Shown: in pieces, positions 1-59,296 of the stretch
How the letters are laid out: each line of letters starts with the position of its first letter
Position numbering within the stretch: the stretch's first letter is position 1
Assembly (NCBI GenBank): GCA_049975385.1
Contig: JBNGDO010000005.1
Span: 1-59,296 of the forward strand
Direction: 5' to 3'
Length of the DNA stretch: 59,296 nt
From: Anaerolineae bacterium
GTDB taxonomy: Bacteria > Chloroflexota > Anaerolineae > B4-G1 > SLSP01
Made by a program: the position numbers and the translations under genes
The notes under the pieces: generated by a model
Told to the model about the DNA's origin: nothing
The model's input: the letters and a program-made list of their open reading frames with translations, nothing else
Database searches by the model: none

Positions 1-83
1 GGGCGCACCCGCCCCCAAACCCCCACCCCCAGATTTTCGAGGAGATTCGTAGATTCGTGGTTTGTCTTACGAGGAGCGAAAAT

Positions 84-413
84 ATGCAGATCGGTGAGAT
101 TGTAGAGAAGTTGGGATTGACGGTGTTGGTCGGCGAAGATCTGACGGCGGAAGTGACCGGTGGCTACGTGGCGGATTTGCTGAGCTGTGTGATCGCCGGC
201 GCGAAGCCCCAGGACCTGTGGGTGACGCTGCAAACGCACGTCAACATCGTTGCCGTGGCGTCGCTCAAGGAAGTCGCGGGCATTGTCGTGGCTGAGAGCG
301 CCGTCGTTCCCGATGCGACGCTGGAAAAGGCCGCGCAGCAAGGCGTGGTGATGCTTTCCAGCCCGCAGCCCGTCTACGAAACGGTCAAGCAACTGGTCGC
401 GCTCGGTTTGTAG
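84..413 (+). CDS. DRTGG-domain protein (small accessory protein typical of HydABC/NuoEF-type clusters)
   Basis: ORF 57..413; the ATG at 84 follows GAGGAG. Family call rests on overall resemblance and on the DRTGG-PHP-NuoE-HATPase gene order. No diagnostic motif was checked. Confidence 0.5.
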   Translation: MQIGEIVEKLGLTVLVGEDLTAEVTGGYVADLLSCVIAGAKPQDLWVTLQTHVNIVAVASLKEVAGIVVAESAVVPDATLEKAAQQGVVMLSSPQPVYETVKQLVALGL

Positions 414-414
414 C

Positions 415-1200
415 GTGCGGGGTACCGCCCCAGGTACACGGATGCGCGAGTCTTCGCGGCACGAGTATCACGCCGATCTGCACATTCACACCGTGCTTTC
501 GGCCTGTGCAGAAGTGGAGATGATCCCGCCGCTGATCGTCGAAGAGGCGCTGCACAAGGGCCTGCACGTCATCGCCGTCACCGATCACAATGCTTCGGGC
601 AACGTCGCAGCGGTGATGGAGGCGTCTGCGGGGACGGGGTTGGCCGTCCTGCCGGGGATGGAGCTGCTCACCCAGGAAGAGGTGGACGTGCTGTGCATCT
701 TCGACACGGTTGAGCAGGCGCGGGCGTGGCAGGCACAGGTGGATGGCTGGCTGTTACCGTTGGACAACGATGCCGAACACTTCGGCCCGCAGTTTCTGGT
801 CGATGCGGCCGGTGACTTTGTGGCGGAAGATACACGGATGCGCAAGGCCCCGGCCAGGGTGGGCATCGAAGAGGCGGCACGCGCCGTCCATGCGCTCGGT
901 GGCCTGGTGATTCCCGCCCACGTGGGGCGCGACGTCTACGGCTTGATGTACGTCCTGGGATTCTGGCCGCCCGACCTGGAGGCCGATGCCGCCGAAGTCT
1001 CGCACAATCTACGCCCCAGCCAGGCCTACGCGCAGTATCCCTCGTTGCGCGATATTCCTGTCATCACCAGCTCCGATGCGCACTTCCTGGATTGGATCGG
1101 CCACACGCGCACAGTGTTCCGGCTCGAGGGCGCTCCCTCGGTTGCCTCGCTGCGGTCGGCGCTGCGGCAGGGGGCGGGACAGGGGTTTTATGTGCCGTGA
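415..1200 (+). CDS. PHP-domain metal-dependent phosphoesterase
   Basis: HADLHIHT, VIAVTDHN and SSDAH motifs of the PHP (histidinol-phosphatase-like) fold. Start at 415 (GTG) or 442 (ATG) is unresolved. Confidence 0.75.
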   Translation: MRGTAPGTRMRESSRHEYHADLHIHTVLSACAEVEMIPPLIVEEALHKGLHVIAVTDHNASGNVAAVMEASAGTGLAVLPGMELLTQEEVDVLCIFDTVEQARAWQAQVDGWLLPLDNDAEHFGPQFLVDAAGDFVAEDTRMRKAPARVGIEEAARAVHALGGLVIPAHVGRDVYGLMYVLGFWPPDLEADAAEVSHNLRPSQAYAQYPSLRDIPVITSSDAHFLDWIGHTRTVFRLEGAPSVASLRSALRQGAGQGFYVP

Positions 1201-1321
1201 AGGTGATCTTCTGTGCCCTGTTCTATAACACTCGGCGCACTCCTGGAATCTCTTGAAAGCCGCCCAATTTTCCCGCACGTGTCTTCGCTTTGGATTCGTG
1301 ATCGTTAAGTCCCTTTGCCTG

Positions 1322-1349
1322 TTGCCAAACCCGATTTTGACGGTAGAAT
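1322..1349 (+). promoter_or_regulatory. candidate sigma70-type promoter for the nuoE-like/FDH operon
   Basis: TTGCCA (1322-1327), 16-nt spacer, TAGAAT (1344-1349). This would give a leader of about 110 nt before the ATG at 1465. Confidence 0.3.
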
Positions 1350-1464
1350 GACGGGCGTAAGGCTTTTGTGGTTGAATTGCACTTGGCCTGTAGTGACTTT
1401 GAGGTATACTCAGGCGTGTGGATTCGATCGGAATTATTGCATCAGAGTATCGAGGTGAGAATAT

Positions 1465-1965
1465 ATGAGCGTAGCTTTCAATCAACCTTCTCAGTTTGTG
1501 GATTTACCCCCGGAACATAAACTCGTTTTAGATGAAATCCTCGCCGACAACAAAGACAAGCCCGGCGCAACGATGTTGGTCTTGACGTTGGCACAGGAAC
1601 AACTCGGGTTCGTCTCTCTGGAAATGCAGCAGTATCTCTCCCGCGAATTGGGCATCCCCCTCAGCCATTTGTACGGCGTGCTGACCTTCTACTCTTCCTT
1701 CCGTATGCAGCCGATTGGTCGTCACAAGATCAGCATATGCCTGGGAACGGCGTGCTATGTGCGCGGCGGCCCGACGGTGGTGGAGAAGTTCCAGCAGGTG
1801 TTGGGCGTCAAAGTTGGCGAGACCACACCCGATAACCGCTTCACGCTGGAAATCTGCCGCTGCGTGGGGGCATGTTCGCAAGCACCGGTCGTGATGATCG
1901 ACGATGACATCACCGGGCAGATCAGCCCCCAGGACGTCGCCAAAATTCTGCGCAAGTACGAATGA
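1465..1965 (+). CDS. NuoE/HydC-like [2Fe-2S] subunit (copy 1)
   Basis: Thioredoxin-like 2Fe-2S ligand pattern CLGTAC ... CRCVGAC. Stop overlaps the next gene start (ATGA). Confidence 0.85.
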   Translation: MSVAFNQPSQFVDLPPEHKLVLDEILADNKDKPGATMLVLTLAQEQLGFVSLEMQQYLSRELGIPLSHLYGVLTFYSSFRMQPIGRHKISICLGTACYVRGGPTVVEKFQQVLGVKVGETTPDNRFTLEICRCVGACSQAPVVMIDDDITGQISPQDVAKILRKYE

Positions 1966-2537
1966 CGATTTTCCGCGATCTCTCTCAGCATATTCTCGAT
2001 ATCGCTGAGAACGGCGTCAAAGCCGGCGCGACGTTGCTGCACCTTACCATCGAAGAAGACACAGCCGCCGACACCCTGCGCATCGTCGTGCAGGACAACG
2101 GCAGCGGGATGAACGCCGAAACCCTGGCGAAGGTGGAAGACCCGTGGTATACCACCCGCACCACCCGCAACGTGGGATTGGGCATCCCTTTCTTCAAACA
2201 GGCGGCGGAAATGTGTGCGGGGTCGTTCCACATCACGTCCGAGCCTGGCGTGGGCACGACCACCGAGGCTACCTTCCAGCACAGCCACATCGACCGACCG
2301 CCTTTGGGCGACCTGGCGGGAACCCTATTGTGCATGATTGTGGGCTTCTCCGGCGTGGATGTGGTCTATCAGCACCGCGTTGACGACCAAACGTTTACTC
2401 TGGATACCCGCGAAATCCGTGCCATCCTGGGCGATGACATCCCCTTCTCCGATCCCGACGTGCTGGCTTTTCTTAATGAGAGTTTACACGAAGGGATAAC
2501 GTCGTTACAAGGGGAATTAAGAATGGGTAATCAGTAA
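1962..2537 (+). CDS. histidine-kinase-like ATPase domain protein (HATPase_c only, no HisKA)
   Basis: N box DIAENGVKAG, G1 DNGSGM, G2 GLGIP. Its position between nuoE-like and ferredoxin-like genes matches HydABC-type clusters. Confidence 0.7.
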   Translation: MTIFRDLSQHILDIAENGVKAGATLLHLTIEEDTAADTLRIVVQDNGSGMNAETLAKVEDPWYTTRTTRNVGLGIPFFKQAAEMCAGSFHITSEPGVGTTTEATFQHSHIDRPPLGDLAGTLLCMIVGFSGVDVVYQHRVDDQTFTLDTREIRAILGDDIPFSDPDVLAFLNESLHEGITSLQGELRMGNQ

Positions 2538-2600
2538 TCAGGGATTGGTAATCAGGTTTTTTCTCGGTTCCTGATTCCCAATTACCAGTTACCGATCACC
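2526..2600 (+). repeat. intercistronic imperfect hairpin built from short tandem repeats
   Basis: Left arm 2526-2556 (GGTAATCA GTAATCA GGGATT GGTAATCA GG). Right arm 2570-2600 (CCTGATT CCCAATTACC AGTTACC GATCACC). About 22/31 positions are complementary. Loop is TTTTTTCTCGGTT. The stop codon 2535-2537 lies inside the left arm. Confidence 0.5.
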
Positions 2601-2644
2601 AGCTACCAATATCATACGATCAACTCTATTTTCAGGAGGTCATT

Positions 2645-3001
2645 GTGAAAAGTCTCGAAGAACTACAAAAAATTAAAGAACGCGCGTTGCAGCGCCGCAA
2701 GCTGGCCGGTGAGGGCGCGCGTGCGCGCATCGTCGTGGCGATGGGCACCACCGGCATTGCTGCCGGTGCCCGTGACACCATGGCAGCGATTTTGAAGGAA
2801 CTGGAAAAACGCGGCATCGGTGACGTCGTTGTGACGCAGACCGGCAGCGCCGGCATGAGCACCTACGAACCGGTCGTCCAGGTGCAGGTAGGCGACGGCG
2901 AACTCATCACCTATGGCAATGTCGACCCCAACCGCGCGGCGACTTTGATCGAGAAACACGTTCTGGGCGGCGAAATTGTAGCCGAATGGCAGGTCCAGTA
3001 A
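2645..3001 (+). CDS. thioredoxin-like [2Fe-2S] ferredoxin-fold protein lacking all Cys ligands
   Basis: GTG start after AGGAGG. AMGTTGIAAGA and TQTGSAGMSTYEP align to the usual vCmGTcG / tGCiGxC motifs, but the 118-aa protein contains no Cys. Confidence 0.65.
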   Translation: MKSLEELQKIKERALQRRKLAGEGARARIVVAMGTTGIAAGARDTMAAILKELEKRGIGDVVVTQTGSAGMSTYEPVVQVQVGDGELITYGNVDPNRAATLIEKHVLGGEIVAEWQVQ

Positions 3002-3010
3002 GGAGGAGCT

Positions 3011-4780
3011 ATGGCTTATCGCGCCAACATACTCATTAACAGCGACACTCCTGGCGCCCAGGCCGTCTATGGCGCATTCCTGGATGAACTCCAGGAACTG
3101 GCGTTGCGCGACGAGGTGCAGGTGTTGATGACCTCCGGTCTGGGTGGTCAGGGCGTCGCCACGCAAGGCGTGGACGCGATTGTCTACCCCGACAGCGTGC
3201 GCTACGTCAACCTGACGCCGGACGACGTCACCCGCATCACGGAAGAACACCTGCTAAAAGGCCGCCCCGTGCTGGCTCTCACACAGGCCGCGCCGGCGGT
3301 CACACCGCTGCCGCCACCCGCGCCCAAAGAGGTGCGCGTGGTGCTGCGCAACGTCGGCAAAATCAACCCCTTCGATATCGAGGACTACATCGCCGAGGAC
3401 GGGTACGCCGCGCTGGCGAAAGTGCTGACCGAGATGACGCCAGAACAGGTGCTCGAGGTGCTGAAGACCTCCGGCCTGCGCGGGCGCGGCGGCGCGGGCT
3501 TCCCCACCCATCTCAAGTGGACGTTTGCCCGCAACAGCCCTAACAAGCCCAAGTACCTCATCTGCAACGGCGACGAAGGCGACCCCGGCGCGTTTATGAA
3601 CCGCAGCGTGCTGGAAGGCGATCCCCATTCCGTCATCGAGGGTATGGCCATCGCCGCCTACGTCATCGGGGCCGAGCAGGGCTATTTCTACGTCCGTGCG
3701 GAATACCCCATTGCCATTCGTACGCTGCGCGTCGCGTTACAACAAGCACGGGAGTACGGCTTCCTGGGGAAGAACATCTTCGGCTCCGGTTTCGACTTTG
3801 ACCTCGAAATCCGCATGGGGGCGGGTGCTTTCGTCTGCGGTGAAGAGACGGCGATGATGCGCTCCATCGAAGGTCAGCGGGGCATGCCGACCACCCGCCC
3901 GCCGTTCCCTGCCGCTTCAGGCCTGTGGGGGCAACCGACCAACATCAACAACGTCGAGACGTACGCCAACGTGCCGCAAATTCTGCTCAAGGGCGGTGAG
4001 TGGTTCGCCTCGATGGGCACAGAGAAGAGCAAGGGCACCAAGACCTTCGCCATCGCCGGCAAGGTCAAGCACACCGGCCTGATCGAAATCCCGCTGGGCG
4101 TGACCATCCGCGAAATCGTGTACGACATCGGCGGTGGCATCCTCAACGACAAGAAGTTCAAGGCCGTGCAGACCGGCGGTCCGATGGGCGGCTGCATTCC
4201 TGAGCAATACCTGGATTTGCCGGTGGACTACCAATCTCTGGCGTCGGTCGGCTCCATTATGGGATCGGGCGGGTTCGTGGTGATGGACGAGGACACCTGT
4301 ATGGTCGACATCGCCCGTTTCTTTATGGAGTTCGTCCAAGATGAGTCTTGCGGCAAATGCACGCCTTGTCGTGTGGGCACGCGCCGGATGCTGGAGATCC
4401 TCAACGACATTTGCGAGGGCCGCGGCCAGCCCGGTGACATCGAGTTGCTGGAGGAAATGGGGAAATCCATTTCACGCGGGTCGCTCTGCGGTCTGGGGGC
4501 CGGCGCGCCGAACCCCGTTTTAAGCACGATCAAGTATTTCCGCGACGAGTACGAGGCGCACATCTACGAGAAGAAGTGCCCGGCGAAGGTCTGCCGCGCG
4601 TTGATCGAGTACAAAGTCGATCCCGATTTGTGCATCGGCTGCACGCGCTGCGCCCGCAACTGCCCGGTCAATGCGATTGCCGGTGCGCCAAAAGAAAAAC
4701 ACGTCATCGACCCAACGATCTGCATCCGCTGCGGCATCTGCAAGCAGGTGTGCCCGGTGGGGGCGATTGATGTTTATTAG
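3011..4780 (+). CDS. NuoF/HydB-like flavoprotein subunit with C-terminal 2x[4Fe-4S] ferredoxin domain (copy 1)
   Basis: GRGGAGFPT (FMN/NADH site); ESCGKCTPCR and SLCGLG (4Fe-4S); C-terminal CIGCTRCARNCP and CIRCGICKQVCP. N-terminal Trx-like module has no Cys. Confidence 0.9.
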   Translation: MAYRANILINSDTPGAQAVYGAFLDELQELALRDEVQVLMTSGLGGQGVATQGVDAIVYPDSVRYVNLTPDDVTRITEEHLLKGRPVLALTQAAPAVTPLPPPAPKEVRVVLRNVGKINPFDIEDYIAEDGYAALAKVLTEMTPEQVLEVLKTSGLRGRGGAGFPTHLKWTFARNSPNKPKYLICNGDEGDPGAFMNRSVLEGDPHSVIEGMAIAAYVIGAEQGYFYVRAEYPIAIRTLRVALQQAREYGFLGKNIFGSGFDFDLEIRMGAGAFVCGEETAMMRSIEGQRGMPTTRPPFPAASGLWGQPTNINNVETYANVPQILLKGGEWFASMGTEKSKGTKTFAIAGKVKHTGLIEIPLGVTIREIVYDIGGGILNDKKFKAVQTGGPMGGCIPEQYLDLPVDYQSLASVGSIMGSGGFVVMDEDTCMVDIARFFMEFVQDESCGKCTPCRVGTRRMLEILNDICEGRGQPGDIELLEEMGKSISRGSLCGLGAGAPNPVLSTIKYFRDEYEAHIYEKKCPAKVCRALIEYKVDPDLCIGCTRCARNCPVNAIAGAPKEKHVIDPTICIRCGICKQVCPVGAIDVY

Positions 4781-4781
4781 G

Positions 4782-4844
4782 GAGTGAAGAGTGAAGAGTA
4801 AAGAGTTAAGAAGCAAGGAGCATCATTACTCATTACTCATTACC
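4782..4844 (+). repeat. intercistronic heptamer-array hairpin
   Basis: GAGTGAA GAGTGAA GAGTAAA GAGTTAA (4782-4809) are partly complementary to CATTACT CATTACT CATTACC (4824-4844). It is followed by GGGAGGAG and the ATG at 4865. Confidence 0.6.
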
Positions 4845-4864
4845 CACATAGGGAGGAGAAGAAT

Positions 4865-5329
4865 ATGCCAGAAGGTTCAGCCTTGAATGAAATTATAGAA
4901 AAATATGGTGGCAATCGCGAGGCGTTGGTGGAAATATTACGGGATGTGAGCCAGGCGAACGGTCATGTCAGCGCAGAGGATATGGCGGCCATTGCGCGGC
5001 GGCTGGGCCTCCCCCAGAGCCAGGTGCATAGCGTCGCCAGCTTCTACAGTCTCATCAGCCTCGAGCCGCTGGGGAAGCACGTGATCCGCTTCTGCCAGGA
5101 CGCGCCGTGTCACGTCGCGGGCGGGCGGGAGGTCTGGGAAGCGTTGGAGCAGACGTTGGGCATCCCCTTCGGCGCGACAACGGGCGACGGGCAATGGACG
5201 TTGCTGACCACCAGTTGCATCGGTGCGTGCTCGGTCGGCCCGGTGATGATGGTGGATGACGAAATCTACGGAAATTTGACGCCCGACAGGGTGCGTGAAA
5301 TTATCGCCCAGGTAGGAGGTGGCGCATGA
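4865..5329 (+). CDS. NuoE/HydC-like [2Fe-2S] subunit (copy 2)
   Basis: CQDAPC ... CIGAC 2Fe-2S ligand pattern. ATGA overlap with the next gene. Confidence 0.85.
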   Translation: MPEGSALNEIIEKYGGNREALVEILRDVSQANGHVSAEDMAAIARRLGLPQSQVHSVASFYSLISLEPLGKHVIRFCQDAPCHVAGGREVWEALEQTLGIPFGATTGDGQWTLLTTSCIGACSVGPVMMVDDEIYGNLTPDRVREIIAQVGGGA

Positions 5330-6987
5330 TCCGCGCGACGATTTTGGTTTCGGGCGATCCCCAGAGCCTCGGGCGCGGCGCCGAGGAAGTCAAAATAGCC
5401 ATAGAAGCGGAACTCTCGTTCTACGGTCTGGAAAACGAAATTGAGGTGGGCTTCGGCGGCGGGACGGCGCGCGCCGAGATGCTGCCCACCGTGAGCATTT
5501 ACCCGGAAGGCGTGGTCTACGGCCCGGTCAAACCGGCGGATGGCGCGTTGATCGTGGAAGAGCACCTCTACAAAGGGCGCATCGTGGAGCACCTGCTGGC
5601 CCCGCCGGACGCGCTGGTGAGTGGGCACATAGCGTCCCTGCCCGCCGGCAAAGAGGGCAAGCGCTACGCCGAAAAGCGCGTGGTGCTGCGGCGCGTGGGC
5701 GTCATCGACCCCGGCAGCATCGAAGACTACGTGGCGCACGATGGGTACTTCGCCCTGGGACAGGCCGTTACCACAATGACGCCCGCGGAAGTGCTGAATG
5801 TCGTGCGCGAGTCCGGTTTGCAGGGGCGCGGCGGCGCAGGTTTCCCGACGGGCATGAAGTGGTCGTTCGTCGCCAGCCGTCCGGAGGAAGTCCGGTACGT
5901 GGTCTGCAACGCCGATGAATCCGAGCCGGGCACGTTCAAGGATCGCATGATCCTGGAAGGCGACCCACACGCGGTCCTTGAGGGGATGGCGCTGGCCGGG
6001 TACGCAGTGGGCGCGCGTGAAGGCTGGATTTACATTCGCGGCGAGTACGTCCTCTCGAAGGAACGATTGGAGCAGGCGATTCACCAGGCGGAAGAACTCG
6101 GCGTGCTGGGCGACGATATTATGGGCAGTGGTTTTTCATTCCATATCCACGCCCATGCAGGCGCGGGGGCCTACATCTGCGGCGAGGAAACGGCCTTATT
6201 GGAAAGCATGGAGGGCAAGCGCGGCATCCCGCGCATCCGCCCGCCGTATCCCACCGTGTACGGCTATCACGGGATGCCCACCGTTGTCAACAACGTGGAG
6301 ACGCTGGCGAATGTCCCGCCGATCCTTCTCAATGGCGCGGCGTGGTATCGCACGCTGGGCACCAAGCGCAGCCCCGGCACGAAGGTGTACACGATTATGG
6401 GCGACGTCCAAAACACCGGCCTGATTGAAATGCCGATGGGCGTCACGCTGCGCGAAGTCATCGACATTTACGCCGGTGGCATGAAGGAGGGCAAGACCTT
6501 CAAGTGTGCGCAGACCGGCGGTTCGTCCGGCAGCATCATCCCGCCGGATTTCCTGGACACGCCGATGGACTTCGCGTCTATGGCGGAAAAGGGCGCGGGC
6601 CTGGGCAGTGGCGCGTTGTTGATCTGCGGGCAGGATACCTGCATCGTCGATCTGGCGTCTGTGCTGTTGCGCTTCTTCAAAACGGAATCGTGCGGAAAAT
6701 GCACACCTTGCCGCATCGGGACGACGCGCTTGCTGGAGACGTTCGACCGGCTGCGCGTGGGCAAGGGCAAGGCCGAGGACCTGGCATTGATGGAAAGCGT
6801 CGCGCAAAACATGTTCAAGACCTCATTCTGCGGTCTGGGCCAGGCGGCGCCCACCCCGGTCTTGACGGCGCTGCGTTTCTTCCGTGAGGAAATCGCCGCC
6901 CACCTTGAAGGCCACTGTCCTGCCGGTGTATGCCCAATGCAAGCGCCGCCCGCAGCAGAAAAAACGCGGCATAAGTATATTTCGTGA
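5326..6987 (+). CDS. NuoF-like flavoprotein subunit without C-terminal ferredoxin domain (copy 2)
   Basis: GRGGAGFPT, ESCGKCTPCR and SFCGLG motifs. It ends soon after the NuoF core. N-terminal Trx-like module has no Cys. Confidence 0.9.
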   Translation: MIRATILVSGDPQSLGRGAEEVKIAIEAELSFYGLENEIEVGFGGGTARAEMLPTVSIYPEGVVYGPVKPADGALIVEEHLYKGRIVEHLLAPPDALVSGHIASLPAGKEGKRYAEKRVVLRRVGVIDPGSIEDYVAHDGYFALGQAVTTMTPAEVLNVVRESGLQGRGGAGFPTGMKWSFVASRPEEVRYVVCNADESEPGTFKDRMILEGDPHAVLEGMALAGYAVGAREGWIYIRGEYVLSKERLEQAIHQAEELGVLGDDIMGSGFSFHIHAHAGAGAYICGEETALLESMEGKRGIPRIRPPYPTVYGYHGMPTVVNNVETLANVPPILLNGAAWYRTLGTKRSPGTKVYTIMGDVQNTGLIEMPMGVTLREVIDIYAGGMKEGKTFKCAQTGGSSGSIIPPDFLDTPMDFASMAEKGAGLGSGALLICGQDTCIVDLASVLLRFFKTESCGKCTPCRIGTTRLLETFDRLRVGKGKAEDLALMESVAQNMFKTSFCGLGQAAPTPVLTALRFFREEIAAHLEGHCPAGVCPMQAPPAAEKTRHKYIS

Positions 6988-6990
6988 ATG

Positions 6991-7073
6991 GTAACGAGTA
7001 ACGTGTAACTGGTAATCAGTAACCAGTAACAGGCACTCATTCCCAATTACTAATTTCTAATTACTTATTACAA
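6991..7073 (+). repeat. intercistronic heptamer-array hairpin
   Basis: Six GTAAYNN heptamers at 6991-7032 (GTAACGA GTAACGT GTAACTG GTAATCA GTAACCA GTAACAG). Then four ATTWCNN heptamers at 7046-7073 (ATTACTA ATTTCTA ATTACTT ATTACAA). Then AGGAGG and the ATG at 7094. Confidence 0.6.
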
Positions 7074-7093
7074 ATTTCCAGGAGGCATAACTC

Positions 7094-9811
7094 ATGGTTC
7101 ATATAACCATTAACGGTAAATCCATAGAAGTCCCGTCGGGCGTTACTGTGTTGACGGCGGCGCGGCAGGCGGGTATCGAAATCCCAACCTTGTGCGATCA
7201 TCCCGACCTCACCCCCACCGGCGCGTGCCGTCTGTGTGTGGTGGAGGTGGAGGGGATGCGTGGCCCGGCGACGGCGTGTACCCTGCCGGTGAACGACGGG
7301 ATGGTCGTCCATACCAATACCGAGCAAGTCATCAACTTGCGCAGGTTCGTGCTCTCGATGCTGCTCACCGATCATCCCAACGATTGTATGAAGTGCGAGG
7401 TGGATGGCAACTGCGAGCTACAGCGCTGGGTCTACGAGTACGGCGTGGAATGGCCGGAGCACAGCGGCGCGCGTCACAACCGCCCGGTTGACTCTGATCC
7501 CAACCCGGTCGTGTTCGTGGATATGAACAAGTGTATCCTCTGCGGGCGCTGCGTGCGTGCCTGCGCGGAAATCCAGGGCTGCGACGTGTGGAACTTCTCC
7601 GAGCGCGGCTTCGATACGCTCGTCATGGCGGGCGCTAACCAGACGATGCTCGACGCGGGCTGCGAATCCTGCGGCAACTGTGTCGCTTACTGTCCCGTCG
7701 GCGCGCTGTTCGACAAGCCTGCCGTGGGTTGGGGGCGCGAAGCTTACCAGACCAAAGTCCGCACCACCTGCAACTACTGCGGCGTTGGCTGCCAGTTCGA
7801 CCTCAATGTCAAAGATGGCAAGATTACCCGCGTCACTTCCACGCCAGAAGCGCCGGTCAATGGCTTGTCGCTGTGCGTCAAGGGGCGCTACGGGTGGGAC
7901 TATGTCCAGCGGGATGATCGCCTGACGACCCCCCTTATCCGTGACGAGAGCGTGACCGATGGCCTGTGGCCCGGCTTCCGTAAGGCGAGCTGGGACGAGG
8001 CGCTTGATTTGGTCGCGGAGAAGCTCACATATTACCGCGATACTTGCGGCCCTGACAGTGTCGGTTATCTGAGTTCGGCCAAGTGTACGAATGAGGAAAA
8101 CTACCTGGTGCAGAAGATCGCCCGCGCCATCGGCAAGACCAACAACGTCGATCACTGCGCGCGTCTGTGCCACGCCTCCACCGTGGCCGGGCTGGCGACT
8201 GCGCTGGGCAGCGGCGCGATGACCAACTCCATCGAAGACTCGACAATGCAGAGCAAGGTGCTCTTTGTCACCGGTTCCAACACCACCGAGCAGCACCCGG
8301 TCATCGGCACGAAGATGCGCAAGGCCGTGCGCGAGAACGGGACGAAGATCATTGTGGCCGACCCGCGTCGCATCAGCCTGACCAAACTGCCCGGCTGCCT
8401 GCACTTGCAGCAGCGTCCCGGTACGGATATCGCGCTCTTCAACGGCATTATGCGTGAGATTCTGGTGCATGGCTGGGAAGACACAGCCTACATCGAGGCG
8501 CGCACCGAGGGCTTCGAGGAACTCAAAGAAGCGGTGATGAGGTACACGCTGGAGAAGACCGAGGAAATCACCGGCGTGCCTGCCGCGAAGATCGCGGAAG
8601 CCGCGCGCATTCTGGGCGAGAACAAACCCGGCGCGGTTTTCTGGTCGATGGGCATCACGCAGCACACCACCGGCGTCTACAACGTGATGTCGCTGGCGAA
8701 CATGCAGATGCTATTGGGCAACCTCGGTGTGGCCGGCGGCGGCGTGAACCCGCTGCGCGGGCAGAACAACGTGCAGGGCGCGTGCGACCTGGGGGCGCTG
8801 TCCAACGTCTATCCCGGCTACCAGGCTGTCACCAACCCGGAGCTGAAGGCCAAGTTTGAGAAAGCCTGGGGCGTTGAGGGACTTTCAGACAAAGTGGGCC
8901 TCACCGTCGTCGAGCAGATAAACGCCGCGCATGATGGCAAGCTCAAGGCGCTGTTTATCTTGGCCGAGAATCCGATGATGTCCGACCCCGATCTGAACCA
9001 CGTCAAAGAGGCGTTGGAGAAGGTAGACTTCCTGGTGGTGCAGGAAATCTTTATGACCGAGACGGGTAAATTCGCGGACGTCATCTTGCCAGGCCAGTCG
9101 TTCGCCGAGAAAGAGGGAACCTACACCAATACCGAGCGGCGCATCCAACCCATTCATAAGGCGGTGGAAGGCCCCGGCGTGTCCCGCCCCGACTGGGAAA
9201 TTCTGTGCGATCTGGGGACGCGCATGGGTTATCCAATGCAGTACGCCAGCCCGGTAGAAATTATGGAGGAGATCGCTGCGGTGACGCCGATCTATGCCGG
9301 CGTTCACTACTGGCGATTGGAGGCCGGTGAGCAGCTTTGTTGGCCGGTCAAGGGTGACGATCACCCCGGCACGCCGATCCTGCACGTGGGGCAGTTCTCG
9401 CGGGGCAAGGGGCTCTTCAAGGGGCTAGATCACATCGAGCCGCGGGAAGCGCCCAACGCCGAATACCCGTTCACGATGACGACGGGCCGCGTGCTCTACC
9501 ATTGGCACGGCGGCGAGCAGACGCGCCGCTCCGAGAGCCTGATGGCACTCTACCCGGAGCCGCGCGTGGAGATCAACCCGGCGGATGCCTCGCGCATGGG
9601 CGTTATCGAGGGCGATTTGCTCAAAGTGGCCTCGCGGCGCGGCGAATTTCATGCCCGGGCGCAGGTGACGGAGCGTGTCGAGCCGGGTATCATCTTTGGC
9701 ACCTTCCACTTCCCCAAGGGGAACGTCAACTGGGCCACCGGCGCGTTCCTCGATCCCATCGCCAAGATTCCTGAGTACAAGGTCACGGCGGTGAGGGTGG
9801 AGAAAGCGTAA
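7094..9811 (+). CDS. fdhA: molybdopterin (bis-PGD) formate dehydrogenase catalytic subunit, Cys type, with NuoG-like N-terminal Fe-S domains
   Basis: N-terminal 2Fe-2S and 4Fe-4S Cys clusters; CNYCGVGC (MopB 4Fe-4S). Active-site stretch HCARLCHASTVAGL has Cys where Sec-type enzymes have U. Uninterrupted 905-aa ORF. Confidence 0.9.
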   Translation: MVHITINGKSIEVPSGVTVLTAARQAGIEIPTLCDHPDLTPTGACRLCVVEVEGMRGPATACTLPVNDGMVVHTNTEQVINLRRFVLSMLLTDHPNDCMKCEVDGNCELQRWVYEYGVEWPEHSGARHNRPVDSDPNPVVFVDMNKCILCGRCVRACAEIQGCDVWNFSERGFDTLVMAGANQTMLDAGCESCGNCVAYCPVGALFDKPAVGWGREAYQTKVRTTCNYCGVGCQFDLNVKDGKITRVTSTPEAPVNGLSLCVKGRYGWDYVQRDDRLTTPLIRDESVTDGLWPGFRKASWDEALDLVAEKLTYYRDTCGPDSVGYLSSAKCTNEENYLVQKIARAIGKTNNVDHCARLCHASTVAGLATALGSGAMTNSIEDSTMQSKVLFVTGSNTTEQHPVIGTKMRKAVRENGTKIIVADPRRISLTKLPGCLHLQQRPGTDIALFNGIMREILVHGWEDTAYIEARTEGFEELKEAVMRYTLEKTEEITGVPAAKIAEAARILGENKPGAVFWSMGITQHTTGVYNVMSLANMQMLLGNLGVAGGGVNPLRGQNNVQGACDLGALSNVYPGYQAVTNPELKAKFEKAWGVEGLSDKVGLTVVEQINAAHDGKLKALFILAENPMMSDPDLNHVKEALEKVDFLVVQEIFMTETGKFADVILPGQSFAEKEGTYTNTERRIQPIHKAVEGPGVSRPDWEILCDLGTRMGYPMQYASPVEIMEEIAAVTPIYAGVHYWRLEAGEQLCWPVKGDDHPGTPILHVGQFSRGKGLFKGLDHIEPREAPNAEYPFTMTTGRVLYHWHGGEQTRRSESLMALYPEPRVEINPADASRMGVIEGDLLKVASRRGEFHARAQVTERVEPGIIFGTFHFPKGNVNWATGAFLDPIAKIPEYKVTAVRVEKA

Positions 9812-9832
9812 CCCATTCTTTCCTAAATAAAA

Positions 9833-9865
9833 CCGCCCCTGGTCATTCCAGGGGCGGTTGCTTTT
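9833..9865. terminator. bidirectional intrinsic terminator between fdhA and focA
   Basis: CCGCCCCTGG / CCAGGGGCGG 10-bp stem with loop TCATT. A-run upstream and TTGCTTTT downstream. Confidence 0.8.
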
Positions 9866-9911
9866 GCTGATTTACCGAATCGCCGATTCGCTCTTTTGCT
9901 GATTCGCCTAC

Positions 9912-10796
9912 TTACTTCTTCTGCCCGCGCAGATAGATGAACCAGTAGACGACGGCGACCATAACCACACCGCCGATGATGTTGCCGATGGTCACGGGGA
10001 GCAGGTTCTTGAATAGGAAGTTGCCCCAGGTGAGGTTGGCGTAGTCGCCGGCCGTCTTGCCGATGTTCGACCAGAAACCCGCGTTAGCCCCCGCCTTCAC
10101 GAACAGGCCGATTGGGACGAAGTACATATTGGCGACACTGTGCTCAAATCCCGCCGCCACGAAACCGGCGATGGGGAAGATGATGGCGAGGATTTTATCG
10201 GTGGTTGTGCGGGCCGAGAAGCACAGCCAGACCGCCATACACACCATCGCATTACACATCATACCAAGCGCAACCGCTGGAATGAATTCCAGGTTGCATT
10301 TGCCGTTGGCGATGTTGAGCGCAGTCAGACCCACTGCGCCGCCCCCAAACGTCCACTGCTTGCTGAGGAACACCACCGCCGCGGTTGCCACCGAGCCGAC
10401 GAAGTTACCGGCGTAGACAATGCCCCAGTTGCGCAGCATTTGCGTAAACGTGATTTTCTTGTTGACCCAGGCCATTGCAATCAGGTTGTTGCCGGTGAAC
10501 AGTTCCGCGCCACCGACGATGACGAGGATAAGGCCAAGGCAGAAGACCAGCCCACCGAGCAACCGTTGAATCCCGTAGGGGACGGGATTTGCGCCGCTGC
10601 CGAGGCCGGCCAGCACGGTGGTGCAGAAGATCGCCCCCAGGCCGATGAAGGCCCCGGCGAGGATCGCCAGCGCGAACAATTGCAGTGCGTCGCCGGTGGC
10701 TTTCTTCACGCCCACCGCTTCCGCTTTGGCGGCCATCTCCGCCGGTAAAAGGGAGTCTAACTTAATTTCGGGTACAGGTACTGATGAATTCGCCAT
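9912..10796 (-). CDS. focA: formate/nitrite transporter (FNT) family channel
   Basis: 294-aa polytopic protein with FNT-like sequence throughout. The formate assignment rests on genomic context. Confidence 0.8.
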   Translation of the reverse strand: MANSSVPVPEIKLDSLLPAEMAAKAEAVGVKKATGDALQLFALAILAGAFIGLGAIFCTTVLAGLGSGANPVPYGIQRLLGGLVFCLGLILVIVGGAELFTGNNLIAMAWVNKKITFTQMLRNWGIVYAGNFVGSVATAAVVFLSKQWTFGGGAVGLTALNIANGKCNLEFIPAVALGMMCNAMVCMAVWLCFSARTTTDKILAIIFPIAGFVAAGFEHSVANMYFVPIGLFVKAGANAGFWSNIGKTAGDYANLTWGNFLFKNLLPVTIGNIIGGVVMVAVVYWFIYLRGQKK

Positions 10797-10840
10797 GTGA
10801 AATTTCCTCCTTGAAGATGAAAGATTGGATTACAACGGTT

Positions 10841-10856
10841 CCATTGTATCAAATGG
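10841..10856. promoter_or_regulatory. 16-bp palindrome upstream of focA (possible operator)
   Basis: CCATTGTATCAAATGG: inverted CCATT/AATGG arms, 45 nt upstream of the focA start. Confidence 0.25.
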
Positions 10857-10923
10857 CTAAAAAACGGCAAGTGACTTTTGGACGTGGTACAATAGGAATA
10901 AAGGTGTGGACTTTTTAGCTCTC

Positions 10924-10985
10924 AACGGATTCAACGGAATTTAACGGATATTTTCCGTGACACAGAGAGCACAGAGCACTCAGAG
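10924..10985. repeat. short tandem repeats in the focA/mobA divergent spacer
   Basis: AACGGA repeated at 10924, 10933 and 10943, then a complementary TCCGT. CACAGAG-type units at 10961, 10970 and 10979. Confidence 0.4.
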
Positions 10986-11054
10986 TGTGCGTTGTCCGCA
11001 ACGCCCTTTCTCTGTGACCTCGGTGGCTATTTTCAAGGGAGTTGGCATAGCCGT

Positions 11055-11690
11055 ATGACAATCACATTGAGTGGTGTTATCCTGGCCGGAGGGTGCAGCA
11101 ACCGGATGGGCATGGATAAGCGCTTTCTGACAATTCAAGGACAACCGTTGGTCGTCTGGGTCGTGGAGCGCCTGCGCGCTTTGGTGGATGAAGTGATCGT
11201 GGCGGCGCTCGACCCTGCGGTGTTCGACGGCATCGCCGCGCGCGTAGTGACGGACGTTTATCCGGGCCAGGGCGTTCTAGCCGGGCTGCACGCCGGTCTG
11301 GCGGCGGCGCGGTCCGAATGGGCCGTCGTTGTGGCAGGGGATATGCCACTCCTCAATCCGGCGCTGCTCCGCGCAATGCTGCGCCTGGCGCAGGATGGCG
11401 AAGCTGACATCGTCGTGCCGCAATGGCAGGGCAATCTGGAACCGCTTCATACCCTTTACCGCCCGTCCGCTTGCGCCCCCGCCGCCGAAGCCGCGCTCCA
11501 GGCGGGCAAACGGCGCATCGTCGCCTTTTATCCCGACGTGCGCGTCCACGTTATGCCGCAGGCCGAAGTGGTCTGCTGGGACCCGGAAGGCCGTTCGTTC
11601 TTCAATGTGAACACGCCAGAAGACTGGTCACTGGCGTTGCAACAACTTCAATTCAACCAATCCCCAATCGCTCCGGGTAGGTGTGAATGA
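11055..11690 (+). CDS. mobA: molybdenum cofactor guanylyltransferase
   Basis: N-terminal GVILAGGCSNRMGMDK motif. The ATG at 11055 is preferred over the ORF start at 10992. Confidence 0.8.
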   Translation: MTITLSGVILAGGCSNRMGMDKRFLTIQGQPLVVWVVERLRALVDEVIVAALDPAVFDGIAARVVTDVYPGQGVLAGLHAGLAAARSEWAVVVAGDMPLLNPALLRAMLRLAQDGEADIVVPQWQGNLEPLHTLYRPSACAPAAEAALQAGKRRIVAFYPDVRVHVMPQAEVVCWDPEGRSFFNVNTPEDWSLALQQLQFNQSPIAPGRCE

Positions 11691-12441
11691 CCATTTTCTG
11701 CCCGCGCAAGTATCCCACGGTCGTGATGCCCCAATCCGTGGCAAGTTTCACCGCCGTGGATGTGACAGCCCGCAGCGTTGCGACAACGGGGACGCCCATC
11801 CGTGCTGCTTTGCTGACCATCTCGGAGGAAAGCCGTCCGGTGGTTAACAACATATCGCCCTCAGTAGCGCGCCCGTCCAGCAGGCAGAAGCCCAGCAGTT
11901 TGTCCAGCGTGTTGTGCCGTCCCACGTCCGTCATTATGGCGATGGTCTCGCCCGCGGGCGTGAAGAGTGCGCTGGTATGGACGCCATGACTGTGGGGATT
12001 GCGTGCGGTGGCATCCTGCAGGACCTGCGCCATCTCGAAGAGGCGCGCAGGGTACAGAACAGGCTGCGCGGGCAACGGTGACGGCGGCGCGTACAAATCT
12101 CCCAACACCACGCCGCGCCCACAGCCGGATGTAAAGAGGGCATTATGAGCAGCTAGACGCGGCTCCACGCTAGCTTTGTCGTTGGCTAACCACACATCGG
12201 CGCAGGTTTCACCTTCAGAAAAATGTATTTTGGCAATGTCTGCCGGTGTATCAATGATGCCGGCGTAGGCTAGAAATCCGACAACCAGCGCTTTCCGTTT
12301 GGCCGGTGAGGCCATCAACCGCACTAAGGATTGCCCATTGACATAGATACAGAACTCTTCTTCGCCAGGTAATGTATACGTTTGCGTCGTAACTTCACCC
12401 TGACGCCAAATATGGACAGGATATTCAAAATTGTCAGACAT
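11653..12441 (-). CDS. fdhD: formate dehydrogenase accessory sulfurtransferase
   Basis: GRHNTLDKLLG motif and FdhD-like length. Its 3' end overlaps mobA convergently. Confidence 0.85.
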   Translation of the reverse strand: MSDNFEYPVHIWRQGEVTTQTYTLPGEEEFCIYVNGQSLVRLMASPAKRKALVVGFLAYAGIIDTPADIAKIHFSEGETCADVWLANDKASVEPRLAAHNALFTSGCGRGVVLGDLYAPPSPLPAQPVLYPARLFEMAQVLQDATARNPHSHGVHTSALFTPAGETIAIMTDVGRHNTLDKLLGFCLLDGRATEGDMLLTTGRLSSEMVSKAARMGVPVVATLRAVTSTAVKLATDWGITTVGYLRGQKMVIHTYPERLGIG

Positions 12442-12514
12442 AGGTCCTCTCGTATAAATTTGACAAACTCACAAGATAGACCATTATACTCATAGTATTA
12501 GCAGAAACAACCAT

Positions 12515-13096
12515 ATGAGCAATAACCAAAAAGAAAAATCCTTTTCCAACGTTATCGGCTTCGACGACGCCCCCTTCACGTCGGAGTTCACTGGCCCGGT
12601 GAAGGTGGTGGGGACCGTGTACGCGCGCCAGCGTTTGACCGGCATCCTCATCGGTGACGTGCTCAAGGACGGCGATGACGCGGCAGAGGCGCTGGGGCAT
12701 CTGATTGCCGGCTCCAAATTCGCCGGGAACCTGCACCTGGTGATGCTGCAAGGCATTGCCCTGGGCGGGTTCAACGTGGTCGACGTCTTCGCCTTGTACG
12801 CGCAGCTCGCCCTGCCCATCCTGGTCGTTGCGCGTCGCGCGCCGGACCTGGACGCCATCCGCGACGCACTGCTCACGCAAATCCCGAACGGCGCGCAGAA
12901 ATGGGCCATCATCGAGCGCCTCGGCCCGATGGAGGCCCTGCGCCACGTCTACGTGCAGCGCGTCGGTTTGACCCTGTCCGAGGCCGGCGACGTGCTCAAA
13001 CGATTCACCGTCGAAGGCCACATCCCGGAGCCGCTGCGCGCCGCGCACCTCATCGCGGGCGCGCTGGTGAATGGGGAAAGTCGCGGACGGGTGTGA
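12515..13096 (+). CDS. DUF99/UPF0215-family protein (endonuclease V-like fold family)
   Basis: VIGFDDAPF start and LHLVMLQGIALGGFNVVD core resemble DUF99 proteins. Recognition by eye only. Confidence 0.5.
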   Translation: MSNNQKEKSFSNVIGFDDAPFTSEFTGPVKVVGTVYARQRLTGILIGDVLKDGDDAAEALGHLIAGSKFAGNLHLVMLQGIALGGFNVVDVFALYAQLALPILVVARRAPDLDAIRDALLTQIPNGAQKWAIIERLGPMEALRHVYVQRVGLTLSEAGDVLKRFTVEGHIPEPLRAAHLIAGALVNGESRGRV

Positions 13097-13110
13097 ATTG
13101 TGCCTTCCGC

Positions 13111-13149
13111 AGACCTGACAGGTTTTCTGAAACCTGTCAGGTCTTTTGT
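13111..13149 (+). terminator. intrinsic terminator after the DUF99 gene
   Basis: Perfect 15-bp stem AGACCTGACAGGTTT / AAACCTGTCAGGTCT, loop TCTG, followed by TTTGTG. Confidence 0.75.
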
Positions 13150-13157
13150 GGTACAAT
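13149..13157 (+). promoter_or_regulatory. extended -10 element (TGgTACAAT)
   Basis: TG at 13149-13150 and TACAAT at 13152-13157, only 6 nt before the ATG at 13164. This would give a leaderless or near-leaderless mRNA. Confidence 0.35.
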
Positions 13158-13163
13158 GATTGT

Positions 13164-13673
13164 ATGGAAGGCGACAATAACCGGACTATAGTCGTCGGAT
13201 TCGGCAACCTCTACCGCCGCGACGACGGCGTGGCGCGCTTCATCGCCAACCGACTGCTCGAACGCCTGGGACGCGAACCGCTGGACGCGCTGGATGACGG
13301 GTTTGAGGCCCTGGGGCATCCGGTAGACGTGGTGGTGCTGCACCAGCTCGTGCCGGAGTTGGCCGAAACCATCAAGGATTACGCGCTCGTCATCTTCGTA
13401 GACGCGCACGTCGACGCGACGATGCCGGAGCCGCTGCGCGAAGAGCGCCTGGAAGTCATCTATCGCACACCCTTTGTCTACCACCAGACACACCCCTCGA
13501 CCGTGCTGGCGCTCACCCAGCAGATGTACGACGTGACGCCGGAGGCTGTACTGCTCTCCGTCTTGGGCCACGACTTCGACTTCGGCGAAGGGCTGTCCCC
13601 GGAGACAGCGGCGCTGGTCGAACCGGCCGTCGAACGCATTCTGGCCCACGTCGCGGCCTTGCAGACGACATAA
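13164..13673 (+). CDS. hydrogenase maturation endopeptidase (HyaD/HybD/HycI family)
   Basis: VVGFGNLYRRDDGVA N-terminal motif, plus FVDAH and HQTHP at the positions of the family metal ligands. Confidence 0.65.
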   Translation: MEGDNNRTIVVGFGNLYRRDDGVARFIANRLLERLGREPLDALDDGFEALGHPVDVVVLHQLVPELAETIKDYALVIFVDAHVDATMPEPLREERLEVIYRTPFVYHQTHPSTVLALTQQMYDVTPEAVLLSVLGHDFDFGEGLSPETAALVEPAVERILAHVAALQTT

Positions 13674-13784
13674 TCTGCCGTTTCCCTGTTACCTTTTTTC
13701 TCCGACCACGACATAGTAGGCGACTGACAGTTTGTCCTGGATTTTGCCATTTGCTGATTTACAATTTCCGCAGGAGGATGACCT

Positions 13785-16517
13785 ATGAAAACCCATTCCA
13801 ATCGCACAGAGCGTTTTGTCCTGCTCGTAGTGCTGTTTGTCCTGACGATAGGCTGTCAGACGCTATTCCCAACGGCCGCACCTCCCCCCACGGCTGAGAC
13901 GCCACCGATAGCCCCGGTCGAAGCCCCGCCCACCGCCGAAGTCCCCCCGGAGACGCCAACCGAAACACCTCCGGACCTCCCGGCGGTGCAACCGCGCGCC
14001 AAATCGGTTTTCGCCGCGTACAACCCGCAGCCGGTGAGCGTCGTCCCGGCGCTCGAGCAGCCCGCCATCGCCCCCGACTTGAGCAACGTCCACGTCGCTA
14101 TGCCGCTCTCGGCGGACCAGCTCGCCCGCCTCGCCCGCGATGGCGTCGCCGCCAGCCCCGGCCTGCAGGAGAAGGAATTCTTCACCCTCTACGAGAAAGC
14201 GCGCTACGCCAACGTCCCCATCTTCATCACCAGCGACTCGCTGCTGCACGTCTACCACCTGATGTTCGACAAGACGTTGCGCACCGCCGAGGTCGAATAC
14301 TTCCACCCGCTGCTGAAATCGCTCAACCGCGCGCTGATCGAGACGGCGGACGCGCAATACCAGCAATTGCGCGGCACGCCGTGGGAGGATGTGGCCCTGC
14401 GCACCGTCGCCTTCATCGCCGTGGGCGGGCGGCTCGCCGACTCCGATTTTCCCATCCCCGGCTACGCCGCCGAGCTGGCGGAGGCCGAACTCGCCAACGT
14501 CGAGGCGGCTGCCGGTATCCAGTTCTCGCCCATCTTCCCCGGCCTGGAATTCGGTGAGGACTACACCCAATACATCCCGCGCGGCCACTACACCCGCAGC
14601 GACGCGCTGAAAGCCTATTTCAAGAGCATGATGTGGTACGGTCGCATGACCTTCCGCCTGAAGACCAAAAACGCCGACGTGGGCCGGGCCGAGACCCGCT
14701 CCGCGCTGCTGCTGGTGCAGGCACTGCGCAACACCCAGGTGGGGGAGCGCCCTGCGCTGGACGTGTGGGCCGACCTCTACGATCCCACCGCTTTCCTCGT
14801 CGGGCGCAGCGACGACCTCACCGCGCTCGATTACATCCCGGTGATCGATGCCGTCTACGGCGAGAATCCCGCGCTCGCAACGCTGGCGGATGACGCCAAC
14901 CTGGACACCTTCATCACTGCCACCGACGCGCTGCCTGCGCCGCGCATCCTGGGAATGGTCATCTATGATAGGGACAACGAGACCGAACAAACCAAGGGTC
15001 TGCGCTTTATGGGCCAGCGCTTCGTGCCCGACGCCTACATCTTCCGCCAGCTCATCTACCGCAACGTGGGCACCCGCGCGGATCGCCGCGGGCTGCCCAA
15101 GGGATTGGACGTCTTCGCTGCAATGGAGTCGGACCGCGCTTACGAGTTGCTGGATGCGATGGGCGAGACTCACTACCTGAGCTACACCCTGCAAATGGAC
15201 AAGATGCGCACCTGGACCGGCAGTCTCACGGTGGACGATTGGACGGAGACAGTCTACAATGGCTGGCTCTACACCTTCTACCCGCTTCTCGAAGTCCCAG
15301 GCGCGGGCCACCCCGCCTTCATGCAGTCAGTCGCGTGGCGCGACAAGCAATTGCACACCGCCCTGGGCAGTTGGGCGGAGCTGAAGCACGACACCATCCT
15401 CTACGCCAAGCAGACTTACGCGGAGATGGGCGCAGGCTGGATGCCCACCCCGCCCGATCCGCTGCCGGCGCGCGGCTACGTGGAGCCGGTGCCGGAGTTC
15501 TACGCGCGGCTGGCGGCGTTGGCCGAGATGACGCGCGAAGGGCTTGCCTCCCGCAGCCTGCTCGGCGAGCAGGACGCCGACAGCCTCACGCGCATCGAGG
15601 ACCTGGCGCTGGTGCTCAAGGCGATGGCGGAAAAGCAACTCTCCGGCGTCCCGCTCACCGAAGACGAACACCACCGCATTCGCTACTACGGCGGCGAACT
15701 GGAACACCTGGTGATGGCTTCCGCCGACACTCCGGCAGGCGAACCCGGCGCCCTCCCTTATATGGAAGAAGACCCGCAGGCGGCCGTCATCGCCGACGTC
15801 GCCACCGACCCCGATCCCGACGCCGACGGCGTGCCCAATCCCGTCGTGCTGGAAGTGGGCGTCGGGCGGGTGAGCGAGCTTCACGTCGTCGTTCCATTGG
15901 TCGAAGAAGACGGCAACCTGCGCTTGCAGGTCGCCAGGGGCGGCATCTTCTCGTATTACGAGTTCCCCTGGCCCGCCGACGACCGCCTGACCGACGAGAA
16001 GTGGCAGGGAATGCTGGATGATGGCTCCGCACCGGCAGCGCCCGCCTGGATCGAGAGCTTCTACACGCCGGAAGGCGAGTATCACGATTTGCAGACGGCG
16101 CTCTACCGCTTCCAGCGCGGTTGGGTCAGCGCCGCCTTCTACCTGGATACGCAATACGTGGCGTCTGACCACAACCGCTTGGCGAGCGGCGCGGCGCTGG
16201 ACTTCATCGTTGCCGAAATTGACGCGCTGCGAGCGGAGAAGCACTTCGAGGGGCGGCAATGGATAGGCACCGACTACCGCTCCTTCGACCTGCAATCTGA
16301 GAATCTGGCGGTGGTCACGGTGCGGGAGACCTGGCAGGATACGCTCTACGCGTACAGCGGCGCGGCACATCCCGCCGAAACAGGCGATGAGAACGATATG
16401 CAGCAGATCGGGATGCGCGGGCCTTACACCCTGGACGTGACCTATACGCTGGAGCGCACCGGCGAGAATTGGACCGTCACGCGCATCGTCGTCGTCAATG
16501 CGCGGCCTGCTTGGTGA
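13785..16517 (+). CDS. large DUF3160-like lipoprotein
   Basis: Signal peptide with lipobox (LTIGC), then a Pro/Thr/Ala-rich linker. The FITSDSLLHVYHLMFDKTLR region resembles DUF3160. Confidence 0.6.
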   Translation: MKTHSNRTERFVLLVVLFVLTIGCQTLFPTAAPPPTAETPPIAPVEAPPTAEVPPETPTETPPDLPAVQPRAKSVFAAYNPQPVSVVPALEQPAIAPDLSNVHVAMPLSADQLARLARDGVAASPGLQEKEFFTLYEKARYANVPIFITSDSLLHVYHLMFDKTLRTAEVEYFHPLLKSLNRALIETADAQYQQLRGTPWEDVALRTVAFIAVGGRLADSDFPIPGYAAELAEAELANVEAAAGIQFSPIFPGLEFGEDYTQYIPRGHYTRSDALKAYFKSMMWYGRMTFRLKTKNADVGRAETRSALLLVQALRNTQVGERPALDVWADLYDPTAFLVGRSDDLTALDYIPVIDAVYGENPALATLADDANLDTFITATDALPAPRILGMVIYDRDNETEQTKGLRFMGQRFVPDAYIFRQLIYRNVGTRADRRGLPKGLDVFAAMESDRAYELLDAMGETHYLSYTLQMDKMRTWTGSLTVDDWTETVYNGWLYTFYPLLEVPGAGHPAFMQSVAWRDKQLHTALGSWAELKHDTILYAKQTYAEMGAGWMPTPPDPLPARGYVEPVPEFYARLAALAEMTREGLASRSLLGEQDADSLTRIEDLALVLKAMAEKQLSGVPLTEDEHHRIRYYGGELEHLVMASADTPAGEPGALPYMEEDPQAAVIADVATDPDPDADGVPNPVVLEVGVGRVSELHVVVPLVEEDGNLRLQVARGGIFSYYEFPWPADDRLTDEKWQGMLDDGSAPAAPAWIESFYTPEGEYHDLQTALYRFQRGWVSAAFYLDTQYVASDHNRLASGAALDFIVAEIDALRAEKHFEGRQWIGTDYRSFDLQSENLAVVTVRETWQDTLYAYSGAAHPAETGDENDMQQIGMRGPYTLDVTYTLERTGENWTVTRIVVVNARPAW

Positions 16518-16522
16518 GCGTT

Positions 16523-17227
16523 ATGCGACGATTGTTTGTTGTTGCGCTGCTATCGCTGGCAGCGTTGGGGACGGCGATCCTGACCTACCCGCTGAACTCT
16601 GTTCAGCGGGTAGCTTTCGCTTGTGACCGGCAAAGTTGTTGGCCCGTGGATCCGCCCGCCGCTGACGTAGATGCGCCTTTTGCTACAGACGCGCCCTTTA
16701 CCGAAAGCGCCATCGACCTGACCGGCGACGGCGTCCCGGAGACGATCTTGCGCGAGGATGAGACCCTGCGCGTCCTACAGGGCGATGTCGAAATCTGGTG
16801 CAGCGACCCGGCGTGGCGCGTGGTGGACGCGACCCTGGGCGACCCCAACGATGACGGGCGCTACGAAATTCTGGCGGCGCTCTGGAAGCCCGACGACGAG
16901 GCCACCCACACCGCGGGCGGCCTTGGCAGCTATCCCTTCATCATCGGGCATCGCGGCGGGGCGATCAAGGTGATCTGGGGTGGTTCTGCCGTGGCGCACG
17001 GCATCCACGAGGTCGCGCTGGCGGACGTGGATGGCGACAAGATAGAGGAATTGCTCGTGTTGGAATCGGCCTGGTCCGGCGATGGACTGGATGCCGCACA
17101 ACGCACGCTCTCCGTGTGGGACTGGCACGGCTGGGGCTTCAACCTGCGCTGGCGGAGTGCGCCGGGGCGCTATCGAGACCTCGGGCTGGCGGAGGGCGGC
17201 ATCATCGTAGTGACCGTAGAAGAATGA
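16523..17227 (+). CDS. secreted protein with FG-GAP/VCBS-like Asp-rich repeats
   Basis: Signal-like MRRLFVVALLSLAALG. Repeated DLTGDGVPE, GDPNDDGRYE and ADVDGDKIEE motifs. Confidence 0.45.
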   Translation: MRRLFVVALLSLAALGTAILTYPLNSVQRVAFACDRQSCWPVDPPAADVDAPFATDAPFTESAIDLTGDGVPETILREDETLRVLQGDVEIWCSDPAWRVVDATLGDPNDDGRYEILAALWKPDDEATHTAGGLGSYPFIIGHRGGAIKVIWGGSAVAHGIHEVALADVDGDKIEELLVLESAWSGDGLDAAQRTLSVWDWHGWGFNLRWRSAPGRYRDLGLAEGGIIVVTVEE

Positions 17228-17240
17228 GCTTGCGGAGAAT

Positions 17241-17332
17241 TTCCCCTCCCCCCTTTAATTCCCCCCGGAGGTGGGAAGATAATGTGCCAGGCCGGTATCT
17301 CCCCCTCCAATGGGGGGACTAAGGGGGGGGAG
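17241..17332. repeat. C-run/G-run element
   Basis: TTCCCCTCCCCCCTTTAATTCCCCCCGGAGGTGGGAAG and CTCCCCCTCCAATGGGGGGACTAAGGGGGGGG. A related stretch lies at 22424-22460 inside the Roc pseudogene. Confidence 0.3.
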
Positions 17333-17370
17333 CGCCAGGTACGTTTGTTTTCTTCGAAGATAGGGTCATA

Positions 17371-17414
17371 ATAGAGGGTGTAATGGTGGTACTGCCCACC
17401 ATTACACCCTCTAT
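17371..17414. repeat. perfect 19-bp inverted repeat
   Basis: ATAGAGGGTGTAATGGTGG (17371-17389), loop TACTGC, CCACCATTACACCCTCTAT (17396-17414). No T-tract follows. Confidence 0.7.
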
Positions 17415-17452
17415 CTTGCCGCTTTAGCGGCCTTTTCTGTGAGGAGGTTACT

Positions 17453-18076
17453 TTGGTGGATACCCTGGTCGTACAAACGCGCTGCGTACGTGAGGCGTGT
17501 TTTCAGACAGAAGCAACGTTGATGGCCGAACTGGCGCAGGGACAACACCCTTCACTGCTCTACATCGGCTGTTCCGATTCGCGCATCCTGCCTTCTCATA
17601 TCTTGGACGCGCATCCCGGCACGGTTTTTACCACACGCAACATCGCCAACATCGTACCACCTTACACGGCGGCACAACAAGGTGAGACGTCGGTGGCTGC
17701 TGTGTTGGAATATGCCGTGCTGCACCTCAAAGTCACGGACATTGTGGTGTGCGGGCACAGTTGTTGCGGGGGAATGCAGGCGCTGGCGCACATCGAAGCG
17801 TTGGAACCGGGATTGCGGCAGTGGGTGCAGTACGCCCAGGACGCCCAAGCGCGCGTCCCGGTTGGGGCGGATGCCGAGACACGGCTGGACGCACTGATCG
17901 AAGCGAACGTGTTGCTGCAACTGGAACACCTGCGCAGTTACCCGTTCGTCGCCGAGGCGGAGCAAGCCGGGACAGTGCGCCTGCACGGCTGGGTGTATGA
18001 TCTCGCCAGCGAGCGAGTCCGCGCTTATGAAGCCGAAACGGGTTGTTTTGTCGAAGAAGCGCCGTTCGGCGGGTGA
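17453..18076 (+). CDS. beta-class carbonic anhydrase
   Basis: CSDSR and VCGHSCCGG zinc-ligand motifs. GAGGAGG lies 6-8 nt upstream of the TTG/GTG at 17453/17456. Confidence 0.85.
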   Translation: MVDTLVVQTRCVREACFQTEATLMAELAQGQHPSLLYIGCSDSRILPSHILDAHPGTVFTTRNIANIVPPYTAAQQGETSVAAVLEYAVLHLKVTDIVVCGHSCCGGMQALAHIEALEPGLRQWVQYAQDAQARVPVGADAETRLDALIEANVLLQLEHLRSYPFVAEAEQAGTVRLHGWVYDLASERVRAYEAETGCFVEEAPFGG

Positions 18077-18122
18077 CTTTTCGAAATCAATCGCGAGGAC
18101 GCCAACAATAATCAGAATGCTT

Positions 18123-18197
18123 GCGCCGGATCATAATCCGGCGCTTCAGGAACGGCGGATTGTGATCCGCCTTAAGCGCTGAAAAGCGTTATTTTTT
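18123..18197 (+). terminator. three consecutive hairpins, the last with a T-tract
   Basis: GCGCCGGAT/ATCCGGCGC (18123-18144); GGCGGAT/ATCCGCC (18154-18171); AAGCGC/GCGTT followed by T6 (18174-18197). Confidence 0.45.
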
Positions 18198-18211
18198 GCA
18201 GGAGTCAACCG

Positions 18212-18814
18212 ATGACGACAGAACTTGCATCGCCAATTCAACTTCCTGAGAACTACGAAGAAGTCTTGTACTGGAAACTCTCTCACCACAAAAAACTGCT
18301 CGTAGTGCTGAACGTGGTCGGGCTGGCGCTGATGGGATTGGCGCTGGCGCTGTTCTTTGCCTGGGCGCGTTTGTGGCAGACCACAGTTGAATCGTTCAAT
18401 ATTGGCATCTTACAGATGGGCACGGTGTTTATCGCCGTCGTCCTGACGATCATATTGCATGAACTCACTCACGGTCTGGCACTGCGCACTTACGGCGCGC
18501 ACCCGAAATACGGCGTGATGTGGAAAGAGATGATGTTCTACGCAACCGCGGCCGGCTACGCCTTTCGCCGCAATGCCTACATCGTCATCGCGCTCGCGCC
18601 GCTGGTGGGCCTGAGCCTGGTGGGGATGGCGTTGCTCATGCTCCCGCTGACTGGTTGGCTGGTGTGGGCCATCGTCATTTGTGCCGCGCTCAACGTCGGT
18701 AGCGCCATCGGCGACCTGTGGCTGGTGCGCGTCGCGTTGGGGTATCCGCCCTCGGCCTACGTCGTGGATGAGAAGGACGGGCTGCGCGTGTTCATGCCGG
18801 TTGTGGAGTCGTGA
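18212..18814 (+). CDS. DUF3267-like membrane protein with HExxH motif
   Basis: HELTHG motif and several TM segments. Confidence 0.6.
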   Translation: MTTELASPIQLPENYEEVLYWKLSHHKKLLVVLNVVGLALMGLALALFFAWARLWQTTVESFNIGILQMGTVFIAVVLTIILHELTHGLALRTYGAHPKYGVMWKEMMFYATAAGYAFRRNAYIVIALAPLVGLSLVGMALLMLPLTGWLVWAIVICAALNVGSAIGDLWLVRVALGYPPSAYVVDEKDGLRVFMPVVES

Positions 18815-18815
18815 C

Positions 18816-19883
18816 GTGACCCGATCGTATCCCTACTGGGGACTCAGCCTCGCGTTGTGCGCCGCGCTGCTGCCGGCCTGCACGTCCTCTTCGTCCCCGG
18901 CGGCTGAGACGCCGGAACCTACGCTCACGTCCAAGTCCAGCGCGGCGATGCTCATCGCTAACTCACCGGTGCCCCCTTTGCCCTCTGCGACATTGCCATT
19001 GCCCACGCCCCAACCCACGCCACCTGCGCGCGAATTTGCCATCGTCGGCTATTTGCCTGACTATCGCACGCTCGATCCGGAGTGGGGGCACTACGTCACC
19101 GACATCGTCTACTTTTCCGCCGGCCTGCGTTCCTCCGGTGAACTGGACACCGGCAGGTTGAGTGCCCAGACGCTCATGGCCTTGCGTGAGATGAGCGCCA
19201 CTTACGGGACGCGGGTGTACGTCGCCATCGGCGGGTGGGCGCGCTCGGAAAACTTCGCCGCCGTCGCCACAGCCCCAGACCTGCGGGCACAGGCCGTGCA
19301 GGCGATCACCGCGTACTGCCTGGAAAACGGGCTGGACGGCGTGGATTTCGATTGGGAGTTTCCCGAAAACGCAGCGGAAAGGGCCGGTTACGTGGCGCTG
19401 CTCGCGGAAGTCCGCCAGGCGGTTGCACCGCATCACATGCGGGTCAGCGTAGCGTTGGCAGCCTGGCAAGACCTGGGCGACGATCTCTACTCCGCCGTGG
19501 ATCGCATCCACGTCATGGCCTACGACCACGAAGGCCGCCATTCGACGTTCGAGCAGGCTACAGGGGACATCCAGGCGTTCATCAAGCGTGGCGCGCCGCC
19601 GGAAAAGCTCCTGCTCGGCGTGCCATTTTACGGGCGCGATGTGTATGATTTCTCCACTGCTCTGACCTATGCGGAGATCGTACAGCGTCACCATCCCGCG
19701 CCGGACGTGGACGAGGCCGGCGACGTCTACTTCAACGGGATTACGATCATCCAGCGGAAAACGCGCTATGCCCTGGAGCAGCAGTTGGGCGGCGTGATGA
19801 TCTGGGAGTTGGGACAGGATACCTCGGATGAGATGTCCTTGCTGCGGGCGATTGCCCAAGTCACGACACACGATGGATTTTAG
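18816..19883 (+). CDS. glycoside hydrolase family 18 (chitinase-like) lipoprotein
   Basis: DGVDFDWEFP catalytic motif. The GTG at 18816 gives signal/lipobox LLPAC. The longer ORF start at 18681 overlaps the previous gene. Confidence 0.8.
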   Translation: MTRSYPYWGLSLALCAALLPACTSSSSPAAETPEPTLTSKSSAAMLIANSPVPPLPSATLPLPTPQPTPPAREFAIVGYLPDYRTLDPEWGHYVTDIVYFSAGLRSSGELDTGRLSAQTLMALREMSATYGTRVYVAIGGWARSENFAAVATAPDLRAQAVQAITAYCLENGLDGVDFDWEFPENAAERAGYVALLAEVRQAVAPHHMRVSVALAAWQDLGDDLYSAVDRIHVMAYDHEGRHSTFEQATGDIQAFIKRGAPPEKLLLGVPFYGRDVYDFSTALTYAEIVQRHHPAPDVDEAGDVYFNGITIIQRKTRYALEQQLGGVMIWELGQDTSDEMSLLRAIAQVTTHDGF

Positions 19884-19906
19884 CCATCGTTCCCCTTTAG
19901 CGAACT

Positions 19907-20774
19907 GTGCCCAAAGCCCTGATCGTCTACTTCTCGCAAGGCGGCACCACCGCGACGATTTGCGTCCGCGATTCGCGATGGCCTCTGCGTTTCCGGCTAC
20001 ACGGTCCAGGTGTGCAACCTCGGTGAGGCAACGCCGCCCGCAATTGAGCGCTATGACGTGCTGGGCATCGGCTTTCCGGTGTACGTCTTTCGACCGCCGC
20101 ACAACGTCATCGATTACGTGCGGGGACTGCCCGATCTTGCCGGGAAACCGTTCTTCGTCTTTGCGCTCTACGGGAATGCCCGTGGCGATGCCGGGACGTG
20201 GATGCGCCGGGCATTGGCGCAGAAGGGCGGGCAGGAGAAAGGCTACTTTACCACGCGGGGTGCGGAGTACTACTACGGCTACCTTCGACACGGGTACCTG
20301 TTTTCGCCAGACCATCCGACCGCAGAGGCTATCGCCAAAGCTCGGGATTTCGGCACGCAGATTGCCGCCCGCGTTGCGGGAAAATCCTACGAGCGCGAAC
20401 CTTTGGATGCCCCGCCGAACTTGGTGCACCGGTTGGAGCGCGCCTTCACCAGGCACTGGCTGATTCGCGCTGTGTACAGCCGTCTATTCCGCGTCAATTC
20501 GGATGCGTGCATCGGCTGTGGACGCTGCGTGCAGGTCTGTCCCACGCACAACATTACCCTCGATGCGAAAACGCATCCTCAATGGGGCCGCCGGTGCCTG
20601 TTGTGCCAGTACTGCGAGATGGTGTGTCCGGCAGAGGCGATCGTCTCGCCGTTGAGCCGGCCCATCGCGCAGCCGTTCATCCGCTACAACATCCGCTACG
20701 CGCTGCGCGATCCCCAAGTGGATTACGCCCCCGTCATCCACGAAAACGGTCGCACGCGCCGCCTGGATGGTTAG
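19907..20774 (+). pseudogene. flavodoxin-like + 2x[4Fe-4S] ferredoxin fusion protein, interrupted by a +1 frameshift near 19959-19961
   Basis: Frame A from the GTG at 19907 reads VPKALIVYFSQGGTTATI. Frame B continues AIRDGLCVSGYTVQVCNLGEA... up to CIGCGRCVQVCP and CLLCQYCEMVCP. Removing one T from ATTT (19958-19961) joins them as ...TTATIASAIRDGL.... Confidence 0.7.
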
Positions 20775-20837
20775 GGGGCACGAGTATACGTCGCAAGCCG
20801 GTGTCCGGCCGGAGTTGGCGACGTGTACGCACCGGCT

Positions 20838-23189
20838 TCAGCCGGTTCCCTCAGCGAGGCGGATGAGGGTGTTGTGGAGGGCGTCGCCGGGATCGACTTT
20901 CTCGGCCAGGACGCGGAGCACGAGGGCCAACGCGCTTTCTCCACGAGACGTGCGTTGCTCAAGCAGCGCGTCGATGAGCGCATCCACCCGCGCTTCCCGA
21001 TTGCGCGCGCTGTCGGGGATGCGGTCGCGCCAGGGATAGATAGAGCCGTGCATCGGTGAAAAGCGTACGCAGGGCGGCGTCGCTGTCGAGCGGGCCGCAG
21101 CGTAGAAGAGCCTCGCGCAGCCGGGGGAGCACTCTACCGGATAAGCCGCTGCCGCGTCCGCCGCGTACCTCCACCCCGTCCAAAAGGTGCCGCACGTTGA
21201 TCATTTCGGTGAGGCCAGGGGGTGGGAATTCGGTAAACCCTTTGCGCTCCAGCTCACGCAACCACCTGTAATCCACCGGTGGGATTTCAGGATGCCCCGG
21301 CACGGGAACTTTCTCGGCGGCTTCCAGCCCCGCGAGGCTGGCGTGGATGCCTCCCAGGTGCTCGCGGATGCGGGTGAGCAATTCACGGCGACCGTAGGCC
21401 GGCCCGCGCACGGCGATGGTGATGCGGTTGGCGACAAGATCAGCCTTGACCAATGCCTCATTGCCGTCGCAGGCCAGCAGAACGCCGGTGCGCCAGACGG
21501 GACGCACATCCGCAGCGGGAATATGCCGGTGCATCCGCACGATGAGGCGGGTGAGGATGCTGCCGGGCAGCACGGGATAATGGACTTCAAAACGCAGTGC
21601 GCTGTTCCACGCGCCGGTATCCGGTTCCTCTTTGGGCAGCAGGTCGGGGATGAGGTAGGTGTTTGGGCGGTCGGGGAGTTCGTAGCAGAGTTCGAACTTC
21701 TGCATCATATCCACGATGAACATGCGCTTTTCCTGGTAGGGTTCGTCATCGAGGATGCGGGCAAGCATGTCCCAGGTGAGGATGCCCTGTTCGGCGAAGA
21801 GCAGGCGGGTGTTGAGGATACGGTAGACGCCCTGCGTCACCCACTCCGGGTTGAGGATGTTGGTGGTTTCCAGGCGGGGATCGGGGAAGTGGAGGACGAC
21901 GCCCAGGTCGTGGAGGAAGCCCAGGAGCACGCGCTGGCTGTCGGGATGATCCACCTTTTTCTCACAGCAGAGTTCCGCGTAGCGGCTGTAGGGGATGTAG
22001 TCCGCGTCCAGCGTTTCGAGTTCGGCTTTCACGTCGAACCAGGTCGTGACCAGCGGATCGGCGACGTGGGGCATAAGGTTGATTTGTTTCGCTACTGCCG
22101 ATCGGAGGTCGGCGATCCCAGCGCCAGTCGCGCAGGACGTATCGAGGATGGTCGGGACGGCAGGATACTTCGCCAGCAGGCCGCGCCGGTCGAGGTCGAG
22201 CGGGTGCTGGTCGGTTTTGTTGCCGACGACGAGGATGGGCGAATCCCCACCGAAACTGCGGATGAGCGTGAGCCAGTAGTCGAGGCGGTTTTCGGCTTCG
22301 CTGTAGCGGCTGTCGAACACCAGCACGTACAGCGTGCGCTTCGTTAGAAAGAACTGGTGCGTCGCGTGCATGATCTCCTGCCCGCCGAAATCCCACACGT
22401 TCACCCGAATTTGCCTCCCCTTTTCTTCCCCCCGTCGGGGGGTATTGAGGGGGGGAACCACCGGTGAATTGCGATGCCCTCCGTCTTCTCCGAATTAGGA
22501 TCAAACGAGCCATAGAGCAAGCGATTGACAAGCGATGTTTTGCCAACGCTGCCCTCGCCGACGAGGACAAGTTTGACTTCGTTGAGGGGGCGCTTTTGCC
22601 CGGCGAGATAGTCGAAGTAGGCGTGAAGGATGACTTGGGCGTCCTTGGGATTTTCCAGAATTTCAGGAGGGAGGGGGAGGCCGGGATTTCTGCGGAGATC
22701 AAGGTACTGCAAGGCGGTCAACAGGCCGATCTCATAGGGAAGCGTGTTGAGTCGTCCACCTTGATAGTTCGGGGGAAGGTTCTCGGGTTCAGTGGCGACT
22801 TCCCGGAGACGATTATCCAGGGTGACGGGTTTGGCGACGGTTTCACAAGAACGCCCCCCAAGATACGAGCTGGTTTACCACCTTCGAATATTTCCCAGAC
22901 CCTAGGACCTGCAACAGAGAGAGTTGTCAGGTCTGTCAACTGGCCAATCTCTGGAGGGAGGGTCGTTAGGCTGTTGGCGCTGAGATTAAGGGATTTTAGG
23001 GGTGATCAACCGGCCGATCTCCGGGGGAAGAACTGTGAGTTGATTGTAGCTGAGGTCGAGGGATTGCAGAGTGATCAACCGGCCGATCTCTGGGGGGAGT
23101 TCGGTGAGACCCTGGTCGCGGAGGTCGAGCTCGTTCAAGCCGTCCGCGACGGCTCGGTCTATGAGTTTGAGCAGTTCATCTTGAGTCAT
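20838..23189 (-). pseudogene. LRR-Roc(GTPase)-COR protein with helical C-terminal tail, broken by at least four frame disruptions
   Basis: Fragments found: LRR (LTELPPEIGRLITLQSLDLSYNQL), P-loop GEGSVGKTS, VWDFGGQ, NKTD, a long COR-like region, and a tail ...PWRDRIPDSARNREARVDALIDALLEQ. Frame breaks lie at the G4 run 22999-23002, within 22740-22930, at the G7 run 22449-22455 and at the GATAGATA duplication 21035-21042. Confidence 0.75.
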
Positions 23190-23207
23190 CGTCCACCTCC
23201 ATCAGAG

Positions 23208-23366
23208 CTACCCCCCATTGAGTACCGTCTGCAGCACCCGCCCACGGACCTCCTCCGCCTGGACGACGCCCGCCGCGAGCGCATCGCACAGCGCCAGCAG
23301 CGCGCGGGAGACAACCACGGATGGAGAAATAGACGATGAACCCCTGCTCTTACCGTCCATTTCCAT
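23208..23366 (-). CDS. possible 52-aa ORF (not in the ORF track)
   Basis: Its ATG overlaps the upstream stop as TAATG at 23366. It ends ...AEEVRGRVLQTVLNGG, repeating the tail of the upstream gene. No function recognised. Confidence 0.25.
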   Translation of the reverse strand: MEMDGKSRGSSSISPSVVVSRALLALCDALAAGVVQAEEVRGRVLQTVLNGG

Positions 23367-23635
23367 TATCCGTGGTGCTCCCCGCCCCCATTAAGCACCG
23401 CCTGCAGCAGCCGCGCACGGACCTCCCCTACATTGGCTGTGTATAGCTTATCACGATCTACACATACCTCTTGGCCTAAATCGAACTGCCGCACTTTGAA
23501 CGGTTTGGGGACAGTGGTGGGTTTGTCGCGCACAAGATTAGGGCGCATATCCTGTTTGAGGGATTGAAGGATGAGTTCGATCATTCGGATACGCTCTGCC
23601 GCGGATACTTGCCGAATCTGCGTTAAATCAACCAT
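23366..23635 (-). CDS. hypothetical 89-aa protein, N-terminus reminiscent of antitoxin-type helical proteins
   Basis: The ATG at 23635 is preceded by AAGGAAG. Sequence MVDLTQIRQVSAAERIRMIELILQSL.... Confidence 0.45.
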   Translation of the reverse strand: MVDLTQIRQVSAAERIRMIELILQSLKQDMRPNLVRDKPTTVPKPFKVRQFDLGQEVCVDRDKLYTANVGEVRARLLQAVLNGGGEHHG

Positions 23636-23806
23636 TGCCCTGGCTTCCTTTTGGTTGCACAGATGAACTCTCTTGTCTCTATCATACCACAAACCCTTTA
23701 CCATACAGATAGACCAACCGTTCATTTATGCGTTCCCTATTCGCGGTTGGCCTGCCCGCGCCCTGCCCAGGAGGACGAAACCTGCTCCCACGATAACATC
23801 CGCTGA

Positions 23807-24637
23807 TTATCCTGCTTCCTGCTCAGTCTCGCGTCCGGTCAGCGGCAGCCGCAAGACTTCGCCCGGATCCGGTTGCAGGAAGTCTGCATCAAGATTGGCG
23901 ATATAGGGAAGTGCGTCGTGAGGATCGCATCCGCCGAACGAGCCGGGAGGCATGTCGAACAGTCCGTAGTGATAGGCCAGCATAACCTTGGCCCCGGAGG
24001 TGTAGGCCAGTCTTGCGGACCCTTCAGGCCCCAGGTGAGCGTCAACGGCGGCGACATCGAAGAATAACACATCGACGCCCCGGATGTCCTCCAGTTCCAG
24101 GATCAGGCGCGTGTCACCTGGATGCCAGATCACGCCATCCGGCGTCGTGATCAAGAAGCCGCAGCAATCCTCGCGTTGCCAGGGATCCACCTCCTGCCAA
24201 TCGTGCAGGGCCGGCGTGATCGCGATCTCGGCATCGCCACAAGACACGGAGGCGAAATCCTTTGCCACGGTGATGCGGTCCTCGTCGACGCCGATAGCGC
24301 GCAATTCCTTAGCCACAGGGGCCGGCGCCAGAAATCGCGGCTTCGGTCTGCGATCCAGTATCGTCGCGGTGGGCACGGCGAAATGGTCGAAATCAGCGTG
24401 CGTATAACAGACGAGGTCGGCCTTGGGAACGTCCTCGGAGGTGATCGGGAGCGGGGTCACCAGACGATGGCCTGTTTCGCACAGGTCGGGCGTGGCACCA
24501 TAGGTGAGCAGCGGATCGATGAAGATGATCGTGCCACGGCTGTTGATCAATGCGCCTGCCATCCCCAACCACGAGAGCCGTGTGTCGTCACACACATCAA
24601 AAAACGCCCTCGAAATGCTGATGGTCTTCACCGCCAT
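23807..24637 (-). CDS. MBL-fold metallo-hydrolase
   Basis: CYTHADFDHF (HxHxDH-type) motif. Lies 9 nt downstream of the nitroreductase gene. Confidence 0.8.
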   Translation of the reverse strand: MAVKTISISRAFFDVCDDTRLSWLGMAGALINSRGTIIFIDPLLTYGATPDLCETGHRLVTPLPITSEDVPKADLVCYTHADFDHFAVPTATILDRRPKPRFLAPAPVAKELRAIGVDEDRITVAKDFASVSCGDAEIAITPALHDWQEVDPWQREDCCGFLITTPDGVIWHPGDTRLILELEDIRGVDVLFFDVAAVDAHLGPEGSARLAYTSGAKVMLAYHYGLFDMPPGSFGGCDPHDALPYIANLDADFLQPDPGEVLRLPLTGRETEQEAG

Positions 24638-24646
24638 CGTTTTCTC

Positions 24647-25225
24647 CTATAAAGAGGCCGCAGGGCCAAACTCCAGGATATTTCCCGGCCTGGGGTTCCT
24701 CGTTCGCTCTGTATCATATTTCCCCCAGTGTACCGCTTCTTCCAGGTATTTTGTCCTGGGCTTCTTCTCTTCAGCGGGATAGCCGACGTAGAGCATCCCT
24801 ACAGCCTCGATGTCGTCCGGTATGTCGAGTTGTGCCTTAACTTTTTCCCGGTCAAAACCGCCAATGCACACGGTTCCCAACCCCAGTGCGGGCGCGGCGA
24901 TCATCATGTTTTCCATCGCGCAGGCACAATCTATGATTCCATAGCCTTTCCAGGGGATAAATTCGTTATTCCCGCAGATGACGACGATCACTGGCGGATT
25001 ATAGCCCGCATACGCCTCTATGCCTGCCTCTATTTCTCTGATGCTGTCTTTATCGTCAATGACAATGAAATCCCATGGTTGGATGTTGCAAGCCGACGGT
25101 GCGGCCATGGCGGCTTTCAATAGCGTCTCAAGTTTGTCTCTTTCAACGGATTTATCCTGAACAAACTGCCTTATGCTTCTTCTTGCGTAGATGGCATTGA
25201 GAATAAGTTCTTCAGAAGATTTCAC
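24647..25225 (-). CDS. nitroreductase-family flavoprotein
   Basis: RRSIRQF and APSACNIQPW motifs. The GTG at 25225 lies 8 nt after AAGGAG. Confidence 0.8.
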   Translation of the reverse strand: MKSSEELILNAIYARRSIRQFVQDKSVERDKLETLLKAAMAAPSACNIQPWDFIVIDDKDSIREIEAGIEAYAGYNPPVIVVICGNNEFIPWKGYGIIDCACAMENMMIAAPALGLGTVCIGGFDREKVKAQLDIPDDIEAVGMLYVGYPAEEKKPRTKYLEEAVHWGKYDTERTRNPRPGNILEFGPAASL

Positions 25226-25306
25226 TTGCCGGACTCCTTTTCTGTTCTTTGTGTGTGATAACGCATCCGCAAAATGAGCCGCGGGTTGCACTACCCTTGC
25301 GCGAAG

Positions 25307-25334
25307 ATTATAGGAGAAGGCAGGCAGGTTGCAA
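25307..25334 (-). promoter_or_regulatory. candidate promoter of the nitroreductase/MBL operon
   Basis: On the minus strand: TTGCAA (25329-25334), 16-nt spacer, TATAAT (25307-25312). Confidence 0.45.
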
Positions 25335-25453
25335 GCCAGGTAGGGCTATCGCATTTAACCTCGTATTTTCTCGACCTATGGCATAACAGGATGTAACCCT
25401 TCCCCCTGCTCCCTTCCCGCACGCGGGAGGGGTGTGATTAATACGGTTTACAG

Positions 25454-25483
25454 TTTTTGGGCGCGTTACGCCGCGCCCAAAAA
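25454..25483. repeat. 30-nt palindrome (12-bp stem)
   Basis: TTTTTGGGCGCG, loop TTACGC, CGCGCCCAAAAA. The T-run precedes and the A-run follows on both strands, so this is not a canonical terminator. Confidence 0.6.
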
Positions 25484-25609
25484 CCACATAAAAGGTGTTG
25501 CCTGTCTGCGCAGAGAGCAGGGGGGGGTAAACTTGAAATACGATAACCTTGGCGAGCCGGTTGGCAGCAATGCGGCTATCGCGTCCTTGGAGATCTATTC
25601 TTATTCTAA

Positions 25610-25641
25610 CTATTGACAATTTGTTAATAGTGATGTAAAAT
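25610..25641 (+). promoter_or_regulatory. near-consensus promoter with overlapping 21-bp palindromic site (putative PadR::NifX operator)
   Basis: TTGACA (25613-25618), 17-nt spacer, TAAAAT (25636-25641). CTATTGACAATTTGTTAATAG (25610-25630) matches 17/21 positions of the site at 52448-52468. Confidence 0.6.
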
Positions 25642-25683
25642 GGAGACAGAACACGAGATTAAGGCAGAAAGGGGGTGAATGGA

Positions 25684-25908
25684 ATGCCGAGATTTGATGG
25701 AACTGGTCCACGTGGTGCGGGCGCAATGACCGGACGTGGTGAAGGCTATTGCGCGGTTGCCTATCCAAAAGGCAGCCGGCCGTATGGCTACGCCGGGATT
25801 CAGGGAAGGCCCATAGGTGGCTTTGGATTCATGCGTCGATTCAGTCCCCTCCGCCGTTTTGGGCGTGGTGTCCGTGGCGGTAGACGGGGACGACGGGCGC
25901 GCTGGTAA
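25684..25908 (+). CDS. DUF5320-family Gly/Arg-rich small protein
   Basis: MPRFDGTGPRGAGAMTGRGEGYC N-terminus is typical of DUF5320. Arg/Gly-rich tail. Confidence 0.7.
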   Translation: MPRFDGTGPRGAGAMTGRGEGYCAVAYPKGSRPYGYAGIQGRPIGGFGFMRRFSPLRRFGRGVRGGRRGRRARW

Positions 25909-26038
25909 AAGAGGAGTTCCCATGTGGAATTCCACGTCAATGAGGATGAAAATCTTTCGCAATGTGTCACCCCGAGCGGGCGCCAACTGCGATGGCGCGC
26001 GAGGAATGACACAATATAGCTATCTACTTAGGAGGTGA

Positions 26039-26347
26039 ATGATGCCAGGTGGAGATCGAACCGGACCGCAAGGCATGGGACCGCGCACGGGGCGCGGACT
26101 AGGCGATTGCGCTCCTACAGATCAACCGCGTCTGGGCTTCGGCTACGGCGGCTTCGGCTTTGGCCGTGGGCGTGGTTGGCGTAACTGGGCGCGTGCAACC
26201 GGGTTGCCCCGGTGGCTCCGTTTCGGAGGATGGGGAACAGCCCCATCACCGGCTGATGAGTCCGCGATGCTCAAGGCGCAAGCCGATCAATTACAGGCGC
26301 AGTTGGATGCCGTGCAACAACGGCTGGCAGAACTGAGCAACGAGTGA
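26039..26347 (+). CDS. DUF5320-family small protein with C-terminal coiled coil
   Basis: MMPGGDRTGPQGMGPRTGRGLGDC, a GFGYGGFGFGRGRG stretch, and the C-terminal heptad-like LKAQADQLQAQLDAVQQRLAEL. AGGAGG lies upstream. Confidence 0.75.
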   Translation: MMPGGDRTGPQGMGPRTGRGLGDCAPTDQPRLGFGYGGFGFGRGRGWRNWARATGLPRWLRFGGWGTAPSPADESAMLKAQADQLQAQLDAVQQRLAELSNE

Positions 26348-26351
26348 ACGT

Positions 26352-26444
26352 CTTCACCCAGTGAGGGCCTTCACTCCGTAAAGGCTTTCACTGGGTGAAG
26401 TTCTTTAATCCTGCCGCCGACCCTGATGTTACCAGGGTCGGCGG
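26352..26444 (+). terminator. tandem hairpins after the DUF5320 genes
   Basis: CTTCACCCAGTGA / TCACTGGGTGAAG (26352-26400) followed by TTCTTT. CCGCCGACCCTG / CAGGGTCGGCGG (26414-26444). Confidence 0.6.
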
Positions 26445-26646
26445 TATTGCTTGTCGGGGTGGCGAATACGACGGGTGTGTTCACTTTTTGGGCAAAGCGG
26501 GTGTCGCGCGCACTCCCTGGCTGGTAAATTAGCCTAACGCCCACGATTGGGCGGCGTGAAATACACCCAACCCTACATCGCATGCGGCAATTTGCTCATT
26601 CCAAGGTATAATTAACGGATATTCGATCTCAGAGGCTATACTATAC

Positions 26647-27804
26647 ATGAAAACACGGTTCTACTACAATTTACTCTTGGGTTTGTGTTTGTTGGGCAGT
26701 TTGCTGGCGTCGCCGGTCACTGCTGATACGCCAATTGTTCATGCAGTGATATTCTACTCGACGTCGTGCGGGCATTGCCATCAGGTGATCACGGAAGTGT
26801 TGCCGCCCCTGCTGGAAGAATACGGCGATCAACTCGTCATCGTCGGCGTTAATGTCGCTGACGCTGGGGGGCAAGCGTTGTACCAGGCCGCAATTACACA
26901 GTTCGCGATCCCTCAAGAACGTCTGGGGGTGCCCACCCTCATTATTGGGGATCATGTGCTGGTTGGTTCCCTTGAGATTCCCGAACAACTGCCTGGACTG
27001 ATCGAGGACTATCTGGCAGATGGGGGCAGGGATTGGCCGGCCATCCCTGGTCTGGTGGAGGGGCTGGAGGCGAGCGCCGCCACGCCTGAACCGGAGACAC
27101 CATCGCCACAACCTACGACTGTGGTCGAAGCAACGCCCGCAACCGAAGCGACAGCGGCCCCCATTGGACCAGCGGCTCCCACCGCGACGGCGGATCCGGT
27201 CATACCTGGTATCGACACCGATGACGACAACTGGTTTACCCTATACGCCCGTGATCCTTTGGGCAATAGCATCTCCGTTCTGGTGTTGATTGGGATGCTC
27301 ATTAGCGTTCTCTATCAGGCTATGGCACTGGCTCACGAACCCCGTGAAGCTGCATTACATCGCTGGCAATGGGCCATCCCACCGCTGGTCGTAGTGGGGT
27401 TAATCGTGGCAGGATATCTGGCTTACGTGGAGACGCAGCAAGTCACTGCCGTCTGCGGGCCGGTGGGCGATTGCAATGCCGTGCAACAGAGCGAGTTTGC
27501 GCTGCTTTTTGGCTTCTTGCACATCGCTGTCCTTGGGGTGATTGGGTACGTCGGCATCGGCGTAGCCTGGGCTGTGGCGCGCTTTGGATCTGGCCTGTGG
27601 GTGCACCTGGCGAAGCTGGCATTGGTCGGCATGGCCTGGTTCGGCGTGCTCTTCTCCATTTATCTGACCTTTTTGGAGCCATTCGTCATCGGTGCGACGT
27701 GCGCTTGGTGTCTCACCTCGGCGGTGCTGATGACGCTGTTGTTTTGGGTGATTGCTCCGCTCGCGCGCCCAGCCTTGGCTGCGGTGCGTGCATCACGTGA
27801 CTAA
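26647..27804 (+). CDS. thioredoxin-like domain fused to a VKOR (vitamin K epoxide reductase) membrane domain
   Basis: Signal peptide and CGHC Trx motif at the N-terminus. C-terminal polytopic part has the AVCGPVGDC loop Cys pair and CAWC. Confidence 0.75.
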   Translation: MKTRFYYNLLLGLCLLGSLLASPVTADTPIVHAVIFYSTSCGHCHQVITEVLPPLLEEYGDQLVIVGVNVADAGGQALYQAAITQFAIPQERLGVPTLIIGDHVLVGSLEIPEQLPGLIEDYLADGGRDWPAIPGLVEGLEASAATPEPETPSPQPTTVVEATPATEATAAPIGPAAPTATADPVIPGIDTDDDNWFTLYARDPLGNSISVLVLIGMLISVLYQAMALAHEPREAALHRWQWAIPPLVVVGLIVAGYLAYVETQQVTAVCGPVGDCNAVQQSEFALLFGFLHIAVLGVIGYVGIGVAWAVARFGSGLWVHLAKLALVGMAWFGVLFSIYLTFLEPFVIGATCAWCLTSAVLMTLLFWVIAPLARPALAAVRASRD

Positions 27805-27840
27805 TCTCAACATGCAACCATCATTCGCAAGGAGCACGCA

Positions 27841-28218
27841 ATGACACGCTTACCCGACATCGTCAGTCAAGCCTGGGAGCAACGTGAAGGCCCCGTCGTG
27901 CTGACCACTGTGGACCGTGAGGGCACACCAAACGCGATTTATGCCACCTGTGTGAGCAAATTCAGCGAAGATACCCTGGTGGTTGCCGACAACTTCTTCA
28001 ACAAGACCCGCGCGAATATTCTGGCAGGCAGTAAAGCTTCGCTCCTGTTTATCACCAAAGAGGGCAAAGCTTACCAGGTGAAAGGCCACCTGGAATATCA
28101 CACCGAAGGGCCGGTGTTTGACGCTATGAAGCAATGGAATCCGGCGAAACTGCCGGGTCACGCGGCTGCGGCTTTGAAAGTGGAGCACATCTTTTCTGGA
28201 GGCGAACAACTAGCCTGA
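27841..28218 (+). CDS. pyridoxamine 5'-phosphate oxidase-like FMN-binding split-barrel protein
   Basis: 125 aa with a PNPOx-like pattern (VVLTTVDREGTPNAIY...). Confidence 0.7.
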   Translation: MTRLPDIVSQAWEQREGPVVLTTVDREGTPNAIYATCVSKFSEDTLVVADNFFNKTRANILAGSKASLLFITKEGKAYQVKGHLEYHTEGPVFDAMKQWNPAKLPGHAAAALKVEHIFSGGEQLA

Positions 28219-28265
28219 GTCCTGTGTCTTGCACGAGGTCGTTCGCTGAATGTATTCGTGAGAGC

Positions 28266-28296
28266 AAGCCCTGGGATATTTCCCCGGGGCTTTTTT
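28266..28296 (+). terminator. intrinsic terminator
   Basis: AAGCCCTGGG / CCCCGGGGCTT stem (one G-U pair) followed by a T6 run. Confidence 0.65.
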
Positions 28297-28462
28297 GTTA
28301 AGTGGCTTCAAAGACTGCCCTGCAAAGAGTCAGAGAAATGGAAGCAGGCGCTTGCCTGCGACCATTCACCCCCCAAATTTGACCGTTCACCGGAAAATCG
28401 TTGCCTCTGATGCCTCTCTTTTGCTATCATAGGATCATACGACACTGAAAGAGAGGTGCAAA

Positions 28463-28981
28463 ATGAAGCGCTTTCGAAAATTCATCTACAACCTGCATCC
28501 GTATGCCCTGAGCTGCATCGCCGGATCGTTGACAATTGCCCAGATCGTTTTGGTCTTTGTCATCCAGCAACCCCGCAACGAGGTGTTGCGCCAGATCGGC
28601 TTGATTCTGTGGTGGGCCGGAGCCGTTTTTGGTTGGGTGCCGATTTTTACGTTCCGCGGGAGGGGCGGCGTGGCCAAAGGGAAAAGCTACGTCCACACTA
28701 CGCGGTTAGTGGATACCGGCATCTACGCCATCGTCCGCCACCCGCAGATGGGCACTGCCTGGCTGCTGATGTGCGCTAGTTTGATACTCGTCACCCAGCA
28801 TTGGATCAGCGTTGCGCTGGGCATCCCGGCAATGGCGCTGACCTACGTGGACCTGCTGAAAGCCGACCAGCGCCTCGTCGAAAAGTTCGGCGACGCGTAC
28901 CGGCAATACATGGAGCGCGTGCCACGGGTGAATTTCGTGGCAGGTATCATCCAATTGGCGCGGCATAGGATGGTAAGATAA
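28463..28981 (+). CDS. ICMT/PEMT-like membrane methyltransferase family protein
   Basis: GIYAIVRHPQMG motif and several TM segments. Confidence 0.65.
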   Translation: MKRFRKFIYNLHPYALSCIAGSLTIAQIVLVFVIQQPRNEVLRQIGLILWWAGAVFGWVPIFTFRGRGGVAKGKSYVHTTRLVDTGIYAIVRHPQMGTAWLLMCASLILVTQHWISVALGIPAMALTYVDLLKADQRLVEKFGDAYRQYMERVPRVNFVAGIIQLARHRMVR

Positions 28982-28983
28982 CG

Positions 28984-29718
28984 ATGCGTGCAAAATCCTT
29001 GCGTTGGTTCGCCTGGTCGCCGACTGGCGACACACTCGTGGCGATGGTCACAGAGCTTGCAATGATCGTGCTTTATTGGACCGCCACCCACCTGCTAGAC
29101 AATGACTGGACCGCCGTACTGGTCTTTGGCTTGCTGACCAACCTGGGCCTCAATGTGCTTTTCCCGGTGTGGTGGATCGTCTACCATCGTAAACAGCCGT
29201 TGAGCGAGTTAGGCATCACCACACGCCACTGGCTTGCCAGCCTGCTCATCAGCGTTGGTCTTGCAGTTTTTAGCTCGTTCGGGCTGCGGCAATACGTGAC
29301 CAGCGTCCATTGGCTGTCCCACGTGCTCTTCAACGCCGTCATCCTGTGGGAACCCTTCTTCGTCTTCAGTTGGCTGCAACTGCGCTATGACCGCGCCTTT
29401 GGCATTTTGCCGGGGGTGTTGCTGACAGGCTTGAGCTTTGCCGCATACCACATCGGCACCTACCCGCCCGCCGGACTGGTCACACTGTTGATCTCGGGAC
29501 TTTTCTTCGCCGCCATCTTCCGCTTGACCTCAAACCTGTTGATCCTGTGGCCGCTGGCCTGGTGTGTGGGATCTTCGATCGGCACCTTGATGGGCGGCAT
29601 GCAGTTCCCCTGGAACCAGGTCGCGGCCTGGTCGGCTATTCTGCTGATCCAGTTGGCCTTCATCGGCTACACCTGGAGGCATCAGATACTAGAAGAGAGA
29701 ACAAAAACTGGAGATTGA
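28984..29718 (+). CDS. polytopic membrane protein, possibly CPBP/Abi-like
   Basis: 7-8 predicted TM segments. WEPFFVFSWLQLR and FAAYH are weakly CPBP-like. Confidence 0.35.
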   Translation: MRAKSLRWFAWSPTGDTLVAMVTELAMIVLYWTATHLLDNDWTAVLVFGLLTNLGLNVLFPVWWIVYHRKQPLSELGITTRHWLASLLISVGLAVFSSFGLRQYVTSVHWLSHVLFNAVILWEPFFVFSWLQLRYDRAFGILPGVLLTGLSFAAYHIGTYPPAGLVTLLISGLFFAAIFRLTSNLLILWPLAWCVGSSIGTLMGGMQFPWNQVAAWSAILLIQLAFIGYTWRHQILEERTKTGD

Positions 29719-29722
29719 TCAA

Positions 29723-30335
29723 ATGGATACAGTAGCTTTTTGGGATCACGTCGCCGCGTACAACGTGGCAACATGGCCGATACAGACCCTCATGGTGGTA
29801 GCAGCCGTCTATCTGACATATCGCGTGTTTGCCAAACCTAGTTCCAAGACAGATGTCTGGATGAAGGCGTTCCTCGCCTTCTGCTTTGCCTGGAATGGCA
29901 TCATATTTTTCCTGATCTTCGTCAGGAACCCGATTTCGATGTTTACCGGTGTGCCGCTGTTCCTCGTCGTCTCCGTCCTGTTTATCGTGGACATCTTCGC
30001 CAATAAGACGCATTTCAAGTTACCTGAAGGTAAGTGGATGAGAGGGTTCACCCTTGTCTGGATTGCGCTGACGGCCCTGTTATCCCTTGCTTGGATGGCC
30101 CCTGGGACACACGTGGCCCCGGGTCTTGTTGCCGCTGTTCCCCTGCCCGCTCACCGTATTCGCCATTGCCCTGGTTGCTGCGGCAGTGCCCAACGTGGAT
30201 AAAAAGGTCTTCATCGCCCTGCTGCCGTGGGCGTTGCTGGGCCTGCCCAAATGCTTCGGCGCGCTCGACTGTTACGAGGATTGTGTCCTCTTTGCTAGCG
30301 GCGTTTACGGGCTGGTCGTGCTGATTAGAAATTGA
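29723..30335 (+). pseudogene. conserved membrane protein (DUF6064-like) split by a 1-nt insertion near 30080-30081
   Basis: ORF 29723..30202 reads ...VWIALTAL. ORF 30087..30335 reads LLGWPLGHTWPRVLLPLFPCPLTVFAI.... Deleting one T of TT (30080-30081) gives ...ALTALYPLLGWPLGH.... Confidence 0.6.
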
Positions 30336-30385
30336 CGGTCAATCGAATGACAACCTCAATGTACTTGGACAAAGGTACTGAAAAT

Positions 30386-30414
30386 TTGACACTGTGAACA
30401 CTGTTGATTATGAT
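30386..30414 (+). promoter_or_regulatory. candidate promoter of the lytS-like operon
   Basis: TTGACA (30386-30391), 17-nt spacer, TATGAT (30409-30414), in an AT-rich spacer. Confidence 0.45.
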
Positions 30415-30472
30415 GAGTATATTACTGATCCGTACGTATGAAACTAAACTATCTCGGCTTTCTTGAAAGCGT

Positions 30473-31567
30473 ATGGATGTTTCAAAAGCTATGTTTGGAT
30501 CAGTTAGGAAAGGACAGGCGATGGCCGAGCAGCAAACGAGCGGGCGTAGACGAACCATAGTGAGTTACCTGGTATGGATTGTGATTCCGGGCCTCTTGTT
30601 CGGGGCGGGTGTCGCCTTCGCTACGCGGCGTTATGTGGTCTCACTGATCACTGGATTGGCCATGGGCAGCGCCATCGAAGTCGCTGACTTGCTTGATATC
30701 GTCTTCCTTCAACCTCGCCTGAAACACCTAGCCTACGACTGGCTGCGGTTCGGGCTAGGGATCGTTTTTGCATTGCTGGGGCACGTCGGTGGCGCCGGGC
30801 TGGCGCTGCTTGCCTGCAGTTGGTTGTTTCGCTTTTCCATCTGGGATAGCAGGATGTGGTGGCCCGTGATTGGTATGGTGGTGGGGTTCCCAATCATCCA
30901 CGGCACCGAGAGCGCCTTGCGCTTCTACCGTCAATTGAAGGAAAGAGAGCGGTTGGAAGAGCGCTTGCGCCTTATGGCGACGGAGGCCGAGCTCAAGGCG
31001 CTCAAAGCCCAGATCAACCCTCACTTCTTTTTTAATACGCTCAACACCATCGCCGCACTGATCCCCACCGATCCGGCGCTGGCCGAGACCTCGGTCGAGC
31101 GGCTGGCGCAGATGTTCCGCTATGCCCTGAACGGCAGTGAGCGCGGTCAGGTACCGCTGGCGGAAGAACTGGCATTTGTGGACGATTACCTCGAGATCGA
31201 ACGTGCCCGCTTTGGCGAAAGGATGCAGATCATCCGCGAGATTGATTCGCGCGCGTTATCGACGCCCGTGCCCAGCCTCATCCTACAGCCGCTGGTCGAG
31301 AACGTGGTCAAACACGGCCATGACGATGATGGTCGCATTGCTCTCGACATTCGGGTCGAGGCGGTTGGTAGCGAGGTAACCATGGCTATAAGCGATAAAG
31401 GACCGGGAATGCCAACAGGTTTCCAGGTCGGCAATGGCCCTGGCTACGGCTTGCGCAATGTAGATGAGCGATTACGTAAAACCTACGGGCGTGGGCTGGA
31501 TATCCGGGAGAACACACCACACGGCACTACCGTGATCATCAAGATGCCAGCGCAGGGGGATTCGTGA
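30473..31567 (+). CDS. LytS/YehU-type sensor histidine kinase
   Basis: AELKALKAQINPHFFFNTLNTI (His_kinase LytS-type H box), C-terminal HATPase, N-terminal TM segments. Start at 30473 or 30521. Confidence 0.8.
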   Translation: MDVSKAMFGSVRKGQAMAEQQTSGRRRTIVSYLVWIVIPGLLFGAGVAFATRRYVVSLITGLAMGSAIEVADLLDIVFLQPRLKHLAYDWLRFGLGIVFALLGHVGGAGLALLACSWLFRFSIWDSRMWWPVIGMVVGFPIIHGTESALRFYRQLKERERLEERLRLMATEAELKALKAQINPHFFFNTLNTIAALIPTDPALAETSVERLAQMFRYALNGSERGQVPLAEELAFVDDYLEIERARFGERMQIIREIDSRALSTPVPSLILQPLVENVVKHGHDDDGRIALDIRVEAVGSEVTMAISDKGPGMPTGFQVGNGPGYGLRNVDERLRKTYGRGLDIRENTPHGTTVIIKMPAQGDS

Positions 31568-31893
31568 ACAAGAAGCGACGATCCCCACTGACTTGGGCCG
31601 TCCTGTGCATATTGGGAGCACTGGTGGCGACAAATGTGACATTTCTGATTCTAGTACGCACGGGCGGACCGCTCATCGGTCTTGTGTTTTACCTGGCCTT
31701 GCTAATCGTTGTATGGCGCAAACGGCAACTTGATTACCGTCCAGTGGTAGTGGGAGGACTTGTGGGATTAGTCGTACACATAGTGGAAGTGACCCTCGTG
31801 GGCTGGGCAACCTATCCACTGCTTATGGTACTAAATCTGATCTTGCCGGCAATCCTCGTGCCGGCGGCCTGGCTGGCCGGCCGGGAGGTGTAA
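31564..31893 (+). CDS. small three-TM membrane protein
   Basis: GTGA overlap with the kinase stop. Hydrophobic 109-aa product. Confidence 0.5.
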   Translation: MNKKRRSPLTWAVLCILGALVATNVTFLILVRTGGPLIGLVFYLALLIVVWRKRQLDYRPVVVGGLVGLVVHIVEVTLVGWATYPLLMVLNLILPAILVPAAWLAGREV

Positions 31894-31894
31894 A

Positions 31895-32638
31895 TTGCGT
31901 ATCCTGATTGTTGACGATGAAGCTCCAGCCAGAGAGAGATTGAAGCGCCTCCTGGCCGACATCGAGGGCATGGAACTCATCGGTGAAGCGGTGGACGGTC
32001 CTCAGGGGGTGGAACTGATCGAGCAGGAGCAGCCCGACCTAGTGCTCCTCGACATCCAGATGCCGGGACTGGATGGTTTTGCTGTGATCGAGGCGTTGGC
32101 AGAGCCGCCGCCGATCGTGTTTGTCACCGCCTACGATGAGTACGCCATCCGTGCCTTTGAGGTCAACGCGTTGGATTATCTCCTCAAACCCTTCAGCAAA
32201 AAGCGGCTGGAAAAGGCCATTCGCCGCGCCCAGAAAGCGCAGGATGAGGAGCGGTATTTTGCGTCGCGGCTTGCGCCATTGCTGGAGAGCCTGGCTTCTC
32301 AGGGACATTACCTGACCCGGATGGCCGTACGCGATCGAAACCGCATCCGCGTGCTGAATGCAGACGAGGTGGACTGGATCGGCGTCAAAAACGAACAGAC
32401 TGTTGTGCATGCCGAAGGCGCAGCCTATCCCATTCAACGAACCTTGACCGATTTGGAGGCACGACTCGATCCGGCCTGCTTCTTCCGCGCGCATCGCTCC
32501 ATCATCGTTAACCTCGACCGGGTAGAGGAAATCATCCCCTGGTTCAAGGGCGGTCACAAACTGCGCCTGACCACTGGCGAGGAGGTCGACCTGAGCCGGG
32601 CGCAGGCGCGGGCGCTGCGCAAGATACTGGGATGGTAG
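31895..32638 (+). CDS. LytR/AlgR-family response regulator (REC + LytTR)
   Basis: (L)RILIVDDE, DLVLLDIQMPGLDG, and a C-terminal LytTR-like FFRAHRSIIVNL. Confidence 0.85.
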   Translation: MRILIVDDEAPARERLKRLLADIEGMELIGEAVDGPQGVELIEQEQPDLVLLDIQMPGLDGFAVIEALAEPPPIVFVTAYDEYAIRAFEVNALDYLLKPFSKKRLEKAIRRAQKAQDEERYFASRLAPLLESLASQGHYLTRMAVRDRNRIRVLNADEVDWIGVKNEQTVVHAEGAAYPIQRTLTDLEARLDPACFFRAHRSIIVNLDRVEEIIPWFKGGHKLRLTTGEEVDLSRAQARALRKILGW

Positions 32639-32685
32639 CTTGCGGTTATGCGTGCTCTTTCGGGCAAGAAAGGTGAAACAGCGAT

Positions 32686-33231
32686 ATGCAATTCTCGCTG
32701 AAGCGTGTCCTCGTTGATGGCACCATCATGAACTTGCTGCTCACGGTGATCACGTACGGGTCCATCTACATCAATCCGCTGTTTTGGGTCAGTGACTATC
32801 CTCCGGACATCCAGGACGCAGTGGGTGCCGTCGACATCCCTATCGGCCAGAAACTCATCGTGAGTGGACTCTATCTTTGCATTGTCGTCGGCGTGCCCCT
32901 CTACTCAAACGTCAGGTTGAGGCGGCAAAATAACGGGAAACTGTCTTTCCTGGCAGCTTTTACCAACAGCGCGCTGCTCGCGTTCTTCTTTGCTGTGTGG
33001 GATCTGCTGATCCTCGATTGGCTCATCTTTGTTACCATCCAACCGGACTTCATCGTGATCCCAGGCACAGAGGGGCTAGCAGGTTACAGGGATTACTGGT
33101 TCCACTTCAAGGTGAGCTTCCTGGGATGGACACAGTGGATCGCTATCCTCCTCGCTGGCCTGGTCCTGGGAAGACTTTCGATGATCCGGCTGGGAGGTAA
33201 GCAGCGATCCGAGATAACGAATAAGACGTAG
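32686..33231 (+). CDS. membrane protein of unknown function
   Basis: 181-aa ORF with 4-5 hydrophobic segments. Co-directional with the LytS/LytTR pair. Confidence 0.5.
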   Translation: MQFSLKRVLVDGTIMNLLLTVITYGSIYINPLFWVSDYPPDIQDAVGAVDIPIGQKLIVSGLYLCIVVGVPLYSNVRLRRQNNGKLSFLAAFTNSALLAFFFAVWDLLILDWLIFVTIQPDFIVIPGTEGLAGYRDYWFHFKVSFLGWTQWIAILLAGLVLGRLSMIRLGGKQRSEITNKT

Positions 33232-33429
33232 TACTTCAGGGGCAGGGCCAAGCTGCTCTGGGATTGCCAGCGCTGATGATAGCCAACAGAGATATGTCCA
33301 CCGAGCCGTTCATCAGCGCATGGACGGCTACCACGATGAGTATATCCCTCAATTCTGAAAGCACCTAAGATTGTTCATGGGCTGGAAACCAAGGCGGTTC
33401 CAGATAACATAGAAGCCAGATGGCTGAAT

Positions 33430-34512
33430 ATGAAAACAGTAAACAGCGGGCAAGGTAGAAAGAGCAGTATGAAATTCATAAAGGAAAAACTTCCACATCT
33501 TCTCGGAGGATTCGCCTCCATCCTCATGATTTTCTTTACCACGTTTTGGACTTATTGGGGCGCTGCCGAAATGTATCACGAGGGCTGGTGGGGCGCGTGG
33601 TACAACCGGTTACCCTATTTAGTGCCAATCGCGGTTACGCTGATTCCCACGCTGGTGACCTTCAGATGGCCTGTTGTGGGTGGCGTTCTGATCATAGGCA
33701 TCGGCACATTCGCGCTTTTCTTTTTCGGCAACGACGTCGCATTTATCGGTCTCGCTATTGCGCTTGTGGGACTTGTTTTCCTGGTGGATGGCCTGGTCAA
33801 GCGGCGGGACGTCCCAGCAGAGACACCTTCTCCGGCCCCCTGGTGGCGCCGTCACTGGCGCTATCTGTTGGCGGTAGGAGCGCCCCTGCTCGTATTTGCG
33901 GGGATATCCGCCCGTATGCTGCCCATCGTTCTCACTCGCGTGGACGATGGCTACCGCGGAGCGCGACTGGTCGAGGGCAACGATGTCACCCTCGTTTGGG
34001 CTCCGGAAGGGCCGGGATGGAACTGGCAGCAGCCCTGGGGTGGTTATCCCTCCTGGCAAGGCATCGCTCTGTACGGCGTGCCCCCGGTAGGTATGGAAGA
34101 TAAAGCCGGCTACGGGCGACAAGGCGATACGACAGTCTTTGCTACCGCCGCGGATATGGCGCAAACCAACCTCTGCCGTTACTTAAGCGTGGATGGTACC
34201 ATTCTCATGGACGAGCCGCAGGATATCTGGCGTATGCCCACCACCGACGAAGTCGTCCGGTCCCTGACCCGGCACGGTGAGAACGCCGGTTGCGCATGGC
34301 AGGGAGAATTCCGCAAACAGGCGCAGTGCACTCTGTTGCCCGACAAAGAATCGCCGCTATGGTCCACCGACCATGCGGTCATCTACTACTGGACGGCCGA
34401 TTCTTACAATGAGAGTTGGGGATACTTCGTCGCCTTCAGCGGAATGGTCAACGCGACCTATAAATTGGGGGGAAACCCTCGCCACAGCTATCGCTGTGTC
34501 AGAGAGCCGTAA
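33430..34512 (+). CDS. membrane-anchored protein with DUF1566 (Lcl C-terminal)-like domain
   Basis: N-terminal TM segments. WRMPTTDEVVRSL resembles the WRLPT..EL signature of DUF1566. Confidence 0.5.
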   Translation: MKTVNSGQGRKSSMKFIKEKLPHLLGGFASILMIFFTTFWTYWGAAEMYHEGWWGAWYNRLPYLVPIAVTLIPTLVTFRWPVVGGVLIIGIGTFALFFFGNDVAFIGLAIALVGLVFLVDGLVKRRDVPAETPSPAPWWRRHWRYLLAVGAPLLVFAGISARMLPIVLTRVDDGYRGARLVEGNDVTLVWAPEGPGWNWQQPWGGYPSWQGIALYGVPPVGMEDKAGYGRQGDTTVFATAADMAQTNLCRYLSVDGTILMDEPQDIWRMPTTDEVVRSLTRHGENAGCAWQGEFRKQAQCTLLPDKESPLWSTDHAVIYYWTADSYNESWGYFVAFSGMVNATYKLGGNPRHSYRCVREP

Positions 34513-34641
34513 GTCGGGACATCGCGACCCGATCTGCTTTTTCAAAACACTGAGAAGCGAAACCTGACTGTGCCTTTTGCCTTGTTGAGTGGATGGATGT
34601 TGCGCTGTTCCAGCAGCAGTATGTTTGTGATCTGGCGCCCG

Positions 34642-35400
34642 CTACAACCCAAACACCTGTGAAAGGCTCAGCAGCAGCATAAACCCCAGCACGAAGCCAA
34701 AGGTTGCCTCATGCTCATAGCCATGGCTGTGGCTCTCAGGGATCAACCCATCGGAGACGACATACAGCATCGCCCCGCCGGCAAAAGCCAGGCTGAACGC
34801 CAGAAAGGGGCGGAAGAGGGTGACAAACAAAGCGCCCAGCAGGGCAGCCACCGGCTCGGCCATGCCAGAACCGACGGTCCAGGCCAGGTATTGCCGGCGG
34901 GGCATGCCACACTCGCGGAATGGCCCGGCTACGGCGATCCCTTCGGGGATGTTGTGCAGGGCAATGGCCAGGGTCAGCAAGAGGCCAAGTTGTGGCTGAG
35001 CCGTGTAGCTGGTGCCGACCGCCAATCCTTCGGGTATATTGTGCAGCGTCATCGCAGCGAAGAGCATCAATCCACGCCGGTATCCCATCGGATCAACACA
35101 CGTAAAATGTAATTGCTCGTGCTCATGGGGCAGAAAGCGGTCAAGCGCAAACAGAGCGACAACGCCCGTTGCTAACCCTGCCAGCGTAGTCAATGTATTG
35201 CCTTGGGTCAAGGCTTCTTGAATAAGGCCCAGTGTGGCGATGGCAGTCATAACACCGGCTGCGAATCCCAATAAGGTATCGTAAGTGCGCATCTTTAGCT
35301 CGCCGAGAAGCGCGACCAGTCCGCCGCCTATCCCCGTAGCCAGGCCGGCGATCAAGCTCAATAAGAATGCGTTCAAAACAACCATGGACCCAACTCCCAT
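34642..35400 (-). CDS. ZIP-family divalent metal transporter (ZupT-like)
   Basis: Twice-repeated HNIPEG(L/I)AV motif. 8-TM architecture. Confidence 0.85.
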   Translation of the reverse strand: MGVGSMVVLNAFLLSLIAGLATGIGGGLVALLGELKMRTYDTLLGFAAGVMTAIATLGLIQEALTQGNTLTTLAGLATGVVALFALDRFLPHEHEQLHFTCVDPMGYRRGLMLFAAMTLHNIPEGLAVGTSYTAQPQLGLLLTLAIALHNIPEGIAVAGPFRECGMPRRQYLAWTVGSGMAEPVAALLGALFVTLFRPFLAFSLAFAGGAMLYVVSDGLIPESHSHGYEHEATFGFVLGFMLLLSLSQVFGL

Positions 35401-35496
35401 TGTATATAGTTCTGCCCAAGCACAATCCAGTAAGCCGATTGCCTAAGGGAGGGATTATATCGCATCTGCAGAATCGGACAATCGCGGCGGCACGGA

Positions 35497-35611
35497 GTGT
35501 GTATTTCACTTTTGGGGAAATAGTTAGATCCATACCTGATAAGCTCGGTTTTTTGGCAGTTTTGGCCCGATTCGGGCTCAACAAGCCCGGTATGCAAAGG
35601 CCAAAACTGCA
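35497..35611 (+). repeat. 115-nt repeat element, copy A (upstream of the MalT-like regulator)
   Basis: About 80% identical to the reverse complement of 52477-52590. Contains a 12-bp stem GCAGTTTTGGCC (35556-35567) / GGCCAAAACTGC (35599-35610). Confidence 0.7.
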
Positions 35612-35650
35612 TTTGAAGCCATGGTGAAAACGTGGTAAGATTGGGGCGCG

Positions 35651-38306
35651 ATGGATGCATCCATTCTGGCCACAAAGCTCTACATCCCGCCGCCACACCC
35701 CAACCTGGTGAAGCGCCCGCGGCTGACCAAGCGGCTGGACGAAGGGTTACGCCTGGGTCACAAGTTGACCCTCATCTCAGCTTCCGCCGGCTCCGGCAAG
35801 ACAACGCTTCTCAGCGAATGGATACATACGTCAAGGACGCGTCGCGGTGTTTCCCTACAAGTGGCTTGGCTCTCCCTCGACGAGGATGATAACGACCCCA
35901 CCCGTTTCTGGGCACACGTCATCGCTGCATTGCAAACGATCTATCCAGAGGCGGGACAATCCGTACTGCCGATGCTCCAAGGACCACAACCGCCGCCCCT
36001 CCGCGCTATCCTCACGCCCTTACTCAACGAGTTGGCCATGCTTCCAGAGTCGGTCATTCTCGTCCTCGATGACTATCATCTTGTTACTACAGGGGCCATT
36101 CACGACGGTGTCGCGTTTCTGCTCGACCACCTGCCACGACAGTTGCACCTGGTCATCGCCACCCGCGCCGATCCCGCACTGCCTATCGCCCGCCTGCGCG
36201 CTCGAGGACAATTGACTGAGCTGCGTGCCGACGACTTGTGCTTCACCACCGAGGAAGTCGCCGCGTTCCTGAACGAGGTGATGGGATTAAACTTGCAACT
36301 GCAGGACGTTGCCGCGCTCGAAGCCCGCACCGAGGGCTGGATCTCGGGCTTGCACCTGGCAGCGTTATCGATGCAGAGGCGCGAGGACGCGCACGCCTTC
36401 GTCGAAGCGTTCACCGGCGGCCACCAGTACATCATCGAATACTTGATCGAAGAGGTCTTGAGCCAACAACCGGAGCCGATACAGCACTTCTTACTCCAAA
36501 CGTCGATCCTCGACCGGCTCTGCGCGCCGCTGTGTGATGCTGTGCGTTTCGGCGTAGCCGAAACGCCCCTCGGCTCTGCTGTTTCAGGGCAACAAACCCT
36601 AGAGTATCTCGAACGCGCCAATCTGTTTATCGTCTCCCTGGACGACGAAGGACGCTGGTATCGCTATCACTACCTGTTCGGTGACCTGCTGCGCAAGCGG
36701 TTGGGACAGGCTACGCCGCAGGAACAGCTCTCCGAACTGCACTGCCGCGCCAGTCAATGGCACGCAGAAAACGGCCTGCTTGAGCAAGCGGTCAAGCACG
36801 CGCAGGCGGCAGGGGATTTCGAACGCATCGCACAGATCGCCGAGCGTGCCGCTGGAGCCAGCCTGCTCGATGCCCGGCTGACGGCGCTGCTGCGCTGGGT
36901 GGATGCGCTGCCGTGGAATGTGCTGCGCGCCCATCCCCGCTTGCAGGTCTATCGCGCCTGGGCGTTGTTTATGAATGGCTATCTCGAGGCCGCACAGCAA
37001 GCCCTGAGGGACTGTCGCCAGGCGTTGGAAGCTCTGCCGCCCTCGCCGGAAAACGATGTGCTACGCCGCGCGCTGACCCGCCTGCTGGACATCATCGAAA
37101 TGATCGCGCAGGGCTTTATGTACGACGTGGACAACAGGATCGAAGAGGCCATCCGGGTGTTCGGTCAAGCCCGCGATATGGCGCTGGAGGATGGCCACGT
37201 TTTTTTGACGGCACAGGCCACCGAAGGGCTGGCGCTGGCACAATATTACCAGGGTCATCTGCGGGCGTCCGCCCAGTCCTGCCAGCAGGTGATCGACATG
37301 GCAGCGCAGAGCGCGGCACAGGCCCCTCTTGGGGCAGCAGGTTACATTGAGCTGGCCGGTATTCACATCGAGTGGAACGACCTGGACAAGGCTGCCGACT
37401 TGCTGGAAGAGGCACTGGTACTGTGCCGCGAGTGGGGCATCGTCCAGACACTGAACGAAGCCTACACTGCCCAGTCCCATCTTCTACAGATCAAGGGAGA
37501 TATCGACGGGGCCTGGGAAGCACTGGAAAAAGCCCGCGAGTTCAGTTCTATGGAAGGTGACACCTCCTTGGTCAACTTCCGGCTTTCCACACAGGAAGCA
37601 CGTCTGAACCTGGCGTCAGGAGAGTTCGAAAAAGTCGTGCGCTGGGTGGAGAGGACGCTGGCAGTCTTTTCATCCGGCGAAGGACTGCCCGCTGCCTTCG
37701 TCGTGACCCTACAGACAACCCTGGCGCGGGCCTATCTAGCACAGGATAAGGCAGAAGAGGCGTTGGCTGCGCTGGAGCCCCTCCTGGCGCCCGCCGAGGC
37801 CACCGGAGCCTTCCTGCACGTCATCGAGGTGTGCGCTCAAGGCACTGGCCCTGCACGCCCTGGGCGATACATCCGCCGCGCTGGCTTCGCTGGAACGGTC
37901 GCTGGCGCTGGCCGAGCCGGAGGGCTTTGTGCGTGTGTACCTCAACGAAGGCTCGCCGATGGCATCCCTGCTCCGCGAGGCGGTGGCACGCGATATTCAC
38001 TCGGAATACGCAAAAAAGTTACTTGATGGTTTCGAAGTGTGGGAATATGTGGGTATGGGGGAGATTTCCCCTACACTTCCACACACCTACCCACACTCAC
38101 GTCCCGATCCCCTCACCCCTCGCGAGCGCGACGTCCTGTACTGCATCAGTCAAGGCCTCTCCAATAAAGACATCGCCGAGAAACTCGTCATCGCGCTGAA
38201 CACGGTCAAGCGACACACCAGCAGCATCTATAGCAAGCTGAGTGTCAAAAGTCGTACCCAGGCCGTCGCACGGGCGCGCGAACTTGGCTTGCTCCCCGCC
38301 GATTAG
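35651..38306 (+). pseudogene. MalT-like LuxR-family regulator (P-loop NTPase + TPR-like + LuxR HTH), frameshifted near 37832
   Basis: SASAGSGKTTLLSEW P-loop. C-terminal HTH LTPRERDVLYCISQGLSNKDIAEKL is encoded in ORF 37929..38306. Removing T37832 gives ...HVIEVALKALALHALGD.... Confidence 0.75.
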
Positions 38307-38438
38307 AACTAACACTTTCGAGTCATTTCCTCCTTATCGCAAAATTGGCCCTTTTGTGTGGCGACAATCTTGCCTTTATCGGCTATACTGGCGTTGAGAG
38401 AGGCGATATGCTGCACGCTCATCGAGGAAGAGGCCAAG

Positions 38439-38648
38439 ATGCAACGACAGCACTACGAGATCCAAGTTGAGGGACACCTGGCAGTTGATTGGTCGGAGTG
38501 GTTCGAAGGGCTGACCGTCCGCCAGGAAGCCAGTGGTGAAACCGTCCTCTGTGGCTCGCTGGATCAGGCCGCGCTGCATGGTGTCCTGGCCAAGGTCCGT
38601 GACCTAGGGCTTGTGCTGCTAACAGTACAACGCATGGATAGGGGATGA
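38439..38648 (+). CDS. small conserved protein of unknown function (69 aa)
   Basis: MQRQHYEIQVEGHL...ETVLCGSLDQAALHGVLAKVRDLGLVLL. This pattern recurs next to LuxR-type regulators, in my recollection. Confidence 0.5.
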   Translation: MQRQHYEIQVEGHLAVDWSEWFEGLTVRQEASGETVLCGSLDQAALHGVLAKVRDLGLVLLTVQRMDRG

Positions 38649-39286
38649 GGGACAACATGGGAATCATGCAAGCGATGTTCAGACAGTTCCGCAAACCAAC
38701 CGGATGGATGGCGAAATTCATTGGGAGGGGGATGAACAGAGAACACGAGAAGGTCTGGCGCTGGGGGCTGGAGTACGTCACCATCGCACCCGAAGCTGCC
38801 ATTCTCGACGTAGGATGCGGTGGGGGCGGTACGGTCAAGATCCTGGCCCAGGCTGCGTCCTGTGGCAAGGTCTACGGCGTGGACTATTCGGAGGCTGTGC
38901 TCCCCACAGCCCGCTGGGTCAATCGAGCGTTGATCAAGCAGGGTCGCGTCGAACTCAAGCATGGAAGTGTCTCCGACTTGCCGTTTCCCGACGATATGCT
39001 CGACCTGGCGACGGCCTTTGAGACGACTATGTTCTGGCCCAATCTGGTGGATGCTCTACGAGAAGTACGGCGCGTGTTGAAACCGGGTGGCACTTTCTTG
39101 ATCGCCAACGAGGCATTTGTGGACGCGCGGTTCGAGAAACGAAACACCAAATGGGCGCGTCTGGCCGATTTCCAGCTACAAACACCAGAAGAGACTCGCC
39201 AATGCCTGGTTGAGGCCGGATACGCCCAAGTTGAGATCGATGCGCTTCCCGAGAAAAATTGGATCACCGCGATATCACAGAAATAG
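38645..39286 (+). CDS. class I SAM-dependent methyltransferase
   Basis: ILDVGCGGGG motif I. ATGA overlap with the previous gene. Confidence 0.75.
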   Translation: MRDNMGIMQAMFRQFRKPTGWMAKFIGRGMNREHEKVWRWGLEYVTIAPEAAILDVGCGGGGTVKILAQAASCGKVYGVDYSEAVLPTARWVNRALIKQGRVELKHGSVSDLPFPDDMLDLATAFETTMFWPNLVDALREVRRVLKPGGTFLIANEAFVDARFEKRNTKWARLADFQLQTPEETRQCLVEAGYAQVEIDALPEKNWITAISQK

Positions 39287-39300
39287 AGGAGAAATCGAAA

Positions 39301-40059
39301 ATGGAAAAAAAGGCAACTCTAACGTACAGCAACTGGGTGTCCACCAAATTCATCATCATACCGCTTGTTATGGGCGCCCTCTTTCTTGGATTGACACTCA
39401 TCTGGCCGGGATTCGCCATCTTGGTAGCCCTCTGCCTCCTGGGCAGTGTTTACTTTGTGTATGCCCGCCACGCCTTCTCTCCGCGCGGCGGGCATATCCA
39501 GGCCAAGCTCTGGGATGTGGTGCTGGATCGTCTCGATTGGGACGGCAGAGGCAAGGCACTCGACATCGGGTGTGGCAATGGCCCGCTGACCATCGCCCTG
39601 GCTCAGCGCCATCCCGACGCGCACGTGACCGGCATCGACACATGGGGCAAGGCGTGGGACTACGCAAAAGCAGCCTGCGAGCGCAACGCGGAGGCCGCAG
39701 GCGTCGCCGGGCGGACGGACTTTCAAAAGGCCAGCGCCTCTGACTTGCCCTTCGAGGATGGCGCCTTTGACGCGGCTATCAGCAACTTCGTATTTCACGA
39801 CGTGAGTGACACCATGGATAAGCGCGCGCTCGTGCGAGAGGCTCTGCGGGTGGTCAAGAAAGGCGGCCGCTTCGTCTTTCACGACTACTTTGCGGTTAAG
39901 GCAATGTACGGCGAGCTGGATGACCTGCTGGAGACGATCAAGAGTTGGGGGATCGCTGAAGTCGCGTTCGTGGACACCAGCACATCCGACTTTATCCCCG
40001 CGGCGCTGAAACTGCCGTTCATGCTTGGCAACATCAGCCTCATCTACGGGACAAAGTGA
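39301..40059 (+). CDS. class I SAM-dependent methyltransferase with N-terminal TM segments
   Basis: ALDIGCGNGPL motif I. The ATG at 39301 follows GAGGAG. Confidence 0.75.
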   Translation: MEKKATLTYSNWVSTKFIIIPLVMGALFLGLTLIWPGFAILVALCLLGSVYFVYARHAFSPRGGHIQAKLWDVVLDRLDWDGRGKALDIGCGNGPLTIALAQRHPDAHVTGIDTWGKAWDYAKAACERNAEAAGVAGRTDFQKASASDLPFEDGAFDAAISNFVFHDVSDTMDKRALVREALRVVKKGGRFVFHDYFAVKAMYGELDDLLETIKSWGIAEVAFVDTSTSDFIPAALKLPFMLGNISLIYGTK

Positions 40060-40110
40060 GGTCGCGAGCCACCACGAACTCAGTACCATAGAAGGCGCGA
40101 TAGTTGACGT

Positions 40111-40512
40111 TCACCTCTGTTCCATCGTTCGCGCCCCAAGATAGCTGAACAAGCACAAAGCGAGCAAAGCCATCTGCAATACAAGCGTCGCCACCATAGC
40201 GGCAGGCGCTACAGCATCGACTCGGACGCCAACAAGTCCCACAACGATGTAGGCGATAATCACAGGGATCAGGCATAGCAAAACGCCTTTGCGCTCTAGC
40301 GGTTTCTGATCGGCCCAGAGCAGTAAAAGCGTCCAGCCTAGCATAACCGGCGCCCCGTAAAGTAGACCGAACCGGAATCCCGCGTCGGGCGTCAGGGTGC
40401 CGCCAGTAGTCGCCAGGAACAACCTGGGAAATGTCATGCGGATGGCTTCAAATGCATCCGCGATGATGGCCCACCAGAACGTGATCCGCAGCCACAAAAT
40501 CTTACGCTTCAT
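40111..40512 (-). CDS. membrane protein of unknown function
   Basis: MKRKILWLRITFWWAIIADAF... with four hydrophobic segments. Overlaps the kinase stop by 11 nt. Confidence 0.45.
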   Translation of the reverse strand: MKRKILWLRITFWWAIIADAFEAIRMTFPRLFLATTGGTLTPDAGFRFGLLYGAPVMLGWTLLLLWADQKPLERKGVLLCLIPVIIAYIVVGLVGVRVDAVAPAAMVATLVLQMALLALCLFSYLGARTMEQR

Positions 40513-41752
40513 TGTAGAATTTTTGCACCGGATTAGCCGCCAGCATCTCAGGCAGGCGAATCGTGAAGGTCGTTCCGGCCCCGAGGGTGCTGGCGACGTC
40601 AATGGTGCCACCGTGCAGGCGCACGAGCTGGCGCGTGATGGCTAATCCCAGGCCACTGCCTGCGCCTTCCTGGTGGCTGCGGGCGCGGTCGCCGCGCCAA
40701 AAGCGGTCGAAGATGAAGGGAAGGTCTTCCGCTGCAATGCCCTCGCCTGTGTCACGGACGCAGATTTCGACGCCGTCTGGGACTGAAAACGCCTCGAGGG
40801 TGATCGTGCCATCGCGCGGGGTGTGACGCACCGCGTTGACCGCGAGATTGGCCAGCACCTGATCCAGACGACCGGGGTCGCCGTGGACAATGAGCGGTTC
40901 GTCGGGCGCTACGACGTCCAATGTGACACCGGCCGATTCGGCCAGACCGCTGAAGTCGGTTTGCGTGTCCAGGAGCAGTTCCGCTACATCCACAGGCTCG
41001 AGTTCGAGCGCCAATTGCCCGGACTCCGCCAGCGATAGGGTGCGCAGATCCTCGACAAGGCGCGCAAGCTGGTGCGTGGCTTCCAACGTCGCTTCGATGT
41101 GCTCGGTGGTAGGCTCGTAAACACCATCCAGCACGCCTTCCAGGTTCCCCTGGATAATCTGCAGAGGGGTTCGCAGCTCATGGGCCACGTCCGCGGTGAG
41201 GTTGCGACGCTGCTGGTCGGCCCGTTCCAGGGAAGCCACCATCTCATTGAAGGTGTCGACCACGCCGCTGAAGTGACGGCTATTGGTTTCCGGCGCGCGT
41301 ACGCTCAGATCGCCATCCTTTACCGCTTCCGCCGCCGACAGCAGTTCGGCCAGCGGCGAGGCAATCGTTTTGAAATTCCGGCGTCCTATGTAGATCGCCG
41401 CTGCCGCGAAGCTCAACAGCAGGAGGATTCCGATTCCGAGGAGAAGGTAAGGTTTGTTTAGGGATTGGCCAGCGCTCAGTGCCACTTGCACCAGGTTCAC
41501 CAACAGCGTCAACGTGCCCGCGACCAGCACAATGAAAGCGCCAAAGGCGATCATCAATCGAGCGAAAATGCCTCCCGGATGGTGTGTATGTCTGGCATGC
41601 GCAAAGGGCGGCATCCTCCGGGAGGGGGGGCGCCAGTGGCGGAATGTCGGCGCTGGCGGTTGTTGTTCCGAACGCCACTTGCGCCATCGCGATGCATGGC
41701 TGCGAAACGCGCGCCTTGTGTTTTCTCGTAACAATCGTTTTCTATACTTCAC
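40502..41752 (-). CDS. sensor histidine kinase (TM-HAMP-HisKA-HATPase)
   Basis: H box ADVAHELRTPL, G boxes DTGEGI and GSGLGL. GTGA overlap with the RR stop. Confidence 0.85.
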   Translation of the reverse strand: MKYRKRLLRENTRRAFRSHASRWRKWRSEQQPPAPTFRHWRPPSRRMPPFAHARHTHHPGGIFARLMIAFGAFIVLVAGTLTLLVNLVQVALSAGQSLNKPYLLLGIGILLLLSFAAAAIYIGRRNFKTIASPLAELLSAAEAVKDGDLSVRAPETNSRHFSGVVDTFNEMVASLERADQQRRNLTADVAHELRTPLQIIQGNLEGVLDGVYEPTTEHIEATLEATHQLARLVEDLRTLSLAESGQLALELEPVDVAELLLDTQTDFSGLAESAGVTLDVVAPDEPLIVHGDPGRLDQVLANLAVNAVRHTPRDGTITLEAFSVPDGVEICVRDTGEGIAAEDLPFIFDRFWRGDRARSHQEGAGSGLGLAITRQLVRLHGGTIDVASTLGAGTTFTIRLPEMLAANPVQKFYNEA

Positions 41753-42465
41753 GGCGTTTGTTCACTTTCGCCTAACTCACGGGCGGTGACGAATCGATAT
41801 CCCACCCCGTAGACAGTAAGGAAGTAGACGGGGTTTGCGGGATCGGGCTCCAGCTTCCGTCGAAGATTCTTCACGTGAGCATCAATGCTCCGGTCGTAAC
41901 CGTCGTAGTGCACATCGTGCAGGCGTTCAAGGAGCAACTCGCGGGAGAACACCTGGCCTGGGTGGCTCGCAAAGATCAGGAGCAGGTTGAATTCGGTGCG
42001 CGTGAGGGACACCGGTTTCCCGCTGTGGGCGACTTGCCGTCCTTTCACGTCGATCTCCAGGTCACCCACTCGGATGGTATTGGCGTCGACGACATCGCCG
42101 TGGACCCGGCGCAGCAGGACGCGAACCCGGGCCACCAGCTCGCGCGGGGAAAAGGGCTTGGTGATGTAGTCATCGGCGCCCAGTTCCAAACCAACGAGGT
42201 GATCCTCAAGTTCAACCCGCGCCGTCAGCATGATGATGGGAACATCCGACGTGCGACGCAACGCACGGCAGACGTCTAACCCGTCGATGCCGGGCAGGTT
42301 CAGGTCGAGGACCACGAGATCGGGACGCTCGTGGCGCGCCATCTCCAGCGCCGTCCTACCGTCGCCGGTGACCAGCGCCCGGAACCCGCTTTTGACGAGG
42401 TAGTCGTGCACCTGTCGCGCGATTTTAGGTTCGTCTTCGACCACGAGGATCACGTCTGACGCCAT
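41749..42465 (-). CDS. OmpR/PhoB-family response regulator
   Basis: VILVVEDEP, DLVVLDLNLPGIDG, and the C-terminal winged helix ...LTVYGVGYRF. Confidence 0.9.
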   Translation of the reverse strand: MASDVILVVEDEPKIARQVHDYLVKSGFRALVTGDGRTALEMARHERPDLVVLDLNLPGIDGLDVCRALRRTSDVPIIMLTARVELEDHLVGLELGADDYITKPFSPRELVARVRVLLRRVHGDVVDANTIRVGDLEIDVKGRQVAHSGKPVSLTRTEFNLLLIFASHPGQVFSRELLLERLHDVHYDGYDRSIDAHVKNLRRKLEPDPANPVYFLTVYGVGYRFVTARELGESEQTP

Positions 42466-42503
42466 AGTTTCGCCTTCTTTTGCTAAGAGGTTGGTGGTTG
42501 ATC

Positions 42504-42791
42504 TTATTGTACCATAGTCACTGCCGCCCGGCGTACGAAAATGGCAGACCACCGATCCGCGAAGTCAATGGCCCACTGTGGGGAGCGTTGCAGCAATCGC
42601 AACAGATCGCGGTCTTCGTGACGGCTCAGAATGACGGTCTGGACATTCTCCGCATCTAGCAGCGCCAACCACTGCGGGTTGAGGTAGCCCTTATCGCGCA
42701 CTGGCAGGCGCCGAAAACAACTCCACGGGATTTGTCGCCAATGCCGCCAGGGATGGCGGTTTGCACGCCATCGAAGGGGAGTGGCGCTCAT
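42504..42791 (-). CDS. hypothetical protein, possibly a C-terminal gene remnant
   Basis: ATGA overlap with the upstream gene. The first 30 aa are Arg/Trp-rich. Only the tail (LNPQWLALLD...WAIDFADRWSAIFVRR) looks protein-like. Confidence 0.25.
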   Translation of the reverse strand: MSATPLRWRANRHPWRHWRQIPWSCFRRLPVRDKGYLNPQWLALLDAENVQTVILSRHEDRDLLRLLQRSPQWAIDFADRWSAIFVRRAAVTMVQ

Positions 42792-43381
42792 CGCGCTGCT
42801 TCCGCGGCGGATTGGCCCACTACCGGCGTGAAAGTGAAACTATGTGTCCCACGTTTAACAAGCCTGAAGTTTCCGCCGCGCGTCACCCTCGCGACCAGAT
42901 CGTCTGGATCCATGTGTGGATCGTTCACCGCAAGGAGCCCGCCCGGACGCAGTATCCGGTGTATTTCCCTCAAGACGCCGTCCTGATCACCGAGCATGTG
43001 GAAGACGTCGAAGAGCAAGGCCACGTCGGTGCTGGCGTCATCCAGTTCTGGTAGATGAAGACCGTCGCTTAGATAGGGGTTGACGTTGTGCAGTCCCTGG
43101 CGTTTGGCTAAGGTTTCCACCCGTTGCATCGCCAGGGGATGGATGTCGACGGCGATCACTGCGCCGTTCTTCCCCACACGCGCCGCAAGCTCCGGGATGT
43201 AGGAACCTGGGCCGCAGCCATAGTCCAGGACCGTATCGCCGGCCTTTAGCGGGATTTCGTCCAGCAGCACGCCGCGCGGCCTGAGCCAATCGCGGATCCT
43301 GAACATCGCAGCCATGCCCTGGAAAAGGATGCCGGGCATGGGCCGGTCAACGCCATAGCTTTCGTTGACTGCCTGCGTCAT
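42788..43381 (-). CDS. class I SAM-dependent methyltransferase
   Basis: VLDYGCGPGSY motif I and the LRPGGLL post-II motif. Confidence 0.8.
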   Translation of the reverse strand: MTQAVNESYGVDRPMPGILFQGMAAMFRIRDWLRPRGVLLDEIPLKAGDTVLDYGCGPGSYIPELAARVGKNGAVIAVDIHPLAMQRVETLAKRQGLHNVNPYLSDGLHLPELDDASTDVALLFDVFHMLGDQDGVLREIHRILRPGGLLAVNDPHMDPDDLVARVTRGGNFRLVKRGTHSFTFTPVVGQSAAEAAR

Positions 43382-43602
43382 GCTGCTTCCTCCGACTTCT
43401 CTGTGGCTGCGTCATCTTGAGGATACCAAGTCCAGGGATGGCGCCCCGTGTGGTGCCTTCGCCATGCCCGTGCAAAGTGGTCGTGGTGCCAGTGGCGCCG
43501 TATCGGACGCTCGCATCCACCAAAGTGGCGAAGCGCTGCACCTCCGATCAACACCCCCAGGACCAACGGTCCAAAGCGAAATCGACGAGATCGTCCTATC
43601 AT
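43378..43602 (-). CDS. 74-aa membrane-anchored His/Arg/Trp-rich protein
   Basis: AAGGAGG lies 9 nt upstream of the ATG. One TM segment (GPLVLGVLIGGAAL), then RRHWHHDHFARAWRRHHTGRHPW. Confidence 0.45.
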   Translation of the reverse strand: MIGRSRRFRFGPLVLGVLIGGAALRHFGGCERPIRRHWHHDHFARAWRRHHTGRHPWTWYPQDDAATEKSEEAA

Positions 43603-43834
43603 TGTTCATAACCTCCTTATGGTTACTGATCCACACATAACTTTCTAAACGCTATACGCTTTCAAGGAAACCGAAACAGTTTGGTTTCATACGCGCGGAT
43701 CAGTCTTTTTCTGAATTTACGCTCTTACCATATCCGCAACTTGTGAAGGAATTATGAACAACTATGGCAGGTCTTGTGAACTGTTCTAATTTTGTCGCTG
43801 CTGGCGACAAAATGTGCGACCGTCCAGAATACAA

Positions 43835-43874
43835 AAACGGGAGAGGTTGCCCCTCAGAGAGGCCTCTCCCGTTT
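43835..43874 (-). terminator. intrinsic terminator ending the 12-gene operon
   Basis: On the minus strand AAACGGGAGAGG ... CCTCTCCCGTTT is followed by TTTTGT. Located just after the OsmC stop. Confidence 0.65.
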
Positions 43875-43887
43875 GCTAATGTGTGCG

Positions 43888-44313
43888 TTACGCTTTGGGT
43901 GTTACGTCACACTCACCCTTGCCAAGGATGGTGATTTCCAGGTTCTCCATCGTTTTGATGGTAGCGTGTACCGGGCAATGTTCCGCGACGCGTTCGATAG
44001 CTCTCACCCGCTTCGCGCAATCCCCTTTCGGCAGGTTCACCGTGGCCTTGAGATCCACCAGCCGCGTTGGGTCGCTGGCCTTCTCGAAGGTCAGGTCCAC
44101 GGTCATCCCTGTGTCGTCAATGCCGTTGTTCTCACAGTACTGCGCGACAAACGCGCCAATGCAGCTTCCTAACGAGGCCACGAATAATTCCGGAGGAATC
44201 GGACCGCGGTTACTGCCGCCCATCGATGGCGGCACATCAATGGTGAGGGTATGCTTGCCAATTTGTGATTCAAATAACATATCGCCTTTGTAATGAGTGG
44301 TAATGGTTGCCAT
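43888..44313 (-). CDS. OsmC/Ohr-family peroxiredoxin-like protein
   Basis: PPELFVASLGSCIG and AEHCPV Cys motifs. The ATG at 44313 follows AAGGAG. Confidence 0.8.
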   Translation of the reverse strand: MATITTHYKGDMLFESQIGKHTLTIDVPPSMGGSNRGPIPPELFVASLGSCIGAFVAQYCENNGIDDTGMTVDLTFEKASDPTRLVDLKATVNLPKGDCAKRVRAIERVAEHCPVHATIKTMENLEITILGKGECDVTPKA

Positions 44314-44392
44314 AGATCGCTCCTTATTGTGATAATTTACACTGCGCCGAATTATAAAGGTGGTTACGAATTTTGGCCAGTGACATTTATCA

Positions 44393-45280
44393 TTACGTTG
44401 CAGCCGTGTCCATTGGCTTTTCATGAATAGAGCGCGAGCGACTCTGACGCACGATCACACTGCCTACCGGCGCACCCAAATCGCGCCCGATAACCGGACA
44501 TTTGACCTGCAAGAGGCAGAATACGCGCGGACCGGCCTCGCTCAAGGTCTCGTAGTTGGCCTGTCCCTTGGCGATGACCAACGGGGCAGCGGCGTAGATC
44601 TGGCGGAAGTCCTCGGAACACAGGCTCAGAATTGTACCGGGTGCATCGGAACCGTTGTCGATAAGGGTCGCGCACGTTTCTAGCCCCGCGGCCAGTGCGT
44701 CCCCACGCGTTGCGTCATTGAGCGTAGGGCCGCCTTTTACGACATAGGTCACCGGTAGTGTAAGTGTCTCGATCAACACACGATCGAAGACCGTCTCCCC
44801 GGCGTTGTCGGCCAGATAGAGCACGCGATCGGCGGCGTCCAGCGCCGACCGCAAGGCTGCCAGATCGTCGATGGCGAAGGGCGCAGCCAACACCCGCTCC
44901 ACCGCTGTCCAGAGATCGGCCAGTTCATCGGATAGGGCAAAGTCGATGATATTACCTGCGATGCTCAACCGTACGGCCGTTTCCAACGGATCGGTACTCT
45001 CGGCGACAAGGCCCTTGAGGCGAGGATAAAGCGCCAGGGCCGCGCGGGTGCTGTGCGCTTTAAGGTCGCGGTAAGGGTCACTATGCCCCATATGCTCACG
45101 CACGATGCGATGCACAGCATAGGCGATTTCCGGCGGCGTTTTGCCAGGCGGCAATGCCTGCAACAAAGCCAGGGTTTGTCCCATAATGGCATGCTGCTGA
45201 GCATCTTCCGCGCCTACTTGCCGTGCCGCTCTCAAGGCCTGGCTCAGGAAACAGGGATAACAATCGAGGTAAGTGCGCAT
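44393..45280 (-). CDS. DUF89 (ARMT1-like damage-control phosphatase) family protein
   Basis: MRTYLDCYPCFLSQAL N-terminus and a LADNAGETVFD motif. Confidence 0.7.
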   Translation of the reverse strand: MRTYLDCYPCFLSQALRAARQVGAEDAQQHAIMGQTLALLQALPPGKTPPEIAYAVHRIVREHMGHSDPYRDLKAHSTRAALALYPRLKGLVAESTDPLETAVRLSIAGNIIDFALSDELADLWTAVERVLAAPFAIDDLAALRSALDAADRVLYLADNAGETVFDRVLIETLTLPVTYVVKGGPTLNDATRGDALAAGLETCATLIDNGSDAPGTILSLCSEDFRQIYAAAPLVIAKGQANYETLSEAGPRVFCLLQVKCPVIGRDLGAPVGSVIVRQSRSRSIHEKPMDTAAT

Positions 45281-46344
45281 CAGACGTTCTCTGGTACCTG
45301 TGGGGCGTACGCGGTCGCGCCGGTACTCTGATAGAGCACGCCCGTATCGGTCAACGTTGTCTGCAAGGCGGAAGCGACCAGCCCGCGCAGGTCTTCCACC
45401 GCCATCTGCACCCGCGCGTTAATCAGAACGGTCACGGGTGCGCACAGACGTTCAGGGAGATCGTTCTCCCATATCGTATCCTCATCCAACGTTGTGAAAC
45501 TGAGCTTGACGCCCCCTTGTGCGTCTCGGACAAAGAATTTGAGGTGAGCAACGGGATAAGCAACCTGGCGTAAACCGGCGAGGATCGTCGCGATCAAGCG
45601 GACGACCGTGGCGCGCTCCATGCCGGGCAAAGGCGTGAACGTTACCTCCTCATCCAGCCAGGCCAGTTCGGCAGCCCCGGCGATGTAGGGGCCGTAATCC
45701 AATGCCAACGCGGGCGGCAGAGACGGCGCGGCGTGTAAAAGTGCCAGCCACGGCGCGACCCCCTCTGGCGTTAGCGAACTTTGCAACAGCAGTGTCTTGT
45801 CGGGGAAGCGGCTGCACGCCTGTTCCAGAATGGCATCGCCTTCTTCTGGCAGCAGATCGGCTTTGTTGATCACCAGGATGTTGGTCTCTGCGAGTTGTTG
45901 CGCGAAAATGTAGCTGATGTTGTCGCTGAAAGGTAGCGGCAATCCCGCAAGGTAGCGGCGCAGCAGGCGAATATCTGCAAAGACGGAATAGGTGACGCGC
46001 GCGCCATCCTGCTCTCCCAACGCGCGCAGCGGGAGCAGCACCGGCCCAACCAGGTCCACGCACGAGCCAACCGACTCGGCAAACAATACCTCGGGGCGCG
46101 CCTGCTGCTGAAGTTGTGCGATCCGTTTCAGGAAGTCGCTGTAGTTGCAGCGGAAGCAGCCGCCCGGCACTTCGGCGGTGGGCACGTCAGCCGTCCCCAT
46201 AAAGGCGGTATCCACCTGGTAGTGGCCTTTATCATTGGTGATCACGCCCACGCGCTGACCTTCCGCCAGTAATGTCTTGAGCGCGTTAATGATCGCCGTG
46301 GTCTTGCCACTGCCGAGAAATCCACCGACGACGTGTAAGTCCAT
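45280..46344 (-). CDS. G3E-family (CobW/HypB/UreG-class) P-loop GTPase
   Basis: GGFLGSGKTT P-loop, GGCFRC metal-type motif, INKADL (NKxD). The start at 46344 was chosen because the longer ORF overlaps the upstream gene. Confidence 0.75.
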   Translation of the reverse strand: MDLHVVGGFLGSGKTTAIINALKTLLAEGQRVGVITNDKGHYQVDTAFMGTADVPTAEVPGGCFRCNYSDFLKRIAQLQQQARPEVLFAESVGSCVDLVGPVLLPLRALGEQDGARVTYSVFADIRLLRRYLAGLPLPFSDNISYIFAQQLAETNILVINKADLLPEEGDAILEQACSRFPDKTLLLQSSLTPEGVAPWLALLHAAPSLPPALALDYGPYIAGAAELAWLDEEVTFTPLPGMERATVVRLIATILAGLRQVAYPVAHLKFFVRDAQGGVKLSFTTLDEDTIWENDLPERLCAPVTVLINARVQMAVEDLRGLVASALQTTLTDTGVLYQSTGATAYAPQVPENV

Positions 46345-46346
46345 GG

Positions 46347-47228
46347 TTATACTTTTCCCAATCCCTGCTTCTGCAACATAGCCCATGCTGCCCGCAAGGC
46401 CTCCGCTGCAGGAGAGTTGCCCGCCGTAACCGGCTCGCCGCGCACCATTGCATCGGTGATCGTGGGATCGTAAAGCAAGCGTCCCACCAATGGGATGTCG
46501 TTTGCGGTGCAATAGGTGGTGACGGCCTCTGCCTGCACAGGGCTGAGATCGGCTTTGTTGAGTAACACCGCTGCTGGGATTTGAAAGTGTGTTGCCAGCC
46601 CCAGAGCGCGCTCCAGGTCGTGCACGCCGGAAACTGTCGGCTCGGTGACGATGAGCGCTAGATCCGCCCCGGAAAGCGCGGCGATGACAGGACAGCCGAT
46701 ACCCGGTGGCCCATCCACCAACAGCAGGTCGGCCTCGTCGTCGAAAGCGCGCAGCCGCGCCATCTGCTTGACCAGCGTGACGAGCTTGCCGGAATTCTCT
46801 TGCCCGGCGAAGAGATGCGCGTGGTAGAGCGGGCCGTAGCGTGTCGTAGCGACAAACCACTGCCCGGCGCGTTGCGGTTGCATCGCAATGGCATTAGCAG
46901 GGCACTCGTAGAAACACGCGGCGCAGCCTTCACAGGCGATAGGGTCTACGGCATAAGTGTCGCCTGGCACTACCGCATCGAAGCGACAGACCTCGGCACA
47001 GCGCCCGCAGGCGATACAGCGCGCGGCATCGACGACGGCGATCCTGCCGCCGGTAAAATCGTTCGTTTCTTGCGTGACGGGCGACAGCACCAGGCCCAGA
47101 TTGGCCGCATCCACGTCCGCGTCAGCGAGCACGATACGGTAATCCTGCGCTGCCAAATGCGTCAGCGCTGCCGTCACTGTCGTTTTACCCGTCCCACCCT
47201 TGCCACTTAGAATAACCAGTTGTTTCAT
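46347..47228 (-). CDS. MinD/Mrp-superfamily ATPase with inserted 2x[4Fe-4S] ferredoxin domain (COG1149 type), copy 2
   Basis: SGKGGTGKTT deviant Walker A. CIACGRCAEVC and CEGCAACFYECP motifs. Confidence 0.85.
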   Translation of the reverse strand: MKQLVILSGKGGTGKTTVTAALTHLAAQDYRIVLADADVDAANLGLVLSPVTQETNDFTGGRIAVVDAARCIACGRCAEVCRFDAVVPGDTYAVDPIACEGCAACFYECPANAIAMQPQRAGQWFVATTRYGPLYHAHLFAGQENSGKLVTLVKQMARLRAFDDEADLLLVDGPPGIGCPVIAALSGADLALIVTEPTVSGVHDLERALGLATHFQIPAAVLLNKADLSPVQAEAVTTYCTANDIPLVGRLLYDPTITDAMVRGEPVTAGNSPAAEALRAAWAMLQKQGLGKV

Positions 47229-47259
47229 CAGTACACGTCCAAGTTTTTTAAAAGATATG

Positions 47260-47949
47260 CTAGTAAATGTAAGGTAGCAGGCGCCAGGAGCGCTGGCAAT
47301 ACGTTTCCCACGCTACCCCGAAGGTCTGATGAAGAAGCGCTTCTTCATCGTGAATACGAAAGAGAACTATACCGAGTACCGGGATGAAGGCCACCAGTCC
47401 CACCCACGAGCGAAACAGCAGCGCCAGGCCCGGCGTCGCCAGCAGCACGCCCAGGTAGCGCGGATGCCGCAGAACGCCATACAGCCCGGTGGTAATCAGG
47501 CGATGATCTTTTTGCAGCGTCACGTCGGGACTGTAAAAACGGCCAAGAGCAATGCCAGACCAGAGCACCAGACCGAGGCCCAGTCCGACACCCAGCAGCC
47601 CCACCCAGCGCAAGACTTCTCCGCCGGACCACACGGCCAGATCGCGCCGGTCGGCAAAGGGTAGGAAAAACAAGCCGCCGTACATCGCCAGAATGACCAC
47701 GACTTTGACAATGGTCTGCCGCGTCACGCGCTGCCCGCTCTCGTCTTTCCCGCCATGGATTTGCCCTGATGAGATGATCGCGTGATAGACGACGCCCAAT
47801 CCAAGCAGCAGGGTCAATCCCGCGTAACCCGCGCGCGGCGCGCTGGCGAAGAAGCCCAGCAAATCGCCCAGTCCCCACCCCAACAACACGGGAACCAAGT
47901 AAATGATCAATGTGCCGAATAGAAAGCGCAAAGCACGTAAGTATTTCAT
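47260..47949 (-). CDS. ICMT/PEMT-like membrane methyltransferase family protein
   Basis: GLYGVLRHPRYLG motif and 5-6 TM segments. Confidence 0.65.
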   Translation of the reverse strand: MKYLRALRFLFGTLIIYLVPVLLGWGLGDLLGFFASAPRAGYAGLTLLLGLGVVYHAIISSGQIHGGKDESGQRVTRQTIVKVVVILAMYGGLFFLPFADRRDLAVWSGGEVLRWVGLLGVGLGLGLVLWSGIALGRFYSPDVTLQKDHRLITTGLYGVLRHPRYLGVLLATPGLALLFRSWVGLVAFIPVLGIVLFRIHDEEALLHQTFGVAWETYCQRSWRLLPYIY

Positions 47950-48443
47950 TTTTCGTCAAATCTCCGGTCCGCTTGATGGGTATGGACGTTCGCCTGTACG
48001 CGCTCTAACCAGCCCACATGGTCGGCTGCGTCACCATCAAACGCCGGGACGTAGGGCTTGAGATCGAGAATGGGCGTGCCGTCCACCATATCCACGTTTT
48101 CCAGGTGCAATATGTTCCCCTCGCATTCCAGCAGCCGCACCACCGAGAGGCCGATGGGATTGGGGCGCGCCGGAGCGCGGGTGGCGAAGACGCCACGGGG
48201 TTCGGTATCCATAAACGGCGTGACTAACAGTCGCGGCGCAGGCGCATGGTGGAAGTGGTAGAGTACGATCACGTGAGAAAAGCCTTCCAGGTCTTGCAGA
48301 CCGGGCGCGAATTCTGGGTCAATCTCGGCTGTGCCGCGCACGCCGTCCGCACCCGCCGGCTGGATAGGCATCCCGGCGACGTCGTTGAACGGCGTGTGCA
48401 AGATGCCGATGGGTCGGTATTGGATGAGGCGCGCGTTGGGCAT
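47946..48443 (-). CDS. TsaA/TrmO-family (UPF0066) SAM-dependent methyltransferase-fold protein
   Basis: GFSHVIVLYHFHH, RPNPIGLSVV and DGTPILDLKPYVP motifs. Confidence 0.8.
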   Translation of the reverse strand: MPNARLIQYRPIGILHTPFNDVAGMPIQPAGADGVRGTAEIDPEFAPGLQDLEGFSHVIVLYHFHHAPAPRLLVTPFMDTEPRGVFATRAPARPNPIGLSVVRLLECEGNILHLENVDMVDGTPILDLKPYVPAFDGDAADHVGWLERVQANVHTHQADRRFDEK

Positions 48444-48451
48444 TGACCGGA

Positions 48452-49429
48452 CTACTCCTCAGCCGCGATCACAAAGACTTGCCCCAGGCCGCTCGATAGG
48501 TAATCCGCGCCAAACGCCTCCGCGAAGGCGCGGCGCGCAGGATCTCCGGTGCAGTGGCTTGGGGCGATGCGTTGCACGCCGAGTTCCTGCAGTTCGGCAA
48601 TCGTGCCAGCGATCTGCGCGGCGCTGGCGCCGCCCAGATGGAAACCGCCGAGTGCCAGATACACGTTCTCATCTAGCTCAGTCTTCGCCTGGCGCACCAG
48701 CGTGGCGATGCCGGGGTGCGCACAGCCTGTGATAACGACTAGGCCACACGGTGTTTCCAACGCCAATGCCTGCTCGCGGATTGGATTGCCGAGTTCGCCG
48801 GTGGTATGCGCCCCTGCGGCGACCTGTTGTGGTTCTGTCACTTCCACCAGCGTCGCGCCGGCCCGGCGGACGGTATTCTTGATACCCGCCGGGAATGAGT
48901 TAGGCACGTACACGGTGACGTCCGGGTTTTCCGCAAGGAAGGCTGCCAGTCCGCCGGTGTGATCGCCGTGGGCGTGCGAGAGCACGACGGTGCGCACCGC
49001 CTGCGGGTCGAGACCAAGCGTGCGCATGTTTTGCAAGAGGATATCGCCCTTGCCGCCGGTATCGAAGAGCAGCGGGTGTTCCATGCCCTCCACCAGGCAG
49101 GCAAAGCCCCAATCGGTTTGTAAGCGTGGGTCGTGGGCCACATTGTCATAGACTACAGTAATCGTAAGCATTGTTCCGGTTTTCATAGGTTGCGTTCCAG
49201 GTGTTGCTGTGAAGGTTGCGCTTGGTGTCGCCGTGGGGGGTATGGCTGTTGCGGATGGCATCAATGTGGGCGTTGCTGTAGACGTGGGTACGCGCGTCAA
49301 GGTTGCCGTGGGAAGTACCGTGGGCGACGCTGTGGGCACGGTCGTTGGTGTGGACGTGGCGGGCATCGTGCGCGGCGCACAACTCACCAATCCCACAACT
49401 AAGCCAACAAGCAAAAGCCGCGCCCACAT
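48452..49429 (-). CDS. exported MBL-fold hydrolase lipoprotein
   Basis: Lipobox LVSC, an approximately 60-aa Thr/Pro/Ala linker, then LSHAHGDHTGG. The start at 49429 was chosen because the longer ORF overlaps the upstream gene. Confidence 0.7.
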   Translation of the reverse strand: MWARLLLVGLVVGLVSCAPRTMPATSTPTTVPTASPTVLPTATLTRVPTSTATPTLMPSATAIPPTATPSATFTATPGTQPMKTGTMLTITVVYDNVAHDPRLQTDWGFACLVEGMEHPLLFDTGGKGDILLQNMRTLGLDPQAVRTVVLSHAHGDHTGGLAAFLAENPDVTVYVPNSFPAGIKNTVRRAGATLVEVTEPQQVAAGAHTTGELGNPIREQALALETPCGLVVITGCAHPGIATLVRQAKTELDENVYLALGGFHLGGASAAQIAGTIAELQELGVQRIAPSHCTGDPARRAFAEAFGADYLSSGLGQVFVIAAEE

Positions 49430-49431
49430 TC

Positions 49432-50316
49432 CTAATCCCCAGTCCCTAATCCCTTCACTTGCTCCCACAGCGCCACGAAACGCTCGCGATATTCGGGGCG
49501 AATGGCGATAAGCGATTCGCCGTTGGCGATACCCTCTGCGATGGCGCGTTCCAGCGGGATGCGCAGCAGTATGGGCAGGTTCTCGGTGGCGCAGTAAGCG
49601 TCCACACCATCGTCGCCCACCCCGTCGCGGTTGACGACGACGGCGACGGGTAAGCCAAGTTCGTCGCGGGCCACTTCCACCGCCACCTGCAGATCGTGCA
49701 GACCGAAGGGCGTCGGTTCGGTGACGAGTAGTACGGCGTCGGCCCCGCGCATAGTTTCGACGACGGGACACGATGCACCGGGTGGCGCGTCGAGGATGAT
49801 GGGCCGCTCATTCGCCTCTGGTGGAATCGCCCACCCTTTGAGCTGGCGTATCACCGGCACGGCCATCGCTTCGCCCACATCCAACGTTCCATTGAAGAAC
49901 TCTACCTCACTCGTGCCCGCCTTGGCGACACCTTTTTCCAATATCCCCATCAGATTTAGCGTTTCGTGGATCGCATTCTCTGGGCATTGGCGCGTGCAAC
50001 TCCCACAGCCGTGACACAGTTCGGGGAAGACGAGGACCTGTTTCCCGATGACGGTGATCGCGTGGTACTCACACACCTCGGCGCAGCGCCCGCAGGCGGT
50101 GCAGCGCGCTATATCCACCACGGGGATCAACAGCCCCACATCGCGCTGCGCAGTTATCTCAGGGTGCAGAAACAGCGCGGCGTTGGGTTCTTCGACGTCA
50201 CAATCCAGAAAAAGGGGGGAAGAAGCGGGATGTGCGGTGGCAAGGCTAAGCGCCAGGCTCACCGCTACCGTTGTTTTGCCGGTTCCGCCCTTGCCGCTGG
50301 CAATGGCAAGTTTCAT
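49432..50316 (-). CDS. MinD/Mrp-superfamily ATPase with inserted 2x[4Fe-4S] ferredoxin domain (COG1149 type), copy 1
   Basis: SGKGGTGKTT. CTACGRCAEVC and CHGCGSCTRQCP motifs. Confidence 0.85.
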   Translation of the reverse strand: MKLAIASGKGGTGKTTVAVSLALSLATAHPASSPLFLDCDVEEPNAALFLHPEITAQRDVGLLIPVVDIARCTACGRCAEVCEYHAITVIGKQVLVFPELCHGCGSCTRQCPENAIHETLNLMGILEKGVAKAGTSEVEFFNGTLDVGEAMAVPVIRQLKGWAIPPEANERPIILDAPPGASCPVVETMRGADAVLLVTEPTPFGLHDLQVAVEVARDELGLPVAVVVNRDGVGDDGVDAYCATENLPILLRIPLERAIAEGIANGESLIAIRPEYRERFVALWEQVKGLGTGD

Positions 50317-50322
50317 CGAAAG

Positions 50323-50520
50323 CTATTCCCGGATCATCTGCGTGCCACATTTTGGGCACTGTTTTGCGGTGCAGGGCTGTCCGGGAACGTGCGGCTCACG
50401 ATGCCCACACGCCGGGCAAACACACTGGCCCCCCGGCCCAGCGGCTGTCCCTCCCATCCGCCCTGGGCCTTGTCCCTGTCCTCGTCCGCCACCGCCTCCT
50501 CGTCTGGTTCCACGTCCCAT
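50323..50520 (-). CDS. 65-aa Gly/Arg-rich protein with CxxC...CxxC zinc-ribbon
   Basis: The ATG at 50520 follows AGGAGGT. Sequence MGRGTRRGGGGGRGQGQGPGRMGG...CVCPACGH...CPKCGTQM. Confidence 0.55.
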   Translation of the reverse strand: MGRGTRRGGGGGRGQGQGPGRMGGTAAGPGGQCVCPACGHREPHVPGQPCTAKQCPKCGTQMIRE

Positions 50521-50538
50521 TTCGCTACCTCCTGAAAA

Positions 50539-50568
50539 TAGTCTGATAGTCATTAGTCCGATAGTCCT
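50539..50568 (-). repeat. TAGTC tandem array (7/8-nt alternation) in the 5' leader of the zinc-ribbon gene
   Basis: Plus strand TAGTCTGA TAGTCAT TAGTCCGA TAGTCCT. It ends 5 nt from the SD complement. Confidence 0.6.
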
Positions 50569-50628
50569 GCGATCATTTTTATGATCAAGACTGCGCCTCA
50601 GGTTTGGTGACACTTCTTTGAAAGCGAC

Positions 50629-51081
50629 TCAAAGTCGCACTACGACCGCCCGCGCCAGCGATGCCGTGCTTGCCGCCCGGCTATCGCCGAGATGACGGAC
50701 CCCACAACTTTGCTCCCCCGTGGGCGCAGCATATAGATGTCCAAGCGTGTTTAGCACAAGCGGTGCCGCCTGGATGGCCAATTGTGCACCGGCCGCAATC
50801 ACCGTCGCCAGCGGATTCGTGTCCGGAGAGGATGATACAGGAGTGGCCACATCTGTGGGGGCGTATTCCGGGACTTGCGTCTCTGTGGGAACAGCTTCGA
50901 TCTCCAACACCGGCTGTAACGCTCCGGCCGGGCAGGCCTGGATACAGGCTTCGCACCCTTCGCATAGCGCATCGTCCAGATGGGCTGTGCCTTCCACCAG
51001 GGTCAGCGCGCGGGTTGGGCAAACTTCGATGCATGCGCCACATCCGGTACAACGGGTCACGTCAAGCCATACTGCCGTCAT
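50629..51081 (-). CDS. 2x[4Fe-4S] ferredoxin with about 90-aa low-complexity C-terminal extension
   Basis: CTGCGACIEVCP and CEGCEACIQACP motifs. The ATG at 51081 has an AGGAA 6 nt upstream (the ORF-track start at 51105 is TTG). Confidence 0.75.
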   Translation of the reverse strand: MTAVWLDVTRCTGCGACIEVCPTRALTLVEGTAHLDDALCEGCEACIQACPAGALQPVLEIEAVPTETQVPEYAPTDVATPVSSSPDTNPLATVIAAGAQLAIQAAPLVLNTLGHLYAAPTGEQSCGVRHLGDSRAASTASLARAVVVRL

Positions 51082-51121
51082 TGCAGTTTCCTTTCGTTGA
51101 CTCAATTACAAAATCTAAAAT

Positions 51122-51496
51122 CTATTCGTGGCCGTGTTCGACGCTCTCCTTGCAGGGGGCCGCGCCCTTCAGGTCACCGCCCAGATAGCGGGACAATGAT
51201 GCGCGCACGGTTCCCGCCGCGCCGGTCGCCGCTTCGATGCCATATTGCCGGAAGAGGGCGACGGCTCGGCCACCCATTCCGCCGGAGAGCATCACCTGTG
51301 CACCCAGACTGTGGATGAAGGCGGGGACCTGTCCGGGTTCGTGCCGGGAGTAGTATGGATTGGCGATCGTCTCTACAGTGCATACTTCTTGCCCCTCGGT
51401 TTCGACCAGGGTGAAGTACGGGCAGCGCCCGAAATGGGGGCTAACCTGGGCATCCAGGCCATTGGTATCCAACACAGAAATTGCAATTTTCGTCAT
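51122..51496 (-). CDS. NifX/NafY-like (dinitrogenase FeMo-cofactor-binding domain family) protein
   Basis: KIAISVLDTNGLDAQVSPHFGRCPYFTLVE is typical of the family. Cys/His tail APCKESVEHGHE. The ATG at 51496 lies 6 nt after AGGAG. Confidence 0.8.
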   Translation of the reverse strand: MTKIAISVLDTNGLDAQVSPHFGRCPYFTLVETEGQEVCTVETIANPYYSRHEPGQVPAFIHSLGAQVMLSGGMGGRAVALFRQYGIEAATGAAGTVRASLSRYLGGDLKGAAPCKESVEHGHE

Positions 51497-51506
51497 CAAA
51501 GTCTCC

Positions 51507-51566
51507 TAGTCATTAGTCAGATAGTCGTTAGTCATATAGTCCTTAGTCGGATAGTCCTTAATCGGA
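51507..51566 (-). repeat. four tandem 15-nt units (paired TAGTC heptamer/octamer) in the NifX-like gene leader
   Basis: Plus strand TAGTCATTAGTCAGA TAGTCGTTAGTCATA TAGTCCTTAGTCGGA TAGTCCTTAATCGGA. The last unit abuts the SD. Confidence 0.65.
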
Positions 51567-51610
51567 CTGTCGAATAGTCGCAGGCACTCGGCCTTGCGGT
51601 AAATCCGAAC

Positions 51611-52420
51611 TCACCTACGTCCGCGGCGATGACGCCCGCCACCCATGCCCACGTGGCCAGCGCCAGGGGTTTCCAGGCGCGCCAACTGCCCGGCGTTGAA
51701 GGCCGCGATGGCCTCGCGCACGGTCGCGCCTTCCATGCGGTAGGCCGGGATGCCCGCCGCCTGGATGACGCGGAAGGCATTCGGTCCCAGGTTGGGGGCG
51801 ATCACGGCCCCCACGCCCTTCTGCAAGACAGTCTGGGCTGCCTGGACGCCCGCGCCACCGGGTGCGTCGATTGCCGGATTGGGCAGGGCCTCGAAGTCCA
51901 GCGTTTCGGGATCGACCAAAATGAACACTGGGCTGCGCCCAAAGATGGGGCTGGTCGGCGCATCCAAATCGGTGCCATTAGCAGGAATAACAAGTCGCAT
52001 CGTCATCTCCTCAGTTGTGAATGAATAGTCCGCCGCCGGAACGACACTGTCCGGCGCGAGTTCATCGTGCAGTGCTCGCAAGTATTCGAGCACCTGTTGC
52101 GTATCCTGGAGTTGTGCAATGCAACAGGCCAGCACTGCGTGTCCGGCAGGAGCCAGGGCATAGACGCGGCGCGGCGGACCTTGGGTCTCCTTTTCATCCC
52201 ACGTGGACGTGATCCACCCCCGCTCTTCCATCCCACGCAGCGCGCGATAGATCACGGTGGGGGCCAGGAAGTCCAGGCCGAACTCGGCCATACGGTTCAA
52301 AAGGGTGTAGCCATGGGCTGGAGATTGTTCCAGCAAGAGCAACAATGCCGGATCGAGAAACTGTCCCATCCGGCGGTTGCAGTCGCGTCCATTGCATTGC
52401 TGTCCCCCGCGATATCGCAC
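51611..52420 (-). CDS. PadR-family winged-helix regulator fused in frame to a NifX/NafY-like domain
   Basis: FLDPALLLLLEQSPAHGYTL...PRRVYALAPAG (PadR), then MRLVIPANGTDLDAPTSPIFGRSPVFILVD (NifX-like). No stop lies between them. The GTG at 52420 lies 6 nt after GGAGG. Confidence 0.75.
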   Translation of the reverse strand: MRYRGGQQCNGRDCNRRMGQFLDPALLLLLEQSPAHGYTLLNRMAEFGLDFLAPTVIYRALRGMEERGWITSTWDEKETQGPPRRVYALAPAGHAVLACCIAQLQDTQQVLEYLRALHDELAPDSVVPAADYSFTTEEMTMRLVIPANGTDLDAPTSPIFGRSPVFILVDPETLDFEALPNPAIDAPGGAGVQAAQTVLQKGVGAVIAPNLGPNAFRVIQAAGIPAYRMEGATVREAIAAFNAGQLARLETPGAGHVGMGGGRHRRGRR

Positions 52421-52437
52421 CGTGCACCTCCAAGTTT

Positions 52438-52468
52438 AGTATAGCATCTATTGCCAATCTGTCAATAG
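52438..52468 (-). promoter_or_regulatory. promoter of the PadR::NifX operon with overlapping 21-bp palindrome
   Basis: Minus strand CTATTGACAGATTGGCAATAG (52468-52448). The -35 TTGACA lies within it. A 16-nt spacer precedes the -10 TATACT (52443-52438). Confidence 0.55.
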
Positions 52469-52476
52469 AGTATGGG

Positions 52477-52590
52477 TGCGGTTTTGGCCTTTGATTATTT
52501 AGCTTGTTGAACGCGGATCGGGCCAAAACTGCCACGAAACCGCAATTATCAGGCATCGATCTGACTATTTCCCCAAAGTGAAACGCACCC
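52477..52590 (-). repeat. 115-nt repeat element, copy B (upstream of the PadR::NifX promoter)
   Basis: The reverse complement aligns with 35497-35611 at about 80% identity, including the GCAGTTTTGGCC / GGCCAAAACCGC stem. Confidence 0.7.
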
Positions 52591-53220
52591 AAAGTCGACA
52601 TAGCTTAAATTTTGCATGTTCAGGTCAGTCGTTTTCTTATCCCAGTATAGTGGAACTCACACGAAGTACAATGCGAGTTAACGGCCGTTTTTGCGAAAGG
52701 TCAACACACTTGATATAGCATCGAGGGGGTATTGCCGAGGTTTGTTGATATTTATACCGTAAGTTCTCAATCCAGTGTCTGCTGCAACGTCTTCATCAAC
52801 GTCGCGCACAAAATGCCACACTACAGGAATCAACACGACATCTCCTTCTGGAGCGGCAACCAAAGGCGCGAGTTTAGCTGCCCCGGTGCGTATGATGTTG
52901 AGGAGTTGCAAGGATAGCATACGTCTGCGCAGCGACAGCTCGACCACTTGCGTATGAAGTGCAGCCATCTGCGCCGTCGTTTTGATCCCAAAACCTGCTC
53001 ACACCGTCTGCATGTCCCCCATCAGGCTTCGCCATCGTGTAGCCCACCAGCACACCGCTAATTTCGGTGGCGACTTTAGCCCGATATTGGAGCATTGTAC
53101 GGATTTGCCTCAGGAAAGCCCGCCATTGCTACTGGGAACTGGCAAAAGCCTATTTTGTTACGAGATACCGTGGCCCTACTCGCAAAGAATTATCCACACT
53201 TAATGAAACGTCCCCAACCC

Positions 53221-53274
53221 TTAACCTATTGTTAACATCCCGATAAATATCTGTTAAACGTTGTGCGATATGCT
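53221..53274 (+). promoter_or_regulatory. Pho-box-like direct repeats plus -10 upstream of the PhoB-like regulator
   Basis: TTAACC (53221), TTAACA (53232), ATAAAT (53243, degenerate) and TTAAAC (53254) at exact 11-bp spacing. TATGCT follows 9 nt after the last hexamer. Confidence 0.5.
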
Positions 53275-53333
53275 ATATCCAAAGTAAGTATGACGCACAG
53301 TACGATGAGTTGCGTGTTAAGAATGTGACTATT

Positions 53334-54047
53334 ATGGCACAGAAAATTCTCGTGGTGGAAGATGACCAAGTTTTGCGCGAGACATTGGCCTACAATTTGA
53401 ACAAAGAGGGCTATACGGTTTTGACTGCGGAAGACGGCAGCGTTGCTGTCGAAACCACCCGGCGTGAAAAACCGAATTTGATCGTGCTAGACCTTATGCT
53501 TCCGGGCATAGATGGCTTTGAGGTTTGCCGTATCGTGCGCCGGGAGAGCAATGTCCCCATCTTGATGTTGACGGCCCGCACGGATGAAGTGGATCGTGTG
53601 GTGGGATTGGAAGTCGGCGCAGACGATTATGTCACCAAACCATTCAGCATGCGCGAACTGCTGGCGCGTATCAAAGCGCATTTGCGGAGAGAGCGAATGA
53701 TCCGCGAAACGTTAACGCCGCCGGTAACGCACACGACCGATTTGAAGCCGCCCTTGTCTTTTGGTAATCTTTCTATCGATCTAAATCGGTGCGAGGTGAT
53801 GCTGGACGGCGATATACTGCCGCTCAAGCCCAAGGAATACGAGTTATTGGCTTCGTTAGCCCTGCACAAAGGCCAGGTGCTTTCCCGTCCCCAACTGATG
53901 CAAAGCGTGTGGGGGTGGGATCACAGCGTGAATAGCCGTACGATCGATGTTCACATTCGTTGGCTGCGACGCAAGATAGAGCCTGACCCGGATAACCCCA
54001 CCCGCATTGTCACTGTGCGCGGCATCGGTTACCGCTTTGAAGGATAA
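53334..54047 (+). CDS. OmpR/PhoB-family response regulator (PhoB/PhoP-like by context)
   Basis: MAQKILVVEDDQ, DLMLPGIDG, and the C-terminal VTVRGIGYRF. No adjacent histidine kinase. Confidence 0.85.
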   Translation: MAQKILVVEDDQVLRETLAYNLNKEGYTVLTAEDGSVAVETTRREKPNLIVLDLMLPGIDGFEVCRIVRRESNVPILMLTARTDEVDRVVGLEVGADDYVTKPFSMRELLARIKAHLRRERMIRETLTPPVTHTTDLKPPLSFGNLSIDLNRCEVMLDGDILPLKPKEYELLASLALHKGQVLSRPQLMQSVWGWDHSVNSRTIDVHIRWLRRKIEPDPDNPTRIVTVRGIGYRFEG

Positions 54048-54095
54048 AGAGGCCACAAGAAAATGATGAGTTTGTAAACAAACCTTTCCCTGATC

Positions 54096-54149
54096 TTAAC
54101 AAACCGTTAACATTCTGTTGAAACCCCCTTAATCTTCGCGTGTTATGAT
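54096..54149 (+). promoter_or_regulatory. Pho box (four hexamers at 11-bp phasing) plus extended -10 upstream of pstS
   Basis: TTAACA (54096), TTAACA (54107), TTGAAA (54118) and TTAATC (54129). TGtTATGAT at 54141-54149. Confidence 0.6.
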
Positions 54150-54188
54150 GACCTTGCGATCAAAAAACAAAACTCAGGAGGAGATAAT

Positions 54189-55064
54189 ATGCGTCGCGTA
54201 AGTTTAGTTGTGTTTATTTTAGTGGCAATGTTGGTCACGGCTTGTGGCGGTAGTACACCGACTACAGCGCCGACAGCGGTTCCGGAAACTACCGAAGCCA
54301 CTGAGCCGGCTCCCGTTGCCGAAAGTGGTCAGCACATCAGTGTAGCGGGTTCGACGACGGTGCAGCCGTTGGCGGAGAAGCTGGCGGAAGAGTTCGCGGC
54401 CGCGAATCCCGATGTGAAGATCGACGTCGCGGGCGGCGGTTCGAGCGCGGGCGTCAAGGCCGCGGGCGATGGCACCGCCGACATCGGCGCAGCCTCGCGT
54501 GAAATCAAGGACGAGGAGAAAACGACCTACCCCGACATCGTGATCTTCGAGATTGCGCGGGACGGCATCGCGGTCGTCGTACACCCCGAAGTGCCCATCG
54601 ACACGCTGACCAAGGATCAGGTACGCGACATCTTCGCGGGTGTCATCACCAACTGGAGCGAGGTGGGCGGCGAGAACCAGCCAATCACCGTTATCTCCCG
54701 TGAGGAAGGCTCCGGCACACGCGGTGCGTTCGAGGAGATGGTGATGGGTGACGATGCAGCGATCACCGATCAGGCGATCTTCCAGGACTCCAACGGCAAG
54801 GTGCGCACCACCGTCGCCAGCACCCCCAACTCGATCGCCTACCTGTCCTTTGGTTACCTGGATGACTCCGTGTACGCCGTGGCGATCGACAGTGTGGAAG
54901 CCACCGAGGCCAATGCTCTGAGCGGCGCTTACCCTGTCGTCCGCCCGCTGAACATGGTCACCTTGGGCGAACCGACCGGTGTGGTCAAGACCTGGTTGGA
55001 CTGGATCATCAGCGATGCCGGGCAAGAGATTGTAACAGAGCAAGGATACCTTGCTGTTAAATAA
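54189..55064 (+). CDS. pstS: phosphate ABC transporter substrate-binding lipoprotein
   Basis: Lipobox LVTAC. Also AGSTTVQPLAE, GGGSSAGV and REEGSGTR motifs of the PstS (PBP_like_2) family. Confidence 0.9.
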   Translation: MRRVSLVVFILVAMLVTACGGSTPTTAPTAVPETTEATEPAPVAESGQHISVAGSTTVQPLAEKLAEEFAAANPDVKIDVAGGGSSAGVKAAGDGTADIGAASREIKDEEKTTYPDIVIFEIARDGIAVVVHPEVPIDTLTKDQVRDIFAGVITNWSEVGGENQPITVISREEGSGTRGAFEEMVMGDDAAITDQAIFQDSNGKVRTTVASTPNSIAYLSFGYLDDSVYAVAIDSVEATEANALSGAYPVVRPLNMVTLGEPTGVVKTWLDWIISDAGQEIVTEQGYLAVK

Positions 55065-55083
55065 AGGATAAAAGGTTATAAGA

Positions 55084-55132
55084 TCGAGAATCAAGAATCG
55101 AAAGGATTCTTGATTCTCGATTCTCGATTCTT
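55084..55132 (+). repeat. pstS-pstC intercistronic heptamer-array hairpin
   Basis: TCGAGAA TCAAGAA TCGAAAG, then GATTCTT GATTCTC GATTCTC GATTCTT. Perfect 15-bp stem 55085-55099 / 55105-55119 with loop GAAAG. Confidence 0.7.
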
Positions 55133-55147
55133 GAGTAACGAGGCATC

Positions 55148-56059
55148 ATGAAACTAACGCGGACCGTCGATCGAACCATTCGTTATCTGCTGTTGGGCAG
55201 CGCATTATTATCTGTCTTTATTGTGTTATTGATTGGCATATTTACCTTGATCGAAGCCTGGCCGGCGTTCCGTGAAGTCGGGTTGGTGGATTTCCTTTTC
55301 AATCCGGTATGGCACCCGCTGCCCGACGATCCCCCCAATAGTGAATTTGGTATCCTGGGGATGATTTATGCGTCGATCATCGTAACGGCAGGCGCGATCA
55401 TCTTGGGCGTGCCGTTAGGGATCGGGTGTGCCGTGTTTTTGGCCGAAATCGCTCCAGAGGCAATCCACAAACTGGTGCGTCCGGCTGTGGAACTGCTCGC
55501 CGGCATTCCCTCTGTCGTCTACGGCCTCGTGGGTATGGTCTGGTTGGTCCCCCTCATCCGCGAACTTATCCCGGTTGCCAATAATCAGGGCTTTGGTTTT
55601 CTGGCTTCGTCTATCGTGTTGGCGGTCATGATCTTGCCGACCATCATCAATATTGCCGAAGATGCGATTCGCGCGGTTCCGGAGTCTTACCGGGAGGGCG
55701 CGCTGGCTCTGGGCAGCACCCACTGGCAAACGATTGTCAATGTCATTTTCCCGGCGGCGCGTTCCGGCATCGTCGCTGCGGTGATCTTAGGGATTGGGCG
55801 CGCGTTAGGGGAAACAATGGCGATGGTGATGGTCATCGGCAACTCTACGGAGTTCCCGGTTCCGTTGACCGCCAATCCGTTGACGATCTTCCTGGCGCGC
55901 GGCCGCACGTTGACCGGCAATGTCGTGATGGGCTTGAATTATGCGGCCGGGGTCCACCGCAGCGCGCTGTTTGCCACGGGTGTGGTGTTATTTTTGATGA
56001 TTATGCTGGTCAACGGCATGGCGCGGGTGATTGTGAAGAAGTGGTCTGATAAGGGGTAA
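55148..56059 (+). CDS. pstC: phosphate ABC transporter permease
   Basis: Six-TM permease with the EAA-type loop AEDAIRAVPESYREGALALGSTHWQT. Confidence 0.85.
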   Translation: MKLTRTVDRTIRYLLLGSALLSVFIVLLIGIFTLIEAWPAFREVGLVDFLFNPVWHPLPDDPPNSEFGILGMIYASIIVTAGAIILGVPLGIGCAVFLAEIAPEAIHKLVRPAVELLAGIPSVVYGLVGMVWLVPLIRELIPVANNQGFGFLASSIVLAVMILPTIINIAEDAIRAVPESYREGALALGSTHWQTIVNVIFPAARSGIVAAVILGIGRALGETMAMVMVIGNSTEFPVPLTANPLTIFLARGRTLTGNVVMGLNYAAGVHRSALFATGVVLFLMIMLVNGMARVIVKKWSDKG

Positions 56060-56064
56060 CAAGC

Positions 56065-57843
56065 ATGGGAGTGGTAGACGCAGTATTAAACAAAACTAAA
56101 ACAGCGACTTCATCTAACTTGCAACAAAGGCACTGGATACAGAATGTGGCTTTTGGCGTGCTCTGGTTGACCGGGGGTGTGGTCATCGTCGTTTTGTTTT
56201 TTGTCATCATTTATCTGCTGTTGCAGAGTGGGAAGTTCTTCATCGGAACGGAAAACGTGCTTGAAGACATCACGCTAGAATCTTCCAACGAGGCGGTGCG
56301 CGATTTCGTCGCTGCCAACCCGGCAGCGATTGGCTATATCTCGTTTGGCTATCTGGATGGGACGACCAAAGCACTGTCGCTCAATCAGACAGCCCCGAGT
56401 GTGGCCAACATCGCCAATGACACGTATCCCCTGGTGCGCACGCTCTATATGGTTACCCACGGCGAGCCAAGCCCGGAGGTACAGGCCTGGTTGGATTTTG
56501 TGCGCAGCGCCGAAGGGCAGCAATTCCTCACCGAGGCTGGTTATATTGCTCTGACCGAATCGGCCGAGTTTCAGTCGGCGGCACACGCGATAAGTAGTGA
56601 ATTGACGCTGGCCGGTTCTACGACGGTGGAACCGTTGGCGGAGCAACTCGCGGCTGCCTTCGCCAGCCATTACCCGGATGTGACCATCACCGTGGAGGGC
56701 GGCGACTCTACCGCCGGCATCAAAGCAGCAGGCAAAGGCAGTGTGGATGTGGGGATGAGTTCCCGCGACATCAAAGAGGTAGAACTGGTTCGCTACAAAG
56801 AACTGCGTGTGTTTGACATTGGCTATGACGGCATTGCGGTCATTATCCACCCGACGCTACAAATCAGTTCACTGACCTACAATCAATTGCGTGACATTTA
56901 CAATGGTTACATTGATAATTGGGCTAAAGTCGGCGGGCCGGATGTGCCGATTGTCGTCGTAGGACGCGAGAGCGGCTCCGGTACGTCGGAAAGCTTTGAA
57001 GCGTGGGTGATGAGCAAAGAGCGGTTGATTCAGGAAGGATGGGAAACCGGCAACGTGACCATGATGGCTCAAGGCATTGGGGCCAGTTTCAAGGCCGTCT
57101 GGCGCTTTCTCACGGCCAAACCGCTGCCGGGTATGGGCGGCAAAGGTGGCATCTCGACAACCATCATCACCACGGTCTACATGGTGATTTTGACACTGCT
57201 CATCGCGACGCCATTAGGTGTTGGCGCGGCAATTTATTTGGTGGAATACGCCGGGGAAATGGGCAGCCAAAGTCGTTGGATGCGCCGGATCGTCGAAACC
57301 ATCCGCTTTGCGGTTGAAACGCTGGCCGGGGTGCCTTCGATCATCTTTGGTCTGTTTGGATTTGCGTTATTCGTCACCGTGATGCATCTCGGCCTCTCGA
57401 TGCTTTCCGGAGCGTTGGCGGGGGCGTGTTTGATCCTCCCGGTGATCATCCGCACGACGGAAGAAGCCTTGCTCACCGTGCCGCGCGCTTATCGTGAGGG
57501 CAGTCTGGCTCTCGGAGCGACGAAGTGGCAGACGAACTGGCAGGTCGTCTTGCCGACAGCTATGCCCGGCATCGTCACCGGCGTTATCCTCGGTGTAGGC
57601 CGCATCGTCAGTGAAACGGCCGTCTTCTACGTGACGTTGGGCGGCAGCATCCATTTGCCCGAGTCGGTGATGGATCAAGGGCGCACCATGGTGCTGCATT
57701 TGTATTCTTTGATGATGGACGCCAACGCCCCTGCTCCAGCGATGGGCACGGCGATGGTCTTGGTAGTGACAATCATTCTTATCAATTTAGCCATTAATTA
57801 TCTCTCTGGACGCATTGCACGCCGGTTACAAGGCAAAGCGTAA
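56065..57843 (+). CDS. pstA: phosphate ABC transporter permease PstA with an approximately 300-aa circularly permuted PstS-like domain in the first periplasmic loop
   Basis: TM1 at aa 27-55. aa 71-162 align to the C-terminal half of PstS, and aa 178-316 to the N-terminal half. From aa 360 on it is a normal PstA core with TEEALLTVPRAYREGSLALGATKWQT. Confidence 0.8.
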   Translation: MGVVDAVLNKTKTATSSNLQQRHWIQNVAFGVLWLTGGVVIVVLFFVIIYLLLQSGKFFIGTENVLEDITLESSNEAVRDFVAANPAAIGYISFGYLDGTTKALSLNQTAPSVANIANDTYPLVRTLYMVTHGEPSPEVQAWLDFVRSAEGQQFLTEAGYIALTESAEFQSAAHAISSELTLAGSTTVEPLAEQLAAAFASHYPDVTITVEGGDSTAGIKAAGKGSVDVGMSSRDIKEVELVRYKELRVFDIGYDGIAVIIHPTLQISSLTYNQLRDIYNGYIDNWAKVGGPDVPIVVVGRESGSGTSESFEAWVMSKERLIQEGWETGNVTMMAQGIGASFKAVWRFLTAKPLPGMGGKGGISTTIITTVYMVILTLLIATPLGVGAAIYLVEYAGEMGSQSRWMRRIVETIRFAVETLAGVPSIIFGLFGFALFVTVMHLGLSMLSGALAGACLILPVIIRTTEEALLTVPRAYREGSLALGATKWQTNWQVVLPTAMPGIVTGVILGVGRIVSETAVFYVTLGGSIHLPESVMDQGRTMVLHLYSLMMDANAPAPAMGTAMVLVVTIILINLAINYLSGRIARRLQGKA

Positions 57844-57904
57844 AGAAAAGTTCAGGGTGGCCGAGTAGGGAAAGGCGTAAGGGAAAAAGGAGTTTCCATA
57901 GCTT

Positions 57905-58678
57905 ATGACCGCATCTGAGGTTCGACTGGAAGTTCGAGATTATAATATGTATTATGGCGATTTTAAAGCCCTGGACGGGGTCAACGTAAAAATCCCGGCC
58001 CAACAGGTGACGGCCATCATCGGCCCTTCCGGGTGTGGCAAGAGCACATTTTTGCGCACCTTCAACCGGATGAATGATTTGATCCCTTCCGCGCGCACTG
58101 AAGGGCGGGTGTGGTTGGATGGCACCGATATTTTTAGCATGGATGCTGTAGACTTGCGGCGTCAGGTTGGTATGGTGTTTCAGCGCCCCAATCCTTTTCC
58201 CAAGTCCATTTATGACAATGTCGCTTATGGGCCACGCATGAACGGCCTGCGCGACAAAGCCAAACTGGGCGAGATTGTGGAGCGCAGCTTGCGCGACGCG
58301 GCGTTATGGGATGAGGTGAAAGACGATCTGGGCAAGTCCGGCCTCGCGCTATCTGGTGGGCAGCAGCAACGGCTGTGCATCGCGCGCGCCCTGGCGGTCG
58401 CCCCGGAGGTTATCTTGATGGACGAACCGGCCTCCGCGCTCGATCCTATCGCCACACTGCGCATCGAAGAGCTGATCCGCGAACTCAAGAAGCAGTACAC
58501 GATCGTCATCGTCACGCACAACATGCAGCAAGCTGCACGTGTTTCGGACTACACCGCCTTCTTCTACACCGACGAAAGCCGCACGGGCATCCTCGTCGAG
58601 TTTGGTAGCACGAAGAAGATTTTCACCAACCCGGACGACAAGCGGACAGAAGATTACATTACGGGAAGGTTTGGATAG
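57905..58678 (+). CDS. pstB: phosphate ABC transporter ATP-binding protein
   Basis: GPSGCGKST Walker [10 protein letters not shown] signature, ILMDEP Walker B. PstB-like length. Confidence 0.95.
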
Positions 58679-58698
58679 AGAGGAGTAAGGAGGCAACG

Positions 58699-59208
58699 AT
58701 GAGTAAAAAACGCGTTTTGTTTCTCTGTACGGGCAACTCTGCGCGGAGTCAGATGGCTGAGGCACTGGTGAATCATTCCCTGGGCACGTTATGGGAAGCA
58801 CATTCTGCCGGAACGAAGCCGGCCGGCTACATCCATCCGATGGCGCTTCGGGCATTGGCCGAGTTGGGTATTGATGGTTCAGAGCAGTGGTCCAAATCGA
58901 CCGAGAAATTTCGTGGGATGGACTTTGATGTGGTGATTACAGTATGTGACCAGGCGGCCAAGAATTGTCCGGTATGGTTAGGCCAGGGACGCCAGGTCCA
59001 CATAGGTTTTCCCGATCCGGCAGCCGCCGAAGGTGGCGACGCGGCGAAAATGCAGATATTCCGCCAGGTACGCGACGCGCTGCGCGAGCAAGTATTAGCC
59101 TATCTGACGAATTGGCCGCAGGAATCACACCCTGAGCCATTTGTGACCAGCGAGGTTCTCATCAGTGGTGAGGATTCTGGTTCGCACTCTGCGCTCCCAC
59201 ACATATAG
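58699..59208 (+). CDS. arsC: arsenate reductase, LMW-PTPase (thioredoxin-coupled) type
   Basis: VLFLCTGNSARSQMAE (CX5R P-loop) plus downstream VCD...CP Cys residues. The C-terminal extension of about 30 aa is unassigned. Confidence 0.8.
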   Translation: MSKKRVLFLCTGNSARSQMAEALVNHSLGTLWEAHSAGTKPAGYIHPMALRALAELGIDGSEQWSKSTEKFRGMDFDVVITVCDQAAKNCPVWLGQGRQVHIGFPDPAAAEGGDAAKMQIFRQVRDALREQVLAYLTNWPQESHPEPFVTSEVLISGEDSGSHSALPHI

Positions 59209-59233
59209 AAACTGTCTAAATCGAGGTACAAGA

Positions 59234-59296
59234 ATGCCCAAACCACGTGAAACGCTTGCGCGCGAAATACAGCATCTCGAGGATGAGATCCTGATT
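59234..59296 (+). CDS. phoU: PhoU-like phosphate signalling protein, 5' fragment running off the window
   Basis: MPKPRETLAREIQHLEDEILI resembles PhoU N-termini. The position after pstB fits. Only 21 codons are visible. Confidence 0.6.
   Translation, partial: MPKPRETLAREIQHLEDEILI

Follow-up and report, generated by a model that had tools for sequence, protein, structure and literature searches.

A 21-bp palindrome on the −35 boxes of a DUF5320 promoter and a PadR::NifX operon promoter is most likely the operator of a PadR-family regulator in an Anaerolineae bacterium

Two promoters separated by 27 kb in the genome of an Anaerolineae bacterium bear the same 21-bp palindrome, which raises the question of whether this element is an operator and, if so, which protein binds it. 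One of the promoters precedes a pair of DUF5320 genes, and the other precedes a set of genes headed by that of a protein with a PadR domain and a NifX domain (PadR::NifX). The whole stretch of DNA analyzed here (59,296 nucleotides) is called the window.

Site A (CTATTGACAATTTGTTAATAG) is located at 25610–25630 on the plus strand, where it covers the −35 box and the first 12 nucleotides of the spacer of the DUF5320 promoter. This promoter (25613–25641) consists of the −35 hexamer TTGACA at 25613–25618, a 17-nucleotide spacer, and the −10 hexamer TAAAAT at 25636–25641. Site B (CTATTGACAGATTGGCAATAG, the complement of 52448–52468) is located on the minus strand and lies on the −35 box of the PadR::NifX promoter (52438–52465), in which TTGACA (52465–52460) is followed by a 16-nucleotide spacer and by TATACT (52443–52438) with TG before the −10 box. 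The ribosome-binding site GGAGGTG is found at 52431–52425 on the same strand, upstream of the PadR::NifX gene. Both promoters are of the sigma-70 type with 11 matches out of 12, and each ranks top in its region.

The two sites are identical at 17 of 21 bases, with mismatches at positions 10, 11, 15, and 16. Both are imperfect inverted repeats composed of 9-bp arms (CTATTGACA / CTATTRMCA) and a 3-bp center, and TTGACA lies within the left arm in both. The initial annotation had reported these two 21-mers with the same count of identical bases, the inverted repeats with TTGACA in one register, and good −10 hexamers (TAAAAT and TATACT) at a distance of 16–17 nucleotides; the coordinates, the count, the repeat structure, and the spacer lengths are all confirmed. 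A search of the 59-kb window with CTATTGACANNTTGNYAATAG, allowing up to three mismatches, gives sites A and B only, while shuffled sequences give an expectation of 0.03 matches. The shared 21-mer is real and far above chance. An Rfam search of the window gave no matches.

The loci of PadR::NifX relatives were picked by protein similarity, blind to the motif (n = 18), and upstream DNA is available for 16 of them. The palindrome precedes PadR::NifX in all 16, at a distance of 27–79 bp as counted to the start of the protein match. The consensus is CTATTGACA-N3-TGTCAnTAG, and the looser form CTATTGACA-N3-TGnCAnTAG holds across genomes. In 17 aligned promoters, the information content is almost 0 in the 30 bp upstream, rises to 1.35–1.87 bits at positions 1–9, and is high again at positions 13–14, 16–17, and 19–21. 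The −10 box and ribosome-binding site columns are also conserved and in register among the PadR::NifX orthologues. The left arm (approximately 1.87 bits) is better conserved than the right arm (0.3–0.4 bits at positions 15 and 18), as expected if one arm serves both as a half-site and as the −35 box. The second conserved block should be noted, since it is an inverted repeat within the spacer, a part that sigma-70 does not read, which suggests a protein-binding site beyond the promoter signal.

The position of TTGACA also allows an explanation that involves no dedicated regulator, namely that the element is nothing more than a signature of strong promoters, reflecting an extended −35/spacer preference of the RNA polymerase in this lineage. 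The perfect TTGACA in the left arm and the single register with the −10 box agree with this explanation. However, the right arm repeats the left arm in inverted form inside the spacer, and the outer CTA/TAG bases of the palindrome are invariant. Moreover, the element marks a small and coherent gene set and tracks PadR genes, and within the 59-kb window it is confined to these two promoters. A promoter signature is thus highly improbable, and the 21-bp palindrome is most likely a conserved protein-binding site, the operator of a PadR-family regulator, as judged from sequence conservation. The proposal of a shared operator in the initial annotation is supported by the 16 orthologous loci, the unconserved flanks, and the conserved block in the spacer.

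To score individual sites, a symmetrized weight matrix was built from the 17 PadR::NifX-orthologue promoters, with site A not included in the training set. Site A scores 34.7 bits and site B 32.7 bits, and the runner-up position in the 59 kb reaches only 7.7 bits. Since the matrix was trained without it, the score of site A indicates that this site is a full member of the class. Neither the pattern search with up to three mismatches nor the matrix detects a third copy in the 59-kb window, in agreement with the initial annotation.

Site A is followed on the plus strand by DUF5320a (74 aa, MPRFDGTGPRG..., 25684–25908, scored as 25675–25908) and DUF5320b (102 aa, 26039–26347), the latter of which has a coiled-coil-like helix at the C terminus. 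Both are assigned to Pfam PF17253, with 31.7 and 92.3 bits, respectively, against a cutoff of 27. A hairpin with a 14-bp stem and a weak T-tail (26412–26446, plus strand) lies 3′ of DUF5320b and is conserved in a related locus (L143); it may act as a terminator or attenuator that separates the DUF5320 pair from the next gene. This gene (26647–27804) is VKOR/thioredoxin-like and is followed by a PNPOx-like gene (27841–28218), both on the plus strand and assigned by Pfam. The order of DUF5320a, DUF5320b, gap, and VKOR is repeated in another locus (L146), and a palindrome between DUF5320b and VKOR is found neither there nor in the window.

A protein search gave a protein identical to DUF5320a (P0121) and homologues thereof. 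Eight homologues of DUF5320a were picked by protein similarity, blind to the motif, and the contigs encoding them were inspected. The palindrome heads the DUF5320 unit in six of the seven distinct contexts selected in this way. It is located directly upstream of DUF5320a in L143 (35.4 bits), L144 (30.3 bits), L145/146 (37.2 bits), and L147/148 (33.3 bits), and ahead of a stand-alone PadR gene that opens the DUF5320 unit in L151/152 (31.7 bits), L153 (19.4 bits), and L154 (25.1 bits). The matrix scan gave no palindrome in the DUF5320a context of L149/150, and none is present in an Anaerolineae locus where DUF5320 lies inside a DUF89-NifX operon (L138). DUF5320 pairs behind the palindrome are also found in two of the PadR::NifX loci selected by protein (L010 and L015), and the motif scans described below add five palindrome-DUF5320 loci among the matches listed (L033, L103, L155, L186, and L223). 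The layout of the window is repeated in two MAGs, DYKY01 (operon site L003, DUF5320 site L155) and JAPKMR01 (operon site L050, DUF5320 site L186), on separate contigs in each. The membership of the DUF5320 genes in the same regulon, as proposed in the initial annotation, is therefore supported at the sequence level by the six contexts and these further loci.

The relationship between DUF5320 and NifX is not limited to the palindrome. DUF5320 genes occur inside DUF89-NifX-ferredoxin-MinD clusters in Planctomycetes and in another Anaerolineae locus, among the matches listed. NifX::DUF5320 fusion proteins are encoded in other genomes, with the NifX-type domain 52–61% identical, and some PadR::NifX proteins end in the C-terminal coiled coil of DUF5320. 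The initial annotation had stated that DUF5320 genes frequently neighbor NifX-like/ferredoxin-MinD genes elsewhere; this neighborhood is seen in the relatives, and the fusion proteins strengthen the point.

Site B precedes twelve co-directional genes on the minus strand, which span 52420 to 43888 and either overlap or are separated by short gaps. The first gene encodes the PadR::NifX protein (51611–52420, 269 aa, GTG start), in which Pfam detects PadR and Nitro_FeMo-Co domains. It is followed by genes for a NifX-like (Nitro_FeMo-Co) protein (51122–51499), a 2×[4Fe-4S] ferredoxin (50629–51105), a small Gly/Arg-rich and Cys-rich protein (50323–50523), a MinD/Fer4 protein (CbiA/ParA and Fer4, 49432–50316), an MBL-fold protein (48452 to approximately 49429), TrmO_N (47946–48443), ICMT/PEMT (47260–47949), a second MinD/Fer4 protein (CbiA/ParA and Fer4, 46347–47228), CobW (45280 to approximately 46344), DUF89/ARMT1 (44393–45280), and, as the last one, OsmC (43888–44313). 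The eleven genes after PadR::NifX are called from open reading frames and Pfam. A terminator-like hairpin in the sequence after OsmC (43855–43841, minus strand) is the probable end of the operon. The gene order is the same in L001–L017. It is plausible from this arrangement that the twelve genes form one operon, as the initial annotation had it, and its gene calls (the two DUF5320 genes and PadR::NifX) hold by Pfam.

The domain structure of the PadR::NifX protein is related to the question of which protein binds the palindrome. An N-terminal arm with the motif C9-x4-C14-x-RR precedes a PadR winged helix (residues 18–121), which includes the pair C99-C100. A disordered linker (125–139), an ORP-like NifX domain (141–250), and a Gly/Arg tail follow in this order. 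The Pfam scores are 55.4 bits for PadR (PF03551, residues 26–98, cutoff 27) and 65.6 bits for Nitro_FeMo-Co (PF02579, cutoff 26.3). AF2 models the protein as a monomer in which the linker is flexible (mean pLDDT 80.7, pTM 0.45). The PadR part of the model (pLDDT approximately 90) consists of helices 12–32, 37–47, and 54–66, strands 70–75 and 84–89, and helix 91–121, that is, a winged helix and then a long C-terminal helix, as in PadR proteins of subfamily 2. In Foldseek, the N-terminal half matches 5dym, 6abt, 2esh, and LmrR at TM scores of 0.65–0.88, and the NifX domain matches the apo-ORP structure 2wfb at a TM score of 0.90 (rmsd 1.3 Å, 36% identity). PDB sequence matches of the NifX domain are 1eo1 (E = 1e-23) and 2wfb (E = 6e-17). 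The best reading of the model and these matches is that PadR::NifX is a subfamily-2-like PadR fused to an ORP-like NifX domain, with four conserved cysteines.

The conserved residues of the PadR part should also be noted. Across 61 homologues, H36-G37-Y38, Y58, and R84-R85 show no or almost no variation. DNA contacts in the family are made by two tyrosines and a basic residue, which are Tyr20, Tyr42, and Lys67 in Bacillus subtilis PadR (PMC5728393). Y38, Y58, and R84/R85 fit this Tyr/Tyr/basic signature, with equivalence suggested by the motif context. Of the 81 homologues whose N terminus is included in the gene call, 79 have the C-x4-C-x-RR motif immediately ahead of the first helix, and the C99-C100 pair in the dimerization helix is at least 90% conserved. 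In contrast, the stand-alone PadR paralogues examined, whose genes encode approximately 120–145 aa, have no C-x4-C at the N terminus, and the CC pair is replaced by WW in P0120, one of these paralogues. Approximately 107 homologue clusters carry both the PadR and NifX domains, and their public names are automatic only. In the NifX domain, the GGAGVQAAQ loop is invariant. However, the motif SPIFGRS in the window protein has Ile in place of the His of the common HFG motif and Ser after FGR, where the consensus and most orthologues have Cys. Because of these two replacements, it is not assured that the NifX domain of the window protein binds a cofactor.

Scans with the motif only were carried out to see which genes lie behind the palindrome elsewhere. 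The first covered 185,579 species genomes; the matches listed are samples, and the regulon lists drawn from them are partial. Among the matches listed, the palindrome is directly followed by a PadR gene in approximately 21 of 25 Chloroflexi loci, and the second scan adds many more palindrome-PadR loci of Chloroflexi, again among the matches listed. The window itself holds only one PadR gene in its 59 kb. The suggestion in the initial annotation that PadR::NifX is the likely regulator is supported, so far as sequence can tell, by this co-occurrence at nearly every Chloroflexi match listed and by the single PadR gene of the window.

A different protein could nevertheless occupy the sites, since stand-alone paralogues share the operator in relatives and 59 kb of the genome is visible. 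The operator would then be real but bound mainly by another protein, most likely a stand-alone PadR paralogue whose gene lies outside the window, and PadR::NifX would bind weakly, as a heterodimer, or not at all. Stand-alone PadR genes do head DUF5320 units behind the same palindrome in L010, L103, and L151–L154 as well as in many loci of the second scan. On the other hand, the DUF5320 locus has no stand-alone PadR gene in the window or in the relatives L143–L148, L155, and L186, the window contains no second PadR gene, and the promoter of every fused PadR::NifX gene bears the site, as is usual for autoregulated genes. Binding mainly by a paralogue is therefore unlikely. The palindrome is probably the operator of PadR::NifX itself, through which the protein would control its own gene and the DUF5320a-b unit 27 kb away. 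Autoregulation is suggested because PadR::NifX is the first gene of the 12-gene operon behind site B.

The genes behind the palindrome in relatives extend the putative regulon. The site precedes OsmC in L055 and L093 and a NifX-like gene in L164, all among the matches listed, and a 1-Cys peroxiredoxin gene in L004. VKOR-PNPOx orthologues have their own palindrome in L088 and L093, also among the matches listed. The VKOR and PNPOx genes of the window (26647–28218) are candidate members of the regulon; they have no site of their own here, and membership in the window thus rests on the relatives. All target promoters have a TAnnnT −10 box 16–17 nucleotides past TTGACA on the gene side, except that of a NUDIX gene in L120. 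This gene is doubtful as a target, since a −10 box in register is absent. The regulon of the relatives would thus comprise an ORP-like set (NifX-like proteins, two MinD/ferredoxin ATPases, a ferredoxin, and a small Cys-rich protein), DUF5320, and thiol/peroxide genes (OsmC, VKOR-PNPOx, and 1-Cys peroxiredoxin).

In the MAG JBJYXQ01, the closest relative among the matches listed, the 21-mer is identical to site A. The −10 region is also nearly identical, with GTAAAATGGAGACA conserved and the preceding five bases different (TGGCG versus TGATG). The operator-promoter module in this MAG precedes an ABC exporter instead.

Many matches of the 21-mer fall outside Chloroflexi, and these were rejected as part of the regulon. 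The Actinobacterial 21-mer sites adjoin TetR-family genes and fatty-acid genes, and those of Neobacillus and Robertmurraya are located upstream of a lipoprotein gene. Since an identical 21-mer occurs near the Actinobacterial TetR-family genes, the motif is informative on the regulator only within this lineage.

The geometry of the palindrome suggests how it would work. A PadR::NifX dimer would set one winged helix on each 9-bp arm, with the arm centers 12 bp apart. With the −35 hexamer inside the left arm and the right arm occupying the spacer, the bound dimer would block sigma region 4 and repress the two near-consensus promoters. The opposite mode, in which PadR::NifX binds the site as an activator or a dual regulator and not as a simple repressor, has a precedent in the ORP genes of Desulfovibrio, which are positively controlled by OrpR (PMC8359166). 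However, neither promoter requires an activator, given 11 of 12 matches to the consensus, the site takes a repressor position by overlapping the −35 box and spacer, and the PadR proteins characterized so far are repressors (PMC5728393). We consider activation quite unlikely; the placement of the site over these elements of two near-consensus promoters points to repression by occlusion. In its logic, the operator would not differ from that of an ordinary autoregulated repressor of the PadR type. It is to be noted that the motif, its fixed place in the promoter, its conservation, and its occurrence together with PadR genes and these targets are seen in the sequences, and that we infer the identity of the binding protein, repression over activation, and the nature of the signal.

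The closest known counterparts are the PadR proteins of subfamily 2 (LmrR of Lactococcus lactis, LftR of Listeria (6abt), CdPadR_0991 (5dym), and TM0937 (2esh)), with which the window protein shares the winged helix and the long dimerization helix. PadR dimers bind a palindromic operator at the regulated promoter, usually including their own, and the putative operator here is likewise a palindrome that overlaps the promoter of the regulator's own gene. Unlike the PadR proteins described in the literature searched, the window protein has in addition a disordered linker with an ORP-type NifX domain, the C-x4-C-x-RR arm, and the CC pair in the dimerization helix. The putative half-site CTATTGACA doubles as the −35 box. 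To our knowledge, known PadR members respond to small organic molecules. The effector here is presumably neither a phenolic acid nor a drug.

The C-terminal half of the protein resembles the Nitro_FeMo-Co proteins NifX, NafY, and the NifB C-terminal domain, including MTH1175 (1eo1) and TM1290 (1rdu), in sequence (E = 1e-23 to 3e-21) and in fold. The difference is that the domain is joined to a DNA-binding domain here and to DUF5320 in relatives, and no nitrogenase genes accompany the Nitro_FeMo-Co domain here.

The gene set behind site B resembles the ORP system of Desulfovibrio vulgaris, which is composed of an ORP-like NifX protein, two MinD-like ATPases with two [4Fe-4S] motifs each, and small Fe-S proteins; for the Desulfovibrio complex, we follow the composition given in PMC6345978. 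The corresponding genes in the window are the NifX-like gene at 51122–51499 and the MinD/Fer4 genes at 49432–50316 and 46347–47228. A dedicated regulator over two separate transcription units would be a further likeness. The Chloroflexi set differs from the Desulfovibrio system by the addition of DUF5320, DUF89, CobW, MBL, TrmO_N, ICMT, and OsmC. A gene of the Mrp/NBP35-NifX type (Orp9) is absent from the operon of the window as judged from open reading frames and Pfam; an Mrp-type gene is present in the related unit of L154. Control also differs clearly. The Desulfovibrio genes depend on sigma-54, IHF, and the enhancer-binding activator OrpR, while the window has sigma-70-type promoters, a PadR fusion that would sit on the −35 box, and no OrpR, and the ORP-like locus is thus not regulated as in Desulfovibrio. 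OrpR is the sigma-54 activator of the orp operons and senses redox through a [4Fe-4S] cluster in its PAS domain (PMC8359166). Orp9 has a NifX-type domain to which an Fe-S cluster binds in vitro, and ORP itself contains a Mo-Cu-S cluster (PMC6345978).

The signal would probably enter PadR::NifX through the ORP-like NifX domain, the four cysteines C9, C14, C99, and C100, or both. By analogy with known systems, the likeliest signals would be a metal-sulfur or Fe-S cluster or the redox state. IscR, NsrR, and RsrR of the Rrf2 family are small dimeric winged helix-turn-helix repressors that sense clusters, have conserved cysteines, are autoregulated, and control Fe-S and redox genes. They offer an analogy for a possible mode of action, given the conserved cysteines, the probable autoregulation, the palindrome at the promoter, and the Fe-S and redox genes. 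The window protein nonetheless belongs to the PadR family, the C-x4-C ... CC spacing is unlike the Rrf2 motif, and cluster binding is putative.

A more far-reaching proposal is that PadR::NifX is a cluster- or redox-sensing repressor of a kind not described before, in which an Fe-S or Mo/W-S cluster on the four cysteines and/or the NifX domain gates DNA binding, so that the protein would be a sigma-70/PadR counterpart of OrpR, and that the DUF5320 proteins are physical partners of NifX in an ORP-like machine. The partnership is suggested by the NifX::DUF5320 fusion proteins. We offer this proposal tentatively, as a possibility on which we would lean toward doubt.

A literature search gave no published PadR fused to an ORP-like NifX domain with a four-cysteine signature and no description of the 21-bp operator or of a regulon joining DUF5320 to an ORP-like cluster, and a search on DUF5320 gave nothing relevant to function. 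For the ORP system, a putative part in cell division and Fe-S maturation has been described (PMC6345978).

The operator outlines a regulon that can be tested in uncultured Thermoflexales and Anaerolineae, and together with PadR::NifX it supplies biochemical work with a defined DNA probe and a defined protein. The functional link of DUF5320 comes from three independent sources, namely putative co-regulation, synteny, and domain fusion. If the cluster-sensing proposal with DUF5320 as a partner is true, it would be the first functional assignment for DUF5320, and the PadR family would gain a sensor domain of the metallocluster type.

The NifX-type domain found in the PadR::NifX regulator (51611-52420, minus strand, the first gene of the 12-gene operon) is also fused to DUF5320 in natural proteins. 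In P0110, the NifX-type domain lies between the N-terminal MPxGDGTGP motif and the C-terminal coiled coil of DUF5320, and some PadR::NifX proteins carry the DUF5320 coiled coil as their C-terminal end. The fusions of these two kinds comprise P0108, P0110-P0116, P0106, P0107, and L154:3838-4419. The regulator itself appears in some relatives as a PadR ORF of approximately 134-136 residues and a separate NifX ORF. At L014, L016, L017, and L029, the two parts are neighboring ORFs rather than a single fused gene, reflecting either gene fission or assembly frameshifts. MAG R24_97 gives three separate regulator matches with the palindrome ahead of each (L014, L016, and a third, partial match where L034 ends), and has an additional OsmC/VKOR site (L093).

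The promoter module of site A, the 21-bp palindrome at 25610-25630 (plus strand) in the −35 region of the promoter of the two DUF5320 genes, was found in the closest relative, MAG JBJYXQ01 (L178:15-46). The 21-mer is identical to site A and GTAAAATGGAGACA downstream of it is conserved too, while the pentamer separating the two is not the same (TGGCG against TGATG). The gene following the module in L178 is not DUF5320 but encodes a 657-residue ABC exporter (ABC_membrane and ABC_tran domains); either the exporter is a further member of the regulon or the promoter module has been relocated. The same palindrome as the Chloroflexi site, CTATTGACA-N3-TGnCAATAG, is also conserved in Actinobacteria (among the matches listed, L019, L023, L026, L049, L058, L072, L090, and about 25 Amycolatopsis loci). 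There it separates genes for TetR-family regulators from fatty-acid or oxidoreductase genes, and is apparently a TetR operator that is unrelated and has a convergent sequence.

Two GC-rich hairpins flank the DUF5320 unit. The one at 26412-26446 (plus strand) has a 14-bp stem and lies in the 300-bp gap between the second DUF5320 gene and the VKOR gene, with a counterpart kept in a relative (L143:1670-1702). Because its T-tail is weak, this hairpin may act in termination, attenuation, or RNA stability. The other, recognized by eye at 25453-25487 between the nitroreductase gene (24647-25291, minus strand) and site A, has T-runs to one side and A-runs to the other (tttttgggcgcg...cgcgcccaaaaa); it resembles a terminator acting in both directions, which would insulate the DUF5320 promoter.

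Tandem heptamer or octamer repeats occupy short gaps separating co-directional genes in the window. On the minus strand, GACTAnn(n) is present in about 10 copies between the PadR::NifX gene and the next gene (51507-51560) and in four more ahead of the gene for the small Cys-rich protein (50525-50570). Other repeat-filled spacers (4782-4811, 4823-4843, 6989-7076, and 55105-55131) contain the heptamers GAGTGAA, TCATTAC, AATTACT, and GATTCTC, and orthologous spacers contain GACTA, GATTTTR, or AACTCTY arrays. Filling spacers with such arrays seems to be a genome-wide trait in this lineage.

The cysteine residues of PadR::NifX should be noted. Its N-terminal arm contains an almost invariant C-x4-C-x-RR motif (Cys9 and Cys14, 52394-52379, minus strand), and its dimerization helix a CC pair (Cys99 and Cys100, 52126-52121, minus strand). 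The N-terminal C-x4-C was not found in the stand-alone PadR paralogues examined, one of which (P0120) has WW where PadR::NifX has CC. The arm and the CC pair may form a metal or Fe-S site. The N-terminus is a Gly/Arg-rich tail (MGRGTRRGGGGGRG..., MHGRHGHRGGGGRG..., MPGRGRGRGWRR...) in the small Cys-rich protein of the operon, in stand-alone PadR paralogues, and in DUF5320 (window 50323-50523, minus strand; L010:4827-5111; P0120), and the corresponding tail of PadR::NifX is at the C-terminus. This recurrence hints at a common interaction or nucleic-acid-binding tail.

Follow-up and report, generated by a model that had tools for sequence, protein, structure and literature searches.

The window analysed, a stretch of 59,296 nt from an Anaerolineae bacterium (contig JBNGDO010000005.1), contains between positions 43835 and 52468 a run of twelve ORFs (g1 to g12), all on the minus strand and in the same direction. 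The run is flanked by a strong sigma-70-type promoter (TTGACA, 16 nt, TG-extended TATACT; 52438..52465, minus strand; 11 of 12 positions matching) and, at the other end, by a good intrinsic terminator (about 43835..43874, minus strand) in which UUUUU comes after a long GC stem (z-score -3.3; none of 200 shuffles folded as well). The promoter architecture is kept in the relatives L005, L004 and L040 although the flanking sequence diverges. Distances between genes range from -4 to 111 nt, and g7/g8 and g10/g11 overlap by ATGA and TGATG, respectively. These coordinates bear out the layout described in an earlier note on this DNA, including its promoter-to-terminator orientation, gap range and overlaps. 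The gene set varies in relatives, and the single transcript that it predicted is not assured, because a promoter-like site (TGGCCA-17-TATAAT; 44351..44379, minus strand), conserved in L005, sits in the 79-nt gap between g11 and g12.

HMM and PDB-sequence matches assigned the products to families, and HMMs and folds placed the key ones where the note had put them, in the NifX/NafY-type (IPR003731), MinD/Mrp and G3E families. The first gene, g1 (51611..52420), encodes a PadR winged-helix regulator fused to an IPR003731 domain (Pfam PadR, 5.5e-15; Nitro_FeMo-Co, 4.5e-18). We revised its start to the GTG at 52420, which has GGAGG 6 nt upstream and gives a protein of 269 aa. Against PDB sequences, the C-terminal domain matched MTH1175 (2e-24) and ORP (2WFB, 1.8e-17), and it groups with the iron-sulfur storage proteins of the IssA/MTH1175 clade. 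The domain is Cys-free, and g1 has Arg/Gly-rich tails at both termini; relatives keep the Arg/Gly CX4C extension at the N-terminus. The g1 tail measures about 20 residues compared with about 70 in IssA. PadR::ORP-domain fusions form a family of more than 100 clusters, populous in Anaerolineae, and IPR003731 was found fused not only to PadR but also to a CDF transporter, DUF5320 and Mrp.

The stand-alone IPR003731 protein g2 (51122..51496, start revised to ATG 51496; Nitro_FeMo-Co) belongs to the TM1290/PH0822 type, ends in a Cys/His tail and occupies the position equivalent to Orp5; in orp loci of Desulfobacterota, its homologues (31-39% identity) come after the B ATPase. It is followed by g3 (50629..51105, probable start ATG 51081), a 2x[4Fe-4S] ferredoxin (Pfam) that also has a linker, a hydrophobic helix and a tail. 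Relative to orthologues, g3 has a 1-nt frameshift near 50700, which takes the conserved cationic tail out of the reading frame. The 65-aa product of g4 (50323..50520) combines an N-terminus rich in Gly and Arg with a zinc ribbon of 6 Cys and 2 His. Its assignment to DUF5320 in the note, the one family call that the Pfam/NCBIfam searches did not confirm, was rejected, as there was no DUF5320 match even at E<1; g4 belongs to a distinct family that has no Pfam model. GACTAN hexamer tracts precede both g2 and g4 on the minus strand, one directly 5' of the g2 ribosome-binding site (51502..51560; 15-nt unit, 3.6 copies) and one, followed by TTTTC-AGGAGG, directly 5' of g4 (50534..50567).

The two ATPases, g5 (49432..50316) and g9 (46347..47228), each combine a CbiA/ParA P-loop domain with a 2x[4Fe-4S] Fer4 insert; both are of the MinD/Mrp class, g5 with a deviant Walker A. 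Invariant in their family are the Walker A SGKGGTGKT, eight ferredoxin cysteines and a PPGxxC cysteine, and 32 of the 33 long family members are A-B tandem fusions. In the AF2 model of g5 (pLDDT 96.7), the nearest folds were MinD, FleN, ApbC, ATPase-type HypB, Cfd1 and NifH. Homology and synteny identify g5 and g9 as a conserved A/B pair of ferredoxin-insert ATPases of the Orp3/Orp4 type, and the g1 C-terminal domain and g2 as the two IPR003731 subtypes with which the pair is associated nearly everywhere.

Six further genes complete the run. The metallo-beta-lactamase-fold (MBL) protein g6 (48452..49429; Lactamase_B) matched 7DCK (2.9e-54; TM1679). It begins with a lipoprotein signal peptide whose lipobox reads LVSC, a leader conserved in Anaerolineae orthologues, and has a Thr/Pro linker. 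g7 (47946..48443) is a single-domain TsaA/TrmO_N protein scoring 130.6 bits against a TIGR00104 cut-off of 93.25, and g8 (47260..47949) is a PEMT/ICMT-family membrane methyltransferase. The G3E GTPase g10 (45280..46344; cobW) belongs to a COG0523-like Anaerolineae subfamily and reads CFRC where the family consensus is CFCC; its model (pLDDT 92.1) was nearest to YjiA, HypB, UreG and MMAA. Finally, g11 (44393..45280) matched ARMT1-like/DUF89 metal-dependent phosphatases and g12 (43888..44313) OsmC.

The -35 box and spacer of the g1 promoter are overlapped by a conserved palindrome, CTATTG-N9-CAATAG (52448..52468), the presumed operator of g1. A search of 1.83 Mb returned 7 exact sites and 16 with at most one mismatch, 15 of which adjoin PadR or cluster genes of Anaerolineae. 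The conserved operator stands in front of PadR genes and PadR fusions, between divergent PadR and orp genes, and ahead of DUF5320 pairs and of OsmC: in L002 and L004 a perfect operator precedes OsmC, and in L051 one lies between PadR and OsmC. In the window, a degenerate copy (44410-44430) is found near the promoter-like site of the g11-g12 gap. The conservation of the operator strengthens the claim that the locus carries its own sensor-regulator. A second copy (CTATTGACAATTTGTTAATAG, 25610..25630), with a -10 box TAAAAT, heads a plus-strand unit 18 kb from the main cluster. Directly downstream are two DUF5320 genes (25675-25908 and 26039-26347; E 3.6e-7 and 4.6e-26), followed by VKOR/thioredoxin-like (26647-27804), PNPOx-like (27841-28218) and ICMT-like (28463-28981) genes and a weak Rce1-like match (28984-29718). 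DUF5320 proteins thus do belong to the system, as the note had held, only through this pair and not through g4. In L002 and L005, and twice in L004, such a pair likewise follows an operator; in these three relatives the orthologues of VKOR and PNPOx are neighbours of the main cluster. A nitroreductase gene lies beside the second unit.

In close Anaerolineae relatives, the twelve genes are reordered, dropped or interspersed with others and do not form a fixed unit. Across many phyla of anaerobic bacteria and archaea, we counted 77 orp-like loci, in agreement with the proposal that the core neighbourhood recurs in anaerobes. The B ATPase was present in 97% of them, an ORP-type domain in 90%, a g2-type protein in 75% and an Mrp-like protein in 43%; g4 occurred in 28 (about 35%), immediately upstream of the A ATPase. 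Other neighbours were DUF5320 (39 loci), NifU_N/IscU-like proteins (24), FeS_assembly_P (12), Mrp-NifX fusions and, by sequence inspection, Fur (7). Among 30 loci gathered with D. gigas ORP as query, 28 had the order ORP, A, B and then usually a g2-type protein, with A sharing 41-52% identity with g5 and B 43-51% with g9. The description of the window's copy as expanded applies to the G3E GTPase (0% of the 77 loci), OsmC (3%) and ICMT (6%), which are lineage-specific additions, and not to MBL (26%), DUF89 (17%) and TsaA-like (13%) genes, which by this count recur in distant phyla.

The note also took the core to lack an experimentally assigned function. It corresponds to the Desulfovibrio ORP complex, which has already been studied (PMC6345978, PMC8359166) and comprises Orp3/4/5/8/9, with MrpORP as maturation factor and OrpR as regulator. 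In D. vulgaris, the counterpart of the g1 C-terminal domain is Orp8, and those of g2, g5 and g9 are Orp5, Orp3 and Orp4, respectively. MrpORP, whose IPR003731 domain binds a 3Fe-4S cluster, passes Fe-S clusters to Orp3, Orp4 and Orp8 (PMC6345978), and OrpR senses redox state via an Fe-S cluster (PMC8359166). The window contains no Mrp/Orp9 homologue, which, like the short g1 tail, counts against the function proposed below. The IPR003731 domains of the core are also related to that of the thioferrate storage protein IssA, which binds Fe and S and whose cationic Gly-rich tail has been proposed to bind anionic thioferrate; MTH1175 belongs to the same clade (PMC5524996). Proteins of this clade increase in pyrite-grown Methanococcus voltae (PMC9431491).

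In our reading, the locus is the form that the widespread orp-type ('orange protein complex', ORP) gene set of anaerobes takes in Anaerolineae, here placed under the control of a PadR repressor that carries the ORP/IssA-type cluster-binding domain as its effector part. We judge the explanation built on this, in which all functional assignments rest on homology, synteny and motifs, to be about as likely as not. The system would most likely sense an inorganic, anionic metal-sulfide species, probably Fe-S, and handle it at the expense of ATP. A g1 dimer would bind CTATTG-N9-CAATAG and repress its regulon, while its Cys-free domain and cationic Gly/Arg tail would hold such species non-covalently, thioferrate-like Fe-S being the likeliest ligand. 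Loading would alter DNA binding, and the regulon would then track the supply or integrity of the metal-sulfide species. The material may be held by g2 together with small proteins bearing Gly/Arg tails (g4, the DUF5320 proteins, the tail of g3), although such tails could alternatively bind nucleic acids. The A/B heterodimer might use ATP to mobilise, reduce or transfer clusters to client proteins, with electrons passing by way of the g3 ferredoxin and the four [4Fe-4S] clusters of the heterodimer. MBL, DUF89 and TsaA-like proteins would be recurrent accessories to the pathway, and G3E, ICMT-like and OsmC proteins lineage-specific additions. What is new here is the PadR::ORP-domain fusion family, the conserved operator, the second unit under the same operator, the A-B ATPase fusions, and the division of the other genes into those that recur with the core in distant phyla (MBL, DUF89, TsaA-like) and those confined to the lineage (G3E, ICMT, OsmC). 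A cluster-binding domain joined to a repressor with a recognisable operator offers a direct route to the ligand of these proteins.

The ligand of g1 need not be Fe-S, because the ORP of D. gigas carries a Mo-Cu-S cluster. The system could instead handle a Mo/W thiometallate or heterometal cluster and serve Mo/W enzymes such as the Mo/W-bisPGD formate dehydrogenase (7094-9811) that the earlier note had put forward, 34 kb away, as a client. The match of the g1 domain to ORP, the [S2MoS2CuS2MoS2] cluster carried by ORP homologues (PMC6345978), the MobA-like gene in the window and an operator-like site with one mismatch beside these genes (10875-10895) are consistent with this. That site, however, is not conserved in six relatives, which keep an extended -10 box there instead, and the g1 domain is nearer to MTH1175 of the IssA clade than to ORP. 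Formate dehydrogenase, Mo-transport and Moco genes neither adjoin the cluster in relatives nor appear among those recurrent neighbours of the 77 loci that could be characterised by family, the ones identified being Fe-S biogenesis families, and an Rfam search gave no match to a Moco riboswitch or to anything else. We therefore found no support for this client and regard the Mo/W reading as improbable. Even less probable, in our judgement, is that the A/B ATPases are MinD/ParA-type positioning or cell-division proteins whose complex captures the PadR::ORP fusion, so that partner switching, instead of a small inorganic ligand, would control it. MinD and FleN/FlhG are the nearest solved folds to g5, a part in cell division was the initial proposal for the ORP complex of Desulfovibrio (PMC8359166), OrpR inactivation reportedly causes morphological defects and MrpORP localises at the cell pole (PMC8359166, PMC6345978). 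Orp3 and Orp4 also co-purify with Orp8 (PMC6345978), and one member of the PadR family, MarS, is known to bind a nitrogenase-like enzyme (PMC13474568). Against this, the eight ferredoxin cysteines and the PPGxxC cysteine are invariant in these ATPases, their neighbours are Fe-S biogenesis families and not division genes, and a MinE- or MinC-like partner is absent.

It is also possible, though unlikely, that the locus is a lineage-specific assemblage in which only g1, g2, g4, g5 and g9 cooperate. The MBL lipoprotein and the TsaA-like, ICMT, G3E, DUF89 and OsmC proteins would then have tasks of their own in the envelope, in redox stress or in housekeeping, and would share only their regulation, as members of a PadR stress regulon for sulfide, redox or oxidant stress. 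Close relatives do differ in gene content and order, OsmC has its own promoter-like site, and the regulon takes in VKOR/thioredoxin-like and PNPOx-like genes and adjoins a nitroreductase. The MBL is an exported lipoprotein, a poor fit to a purely cytoplasmic pathway, TIGR00104 would make g7 a tRNA methyltransferase, and the G3E homologues are found in other contexts, beside B12-binding proteins, beside DUF362 or alone. However, MBL, DUF89 and TsaA-like genes recur in orp-like clusters of unrelated phyla far above chance for genes with one or two copies per genome, often between core genes, and in L006 the ferredoxin, g4 and G3E genes are kept together under a PadR operator although the ATPases are absent.

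The gene layout that an earlier note had proposed for the minus-strand operon (window 52468–43835) was borne out by our ORF list, which placed its twelve same-direction genes, g1 to g12, from 52420 to 43888, with gaps of −4 to 111 nt that include ATGA and TGATG overlaps. The claimed promoter and terminator were also found: a scan returned TTGACA-16-TATACT, with 11 of 12 matches and a TG extension, and the fold of a terminator-like site beat 200 of 200 shuffled sequences (z = −3.3). Pfam and NCBIfam scans agreed with the family calls, except for g4, which had been assigned to DUF5320 (PF17253) and gave no Pfam match at E < 1. All on the minus strand, the scans identified PadR plus Nitro_FeMo-Co (PF02579, IPR003731) in g1, Nitro_FeMo-Co in g2, a 2x[4Fe-4S] ferredoxin (g3), CbiA/ParA-type P-loop ATPases with Fer4 inserts (g5 and g9, hereafter A and B), a metallo-beta-lactamase (MBL, g6), TrmO_N (g7), PEMT/ICMT (g8), cobW (G3E, g10), ARMT1-like/DUF89 (g11), and OsmC (g12). 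The first gene starts at a GTG at 52420 with GGAGG upstream and encodes a product of 269 aa, whose Arg/Gly CX4C N-terminus is kept in relatives; g12 is preceded by a conserved promoter-like site.

Compared by sequence with solved structures, g2 grouped with PH0822 and TM1290 (E about 1e-22), and the C-terminal domain of g1 with MTH1175 (2e-24), TM1816, and the D. gigas orange protein (ORP) 2WFB (1.8e-17). The best NCBIfam match of g2 was the C-terminal domain of MrpORP. These proteins share PF02579 and the fold family with NifX, NafY, and the C-terminal domain of NifB, but their best matches lie in non-nif clades (MTH1175, TM1816, ORP, PH0822, TM1290), and no nif genes are present. A published phylogeny likewise sets IssA-type proteins apart from the NifX, NafY, and NifB clades (PMC5524996).

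With D. gigas ORP as the query, we fetched 30 loci, mostly from Desulfobacterota, and in 28 of them ORP was followed by orthologues of g5 (41–52% identity) and g9 (43–51%), and usually by a g2-type protein. MBL, TsaA, ICMT, G3E, DUF89, and OsmC were absent from all 30 of these Desulfobacterota-type loci. An alignment of the A and B proteins retrieved a broader set of 80 loci, spanning Chloroflexota, Desulfobacterota, Planctomycetota, Acidobacteriota, Omnitrophota, Bathyarchaeia, methanogens, and others, and co-occurrence was counted in the 77 that contain an A gene (phmmer E < 1e-3, six-frame ORFs). Many contigs are short, so the resulting shares are minimum values. The B ATPase was present in 97% of the 77 loci, the ORP-type domain in 90%, and the g2 type in 75%, followed by an Mrp-like P-loop protein (43%), the g4 family (35%), MBL (26%), DUF89 (17%), a g3-like ferredoxin (16%), TsaA-like (13%), PadR (8%), ICMT (6%), OsmC (3%), and G3E (0%). 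Genes for DUF89, MBL, and TsaA-like proteins often lay between the core genes, as in the loci L081, L089, and L105. The expectation that the genes co-travel thus held for the core, found in Chloroflexota, Desulfobacterota, Planctomycetota, Nitrospirota, methanogens, and Bathyarchaeia, but not for a fixed set of twelve. Further neighbours, identified by de novo clustering with a Pfam check, were DUF5320 (39 loci), Zn_ribbon_8 (33), NifU_N (24), radical SAM (19), DUF134 (17), FeS_assembly_P (12), DUF364/DUF4213 (11), CGGC (10), and DUF1847 (5); SAM methyltransferases (12 loci), EBP-like sigma-54 activators (12 of 77), and Fur-like proteins (7) were recognized by sequence inspection only. The Fe-S biogenesis flavour of these neighbours is the main reason why we favour an Fe-S reading of the system.

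The core resembles the ORP complex of Desulfovibrio, in which two ferredoxin-motif ATPases, Orp3 and Orp4, co-purify with the ORP homologue Orp8; all three receive Fe-S clusters from MrpORP (Orp9), and Orp5 is similar to a small [2Fe-2S] protein (PMC6345978). The orp-type neighbourhood has been described as anaerobe-specific, and the same literature calls the physiological role of the complex "still unclear" (PMC8359166). Hence, the earlier statement that the core is uncharacterised is right as to its role but overlooks the co-purification and cluster transfer. Both systems have paired ferredoxin-insert MinD-type ATPases in A-then-B order, an ORP-type IPR003731 module together with a second small IPR003731 protein after B, and a gene set restricted to anaerobes. 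Homologues of the g2 type hold the Orp5 position in Desulfobacterota loci, so that by synteny g2 may be the equivalent of Orp5. In contrast to the ORP complex, the counterpart of Orp8 is present here only as a PadR fusion and not as a stand-alone protein, the promoter is of sigma-70 type with a PadR operator instead of being under sigma-54/OrpR/IHF control, and the operon adds the MBL lipoprotein, TsaA-like protein, ICMT, G3E, DUF89, and OsmC. We found no Mrp-like ORF in the 59-kb window that could correspond to the Mrp/NBP35-IPR003731 fusion Orp9. We regard the locus as a variant of a system that is already known but whose function is unsolved. Its earlier interpretation as a metallocofactor-handling operon is supported in part.

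The nearest relatives of the operon are in metagenome-assembled genomes of Anaerolineae (Chloroflexota). Gene order was kept without OsmC in L009 (G3E identity 90%), TsaA and ICMT were missing from L005 (80%), and in L004 (74%) and L002 (73%) the ferredoxin, g4, and G3E genes were grouped apart from the ATPase block. L004 also carried ICMT paralogues, a SAM methyltransferase, and a second PadR. Since gene content and order differ between relatives, the twelve-gene operon is one arrangement of a flexible set. Two relatives have a CDF transporter with a C-terminal Nitro_FeMo-Co domain between G3E and DUF89 (L001 7379–8629; L004 10867–12366), followed in L001 by an ICMT-like gene, also before DUF89. 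This CDF fusion suggests that the IPR003731 domain may also gate metal export.

The regulator g1 combines an N-terminal winged helix-turn-helix PadR domain (PF03551; 55.6 bits against a cut-off of 27) with the ORP-type domain. This architecture formed more than 100 clusters at 90% identity, with identities down to 40%, and every organism name given by the source was Anaerolineae or Anaerolineales. The PadR and ORP-type genes were separate and adjacent in three loci (L004, L040, L048) and divergent in four (L051, L065, L077, L113), and DUF5320::Nitro_FeMo-Co fusions also occur. L122 (7328–10710) holds a distant fusion of this type, PadR::Nitro_FeMo-Co with 40% identity; after it come a NifX-like gene, an ORF of 66 aa, and a gene for an MgtE divalent-cation transporter, with no ATPase pair nearby. 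Literature searches found no description of a PadR–NifX-type fusion or of DUF5320 in an orp context.

Upstream of g1, the sequence CTATTGACAGATTGGCAATAGATGCTATACT is kept in L005, L004, and L040 while its flanks diverge. It contains the predicted operator, CTATTG-N9-CAATAG (window 52448–52468), which in the window and its relatives overlaps the −35 box and spacer of the g1 promoter, a placement from which g1 is presumed to repress transcription and not to activate it. With up to two mismatches, the pattern occurred at 6 sites in the window against 1.09 expected. With up to one mismatch, it occurred at 16 sites in the 1.83 Mb of window and loci, where about 4 would be expected at uniform base composition, and 15 of these adjoin PadR or cluster genes in Anaerolineae loci. 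A further window copy at 25610–25630 precedes two DUF5320 genes (ORF 25675–25908, E 3.6e-7; ORF 26039–26347, E 4.6e-26), followed by VKOR/thioredoxin-like, PNPOx-like, ICMT-like, and weakly Rce1-like genes. The DUF5320 pair also lies behind an operator in L005, L002, and L004 (twice), and in the same three relatives the main cluster has the VKOR and PNPOx genes beside it. Other operators were found between the DUF5320 pair and OsmC in L002 (perfect match, with an identical sequence at the end of L004), between PadR and OsmC in L051 (one mismatch), and, as an operator-like site with two mismatches and a TATACT, before a PadR-DUF5320-DUF5320-Fd-g4-G3E set in L006. Because operators precede the DUF5320 unit, OsmC, and the G3E set, the system extends beyond the operon as originally delimited. 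DUF5320 proteins do belong to it, as had been claimed, through this second-operator unit and not through g4. In the second unit, the ICMT-like methyltransferase adjoins the weak match to Rce1, a CAAX protease family (window 28463–29718, plus strand), a pairing reminiscent of CAAX processing; ICMT paralogues in relatives lie at 6712 and 7336 in L004 and at 4387 and 5005 in L002.

Like OrpR, g1 is devoted to regulating an orp-type gene set and probably responds to a metal–sulfur cofactor. However, OrpR is a sigma-54 activator that senses redox through an Fe-S cluster in a PAS domain, and it has no relation to g1 in protein family, sensor domain, or type of promoter. A parallel for the sensor domain is IssA, the thioferrate iron-sulfur storage protein of P. 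furiosus: its IPR003731 domain binds Fe and S, and its cationic Gly-rich tail has been proposed as the part that holds anionic thioferrate; MTH1175, to which the g1 domain matches, is in the IssA clade (PMC5524996). The g1 domain contains no cysteine, as is the case for ORP and IssA, which bind their clusters non-covalently, and it ends in a cationic Gly/Arg/His tail (PGAGHVGMGGGRHRRGRR; GGGRHRRGRR). This tail is Gly-rich but short (about 20 aa) and not aromatic, whereas that of IssA is about 70 aa, cationic and Gly-rich, with aromatic-rich repeats. Unlike IssA, the g1 domain is joined to a transcription factor.

Gly/Arg tails of like chemistry occur in other members of the regulon. Cationic segments rich in Gly and Arg were present at both termini of g1, at the N-terminus of g4, and in the DUF5320 proteins, and g3 orthologues end in GGRQxRHRRRGRW. 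The g4 family gave 212 matches, all unnamed, with the consensus (GR)n-GQGQGPGRMGG-AAGPGG-CVCPxCGH..PH..GQPC....CPKCG. By analogy with IssA, these tails may bind an anionic metal-sulfide, though the same segments might bind nucleic acids instead. A broader proposal is possible, which we advance tentatively and consider somewhat doubtful: PadR::ORP/IssA-domain proteins would be a new class of transcription factor that directly senses a non-covalently bound inorganic metal-sulfide (such as thioferrate-like Fe-S or a thiometallate). Their regulon of Gly/Arg-tailed proteins, the A/B ferredoxin-ATPases, and envelope enzymes would serve to store and mobilise polyanionic Fe-S material and perhaps to carry it into or out of the cell. 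If true, anaerobes would have an Fe-S economy parallel to SUF/ISC, and the PadR fusion would show what the ORP complex binds and does in the cell, a question of long standing. A ligand that is an Fe-S or thioferrate species would bear on the storage and distribution of iron and sulfide in anaerobes.

The A and B proteins share an invariant deviant Walker A motif (SGKGGTGKT), eight ferredoxin cysteines, and a cysteine in PPGxxC. A HMMER search of 1.84 billion representatives returned 737 family members (clusters at 50% identity, E ≤ 1e-30). Among the 33 matches of at least 560 aa, 32 were A–B tandem fusions, with the N-terminal half best matching g5 and the C-terminal half g9; as Rosetta-stone fusions, they are indirect evidence for a predicted A/B heterodimer. 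In a fold search with the g5 model (pLDDT 96.7), the nearest solved structures were archaeal MinD, FleN/FlhG, ApbC, ATPase-type HypB, Cfd1, NifH, and BchL. None of the solved structures covers the ferredoxin-insert ATPase, and the query-normalised TM-scores were only about 0.5–0.6 because the insert is lacking from all of them.

We consider the most useful new points to be the ORP-domain repressor with its operator and regulon, the A–B fusions, and the recurrence of MBL, DUF89, and TsaA-like genes across phyla. Here, a simple presumed repressor with a defined 21-bp operator has the ORP-type domain as its putative effector domain, and candidate ligands are therefore open to gel shift or reporter assays. 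The operator-defined regulon ties DUF5320, the unnamed zinc-ribbon family, the G3E GTPase, OsmC, and VKOR to the orp system, and the A–B, PadR–IPR003731, CDF–IPR003731, and DUF5320–IPR003731 fusions name testable interaction partners. Operator, regulon, and fusions are three handles absent from the Desulfovibrio model.

Among the accessory genes, g10 belongs to an Anaerolineae-wide G3E subfamily with full-length matches at 44–90% identity (PF02492, 86 bits). It shares with COG0523 GTPases (YjiA, ZigA, CobW) the conserved Walker A, ESxG (here ESVG(SC)), and NKxD (NKAD) motifs, a GCxCC motif in the family consensus (GGCFCCN), and a two-domain architecture. It differs from them in that the window clade has CFRC, with the middle Cys lost, an extra invariant Cys in ESVGSC, and no CobW_C match in Pfam. 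The protein scored below every NCBIfam cut-off (best CobW_rel_Se, 56 against 180 bits), and its model (pLDDT 92.1) best matched the folds of YjiA, then HypB, UreG, and MMAA/MeaB. A general partnership between G3E and the orp core was rejected, since the GTPase was absent from 77 of 77 broad loci and 30 of 30 ORP loci. Distant members sit beside URO-D and B12-binding proteins, beside DUF362, or alone, and because of these other contexts the tie to the orp core is local. In L007 (8623–11763) and L120 (7001–9930), distant subfamily members adjoin corrinoid (B12-binding) proteins, and L007 also has a URO-D/MtaA-like gene there; this hints at a possible corrinoid- or cobalt-related role of the subfamily outside the orp cluster.

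The g6 MBL matched 7DCK (2.9e-54), on which a literature search found nothing relevant, and TM1679. Its lipobox leader and Thr/Pro linker are kept in Anaerolineae and absent from the cluster MBLs of archaea and Omnitrophota, and from the leader it is predicted to be extracytoplasmic. For g7, TIGR00104 (the equivalog for TrmO, a tRNA m6t6A37 methyltransferase) scored 130.6 bits against a cut-off of 93.25; the protein consists of 165 aa with TrmO_N only and best matches the single-domain AF_0241 in the PDB, whereas full-length TrmO also has a C-terminal domain. DUF89 proteins are metal-dependent phosphatases (PMC9062747), and our literature search found no link of this family to orp clusters.

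The formate dehydrogenase suggested earlier as a client, a Mo/W-bisPGD enzyme with Fe-S domains (7094–9811), lies next to a MobA-like gene (10992–11690). Nothing supports its link to the operon, and three results speak against it: no formate dehydrogenase adjoins the cluster in relatives, and the operator-like site before MobA (10875–10895) is not conserved in six related loci, where only an extended −10 box is kept. Third, no Moco or other riboswitch was detected, as no Rfam family reached threshold in a scan of the whole window. The extended −10 promoter itself (GTGGTACAAT, window 10860–10900), upstream of the MobA-like gene, is kept in L123, L125, L126, and L127.

Compared with its orthologues, g3 carries a 1-nt frameshift at about 50690–50710 (minus strand), so that one must shift to the +1 frame to read the conserved C-terminal tail (...LRPRGSKVV..AIAGRQARHRWRGRS), reflecting either a sequencing error or a true loss of the cationic tail. 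A short hairpin (GCGACTTTGAGTCGC) lies directly 3′ of the g3 stop (50612–50628, minus strand) and is kept in L009, L002, L004, and L001, in the last followed by a T-run; it may act between g3 and g4 as a weak attenuator or stabiliser.

The RNA of the two long intercistronic gaps was no more stable than shuffled sequences (z = −0.2 and −0.5). These gaps contain tracts of GACTAN hexamers on the sense strand (51502–51560 and 50534–50567, minus strand), spaced 7–8 nt apart in a 15-nt unit (GACTATCNGACTAAN) directly 5′ of the ribosome-binding site, often followed by TTTTC-AGGAGG. The pattern matched 7 times in the window against 0.49 expected, with 5 of the 7 in the two gaps. Further tracts were found in L001 (890), L004 (2176, 6657), L005 (6240), L009 (79, 1286), L123 (8473), and L126 (7804/7890/12505). 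They also precede unrelated genes in related Anaerolineae contigs, their RNA is not structured, and their role may be that of a leader or translation element particular to this clade.

Past the terminator, with their own promoter-like site upstream, lie a SAM methyltransferase gene (42788–43381) and a His-rich ORF (43378–43602, minus strand). The methyltransferase was rejected as an operon member, having only generic 26% identity to the cluster methyltransferase of L004. The ORF had no homologue in any fetched locus and no Pfam match; it encodes 74 aa, overlaps the downstream methyltransferase gene through ATGA, and begins with a hydrophobic segment, after which comes a stretch rich in His, Arg, and Trp (RRHWHHDHFARAWRRHHTGRHPWTWYP). 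On the other side, genes for a PhoB-type response regulator and a Pst-type phosphate transporter are divergent from the operon (53310–57843, plus strand), and ORF 56065–57843 among them combines PBP_like_2 and permease domains.

Follow-up and report, generated by a model that had tools for sequence, protein, structure and literature searches.

Does a single reading frame that joins a PadR-type regulator to a NifX-like domain encode a genuine fusion protein, and if so, what does it regulate, what does it sense and how many products does it deliver? The frame in question occupies 51611..52420 on the minus strand of a 59,296-nucleotide stretch of Anaerolineae DNA, which was analysed as a whole and is called the window below. 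As an earlier note on this DNA had claimed, it is uninterrupted and comprises 269 codons, starting with GTG at 52420. A Shine-Dalgarno sequence GGAGG (52427..52431, minus strand) precedes this GTG by 6 nt, and the same layout is found in orthologs. Pfam places PadR (PF03551) at residues 26-98 (E = 6.2e-15, 55.4 bits against a gathering cutoff of 27) and Nitro_FeMo-Co (PF02579) at residues 155-242 (E = 5.1e-18, 65.6 bits against 26.3). The AlphaFold2 model (pTM 0.45) contains two confident domains, residues 12-121 and 141-250, and is disordered at both termini (1-9 and 255-269) and in the linker (125-139). The linker as a whole spans 19 residues (122-140; 52001..52057, minus strand), is rich in Thr, Pro and acidic residues and has pLDDT values below 50. 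Foldseek found no solved chain spanning both domains, the best query-normalised TM score being 0.41.

A comparison with orthologous loci, as proposed in the earlier note, revealed that close relatives (L015, L019, L023) carry PadR and the NifX-like protein as two unfused neighbouring genes, arranged in the same order, and that the two are separate adjoining genes also in more distant relatives (L017, L024, L043, L057, L070). The close relatives might suggest that the single frame is an assembly or sequencing artefact, in which a lost stop codon or a frameshift merged two neighbours. Against this stands the presence of the fused frame in NCBI, JGI, ENA and Logan assemblies: proteins from Anaerolineae metagenomes that pair both Pfam domains fall into more than 100 independent clusters at 90% identity. 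At the DNA level the fused form was seen in about 30 distinct loci and the split form in 4-5 lineages. Moreover, a Logan contig from an independent public sediment-metagenome run covers the junction (51920-52265) without an indel; the frameshift between the halves that had been considered as a possible refutation is absent from it. The artefact hypothesis, to which we give a practically negligible probability, is ruled out by these clusters, loci and the Logan contig.

The length of the linker takes 12 different values between 14 and 32 residues across 103 homologs, the frame being kept in all of them, and the fusion is also found in several distant lineages (P0106, P0107, P0121-P0125, P0175), where it arose or was maintained. 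We conclude from this comparison that the gene fusion is real and under selection. Nested in the fused clade are split genes (L015/L107, L023) and a deletion of the PadR domain (L016). Since such split and deleted variants occur naturally, as do free ones, the tether between the PadR and IPR003731 domains is not essential, and the disordered linker of 19 residues argues against rigid allostery between them. One metatranscriptome, from rhizosphere, holds contigs that are 85-90% identical; relatives are thus transcribed, and the contigs give no 5' ends. A search of the accessible literature on PadR/NifX-like fusions, DUF5320 and PadR/IPR003731 in Anaerolineae yielded no description of this family, and public annotation of the homologs is confined to domain names ("NifB/NifX family").

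The C-terminal half had been described as NifX/NafY-like. Pfam, AlphaFold2 and Foldseek agree on a PF02579/IPR003731 domain (Di-Nase, ORP/IssA-like) at residues 141-250 (51671..52000, minus strand). It is followed by a Gly/Arg/His-rich cationic tail, ETPGAGHVGMGGGRHRRGRR (51614..51670, minus strand), which is conserved and predicted to be disordered. The best Foldseek match is the Desulfovibrio orange protein 2wfb, with a TM score of 0.89, an rmsd of 1.4 Å and 36% identity; TM1290 and MTH1175 come next. A profile search against the PDB returned 1eo1 (7e-30), 1rdu (6e-27) and 2wfb (1e-22), and MTH1175 is the top PDB sequence match. The usual Cys of the FGRC motif is replaced by Ser in the fusion protein and in 36 of 103 homologs, which counts against the reading preferred below.

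A genuine FeMo-cofactor carrier of the NifX/NafY type would tie regulation to the supply of nitrogenase cofactor. The nomenclature points in this direction, PF02579 being named for the dinitrogenase FeMo-cofactor family and the public annotation following suit. However, an NCBIfam scan of the fusion protein (E up to 0.01) returned PadR-type models only and no NifX or NafY model, nitrogenase or nif maturation genes were not found among the about 45 annotated ORFs of the 59-kb window, and the closest structures (ORP, TM1290, MTH1175) come from non-nif contexts. In related loci, screened only with the cluster proteins of the window, no nif gene was noted either. The NafY-type N-terminal domain is likewise absent, the N-terminal half being PadR. 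The NifX/NafY assignment was dropped for three of these reasons, namely the lack of an NCBIfam match, the lack of nif genes in 59 kb and the proximity to ORP, TM1290 and MTH1175; we consider a FeMo-cofactor carrier highly improbable. What stands of the claim is the superfamily: as judged from sequence, the C-terminal half is a PF02579/IPR003731 protein and not a member of the NifX or NafY family. Members of IPR003731 bind Mo-Cu-S, [3Fe-4S], thioferrate or FeMo-co (PMC6345978; PMC5524996). By analogy with these other superfamily members, binding of an inorganic metal-sulfur species by the C-terminal domain is possible.

The genomic neighbourhood fits the ORP-like assignment. The fusion gene heads a cluster, all on the minus strand up to the first ATPase, that encodes a free-standing second PF02579 protein with an FGRC motif (NifX2; 51122..51496), a 2x[4Fe-4S] ferredoxin-domain protein (50629..51105), a small Gly/Arg-rich protein with a zinc-ribbon-like motif of four Cys (50323..50520) and a MinD/ParA-type ATPase with an inserted 2x[4Fe-4S] domain (49432..50316), of which there is a second copy at 46347-47228. 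NifX2 and the ferredoxin were recognised by Pfam. NifX2 almost always follows the first PF02579 protein, the small protein is conserved in orthologous clusters, and so is the pair of MinD-like ATPases in related loci. Among the features by which an ORP cluster is recognised, both Orp8-like single Di-Nase proteins (the fused domain and NifX2) and an Orp3/Orp4-like ATPase pair are present. A P-loop NTPase/Di-Nase fusion of the MrpORP type was not found in the cluster; NifX2 matches the MrpORP model NF041136 only over its Di-Nase part, with 65.7 bits against a cutoff of 450, and the promoter resembles sigma-70 and not sigma-54 sites. Since no convincing terminator separates the fusion gene from the one that follows it (no minus-strand site in 51500-51610), we assume that the two form an operon.

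A sigma-70-type promoter with 11 of 12 consensus matches precedes the fusion gene (52438..52465, minus strand). It consists of TTGACA at 52465-52460, a 16-nt spacer and a TG-extended TATACT at 52443-52438, and is the only sigma-70-like site in 48300-52700. Its -35 element and spacer are overlapped by a 21-bp palindrome, CTATTGACA-N3-TGTCAATAG (52448..52468). The copy in the window, CTATTGaCA-gat-TGgCAATAG, has one mismatch, its arms matching at 8 of 9 positions, and its left arm contains the -35 hexamer. The palindrome recurs in 30 of 32 distinct orthologous upstream regions, with the outer CTA/TAG and the right arm conserved within the promoter spacer.

Two matches to the palindrome were observed in the window, compared with 0.00 expected. 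The second, again with one mismatch, lies at 25610..25630, and its left arm forms the -35 of another promoter with 11 of 12 matches (25613-25641). Downstream follow two DUF5320 genes on the plus strand (25684-25908 and 26039-26347, together 25684..26347) and then a Trx-VKOR gene (26647-27804). In other genomes, second operators are located upstream of DUF5320, Trx-VKOR or OsmC genes, and the free NifX-like genes of three loci (L014, L020, L022) carry the same operator. No further credible copy was found in the window with up to 5 mismatches or with the core only, and Rfam gave 0 matches at gathering score over the whole window. The palindrome is very likely a conserved operator, and its binding by the PadR protein is predicted. 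Because it covers the -35 of the gene itself, autoregulation, which had been suggested on the basis of the palindrome in this one promoter, is very likely as well. The overlap of operator and -35 suggests a repressor rather than an activator.

The frame may also give rise to a second product. A GAGGAG sequence at 52012-52007 stands 6 nt before an ATG at 52000-51998, which is codon 141 (internal initiation region 51998..52012, minus strand). The earlier note had pointed out this arrangement and had proposed that it could express the NifX-like part alone. Its occurrence in a single sequence was dropped as evidence: in-frame GGAG-N5-9-ATG motifs are found inside genes 5 times in the 13,396 codons of the window, which amounts to a chance frequency of roughly one in 2,700 codons, and since they are not rare, the motif gains significance only through conservation in orthologs. 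Here, the comparison lends strong support. All 25 distinct fused orthologs of the four-Cys clade that keep the ATG have GGAG 5-9 nt upstream, at exactly -12..-9 in 24 of them, and it persists down to about 59% protein identity. The encoded residues differ (EEV, KEA, TEA, AEV), all of them preserving nnG-GAG-Gnn, while the rest of the linker around them varies in both sequence and length. In the remainder of these genes GAG makes up only 52% of the Glu codons, and the frequency of GGAG is 0.006 per position. In the split relatives, AGGAGG or AAGGAGG is found 7 nt before an ATG at the homologous position. The consensus scan of 48300-52700 revealed no internal promoter for the NifX-like half.

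The motif might nonetheless be a decaying, unused relic of the old gene boundary, with the gene giving one product. In six fused lineages the internal ATG has disappeared, from which it follows that a second product is dispensable in some lineages, and in four of these six GGAG is gone too; apart from the chance frequency given above, Met is a natural first residue of strand β1, inherited from the ancestral start. However, the loss of GGAG in these four occurred through synonymous GAA/AAA codons and is associated with the loss of the ATG (hypergeometric p about 5e-4, for lineages that are not fully independent). Together with the fixed position of the motif and its retention in different amino-acid contexts, this makes an unused relic improbable in our view. 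We regard the internal site as a ribosome-binding site retained from a formerly separate downstream gene, as the sequence comparison indicates, and it probably also yields the cluster-binding half alone. The product predicted from the internal start would have a size of roughly 14 kDa and the N-terminal peptide MRLVIPANGTDLDAPTSPIFGR.

The PadR half, correctly recognised as such before, is of the short single-domain (PadR-s2-like) type (residues 18-121; 52058..52369, minus strand). Its AlphaFold2 model has helices at 12-32, 37-47, 54-66 and 91-121 and strands at 70-74 and 85-89, i.e. a winged helix-turn-helix fold with a C-terminal dimerisation helix. Foldseek matched it to 5dym, 6abt and LmrR with target-normalised TM scores of 0.75-0.87. 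The basic N-terminal arm (residues 1-17; 52370..52420, minus strand) contains the two Cys already described, C9 (52396-52394) and C14 (52381-52379). Both are kept in 82 of the 85 homologs whose sequence includes the arm, and they are restricted to a clade with at least 62% PadR identity. A vicinal pair, C99-C100, is located where the long C-terminal helix begins (52121..52126, minus strand) and is kept in 100 of 103 homologs; in distant PadR relatives this position is occupied by Trp or other residues. The pair had been overlooked in the earlier note. All four Cys occur together in fused and split members of the clade. From the general architecture of PadR proteins, C9 and C14 may meet C99 and C100 in space, and we consider the four residues a candidate second sensing site that is specific to this clade.

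This site could equally be the sensor. If PadR alone sensed the signal, the four Cys would either make up a metal or Fe-S site rich in thiolates or act as a redox switch, and the IPR003731 domain would be the first structural protein of the operon, fused in a nearly neutral manner and supplied mostly via the internal ribosome-binding site. The joint presence of the Cys in fused and split proteins agrees with this, as do the split, deleted and free forms nested in the fused clade, the conserved internal site, the disordered linker and the thiol/redox genes Trx-VKOR and OsmC in the regulon. On the other hand, the frame is kept across 12 linker lengths in about 30 distinct lineages as opposed to 4-5 split ones, and the retention of a frame over a hypervariable linker is not expected under neutral fusion. 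The presence of the fusion in several distant lineages also speaks against it, and so do distant PadR relatives, which lack the four Cys and yet regulate the same cluster. We therefore regard sensing by PadR alone as possible but rather doubtful.

The reading we prefer, with slightly better than even confidence, is that of a dedicated autorepressor of the ORP-like metal-sulfur cluster which senses a metal-sulfur or thiol signal and is made as two products with competing copies. A PadR dimer would bind the 21-bp palindrome and shut off two units, that of the fusion gene itself and the DUF5320 pair. A metal-sulfur or thiol signal would relieve or tighten this repression. It may be read either by the C-terminal IPR003731 domain with its cationic tail or by the four-Cys site composed of the N-terminal arm (C9, C14) and helix α4 (C99, C100). 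One mRNA would deliver the full-length regulator from GTG 52420 and the free IPR003731 domain from codon 141. The latter would be the same protein as the product of the stand-alone gene in relatives; its probable partner in the ORP-like machinery is the neighbouring NifX2. Tethered and free copies would then compete for one ligand or partner, and this competition would couple the expression of the cluster to the amount of unoccupied ligand or partner. We infer the repression, the nature of the signal, the competition and the choice of sensing site. Control of DNA binding by cofactor occupancy of the NifX-like domain, as originally proposed, is only one possibility, since the linker is long and disordered, the domain is separate in natural variants and the PadR half has its own four-Cys site.

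A stronger version would be a self-titrating circuit in which, in addition, the four Cys act across the dimer as ligands of an Fe-S cluster or of a thiophilic metal. The full-length protein would be the DNA-bound sensor, and the ratio of tethered to free domain would set the expression of the ORP-like machinery, following the pool of inorganic Fe-S, thiometallate or thioferrate-like species. We consider this version unlikely. If true, this would be the first case of a metal-sulfur prosthetic group in the PadR family, and the first in which a transcription factor takes its input from an IPR003731 domain.

Clusters of IPR003731 proteins, MinD-Fer4 ATPases and DUF5320 proteins occur widely among anaerobic bacteria and archaea. 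The functions proposed so far for the ORP complex of Desulfovibrio are, to our knowledge, limited to Fe-S transfer and a connection with cell division. A regulator that is fused to the cluster's own Di-Nase domain, with a defined operator and a small regulon, offers an experimental entry to such a cluster: whatever alters DNA binding of the fusion protein is a candidate for the physiological ligand or state of the whole system, and the fused, split and deleted variants of close relatives could act as natural controls. It would also be a natural fusion that retains the ribosome-binding site of its downstream gene, so that one ORF can deliver tethered and free copies of a domain. Finally, the fusion serves as a "Rosetta stone" that places the PadR subfamily and the NifX-like pair in a single pathway, together with the DUF5320 family, which is linked to it by the common operator and by the existence of NifX-DUF5320 fusions.

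With short PadR proteins (LmrR, CdPadR_0991 5dym, Listeria 6abt, TM0937 2esh) the fusion protein shares the winged helix and the long C-terminal dimerisation helix, as well as a site over its own promoter and autoregulation, here predicted from sequence. PadR/LmrR operators have the form ATGT-N8-ACAT with half-site centres 12 bp apart. The palindrome has the same geometry, whereas its sequence, with the core TTGACA-N3-TGTCAA, differs. Further differences are the extra IPR003731 domain on a flexible linker, the Cys-x4-Cys arm and the CC pair. In ArsR/SmtB sensors such as CadC, two Cys of the N-terminal arm and two of a helix form an S4 site that controls DNA binding. C9/C14 and C99/C100 resemble this site by their positions in the sequence, but the protein family is another one and the helix carries CC instead of CxC. 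NifX, NafY and the NifB C-terminal domain belong to the same PF02579 superfamily as the C-terminal half of the fusion protein, which differs in model matches and gene context; in NafY, a histidine is implicated in FeMo-co binding.

In Desulfovibrio, whose ORP/Orp8 (2wfb) gave the C-terminal half its best match in structure, the orp cluster likewise contains genes for two paired MinD-like ATPases carrying 2x[4Fe-4S] inserts, for a small Cys-rich protein and for additional Di-Nase proteins; there, control is exerted by sigma-54 together with a cognate activator (PMC6345978). For the Anaerolineae cluster, the probable regulator is a PadR protein. ORP itself has no DNA-binding domain attached, while the Anaerolineae cluster lacks the MrpORP-type fusion. 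In IssA from Pyrococcus furiosus and in "IssX", a cationic tail that is rich in Gly and lacks structure comes after the IPR003731 domain, and MTH1175 has been treated as IssA-type (PMC5524996). The fusion protein has a similar arrangement of domain and Gly-rich cationic tail, but its tail of about 19 residues, with the conserved motif HVGxGGGRHRRGR, contains no aromatics, while that of IssA is roughly 70 residues long and rich in them. IssA is a thioferrate storage protein, whereas the domain described here is joined to a regulator. Internal in-frame starts that give long and short isoforms occur in CheA-L/S, IF2 alpha/beta and ClpB. As in these proteins, a Shine-Dalgarno sequence and an ATG inside the ORF would release the C-terminal part; in contrast to them, a transcription factor would here yield its sensor or partner domain as the predicted short form, translated from the ribosome-binding site of a former gene.

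The fusion gene (51611-52420, minus strand) is a single open frame of 269 codons, as claimed in the earlier note, and starts with GTG at 52420, with GGAGG 6 nt upstream. Pfam assigns a PadR domain to aa 26-98 (E 6e-15) and Nitro_FeMo-Co PF02579 to aa 155-242 (E 5e-18), both well over the gathering threshold. The AlphaFold2 model, calculated with 74 homologs as input, shows two confident domains (aa 12-121 and 141-250) and disorder at the N-terminus (1-9), in the linker (125-139) and in the C-terminal tail (255-269). The protein ends in a conserved, cationic stretch, ETPGAGHVGMGGGRHRRGRR. Since the pTM is 0.45, the relative orientation of the PadR and Di-Nase domains is undefined.

The PadR/Di-Nase fusion is genuine and conserved: among 5.8 billion proteins searched, more than 100 clusters (90% identity) combine these two Pfam domains, at identities between 90% and about 42%, and nearly all of them derive from Anaerolineae/Chloroflexota metagenome bins. 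Together with a Logan contig that crosses the fusion junction without indels and stems from an independent sediment-metagenome run, they bear out the absence of a stop or frameshift between the halves. Linkers of 103 full-length homologs come in 12 lengths (14-32 residues) with near-zero sequence conservation, yet always keep the frame. Among 1.84 billion library representatives at 50% identity, only about 7 clusters combine both domains; thus, the architecture is rare in sequence space yet recurrent. Some distant fusions (library entries P0106, P0107 and P0121-P0124) carry a DUF5320-type C-terminal coiled coil as a third part. Homologs are automatically named 'NifB/NifX family molybdenum-iron cluster-binding protein' or 'helix-turn-helix transcriptional regulator'. 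The family stands in public databases under domain names only, and a literature search for it found no publication.

The C-terminal half belongs to the PF02579/IPR003731 superfamily. This part of the previously proposed NifX/NafY likeness stands, whereas an identity as NifX or NafY proper was rejected: the NifX/NafY models of NCBIfam do not match this half, nif genes are absent among the annotated genes of the 59-kb window, and the nearest structures are others. By sequence, the top PDB relatives are MTH1175, TM1290 and the orange protein (ORP) of Desulfovibrio gigas; by fold, ORP ranks first (2wfb, TM 0.89, rmsd 1.4 Å, 36% identity), followed by TM1290 and MTH1175. The Cys of the FGRC motif is replaced by Ser in the window protein and 36/103 homologs. 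NifX and NafY bind NifB-co or FeMo-co. Characterised IPR003731 members have inorganic metal-sulfur species as ligands (PMC6345978, PMC5524996), namely a non-covalent Mo-Cu-S cluster in ORP and a [3Fe-4S] cluster in MrpORP's Di-Nase domain (both PMC6345978), and thioferrate in IssA, aided by a cationic Gly-rich tail (PMC5524996). Very long library proteins of 941-1516 aa (P0126, P0128, P0131, P0132, P0134, P0190, P0239, P0257) contain a closely related NifX-like domain in two to four copies. The window also encodes an NAD-linked formate dehydrogenase cluster (3011-12441) with two NuoF-like subunits, a molybdopterin catalytic subunit, FocA, MobA and FdhD; the organism therefore uses Mo or W cofactors. 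A bacterial Roc-COR GTPase (20959-22461, minus strand; Roc, COR-A and COR-B domains) has an upstream region of leucine-rich-repeat-like appearance.

Exactly as the earlier note described, a putative internal initiation site is present at the junction, with GAGGAG (52012-52007) 6 nt before ATG 52000 (codon 141). In-frame GGAG-N5-9-ATG occurs 5 times in the 13,396 codons of the window and is thus not unusual by itself; the weight comes from the comparative pattern, not from the lone motif. ATG at codon 141 is kept in 27 distinct fused sequences, 25 from the clade sharing C9, C14, C99 and C100 (four-Cys clade) and two from distant fused lineages (L018, L106). GGAG lies 5-9 nt upstream of this ATG in all 25 four-Cys-clade sequences and at -12 to -9 in 24 of them, the exception being locus L100, where the run GAGGAGGAGGA is displaced by 3 nt. 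The residues over GGAG vary in those 24 (EEV, KEA, TEA, AEV, EEM), but the codons are always nnG-GAG, and the following codon begins with G in 21. In the rest of the same genes GAG accounts for just 52% of Glu codons, G for 33% of third positions, and GGAG appears at 0.006 per position. Six distinct sequences have lost the ATG (AGG twice, GTG twice, GCG, ATT); GGAG is gone as well in four, three times through synonymous GAA/AAA codons that keep Glu or Lys. The hypergeometric p of about 5e-4 for this co-loss is indicative only, since the lineages are not independent.

Among 160 related loci from scans of GTDB species genomes and JGI metagenomes, a comparison suggested earlier found separate PadR and NifX-like genes in close as well as distant relatives. 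Split forms within the window's own clade (L015, L019/L107, L023, L108) have the order PadR gene, stop, AGGAGG or AAGGAGG, 7 nt, ATG and NifX-like gene in another frame; in distant ones (L017, L024, L043, L057, L070) two genes follow each other in this order. Many other Anaerolineae have the PadR gene a few kb upstream within the same cluster, and in L014, L020, L105 and L022 the cluster begins with a free NifX-like gene that has the same promoter and operator in front of it. The Thermoflexales bin L016 (650-1084) has lost the whole PadR domain in frame and retains promoter, operator, first start, linker end and internal SD-ATG. A related-strain contig of run X1 skips 215 nt in 52010-52226, which removes approximately aa 66-137 of the PadR half. 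Split and free forms are nested in the fused clade in a rough NJ tree; hence, separation of the halves was repeated and tolerated. The internal SD-ATG shares homology with the ribosome-binding site that works in the split relatives, and a free 129-residue domain is probably made from it as a second product.

The palindrome that the earlier note placed over the gene's own -35 is indeed found at 52448-52468. Its left arm holds the -35 of a sigma-70-like promoter (TTGACA, 16 nt, TG-extended TATACT; 11/12 matches), the only one in the 4.4 kb scanned. In the close clade this operator, CTATTGACA-N3-TGTCAATAG, is present in 30/32 distinct upstream regions; among those of more distant PadR relatives, 32/48 have it with at most 5 mismatches. 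It always precedes a TATACT-like -10 by 4-5 nt. RNA polymerase makes no sequence demands on the promoter spacer. Since the right arm and outer CTA/TAG are nevertheless conserved there, they point to a bound protein. Known PadR operators share its spacing of 12 bp between half-site centres, and the location over the -35 would imply repression. An intergenic repeat of about 108 nt (52477-52583, plus strand; 35504-35611, inverted; 82% identity) has one copy just upstream of this promoter and the other between the genes for a ZIP transporter and a MalT-like regulator. It contains a long inverted repeat, GTTTTGGCC...GGCCAAAAC, folding to a 13-bp hairpin, and does not match Rfam. In a source-like sediment run its contig depth reaches about 316 vs 10-50 nearby; it is therefore multi-copy there.

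Exactly two operator copies occur in the window (0.00 expected), and the operator search showed no link to the formate dehydrogenase cluster. The second copy (25610-25630) forms the -35 of another 11/12 promoter, followed by two DUF5320 genes (25684-25908, Pfam 3e-7; 26039-26347, Pfam 5e-26) and a thioredoxin-VKOR fusion gene. The second DUF5320 gene and the Trx-VKOR gene are separated by a strong 14-bp GC-rich hairpin (26412-26446, plus strand), a possible terminator or attenuator that would split the operator-controlled unit. Elsewhere, second operators precede DUF5320 (L001, L013, L021), OsmC (L012, L013) or Trx-VKOR (L014, L020) genes, and relatives encode NifX-like-DUF5320 fusion proteins (P0108-P0116), which argues for a coherent regulon. 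In the bin Zod_Metabat.1288, the fused cluster L009 is accompanied by L020, a free-NifX cluster behind the same operator. Two paralogous clusters that share the operator are often present in a single bin (also L003+L004, L008+L010, and L019 with two PadR genes). Several loci are probably controlled by the regulator in trans.

The two Cys reported earlier in the N-terminal arm (aa 1-17), C9 and C14, are conserved in 82/85 homologs. A vicinal pair overlooked there, C99-C100 at the start of helix α4, is kept in 100/103. All four are specific to the clade whose PadR identity is 62% or higher, in fused and split forms alike; in distant PadR relatives the arm is Arg/Gly-rich and often contains one Cys, and position 100 is Trp. 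At the dimer interface of short PadR proteins, the N-terminal end of α1 packs on the C-terminal helix, which makes a candidate four-thiolate site controlling dimer geometry plausible. The main rival explanation takes this four-Cys PadR module as the only sensor and the Di-Nase domain as cargo, although the in-frame upkeep of the fusion speaks against pure neutrality. Most likely, the fusion protein acts as autorepressor on both the ORP-like cluster and the DUF5320 operon, with DNA binding that would answer to a metal-sulfur or thiol signal. The same gene probably also yields a free copy of the C-terminal domain that would vie for the same ligand or partner (NifX2 or the ORP-like complex). Titration, sequestration or ligand-driven oligomerisation is favoured over rigid allostery, given the flexible linker and a tether that some lineages can do without.

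Downstream, on the same strand, follow the second Di-Nase protein NifX2 (51122-51496), a 2x[4Fe-4S] ferredoxin-domain protein (50629-51105), a small Gly/Arg-rich four-Cys protein (50323-50520), a MinD-type ATPase with a 2x[4Fe-4S] insert (49432-50316), a metallo-beta-lactamase-fold lipoprotein (48452-~49430), a TrmO-like protein (47946-48443), an ICMT-like membrane protein (47260-47949), a second MinD-Fer4 ATPase (46347-47228), a CobW-like GTPase (45280-~46200), a DUF89 protein (44393-45280) and an OsmC-like protein (43888-~44310). The pair, NifX-like gene first and NifX2 behind it, is kept from Chloroflexota to archaea. Gly/Arg-rich, often Cys-containing low-complexity segments recur in the DUF5320 N-termini (25684-25908, 26039-26347), the small four-Cys protein (50323-50520), the PadR N-terminal arm (52370-52420) and the NifX-like-domain tail (51614-51670), which suggests a common anionic ligand or partner. 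Short tandem repeats fill the spacer behind the fusion gene (51507-51560) and recur at 4782-4843, 6989-7076, 10922-10949 and 55105-55131; periods in intergenic spacers of this genome are 7, 9, 15 or 21 nt. Orthologous spacers of other Anaerolineae (L011, L019) have different heptamers, e.g. (CTCTCAA)n/(CTCTTAA)n in L011, recalling the heptanucleotide STRR repeats of cyanobacteria.

The fusion would be a one-component regulator of the PadR family that combines a conserved dual-start design with an input domain that transcription factors are not known to have. It does not open a new category of system. The window cluster shows the gene content of the orp cluster type of Desulfovibrio, where control, in contrast, is exerted by sigma-54 and a cognate activator (PMC6345978).

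Follow-up and report, generated by a model that had tools for sequence, protein, structure and literature searches.

The question raised by this locus is why the permease PstA of a pst (phosphate) operon should be 592 aa long, what its additional part is, and what this part could contribute to a transporter whose operon also encodes a free phosphate-binding protein, PstS. The operon lies near the end of the analysed stretch of 59,296 nucleotides from an Anaerolineae bacterium (the window), and the genes of the region are the following.

53310..54047, + strand, ORF upstream of the pst operon, for a response regulator of the PhoB/OmpR type
54189..55064, + strand, ORF for the free PstS, 291 aa (TIGR02136, 265 bits; PBP_like_2, E 3.5e-47)
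55148..56059, + strand, PstC permease, 303 aa (ordinary length; TIGR02138, 306.7 bits)
56065-57843, + strand, PstA, 592 aa, a single ORF
57905..58678, + strand, ORF for the PstB ATPase (ABC_tran gene at the matching place in related loci)
58699..59208, + strand, ORF for an LMWPc-family protein (low-molecular-weight phosphatase / ArsC-like)

The operon order in the window is PstS-PstC-PstA-PstB and the contig stops before phoU; PhoU comes next in the related loci, eight of which have the identical operon order. A gene with Response_reg and Trans_reg_C domains was present in related loci at the position of the response regulator, and a free PstS was found in every related operon with a readable upstream region. 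The free PstS of the window is probably a lipoprotein, as judged from its signal peptide and lipobox (...LVTAC), and among solved structures its best relative is 4gd5 (E 3e-58). The LMWPc gene, which is located between pstB and phoU in six related loci (L001, L003, L006, L007, L088, and L090), appeared to be a conserved member of the present operon family. Neither the Rfam scan nor the tRNA scan of the contig gave a match, and the promoter/terminator scan of the operon did not exceed chance level.

An earlier note, made from the sequence alone, had claimed that this PstA carries a PstS-like domain with its halves in exchanged order, inserted at 56275-57012 (PstA aa 71-316) between TM1 and the canonical PstA core. 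The length of the protein, its uninterrupted ORF and the family matches bore out the presence of such an insert. PBP_like_2 was detected by Pfam in two stretches of PstA (E 4.9e-44, 151.5 bits vs. 27) and BPD_transp_1 at residues 404-588, while the NCBIfam profile of PstA, TIGR00974, matched residues 346-584 with positions 36-270 of its 272 (232.5 bits, cut-off 193.45). The profile of the PstS family, TIGR02136, also exceeded its cut-off on PstA (216.3 bits vs. 206.6), and its match is split into two stretches because of the permutation. Pairwise BLASTP aligned PstA 71-163 to PstS 198-290 (44% identity, E 1e-22) and PstA 164-324 to PstS 35-194 (48% identity, E 9e-49), which agreed with the predicted order, the C-terminal half preceding the N-terminal one. 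Thus, the order of PstS is swapped in PstA and the similarity is well past chance; each PstS half occurs once, and jointly they make up the full fold, as in a circular permutant. The homology of the second half, placed at aa 178-316 by the note, was likewise found, but its start had to be corrected, as the motif AGSTT corresponds to A183-T187 and the N-terminal half begins near aa 180.

The insertion site was set by alignment with ordinary PstA proteins of 310-335 aa. The ~280 extra residues (aa 57-340) extend from the end of TM1 to the conserved loop tip WxFLTxxP..GG..GGISTTI, so the position after TM1 and ahead of the core was confirmed, and the respective loop is periplasmic in E. coli PstA (PMC12976172). 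PstA can be divided into the following parts.

56065..56232, + strand, PstA aa 1-56, cytoplasmic N-terminus and TM1 (helix 2-60 in the model; aligns with TM1 of short PstA proteins)
56233..56271, + strand, PstA aa 57-69, conserved N-side connector from TM1 to the inserted domain
56272..56553, + strand, PstA aa 70-163, equivalent of the C-terminal part of PstS (PstS 198-290; by BLASTP; pLDDT ~88-93)
56554..56601, + strand, PstA aa 164-179, junction linker bridging the former C- and N-termini of the PstS fold, the least conserved part
56602..57030, + strand, PstA aa 180-322, equivalent of the N-terminal part of PstS (PstS 35-194; by BLASTP), with all predicted phosphate ligands
57031..57099, + strand, PstA aa 323-345, helical segment connecting the domain to the loop tip (helices 318-328 and 331-350 in the model)
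57100..57843, + strand, PstA aa 346-592 and stop codon, P1-loop tip (FLTxxPxPGMGGKGGI) and canonical membrane core (TIGR00974, BPD_transp_1)

TM1 is well conserved, with L19 and R22 invariant, and the N-side connector following it (mean majority-residue frequency 0.73; F58 and E63 invariant) is no floppy linker. The junction linker showed a majority frequency of 0.47 and a dN/dS of 0.45-0.54, and it resembles the linkers between the copies of tandem PstS genes found in three related operons (L090, L007, and L004). Two PstA proteins (P0032 and P0033) have a flank like aa 323-345 without the inserted domain.

The structure model of PstA had a pLDDT of about 85-93 across aa 65-340 and low confidence in the membrane part, which was matched by Foldseek to chains 9k3x_A/B of E. 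coli PstSCAB. The two pieces of the insert jointly model as a confident binding-protein fold. The best structural match of the insert was 4H1X (TM 0.72, E 7e-19), with which it is collinear over 245 columns. Ordinary PstS structures aligned with it over only ~156 columns, and no solved structure other than 4H1X was collinear with it. The OpuA structures 7ahc and 7ahd also gave fold matches, which were weak.

The ligand set of E. coli PstS used for comparison consisted of T10, S38, the D56 position, R135, S139, G140, and T141. The phosphate ligands predicted on this basis in the insert are S185/T186/T187, S215, S233/R234, R301, and S305/G306/T307; all 12 positions are identical or conservatively replaced in the window PstA, and T186, S215, S233/R234, R301, S305, G306, and T307 agree with the free PstS of the same operon. 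In the family, the ligand positions are more conserved than the mean of the insert (0.81-0.83 vs. 0.63, P about 0.004). They are fully intact in 13 of the 24 family members, while four carry 2-4 substitutions, the eroded ligands occurring in some of the distant members; the equivalent of Arg135 was lost in P0021 (R301L) and P0022 (R301S). In the free PstS, 12 of 12 ligand positions were invariant in the five loci compared. From these residues we infer that the insert would bind phosphate outside the cell.

The insert is under purifying selection, with a dN/dS of 0.12-0.14, where the free PstS had 0.09-0.20, the core of PstA 0.04-0.06 and the junction linker about 0.5; the lowest values within the insert (0.055-0.08, in two closer comparisons) belonged to the ligand-bearing half. 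In the same genome pairs, the insert was 42-59% identical, the free PstS 65-75% and the PstA core 69-86%, that is, the insert diverges faster than both. The survey of related genomes that the note had called for showed that the long permuted PstA recurs in Anaerolineae metagenomes, since the architecture was common to 27 further clusters of 52-92% identity (about 28 clusters in total). Neither frameshifts nor stop codons were found in the insert across these clusters, down to ~42% insert identity. The permuted-insert architecture is therefore genuine and is inherited within a small clade. A seemingly much wider spread, to Vibrio, Bacillota, Aminicenantes and further groups in which the matches measured ~2.5 kb, was discarded, as these proved to be merged tblastn pieces of separate pstS and pstA genes, and ORF-by-ORF mapping found only 42-80 residues ahead of the core in the PstA proteins concerned. 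Among the species-representative genome matches listed, the true single-ORF arrangement was found only in L008, which is also from Anaerolineae.

The three related operons with tandem PstS-PstS genes, where the duplicated genes are located upstream of pstC, offered direct support for the origin suggested earlier, a tandem PstS duplication trimmed at both ends. Tandem or triple PstS proteins are widespread elsewhere, too. In the tree, which was a distance tree made by neighbour-joining in numpy and is of moderate support, the inserts were monophyletic in 153 of 200 bootstraps, and their nearest relative was the free PstS of their own lineage. The limits given by the flank-only proteins P0032 and P0033 set the size of the inserted piece to about 263 aa, roughly one repeat unit. 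The existence of tandem PstS genes, the single origin of the inserts and their nearness to PstS of the own lineage support an origin from a one-repeat fragment. In such a scenario, a tandem pstS-pstS gene of this lineage would have supplied an internal fragment made up of the end of copy 1, the linker and the start of copy 2, and the fragment would have been inserted in frame into pstA, and only once. A recent copy of the adjacent pstS or gene conversion can be dismissed, as the identity is only 44-48%.

The permuted protein 4H1X was considered as another source. It is PstS2 (SP_2084) of Streptococcus pneumoniae, a natural circular permutant, and similar relatives of ~290 aa were identified in archaea and bacteria (P0145, P0160, P0208/Methanocaldococcus, P0227, P0231, and P0269). 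Members of this family share with the insert the permuted PstS-type fold and a linker of similar length joining the old C- and N-termini. In contrast to the insert, 4H1X is a free lipoprotein without a permease, and its cut point lies ~35 residues earlier, before the RxxGSGT motif. The descent of the insert from this family was rejected because of the different cut point and because the two were never sisters in the tree: they formed one clade in 0 of 200 bootstraps, which indicates that the two permutations arose independently. PstS2 is part of the functional pneumococcal Pst2 Pi importer (PMC4913102), and by this analogy a permuted PstS would be able to function.

As to the role of the domain, we lean, by a narrow measure, toward the explanation that the folded, permuted insert is a built-in receptor that passes phosphate to PstC/PstA and that it originated from a tandem pstS gene. 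In the PstSCAB complex of E. coli, PstA and PstC both enter the cleft of PstS with their P1 loops, Pro71 and Pro73 of PstA touch PstS, and PstS has its C-lobe located above PstC and its N-lobe above PstA (PMC12976172). The insert, sitting on the P1 loop between TM1 and TM2, would capture phosphate outside the cell, and as this is the loop which in E. coli enters the cleft of the docked PstS, it could hand the phosphate over to its own PstC/PstA channel. It would work in parallel with the lipid-anchored free PstS, probably competing with it. The permutation itself may have enabled the insertion into a loop, as a cut in a surface loop of the C-lobe would create two adjacent ends, and by homology with E. 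coli both ends are predicted to be on the transporter-facing side; the cut point corresponds to the loop at ~157-175 of E. coli PstS, which holds the transporter-facing K167, P169, and K175. The insert is joined to PstA via its C-lobe and may not be able to adopt the canonical docked pose, which counts against the delivery model. The earlier proposal of a second phosphate-binding module beside the free PstS fits the intact predicted ligands, the purifying selection and the presence of the free PstS, but not the four of 24 members with eroded ligands, and therefore phosphate binding is not the reason for the upkeep of the domain in every lineage.

It is possible, though on the whole unlikely, that the insert plays an accessory part without delivering phosphate. 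It would then either help the free PstS to dock, as a platform or guide similar to the P2 loop of MalF in its contact with maltose-binding protein, or be a phosphate sensor or gate acting on the transporter or in Pho signalling, while the free PstS would be the real receptor. The free PstS, present in all readable operons with invariant ligands and duplicated in three of them, is in line with this, as are the faster evolution of the insert, its retention in lineages where the ligands eroded, and the conserved connectors, which suggest a fixed mounting. The constant presence of the free PstS, its invariant ligands, its occasional duplication and the faster divergence of the insert are counterpoints to the delivery model as well. 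Furthermore, the PstA proteins of two Spirochaetota loci (L040 and L064) have two PstS C-lobe-like modules in the same loop without ligand motifs, and these modules cannot bind phosphate canonically. What speaks against an accessory module is that all ligand positions are intact in the window PstA and its close relatives (fully so in the 13 family members mentioned), that their conservation significantly exceeds that of the remaining insert, and that dN/dS within the insert is lowest in the half that bears them (in the two closer comparisons). A pure scaffold needs no such ligand features, although a sensor would.

A more far-reaching version of the built-in receptor, which we put forward with considerable doubt, is that the insert is rigidly mounted on P1 via its transporter-facing surface and either captures phosphate and hands it off intramolecularly or relays phosphate from the free, often tandem PstS. 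According to the same doubtful reading, the clade would have kept all stages of a permutation by duplication and of the domain insertion in one operon family, that is, the single PstS, the tandem PstS-PstS, the permuted one-unit insert and the flank-only PstA, and the loop would be a recurrent site of receptor modules, as the independent PstS-derived insert in Spirochaetota PstA suggests.

It seems very improbable that the insert is only a tolerated relic, a redundant binding domain in slow decay without a current role. Its faster divergence compared with the free PstS and the PstA core and the ligand losses in P0021 and P0022 could be seen in this way, but the low dN/dS of the insert, the lack of frameshifts and stops, the confident fold model, the conserved connectors and the significant ligand conservation are at variance with decay. 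That the long PstA results from misassembly or a wrong gene call, for instance as a chimeric pstS/pstA join, is effectively refuted: although the contig comes from a metagenome-assembled genome and the NCBI gene call starts elsewhere and yields 565 aa, the long PstA was found as one ORF in independent NCBI, JGI, ENA and Logan assemblies, a separate Logan contig (56049-57802, ~95% identity) crosses both junctions without gaps, the reading frame is unbroken and under purifying selection, the architecture recurs in ~28 clusters, and the identity between the insert and the adjacent pstS is no more than 44-48%, which excludes a mis-join of that gene.

The kind of arrangement to which the built-in receptor would belong, a binding domain fused to a permease, is already known. 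In OpuA and GlnPQ, the binding domain is attached to the end of the permease and retains its native sequence order. Like these Lactococcus lactis transporters, the window PstA unites the binding domain and the permease in one polypeptide, and the domain is extracytoplasmic, because the TM1-TM2 loop is periplasmic in E. coli PstA (PMC12976172). Fusions of the OpuA/GlnPQ type are typical where no periplasm retains soluble proteins; they provide a high local concentration of the receptor and allow competition among several receptors for a single translocator. In contrast to OpuA and GlnPQ, the domain of the window PstA is not attached to an end but lies inside the TM1-TM2 loop in a permuted form, and both of its connectors are conserved and non-flexible. 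We know of no Pst system with a fused binding domain. Neither such a system nor a permuted PstS or a loop-inserted binding domain was found in the searchable literature, where absence is no proof, and the permuted PstS domain in the PstA loop thus appears to be an undescribed way to attach a receptor to an ABC importer.

The P2 loop of MalF, which lies between TM3 and TM4, is not known to have a binding-protein fold or to bind substrate. It is comparable with the insert as a large folded domain in a periplasmic loop of a permease (the E. coli maltose importer), placed to meet the binding protein (PMC6906923). The E. coli PstSCAB complex (9k3s, 9k3x, and 9k3y; PMC12976172) resembles the window system in having a PstA with the same core and conserved P1 tip, and PstC and PstB as its partners. 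E. coli PstA, unlike that of the window, has about 296 aa and a short P1 loop, and the soluble PstS is its sole receptor. Moreover, E. coli PstS is of the longer TIGR00975 type, while both the PstS and the insert of the window belong to the shorter PBP_like_2/TIGR02136 type. A naturally permuted ABC binding protein is also known from Treponema pallidum (MglB-2, Tp0684; PMC4990184), but in contrast to the insert it is glucose-binding, belongs to another class of binding proteins and is a free lipoprotein not inserted into a permease.

Tethered binding domains shape the kinetics of ABC importers and were known before only as end-to-end fusions. In the window PstA, the receptor would be built into a permease loop, where circular permutation solves the joining of both chain ends. 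The system could serve as a natural example of how a fixed and a free receptor share one translocator, for which the Pst transporter now has reference cryo-EM structures. It is also a rare case where likely intermediates, the tandem duplicates of the same operon, coexist with the product, and for biosensor design it offers a permutation site of PstS pre-tested by evolution. Finally, the searchable literature contains no mention of 4H1X or of a permuted PstS, and the comparison with the insert revealed that this deposited crystal structure is a natural permutant.

A phosphate-uptake operon lies at the 3′ end of the window and contains the following genes:

53310–54047, ORF for a PhoB-type regulator
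54189–55064, PstS (291 aa); its lipoprotein-type signal ends in LVTAC
55148–56059, PstC (303 aa)
56065–57843, PstA (592 aa)
57905–58678, PstB
58699–59208, LMWPc-family gene (low-molecular-weight phosphatase/ArsC-like)

The NCBI record calls a PstA of 565 aa (P0299), consistent with a start at V28 (window 56065–56148). As L19 and R22 precede V28 and do not vary within the long-PstA family, translation more likely begins at the ATG at 56065.

BLASTP comparison of PstA with the neighbouring PstS revealed two matches in swapped order: residues 71–163 correspond to PstS 198–290 (44% identity, E 1e-22) and residues 164–324 to PstS 35–194 (48% identity, E 9e-49). The earlier note had described a PstS-like domain at PstA residues 71–316, its C-half preceding its N-half, and the pairwise alignment bears out this permuted order. 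PBP_like_2 (Pfam) and TIGR02136, the PstS family of NCBIfam, each matched PstA in two stretches, and residues 346–584 were matched by BPD_transp_1 and by the PstA equivalog TIGR00974; the scores of both NCBIfam models exceeded their curated cut-offs. Alignment with ordinary 310–335-aa PstA proteins of sister Anaerolineae showed that about 280 extra residues (aa 57–340) follow TM1 and precede the conserved WxFLTxxP..GG..GGISTTI tip of the loop, which agrees with the proposed position between TM1 and the PstA core.

A homologue search found 27 further clusters of the same length and Pfam combination at 52–92% identity, labelled Anaerolineae wherever the source gives a name; next in rank came ordinary PstA, about 325 aa long. 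The permuted order was retained throughout 24 aligned family members. Eight related loci from NCBI, JGI and ENA assemblies showed the same operon, consisting of the regulator, PstS, PstC, long PstA, PstB, usually LMWPc, and then PhoU. A separately assembled sediment-metagenome contig covered 56049–57802 with 95 substitutions and no gaps and spanned both junctions, which speaks against the assembly chimera considered earlier. The window itself is an NCBI contig record that is complete at 59,296 bp. The position of the LMWPc-family gene between pstB and phoU was kept in six of seven related operons. At one locus (L001:3392–3876) gene calling gives two short ORFs for the response regulator upstream of pstS, of 60 aa (matching the receiver domain) and 88 aa (matching Trans_reg_C), which suggests a frameshift or pseudogene. 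P0011, a family member of 720 aa, is further enlarged in the cytoplasmic loop, where an inserted hydrophobic stretch of about 128 aa follows YLVEYAGEMGG (equivalent to about window 57260–57290) and may form additional membrane helices.

AlphaFold2, run with the 24-sequence alignment, modelled aa 65–340 as alternating strands and helices at pLDDT of about 85–93; the membrane part was modelled poorly, and Foldseek matched it to the E. coli PstSCAB cryo-EM chains. The predicted domain would have the binding-protein fold, its top Foldseek match in the PDB being 4H1X, S. pneumoniae SP_2084 or "PstS 2" (E 7e-19, target-normalised TM 0.72, 245 aligned columns); ordinary PstS structures aligned over only about 156 columns, half of the domain. 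In sequence searches with the insert region (window 56245–57099), 4H1X was collinear across the junction of old C-terminus and old N-terminus, and all other PstS structures split into two swapped stretches. Thus, the PstS fold of 4H1X is naturally circularly permuted, with its cut preceding the RxxGSGT motif; neither 4H1X nor any permuted PstS was found mentioned in the searched literature. Pst2, the transporter to which PstS2 belongs, functions in phosphate import (PMC4913102), so permutation of the PstS fold is compatible with function. Bacteria and archaea, among the latter Methanocaldococcus and Thermoplasmatota, have natural relatives of 4H1X of about 290 aa; the cut in these free permuted proteins lies about 35 residues earlier than in the insert.

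When the insert alone served as query in an exhaustive search and matches were mapped locally, the top matches fell into three classes: free tandem PstS-PstS proteins of order N-C-N-C (about 530–550 aa) and one triple; free permuted 4H1X-like proteins of about 290 aa; and a single member of the window's own family, which among the best 150 was alone in having a PstA core. Multi-domain free PstS (P0121, of 789 aa, and P0123–P0139) were frequent in the set of representatives nearest to the insert, with two binding domains per chain and, in one protein, three. In a neighbour-joining tree of un-permuted domains the inserts formed one clade (153 of 200 bootstraps) with their own lineage's free PstS as nearest relatives, and they joined the 4H1X-like forms in 0 of 200. 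The origin from a tandem PstS duplication proposed in the earlier note is supported by tandem genes directly upstream of pstC in three family operons:

L090:313–1995, complete tandem PstS-PstS, 560 aa, two near-identical copies
L007:1–972, tandem PstS-PstS
L004:3–1364, tandem PstS-PstS

Counting the insert, each of these transporters would have three binding domains. The inter-copy linker in L090, GYLSI-LGGGEAEALSGS-ISVAGSTT, and the insert junction, GYIAL-TESAEFQSAAHAISSE-LTLAGSTT, are alike in kind. An identical long PstA (P0027) occurs on two contigs, with a single PstS in one (L003:3329–4213) and the tandem in the other (L004:3–1364); either a copy was duplicated or lost very recently, or the assembly collapsed a repeat. 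Two short PstA proteins (P0032 and P0033, 335–342 aa), compared with window 56225–56245 and 57040–57110, have the insert-like flanks QTGSYL and WTTAEFTAEVGTLPGAVRAMWAFLT without a binding domain. They either reflect the state before the insertion or have lost the domain secondarily, and they bound the inserted piece at about 263 aa, close to the length of one repeat. As the simplest history we infer that an internal piece of a tandem pstS-pstS gene, one repeat long, was inserted once and in frame into pstA; a piece of this kind would automatically encode the whole domain in permuted order, with its two ends side by side.

The phosphate ligands of E. coli PstS, which we take to be T10, F11, S38, the D56 position, R135, S139, G140 and T141, were transferred to the insert via conserved motifs. 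The E. coli reference sequence used agreed with PMC12976172 at 25 of 26 residues named there. All predicted ligand positions (S185/T186/T187, S215, S233/R234, R301, S305/G306/T307) are kept in the window's insert, with residues matching those of the operon's free PstS, and they exceed the insert average in conservation across the family (0.81–0.83 vs 0.63, P ~0.004). The set was intact in 13 of 24 members, with one change in seven and two to four in four; the Arg135 equivalent is lost in P0021 and P0022. In free PstS all 12 positions were invariant across five loci. Identities in the same genome pairs were 42–59% for the insert, 65–75% for free PstS and 69–86% for the PstA core. Comparison of the window's genes with three relatives gave the following dN/dS values:

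Insert, 0.12–0.14
Free PstS, 0.09–0.20
PstA core, 0.04–0.06
Junction linker, 0.45–0.54

The inserted domain is therefore under selection, and the version in the window's PstA looks competent to bind phosphate. The domain is under weaker constraint than free PstS, and its canonical phosphate binding has probably been lost in some few lineages.

In E. coli PstSCAB the N-lobe of PstS sits above PstA and the C-lobe above PstC, the P1 (TM1–TM2) and P3 loops of both permeases enter the PstS cleft, PstA P1 residues Pro71 and Pro73 touch PstS, and PstS K167, P169 and K175 face PstC (PMC12976172). Alignment with ordinary PstA put the insertion in the P1 loop, immediately ahead of its conserved proline-containing tip. 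The permutation cut corresponds to a loop of the PstS C-lobe, residues 157–175 in E. coli numbering, so that, by homology, the two new chain ends would lie next to each other on the face turned towards the transporter. Conservation of the connector on the N-side, in which F58 and E63 do not vary, argues for a defined mounting and not a floppy tether.

Its most likely function, which we favour with some reserve, is that of a built-in phosphate receptor serving its own channel alongside free PstS. The main rival, a possible but less probable one, is an accessory docking or sensing module. It gains weight because ligand residues are eroded in some relatives and because an apparently independent PstS-derived insert without ligand motifs occupies the same loop in Spirochaetota PstA. 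There, in two MAGs (L040:5707–7377 and L064:5654–7321), a PstA of about 555 aa carries a different insert of about 260 aa between TM1 and TM2, made of two tandem degenerate modules resembling the PstS C-lobe, which preserve the NW..V.G.D.P motif but not the motifs of the phosphate ligands; this insert seems to have arisen from PstS in a separate event.

Among the matches listed in species-representative genomes, the true architecture was found in one locus only, L008 (Anaerolineae); those that seemed to place it in other phyla proved to be merged hits on separate genes. Fusion of a binding domain to a permease is already established (PMC3971661); the searched literature yielded no report of a binding domain inserted within a permease loop, of a permuted one employed within a permease, or of any binding-domain fusion in a Pst system. 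Chloroflexi-type PstA homologues of 389–425 aa (P0045, P0047, P0048, P0051 and P0055) are elaborated differently, by N-terminal hydrophobic extensions of 100–180 aa ahead of TM1.
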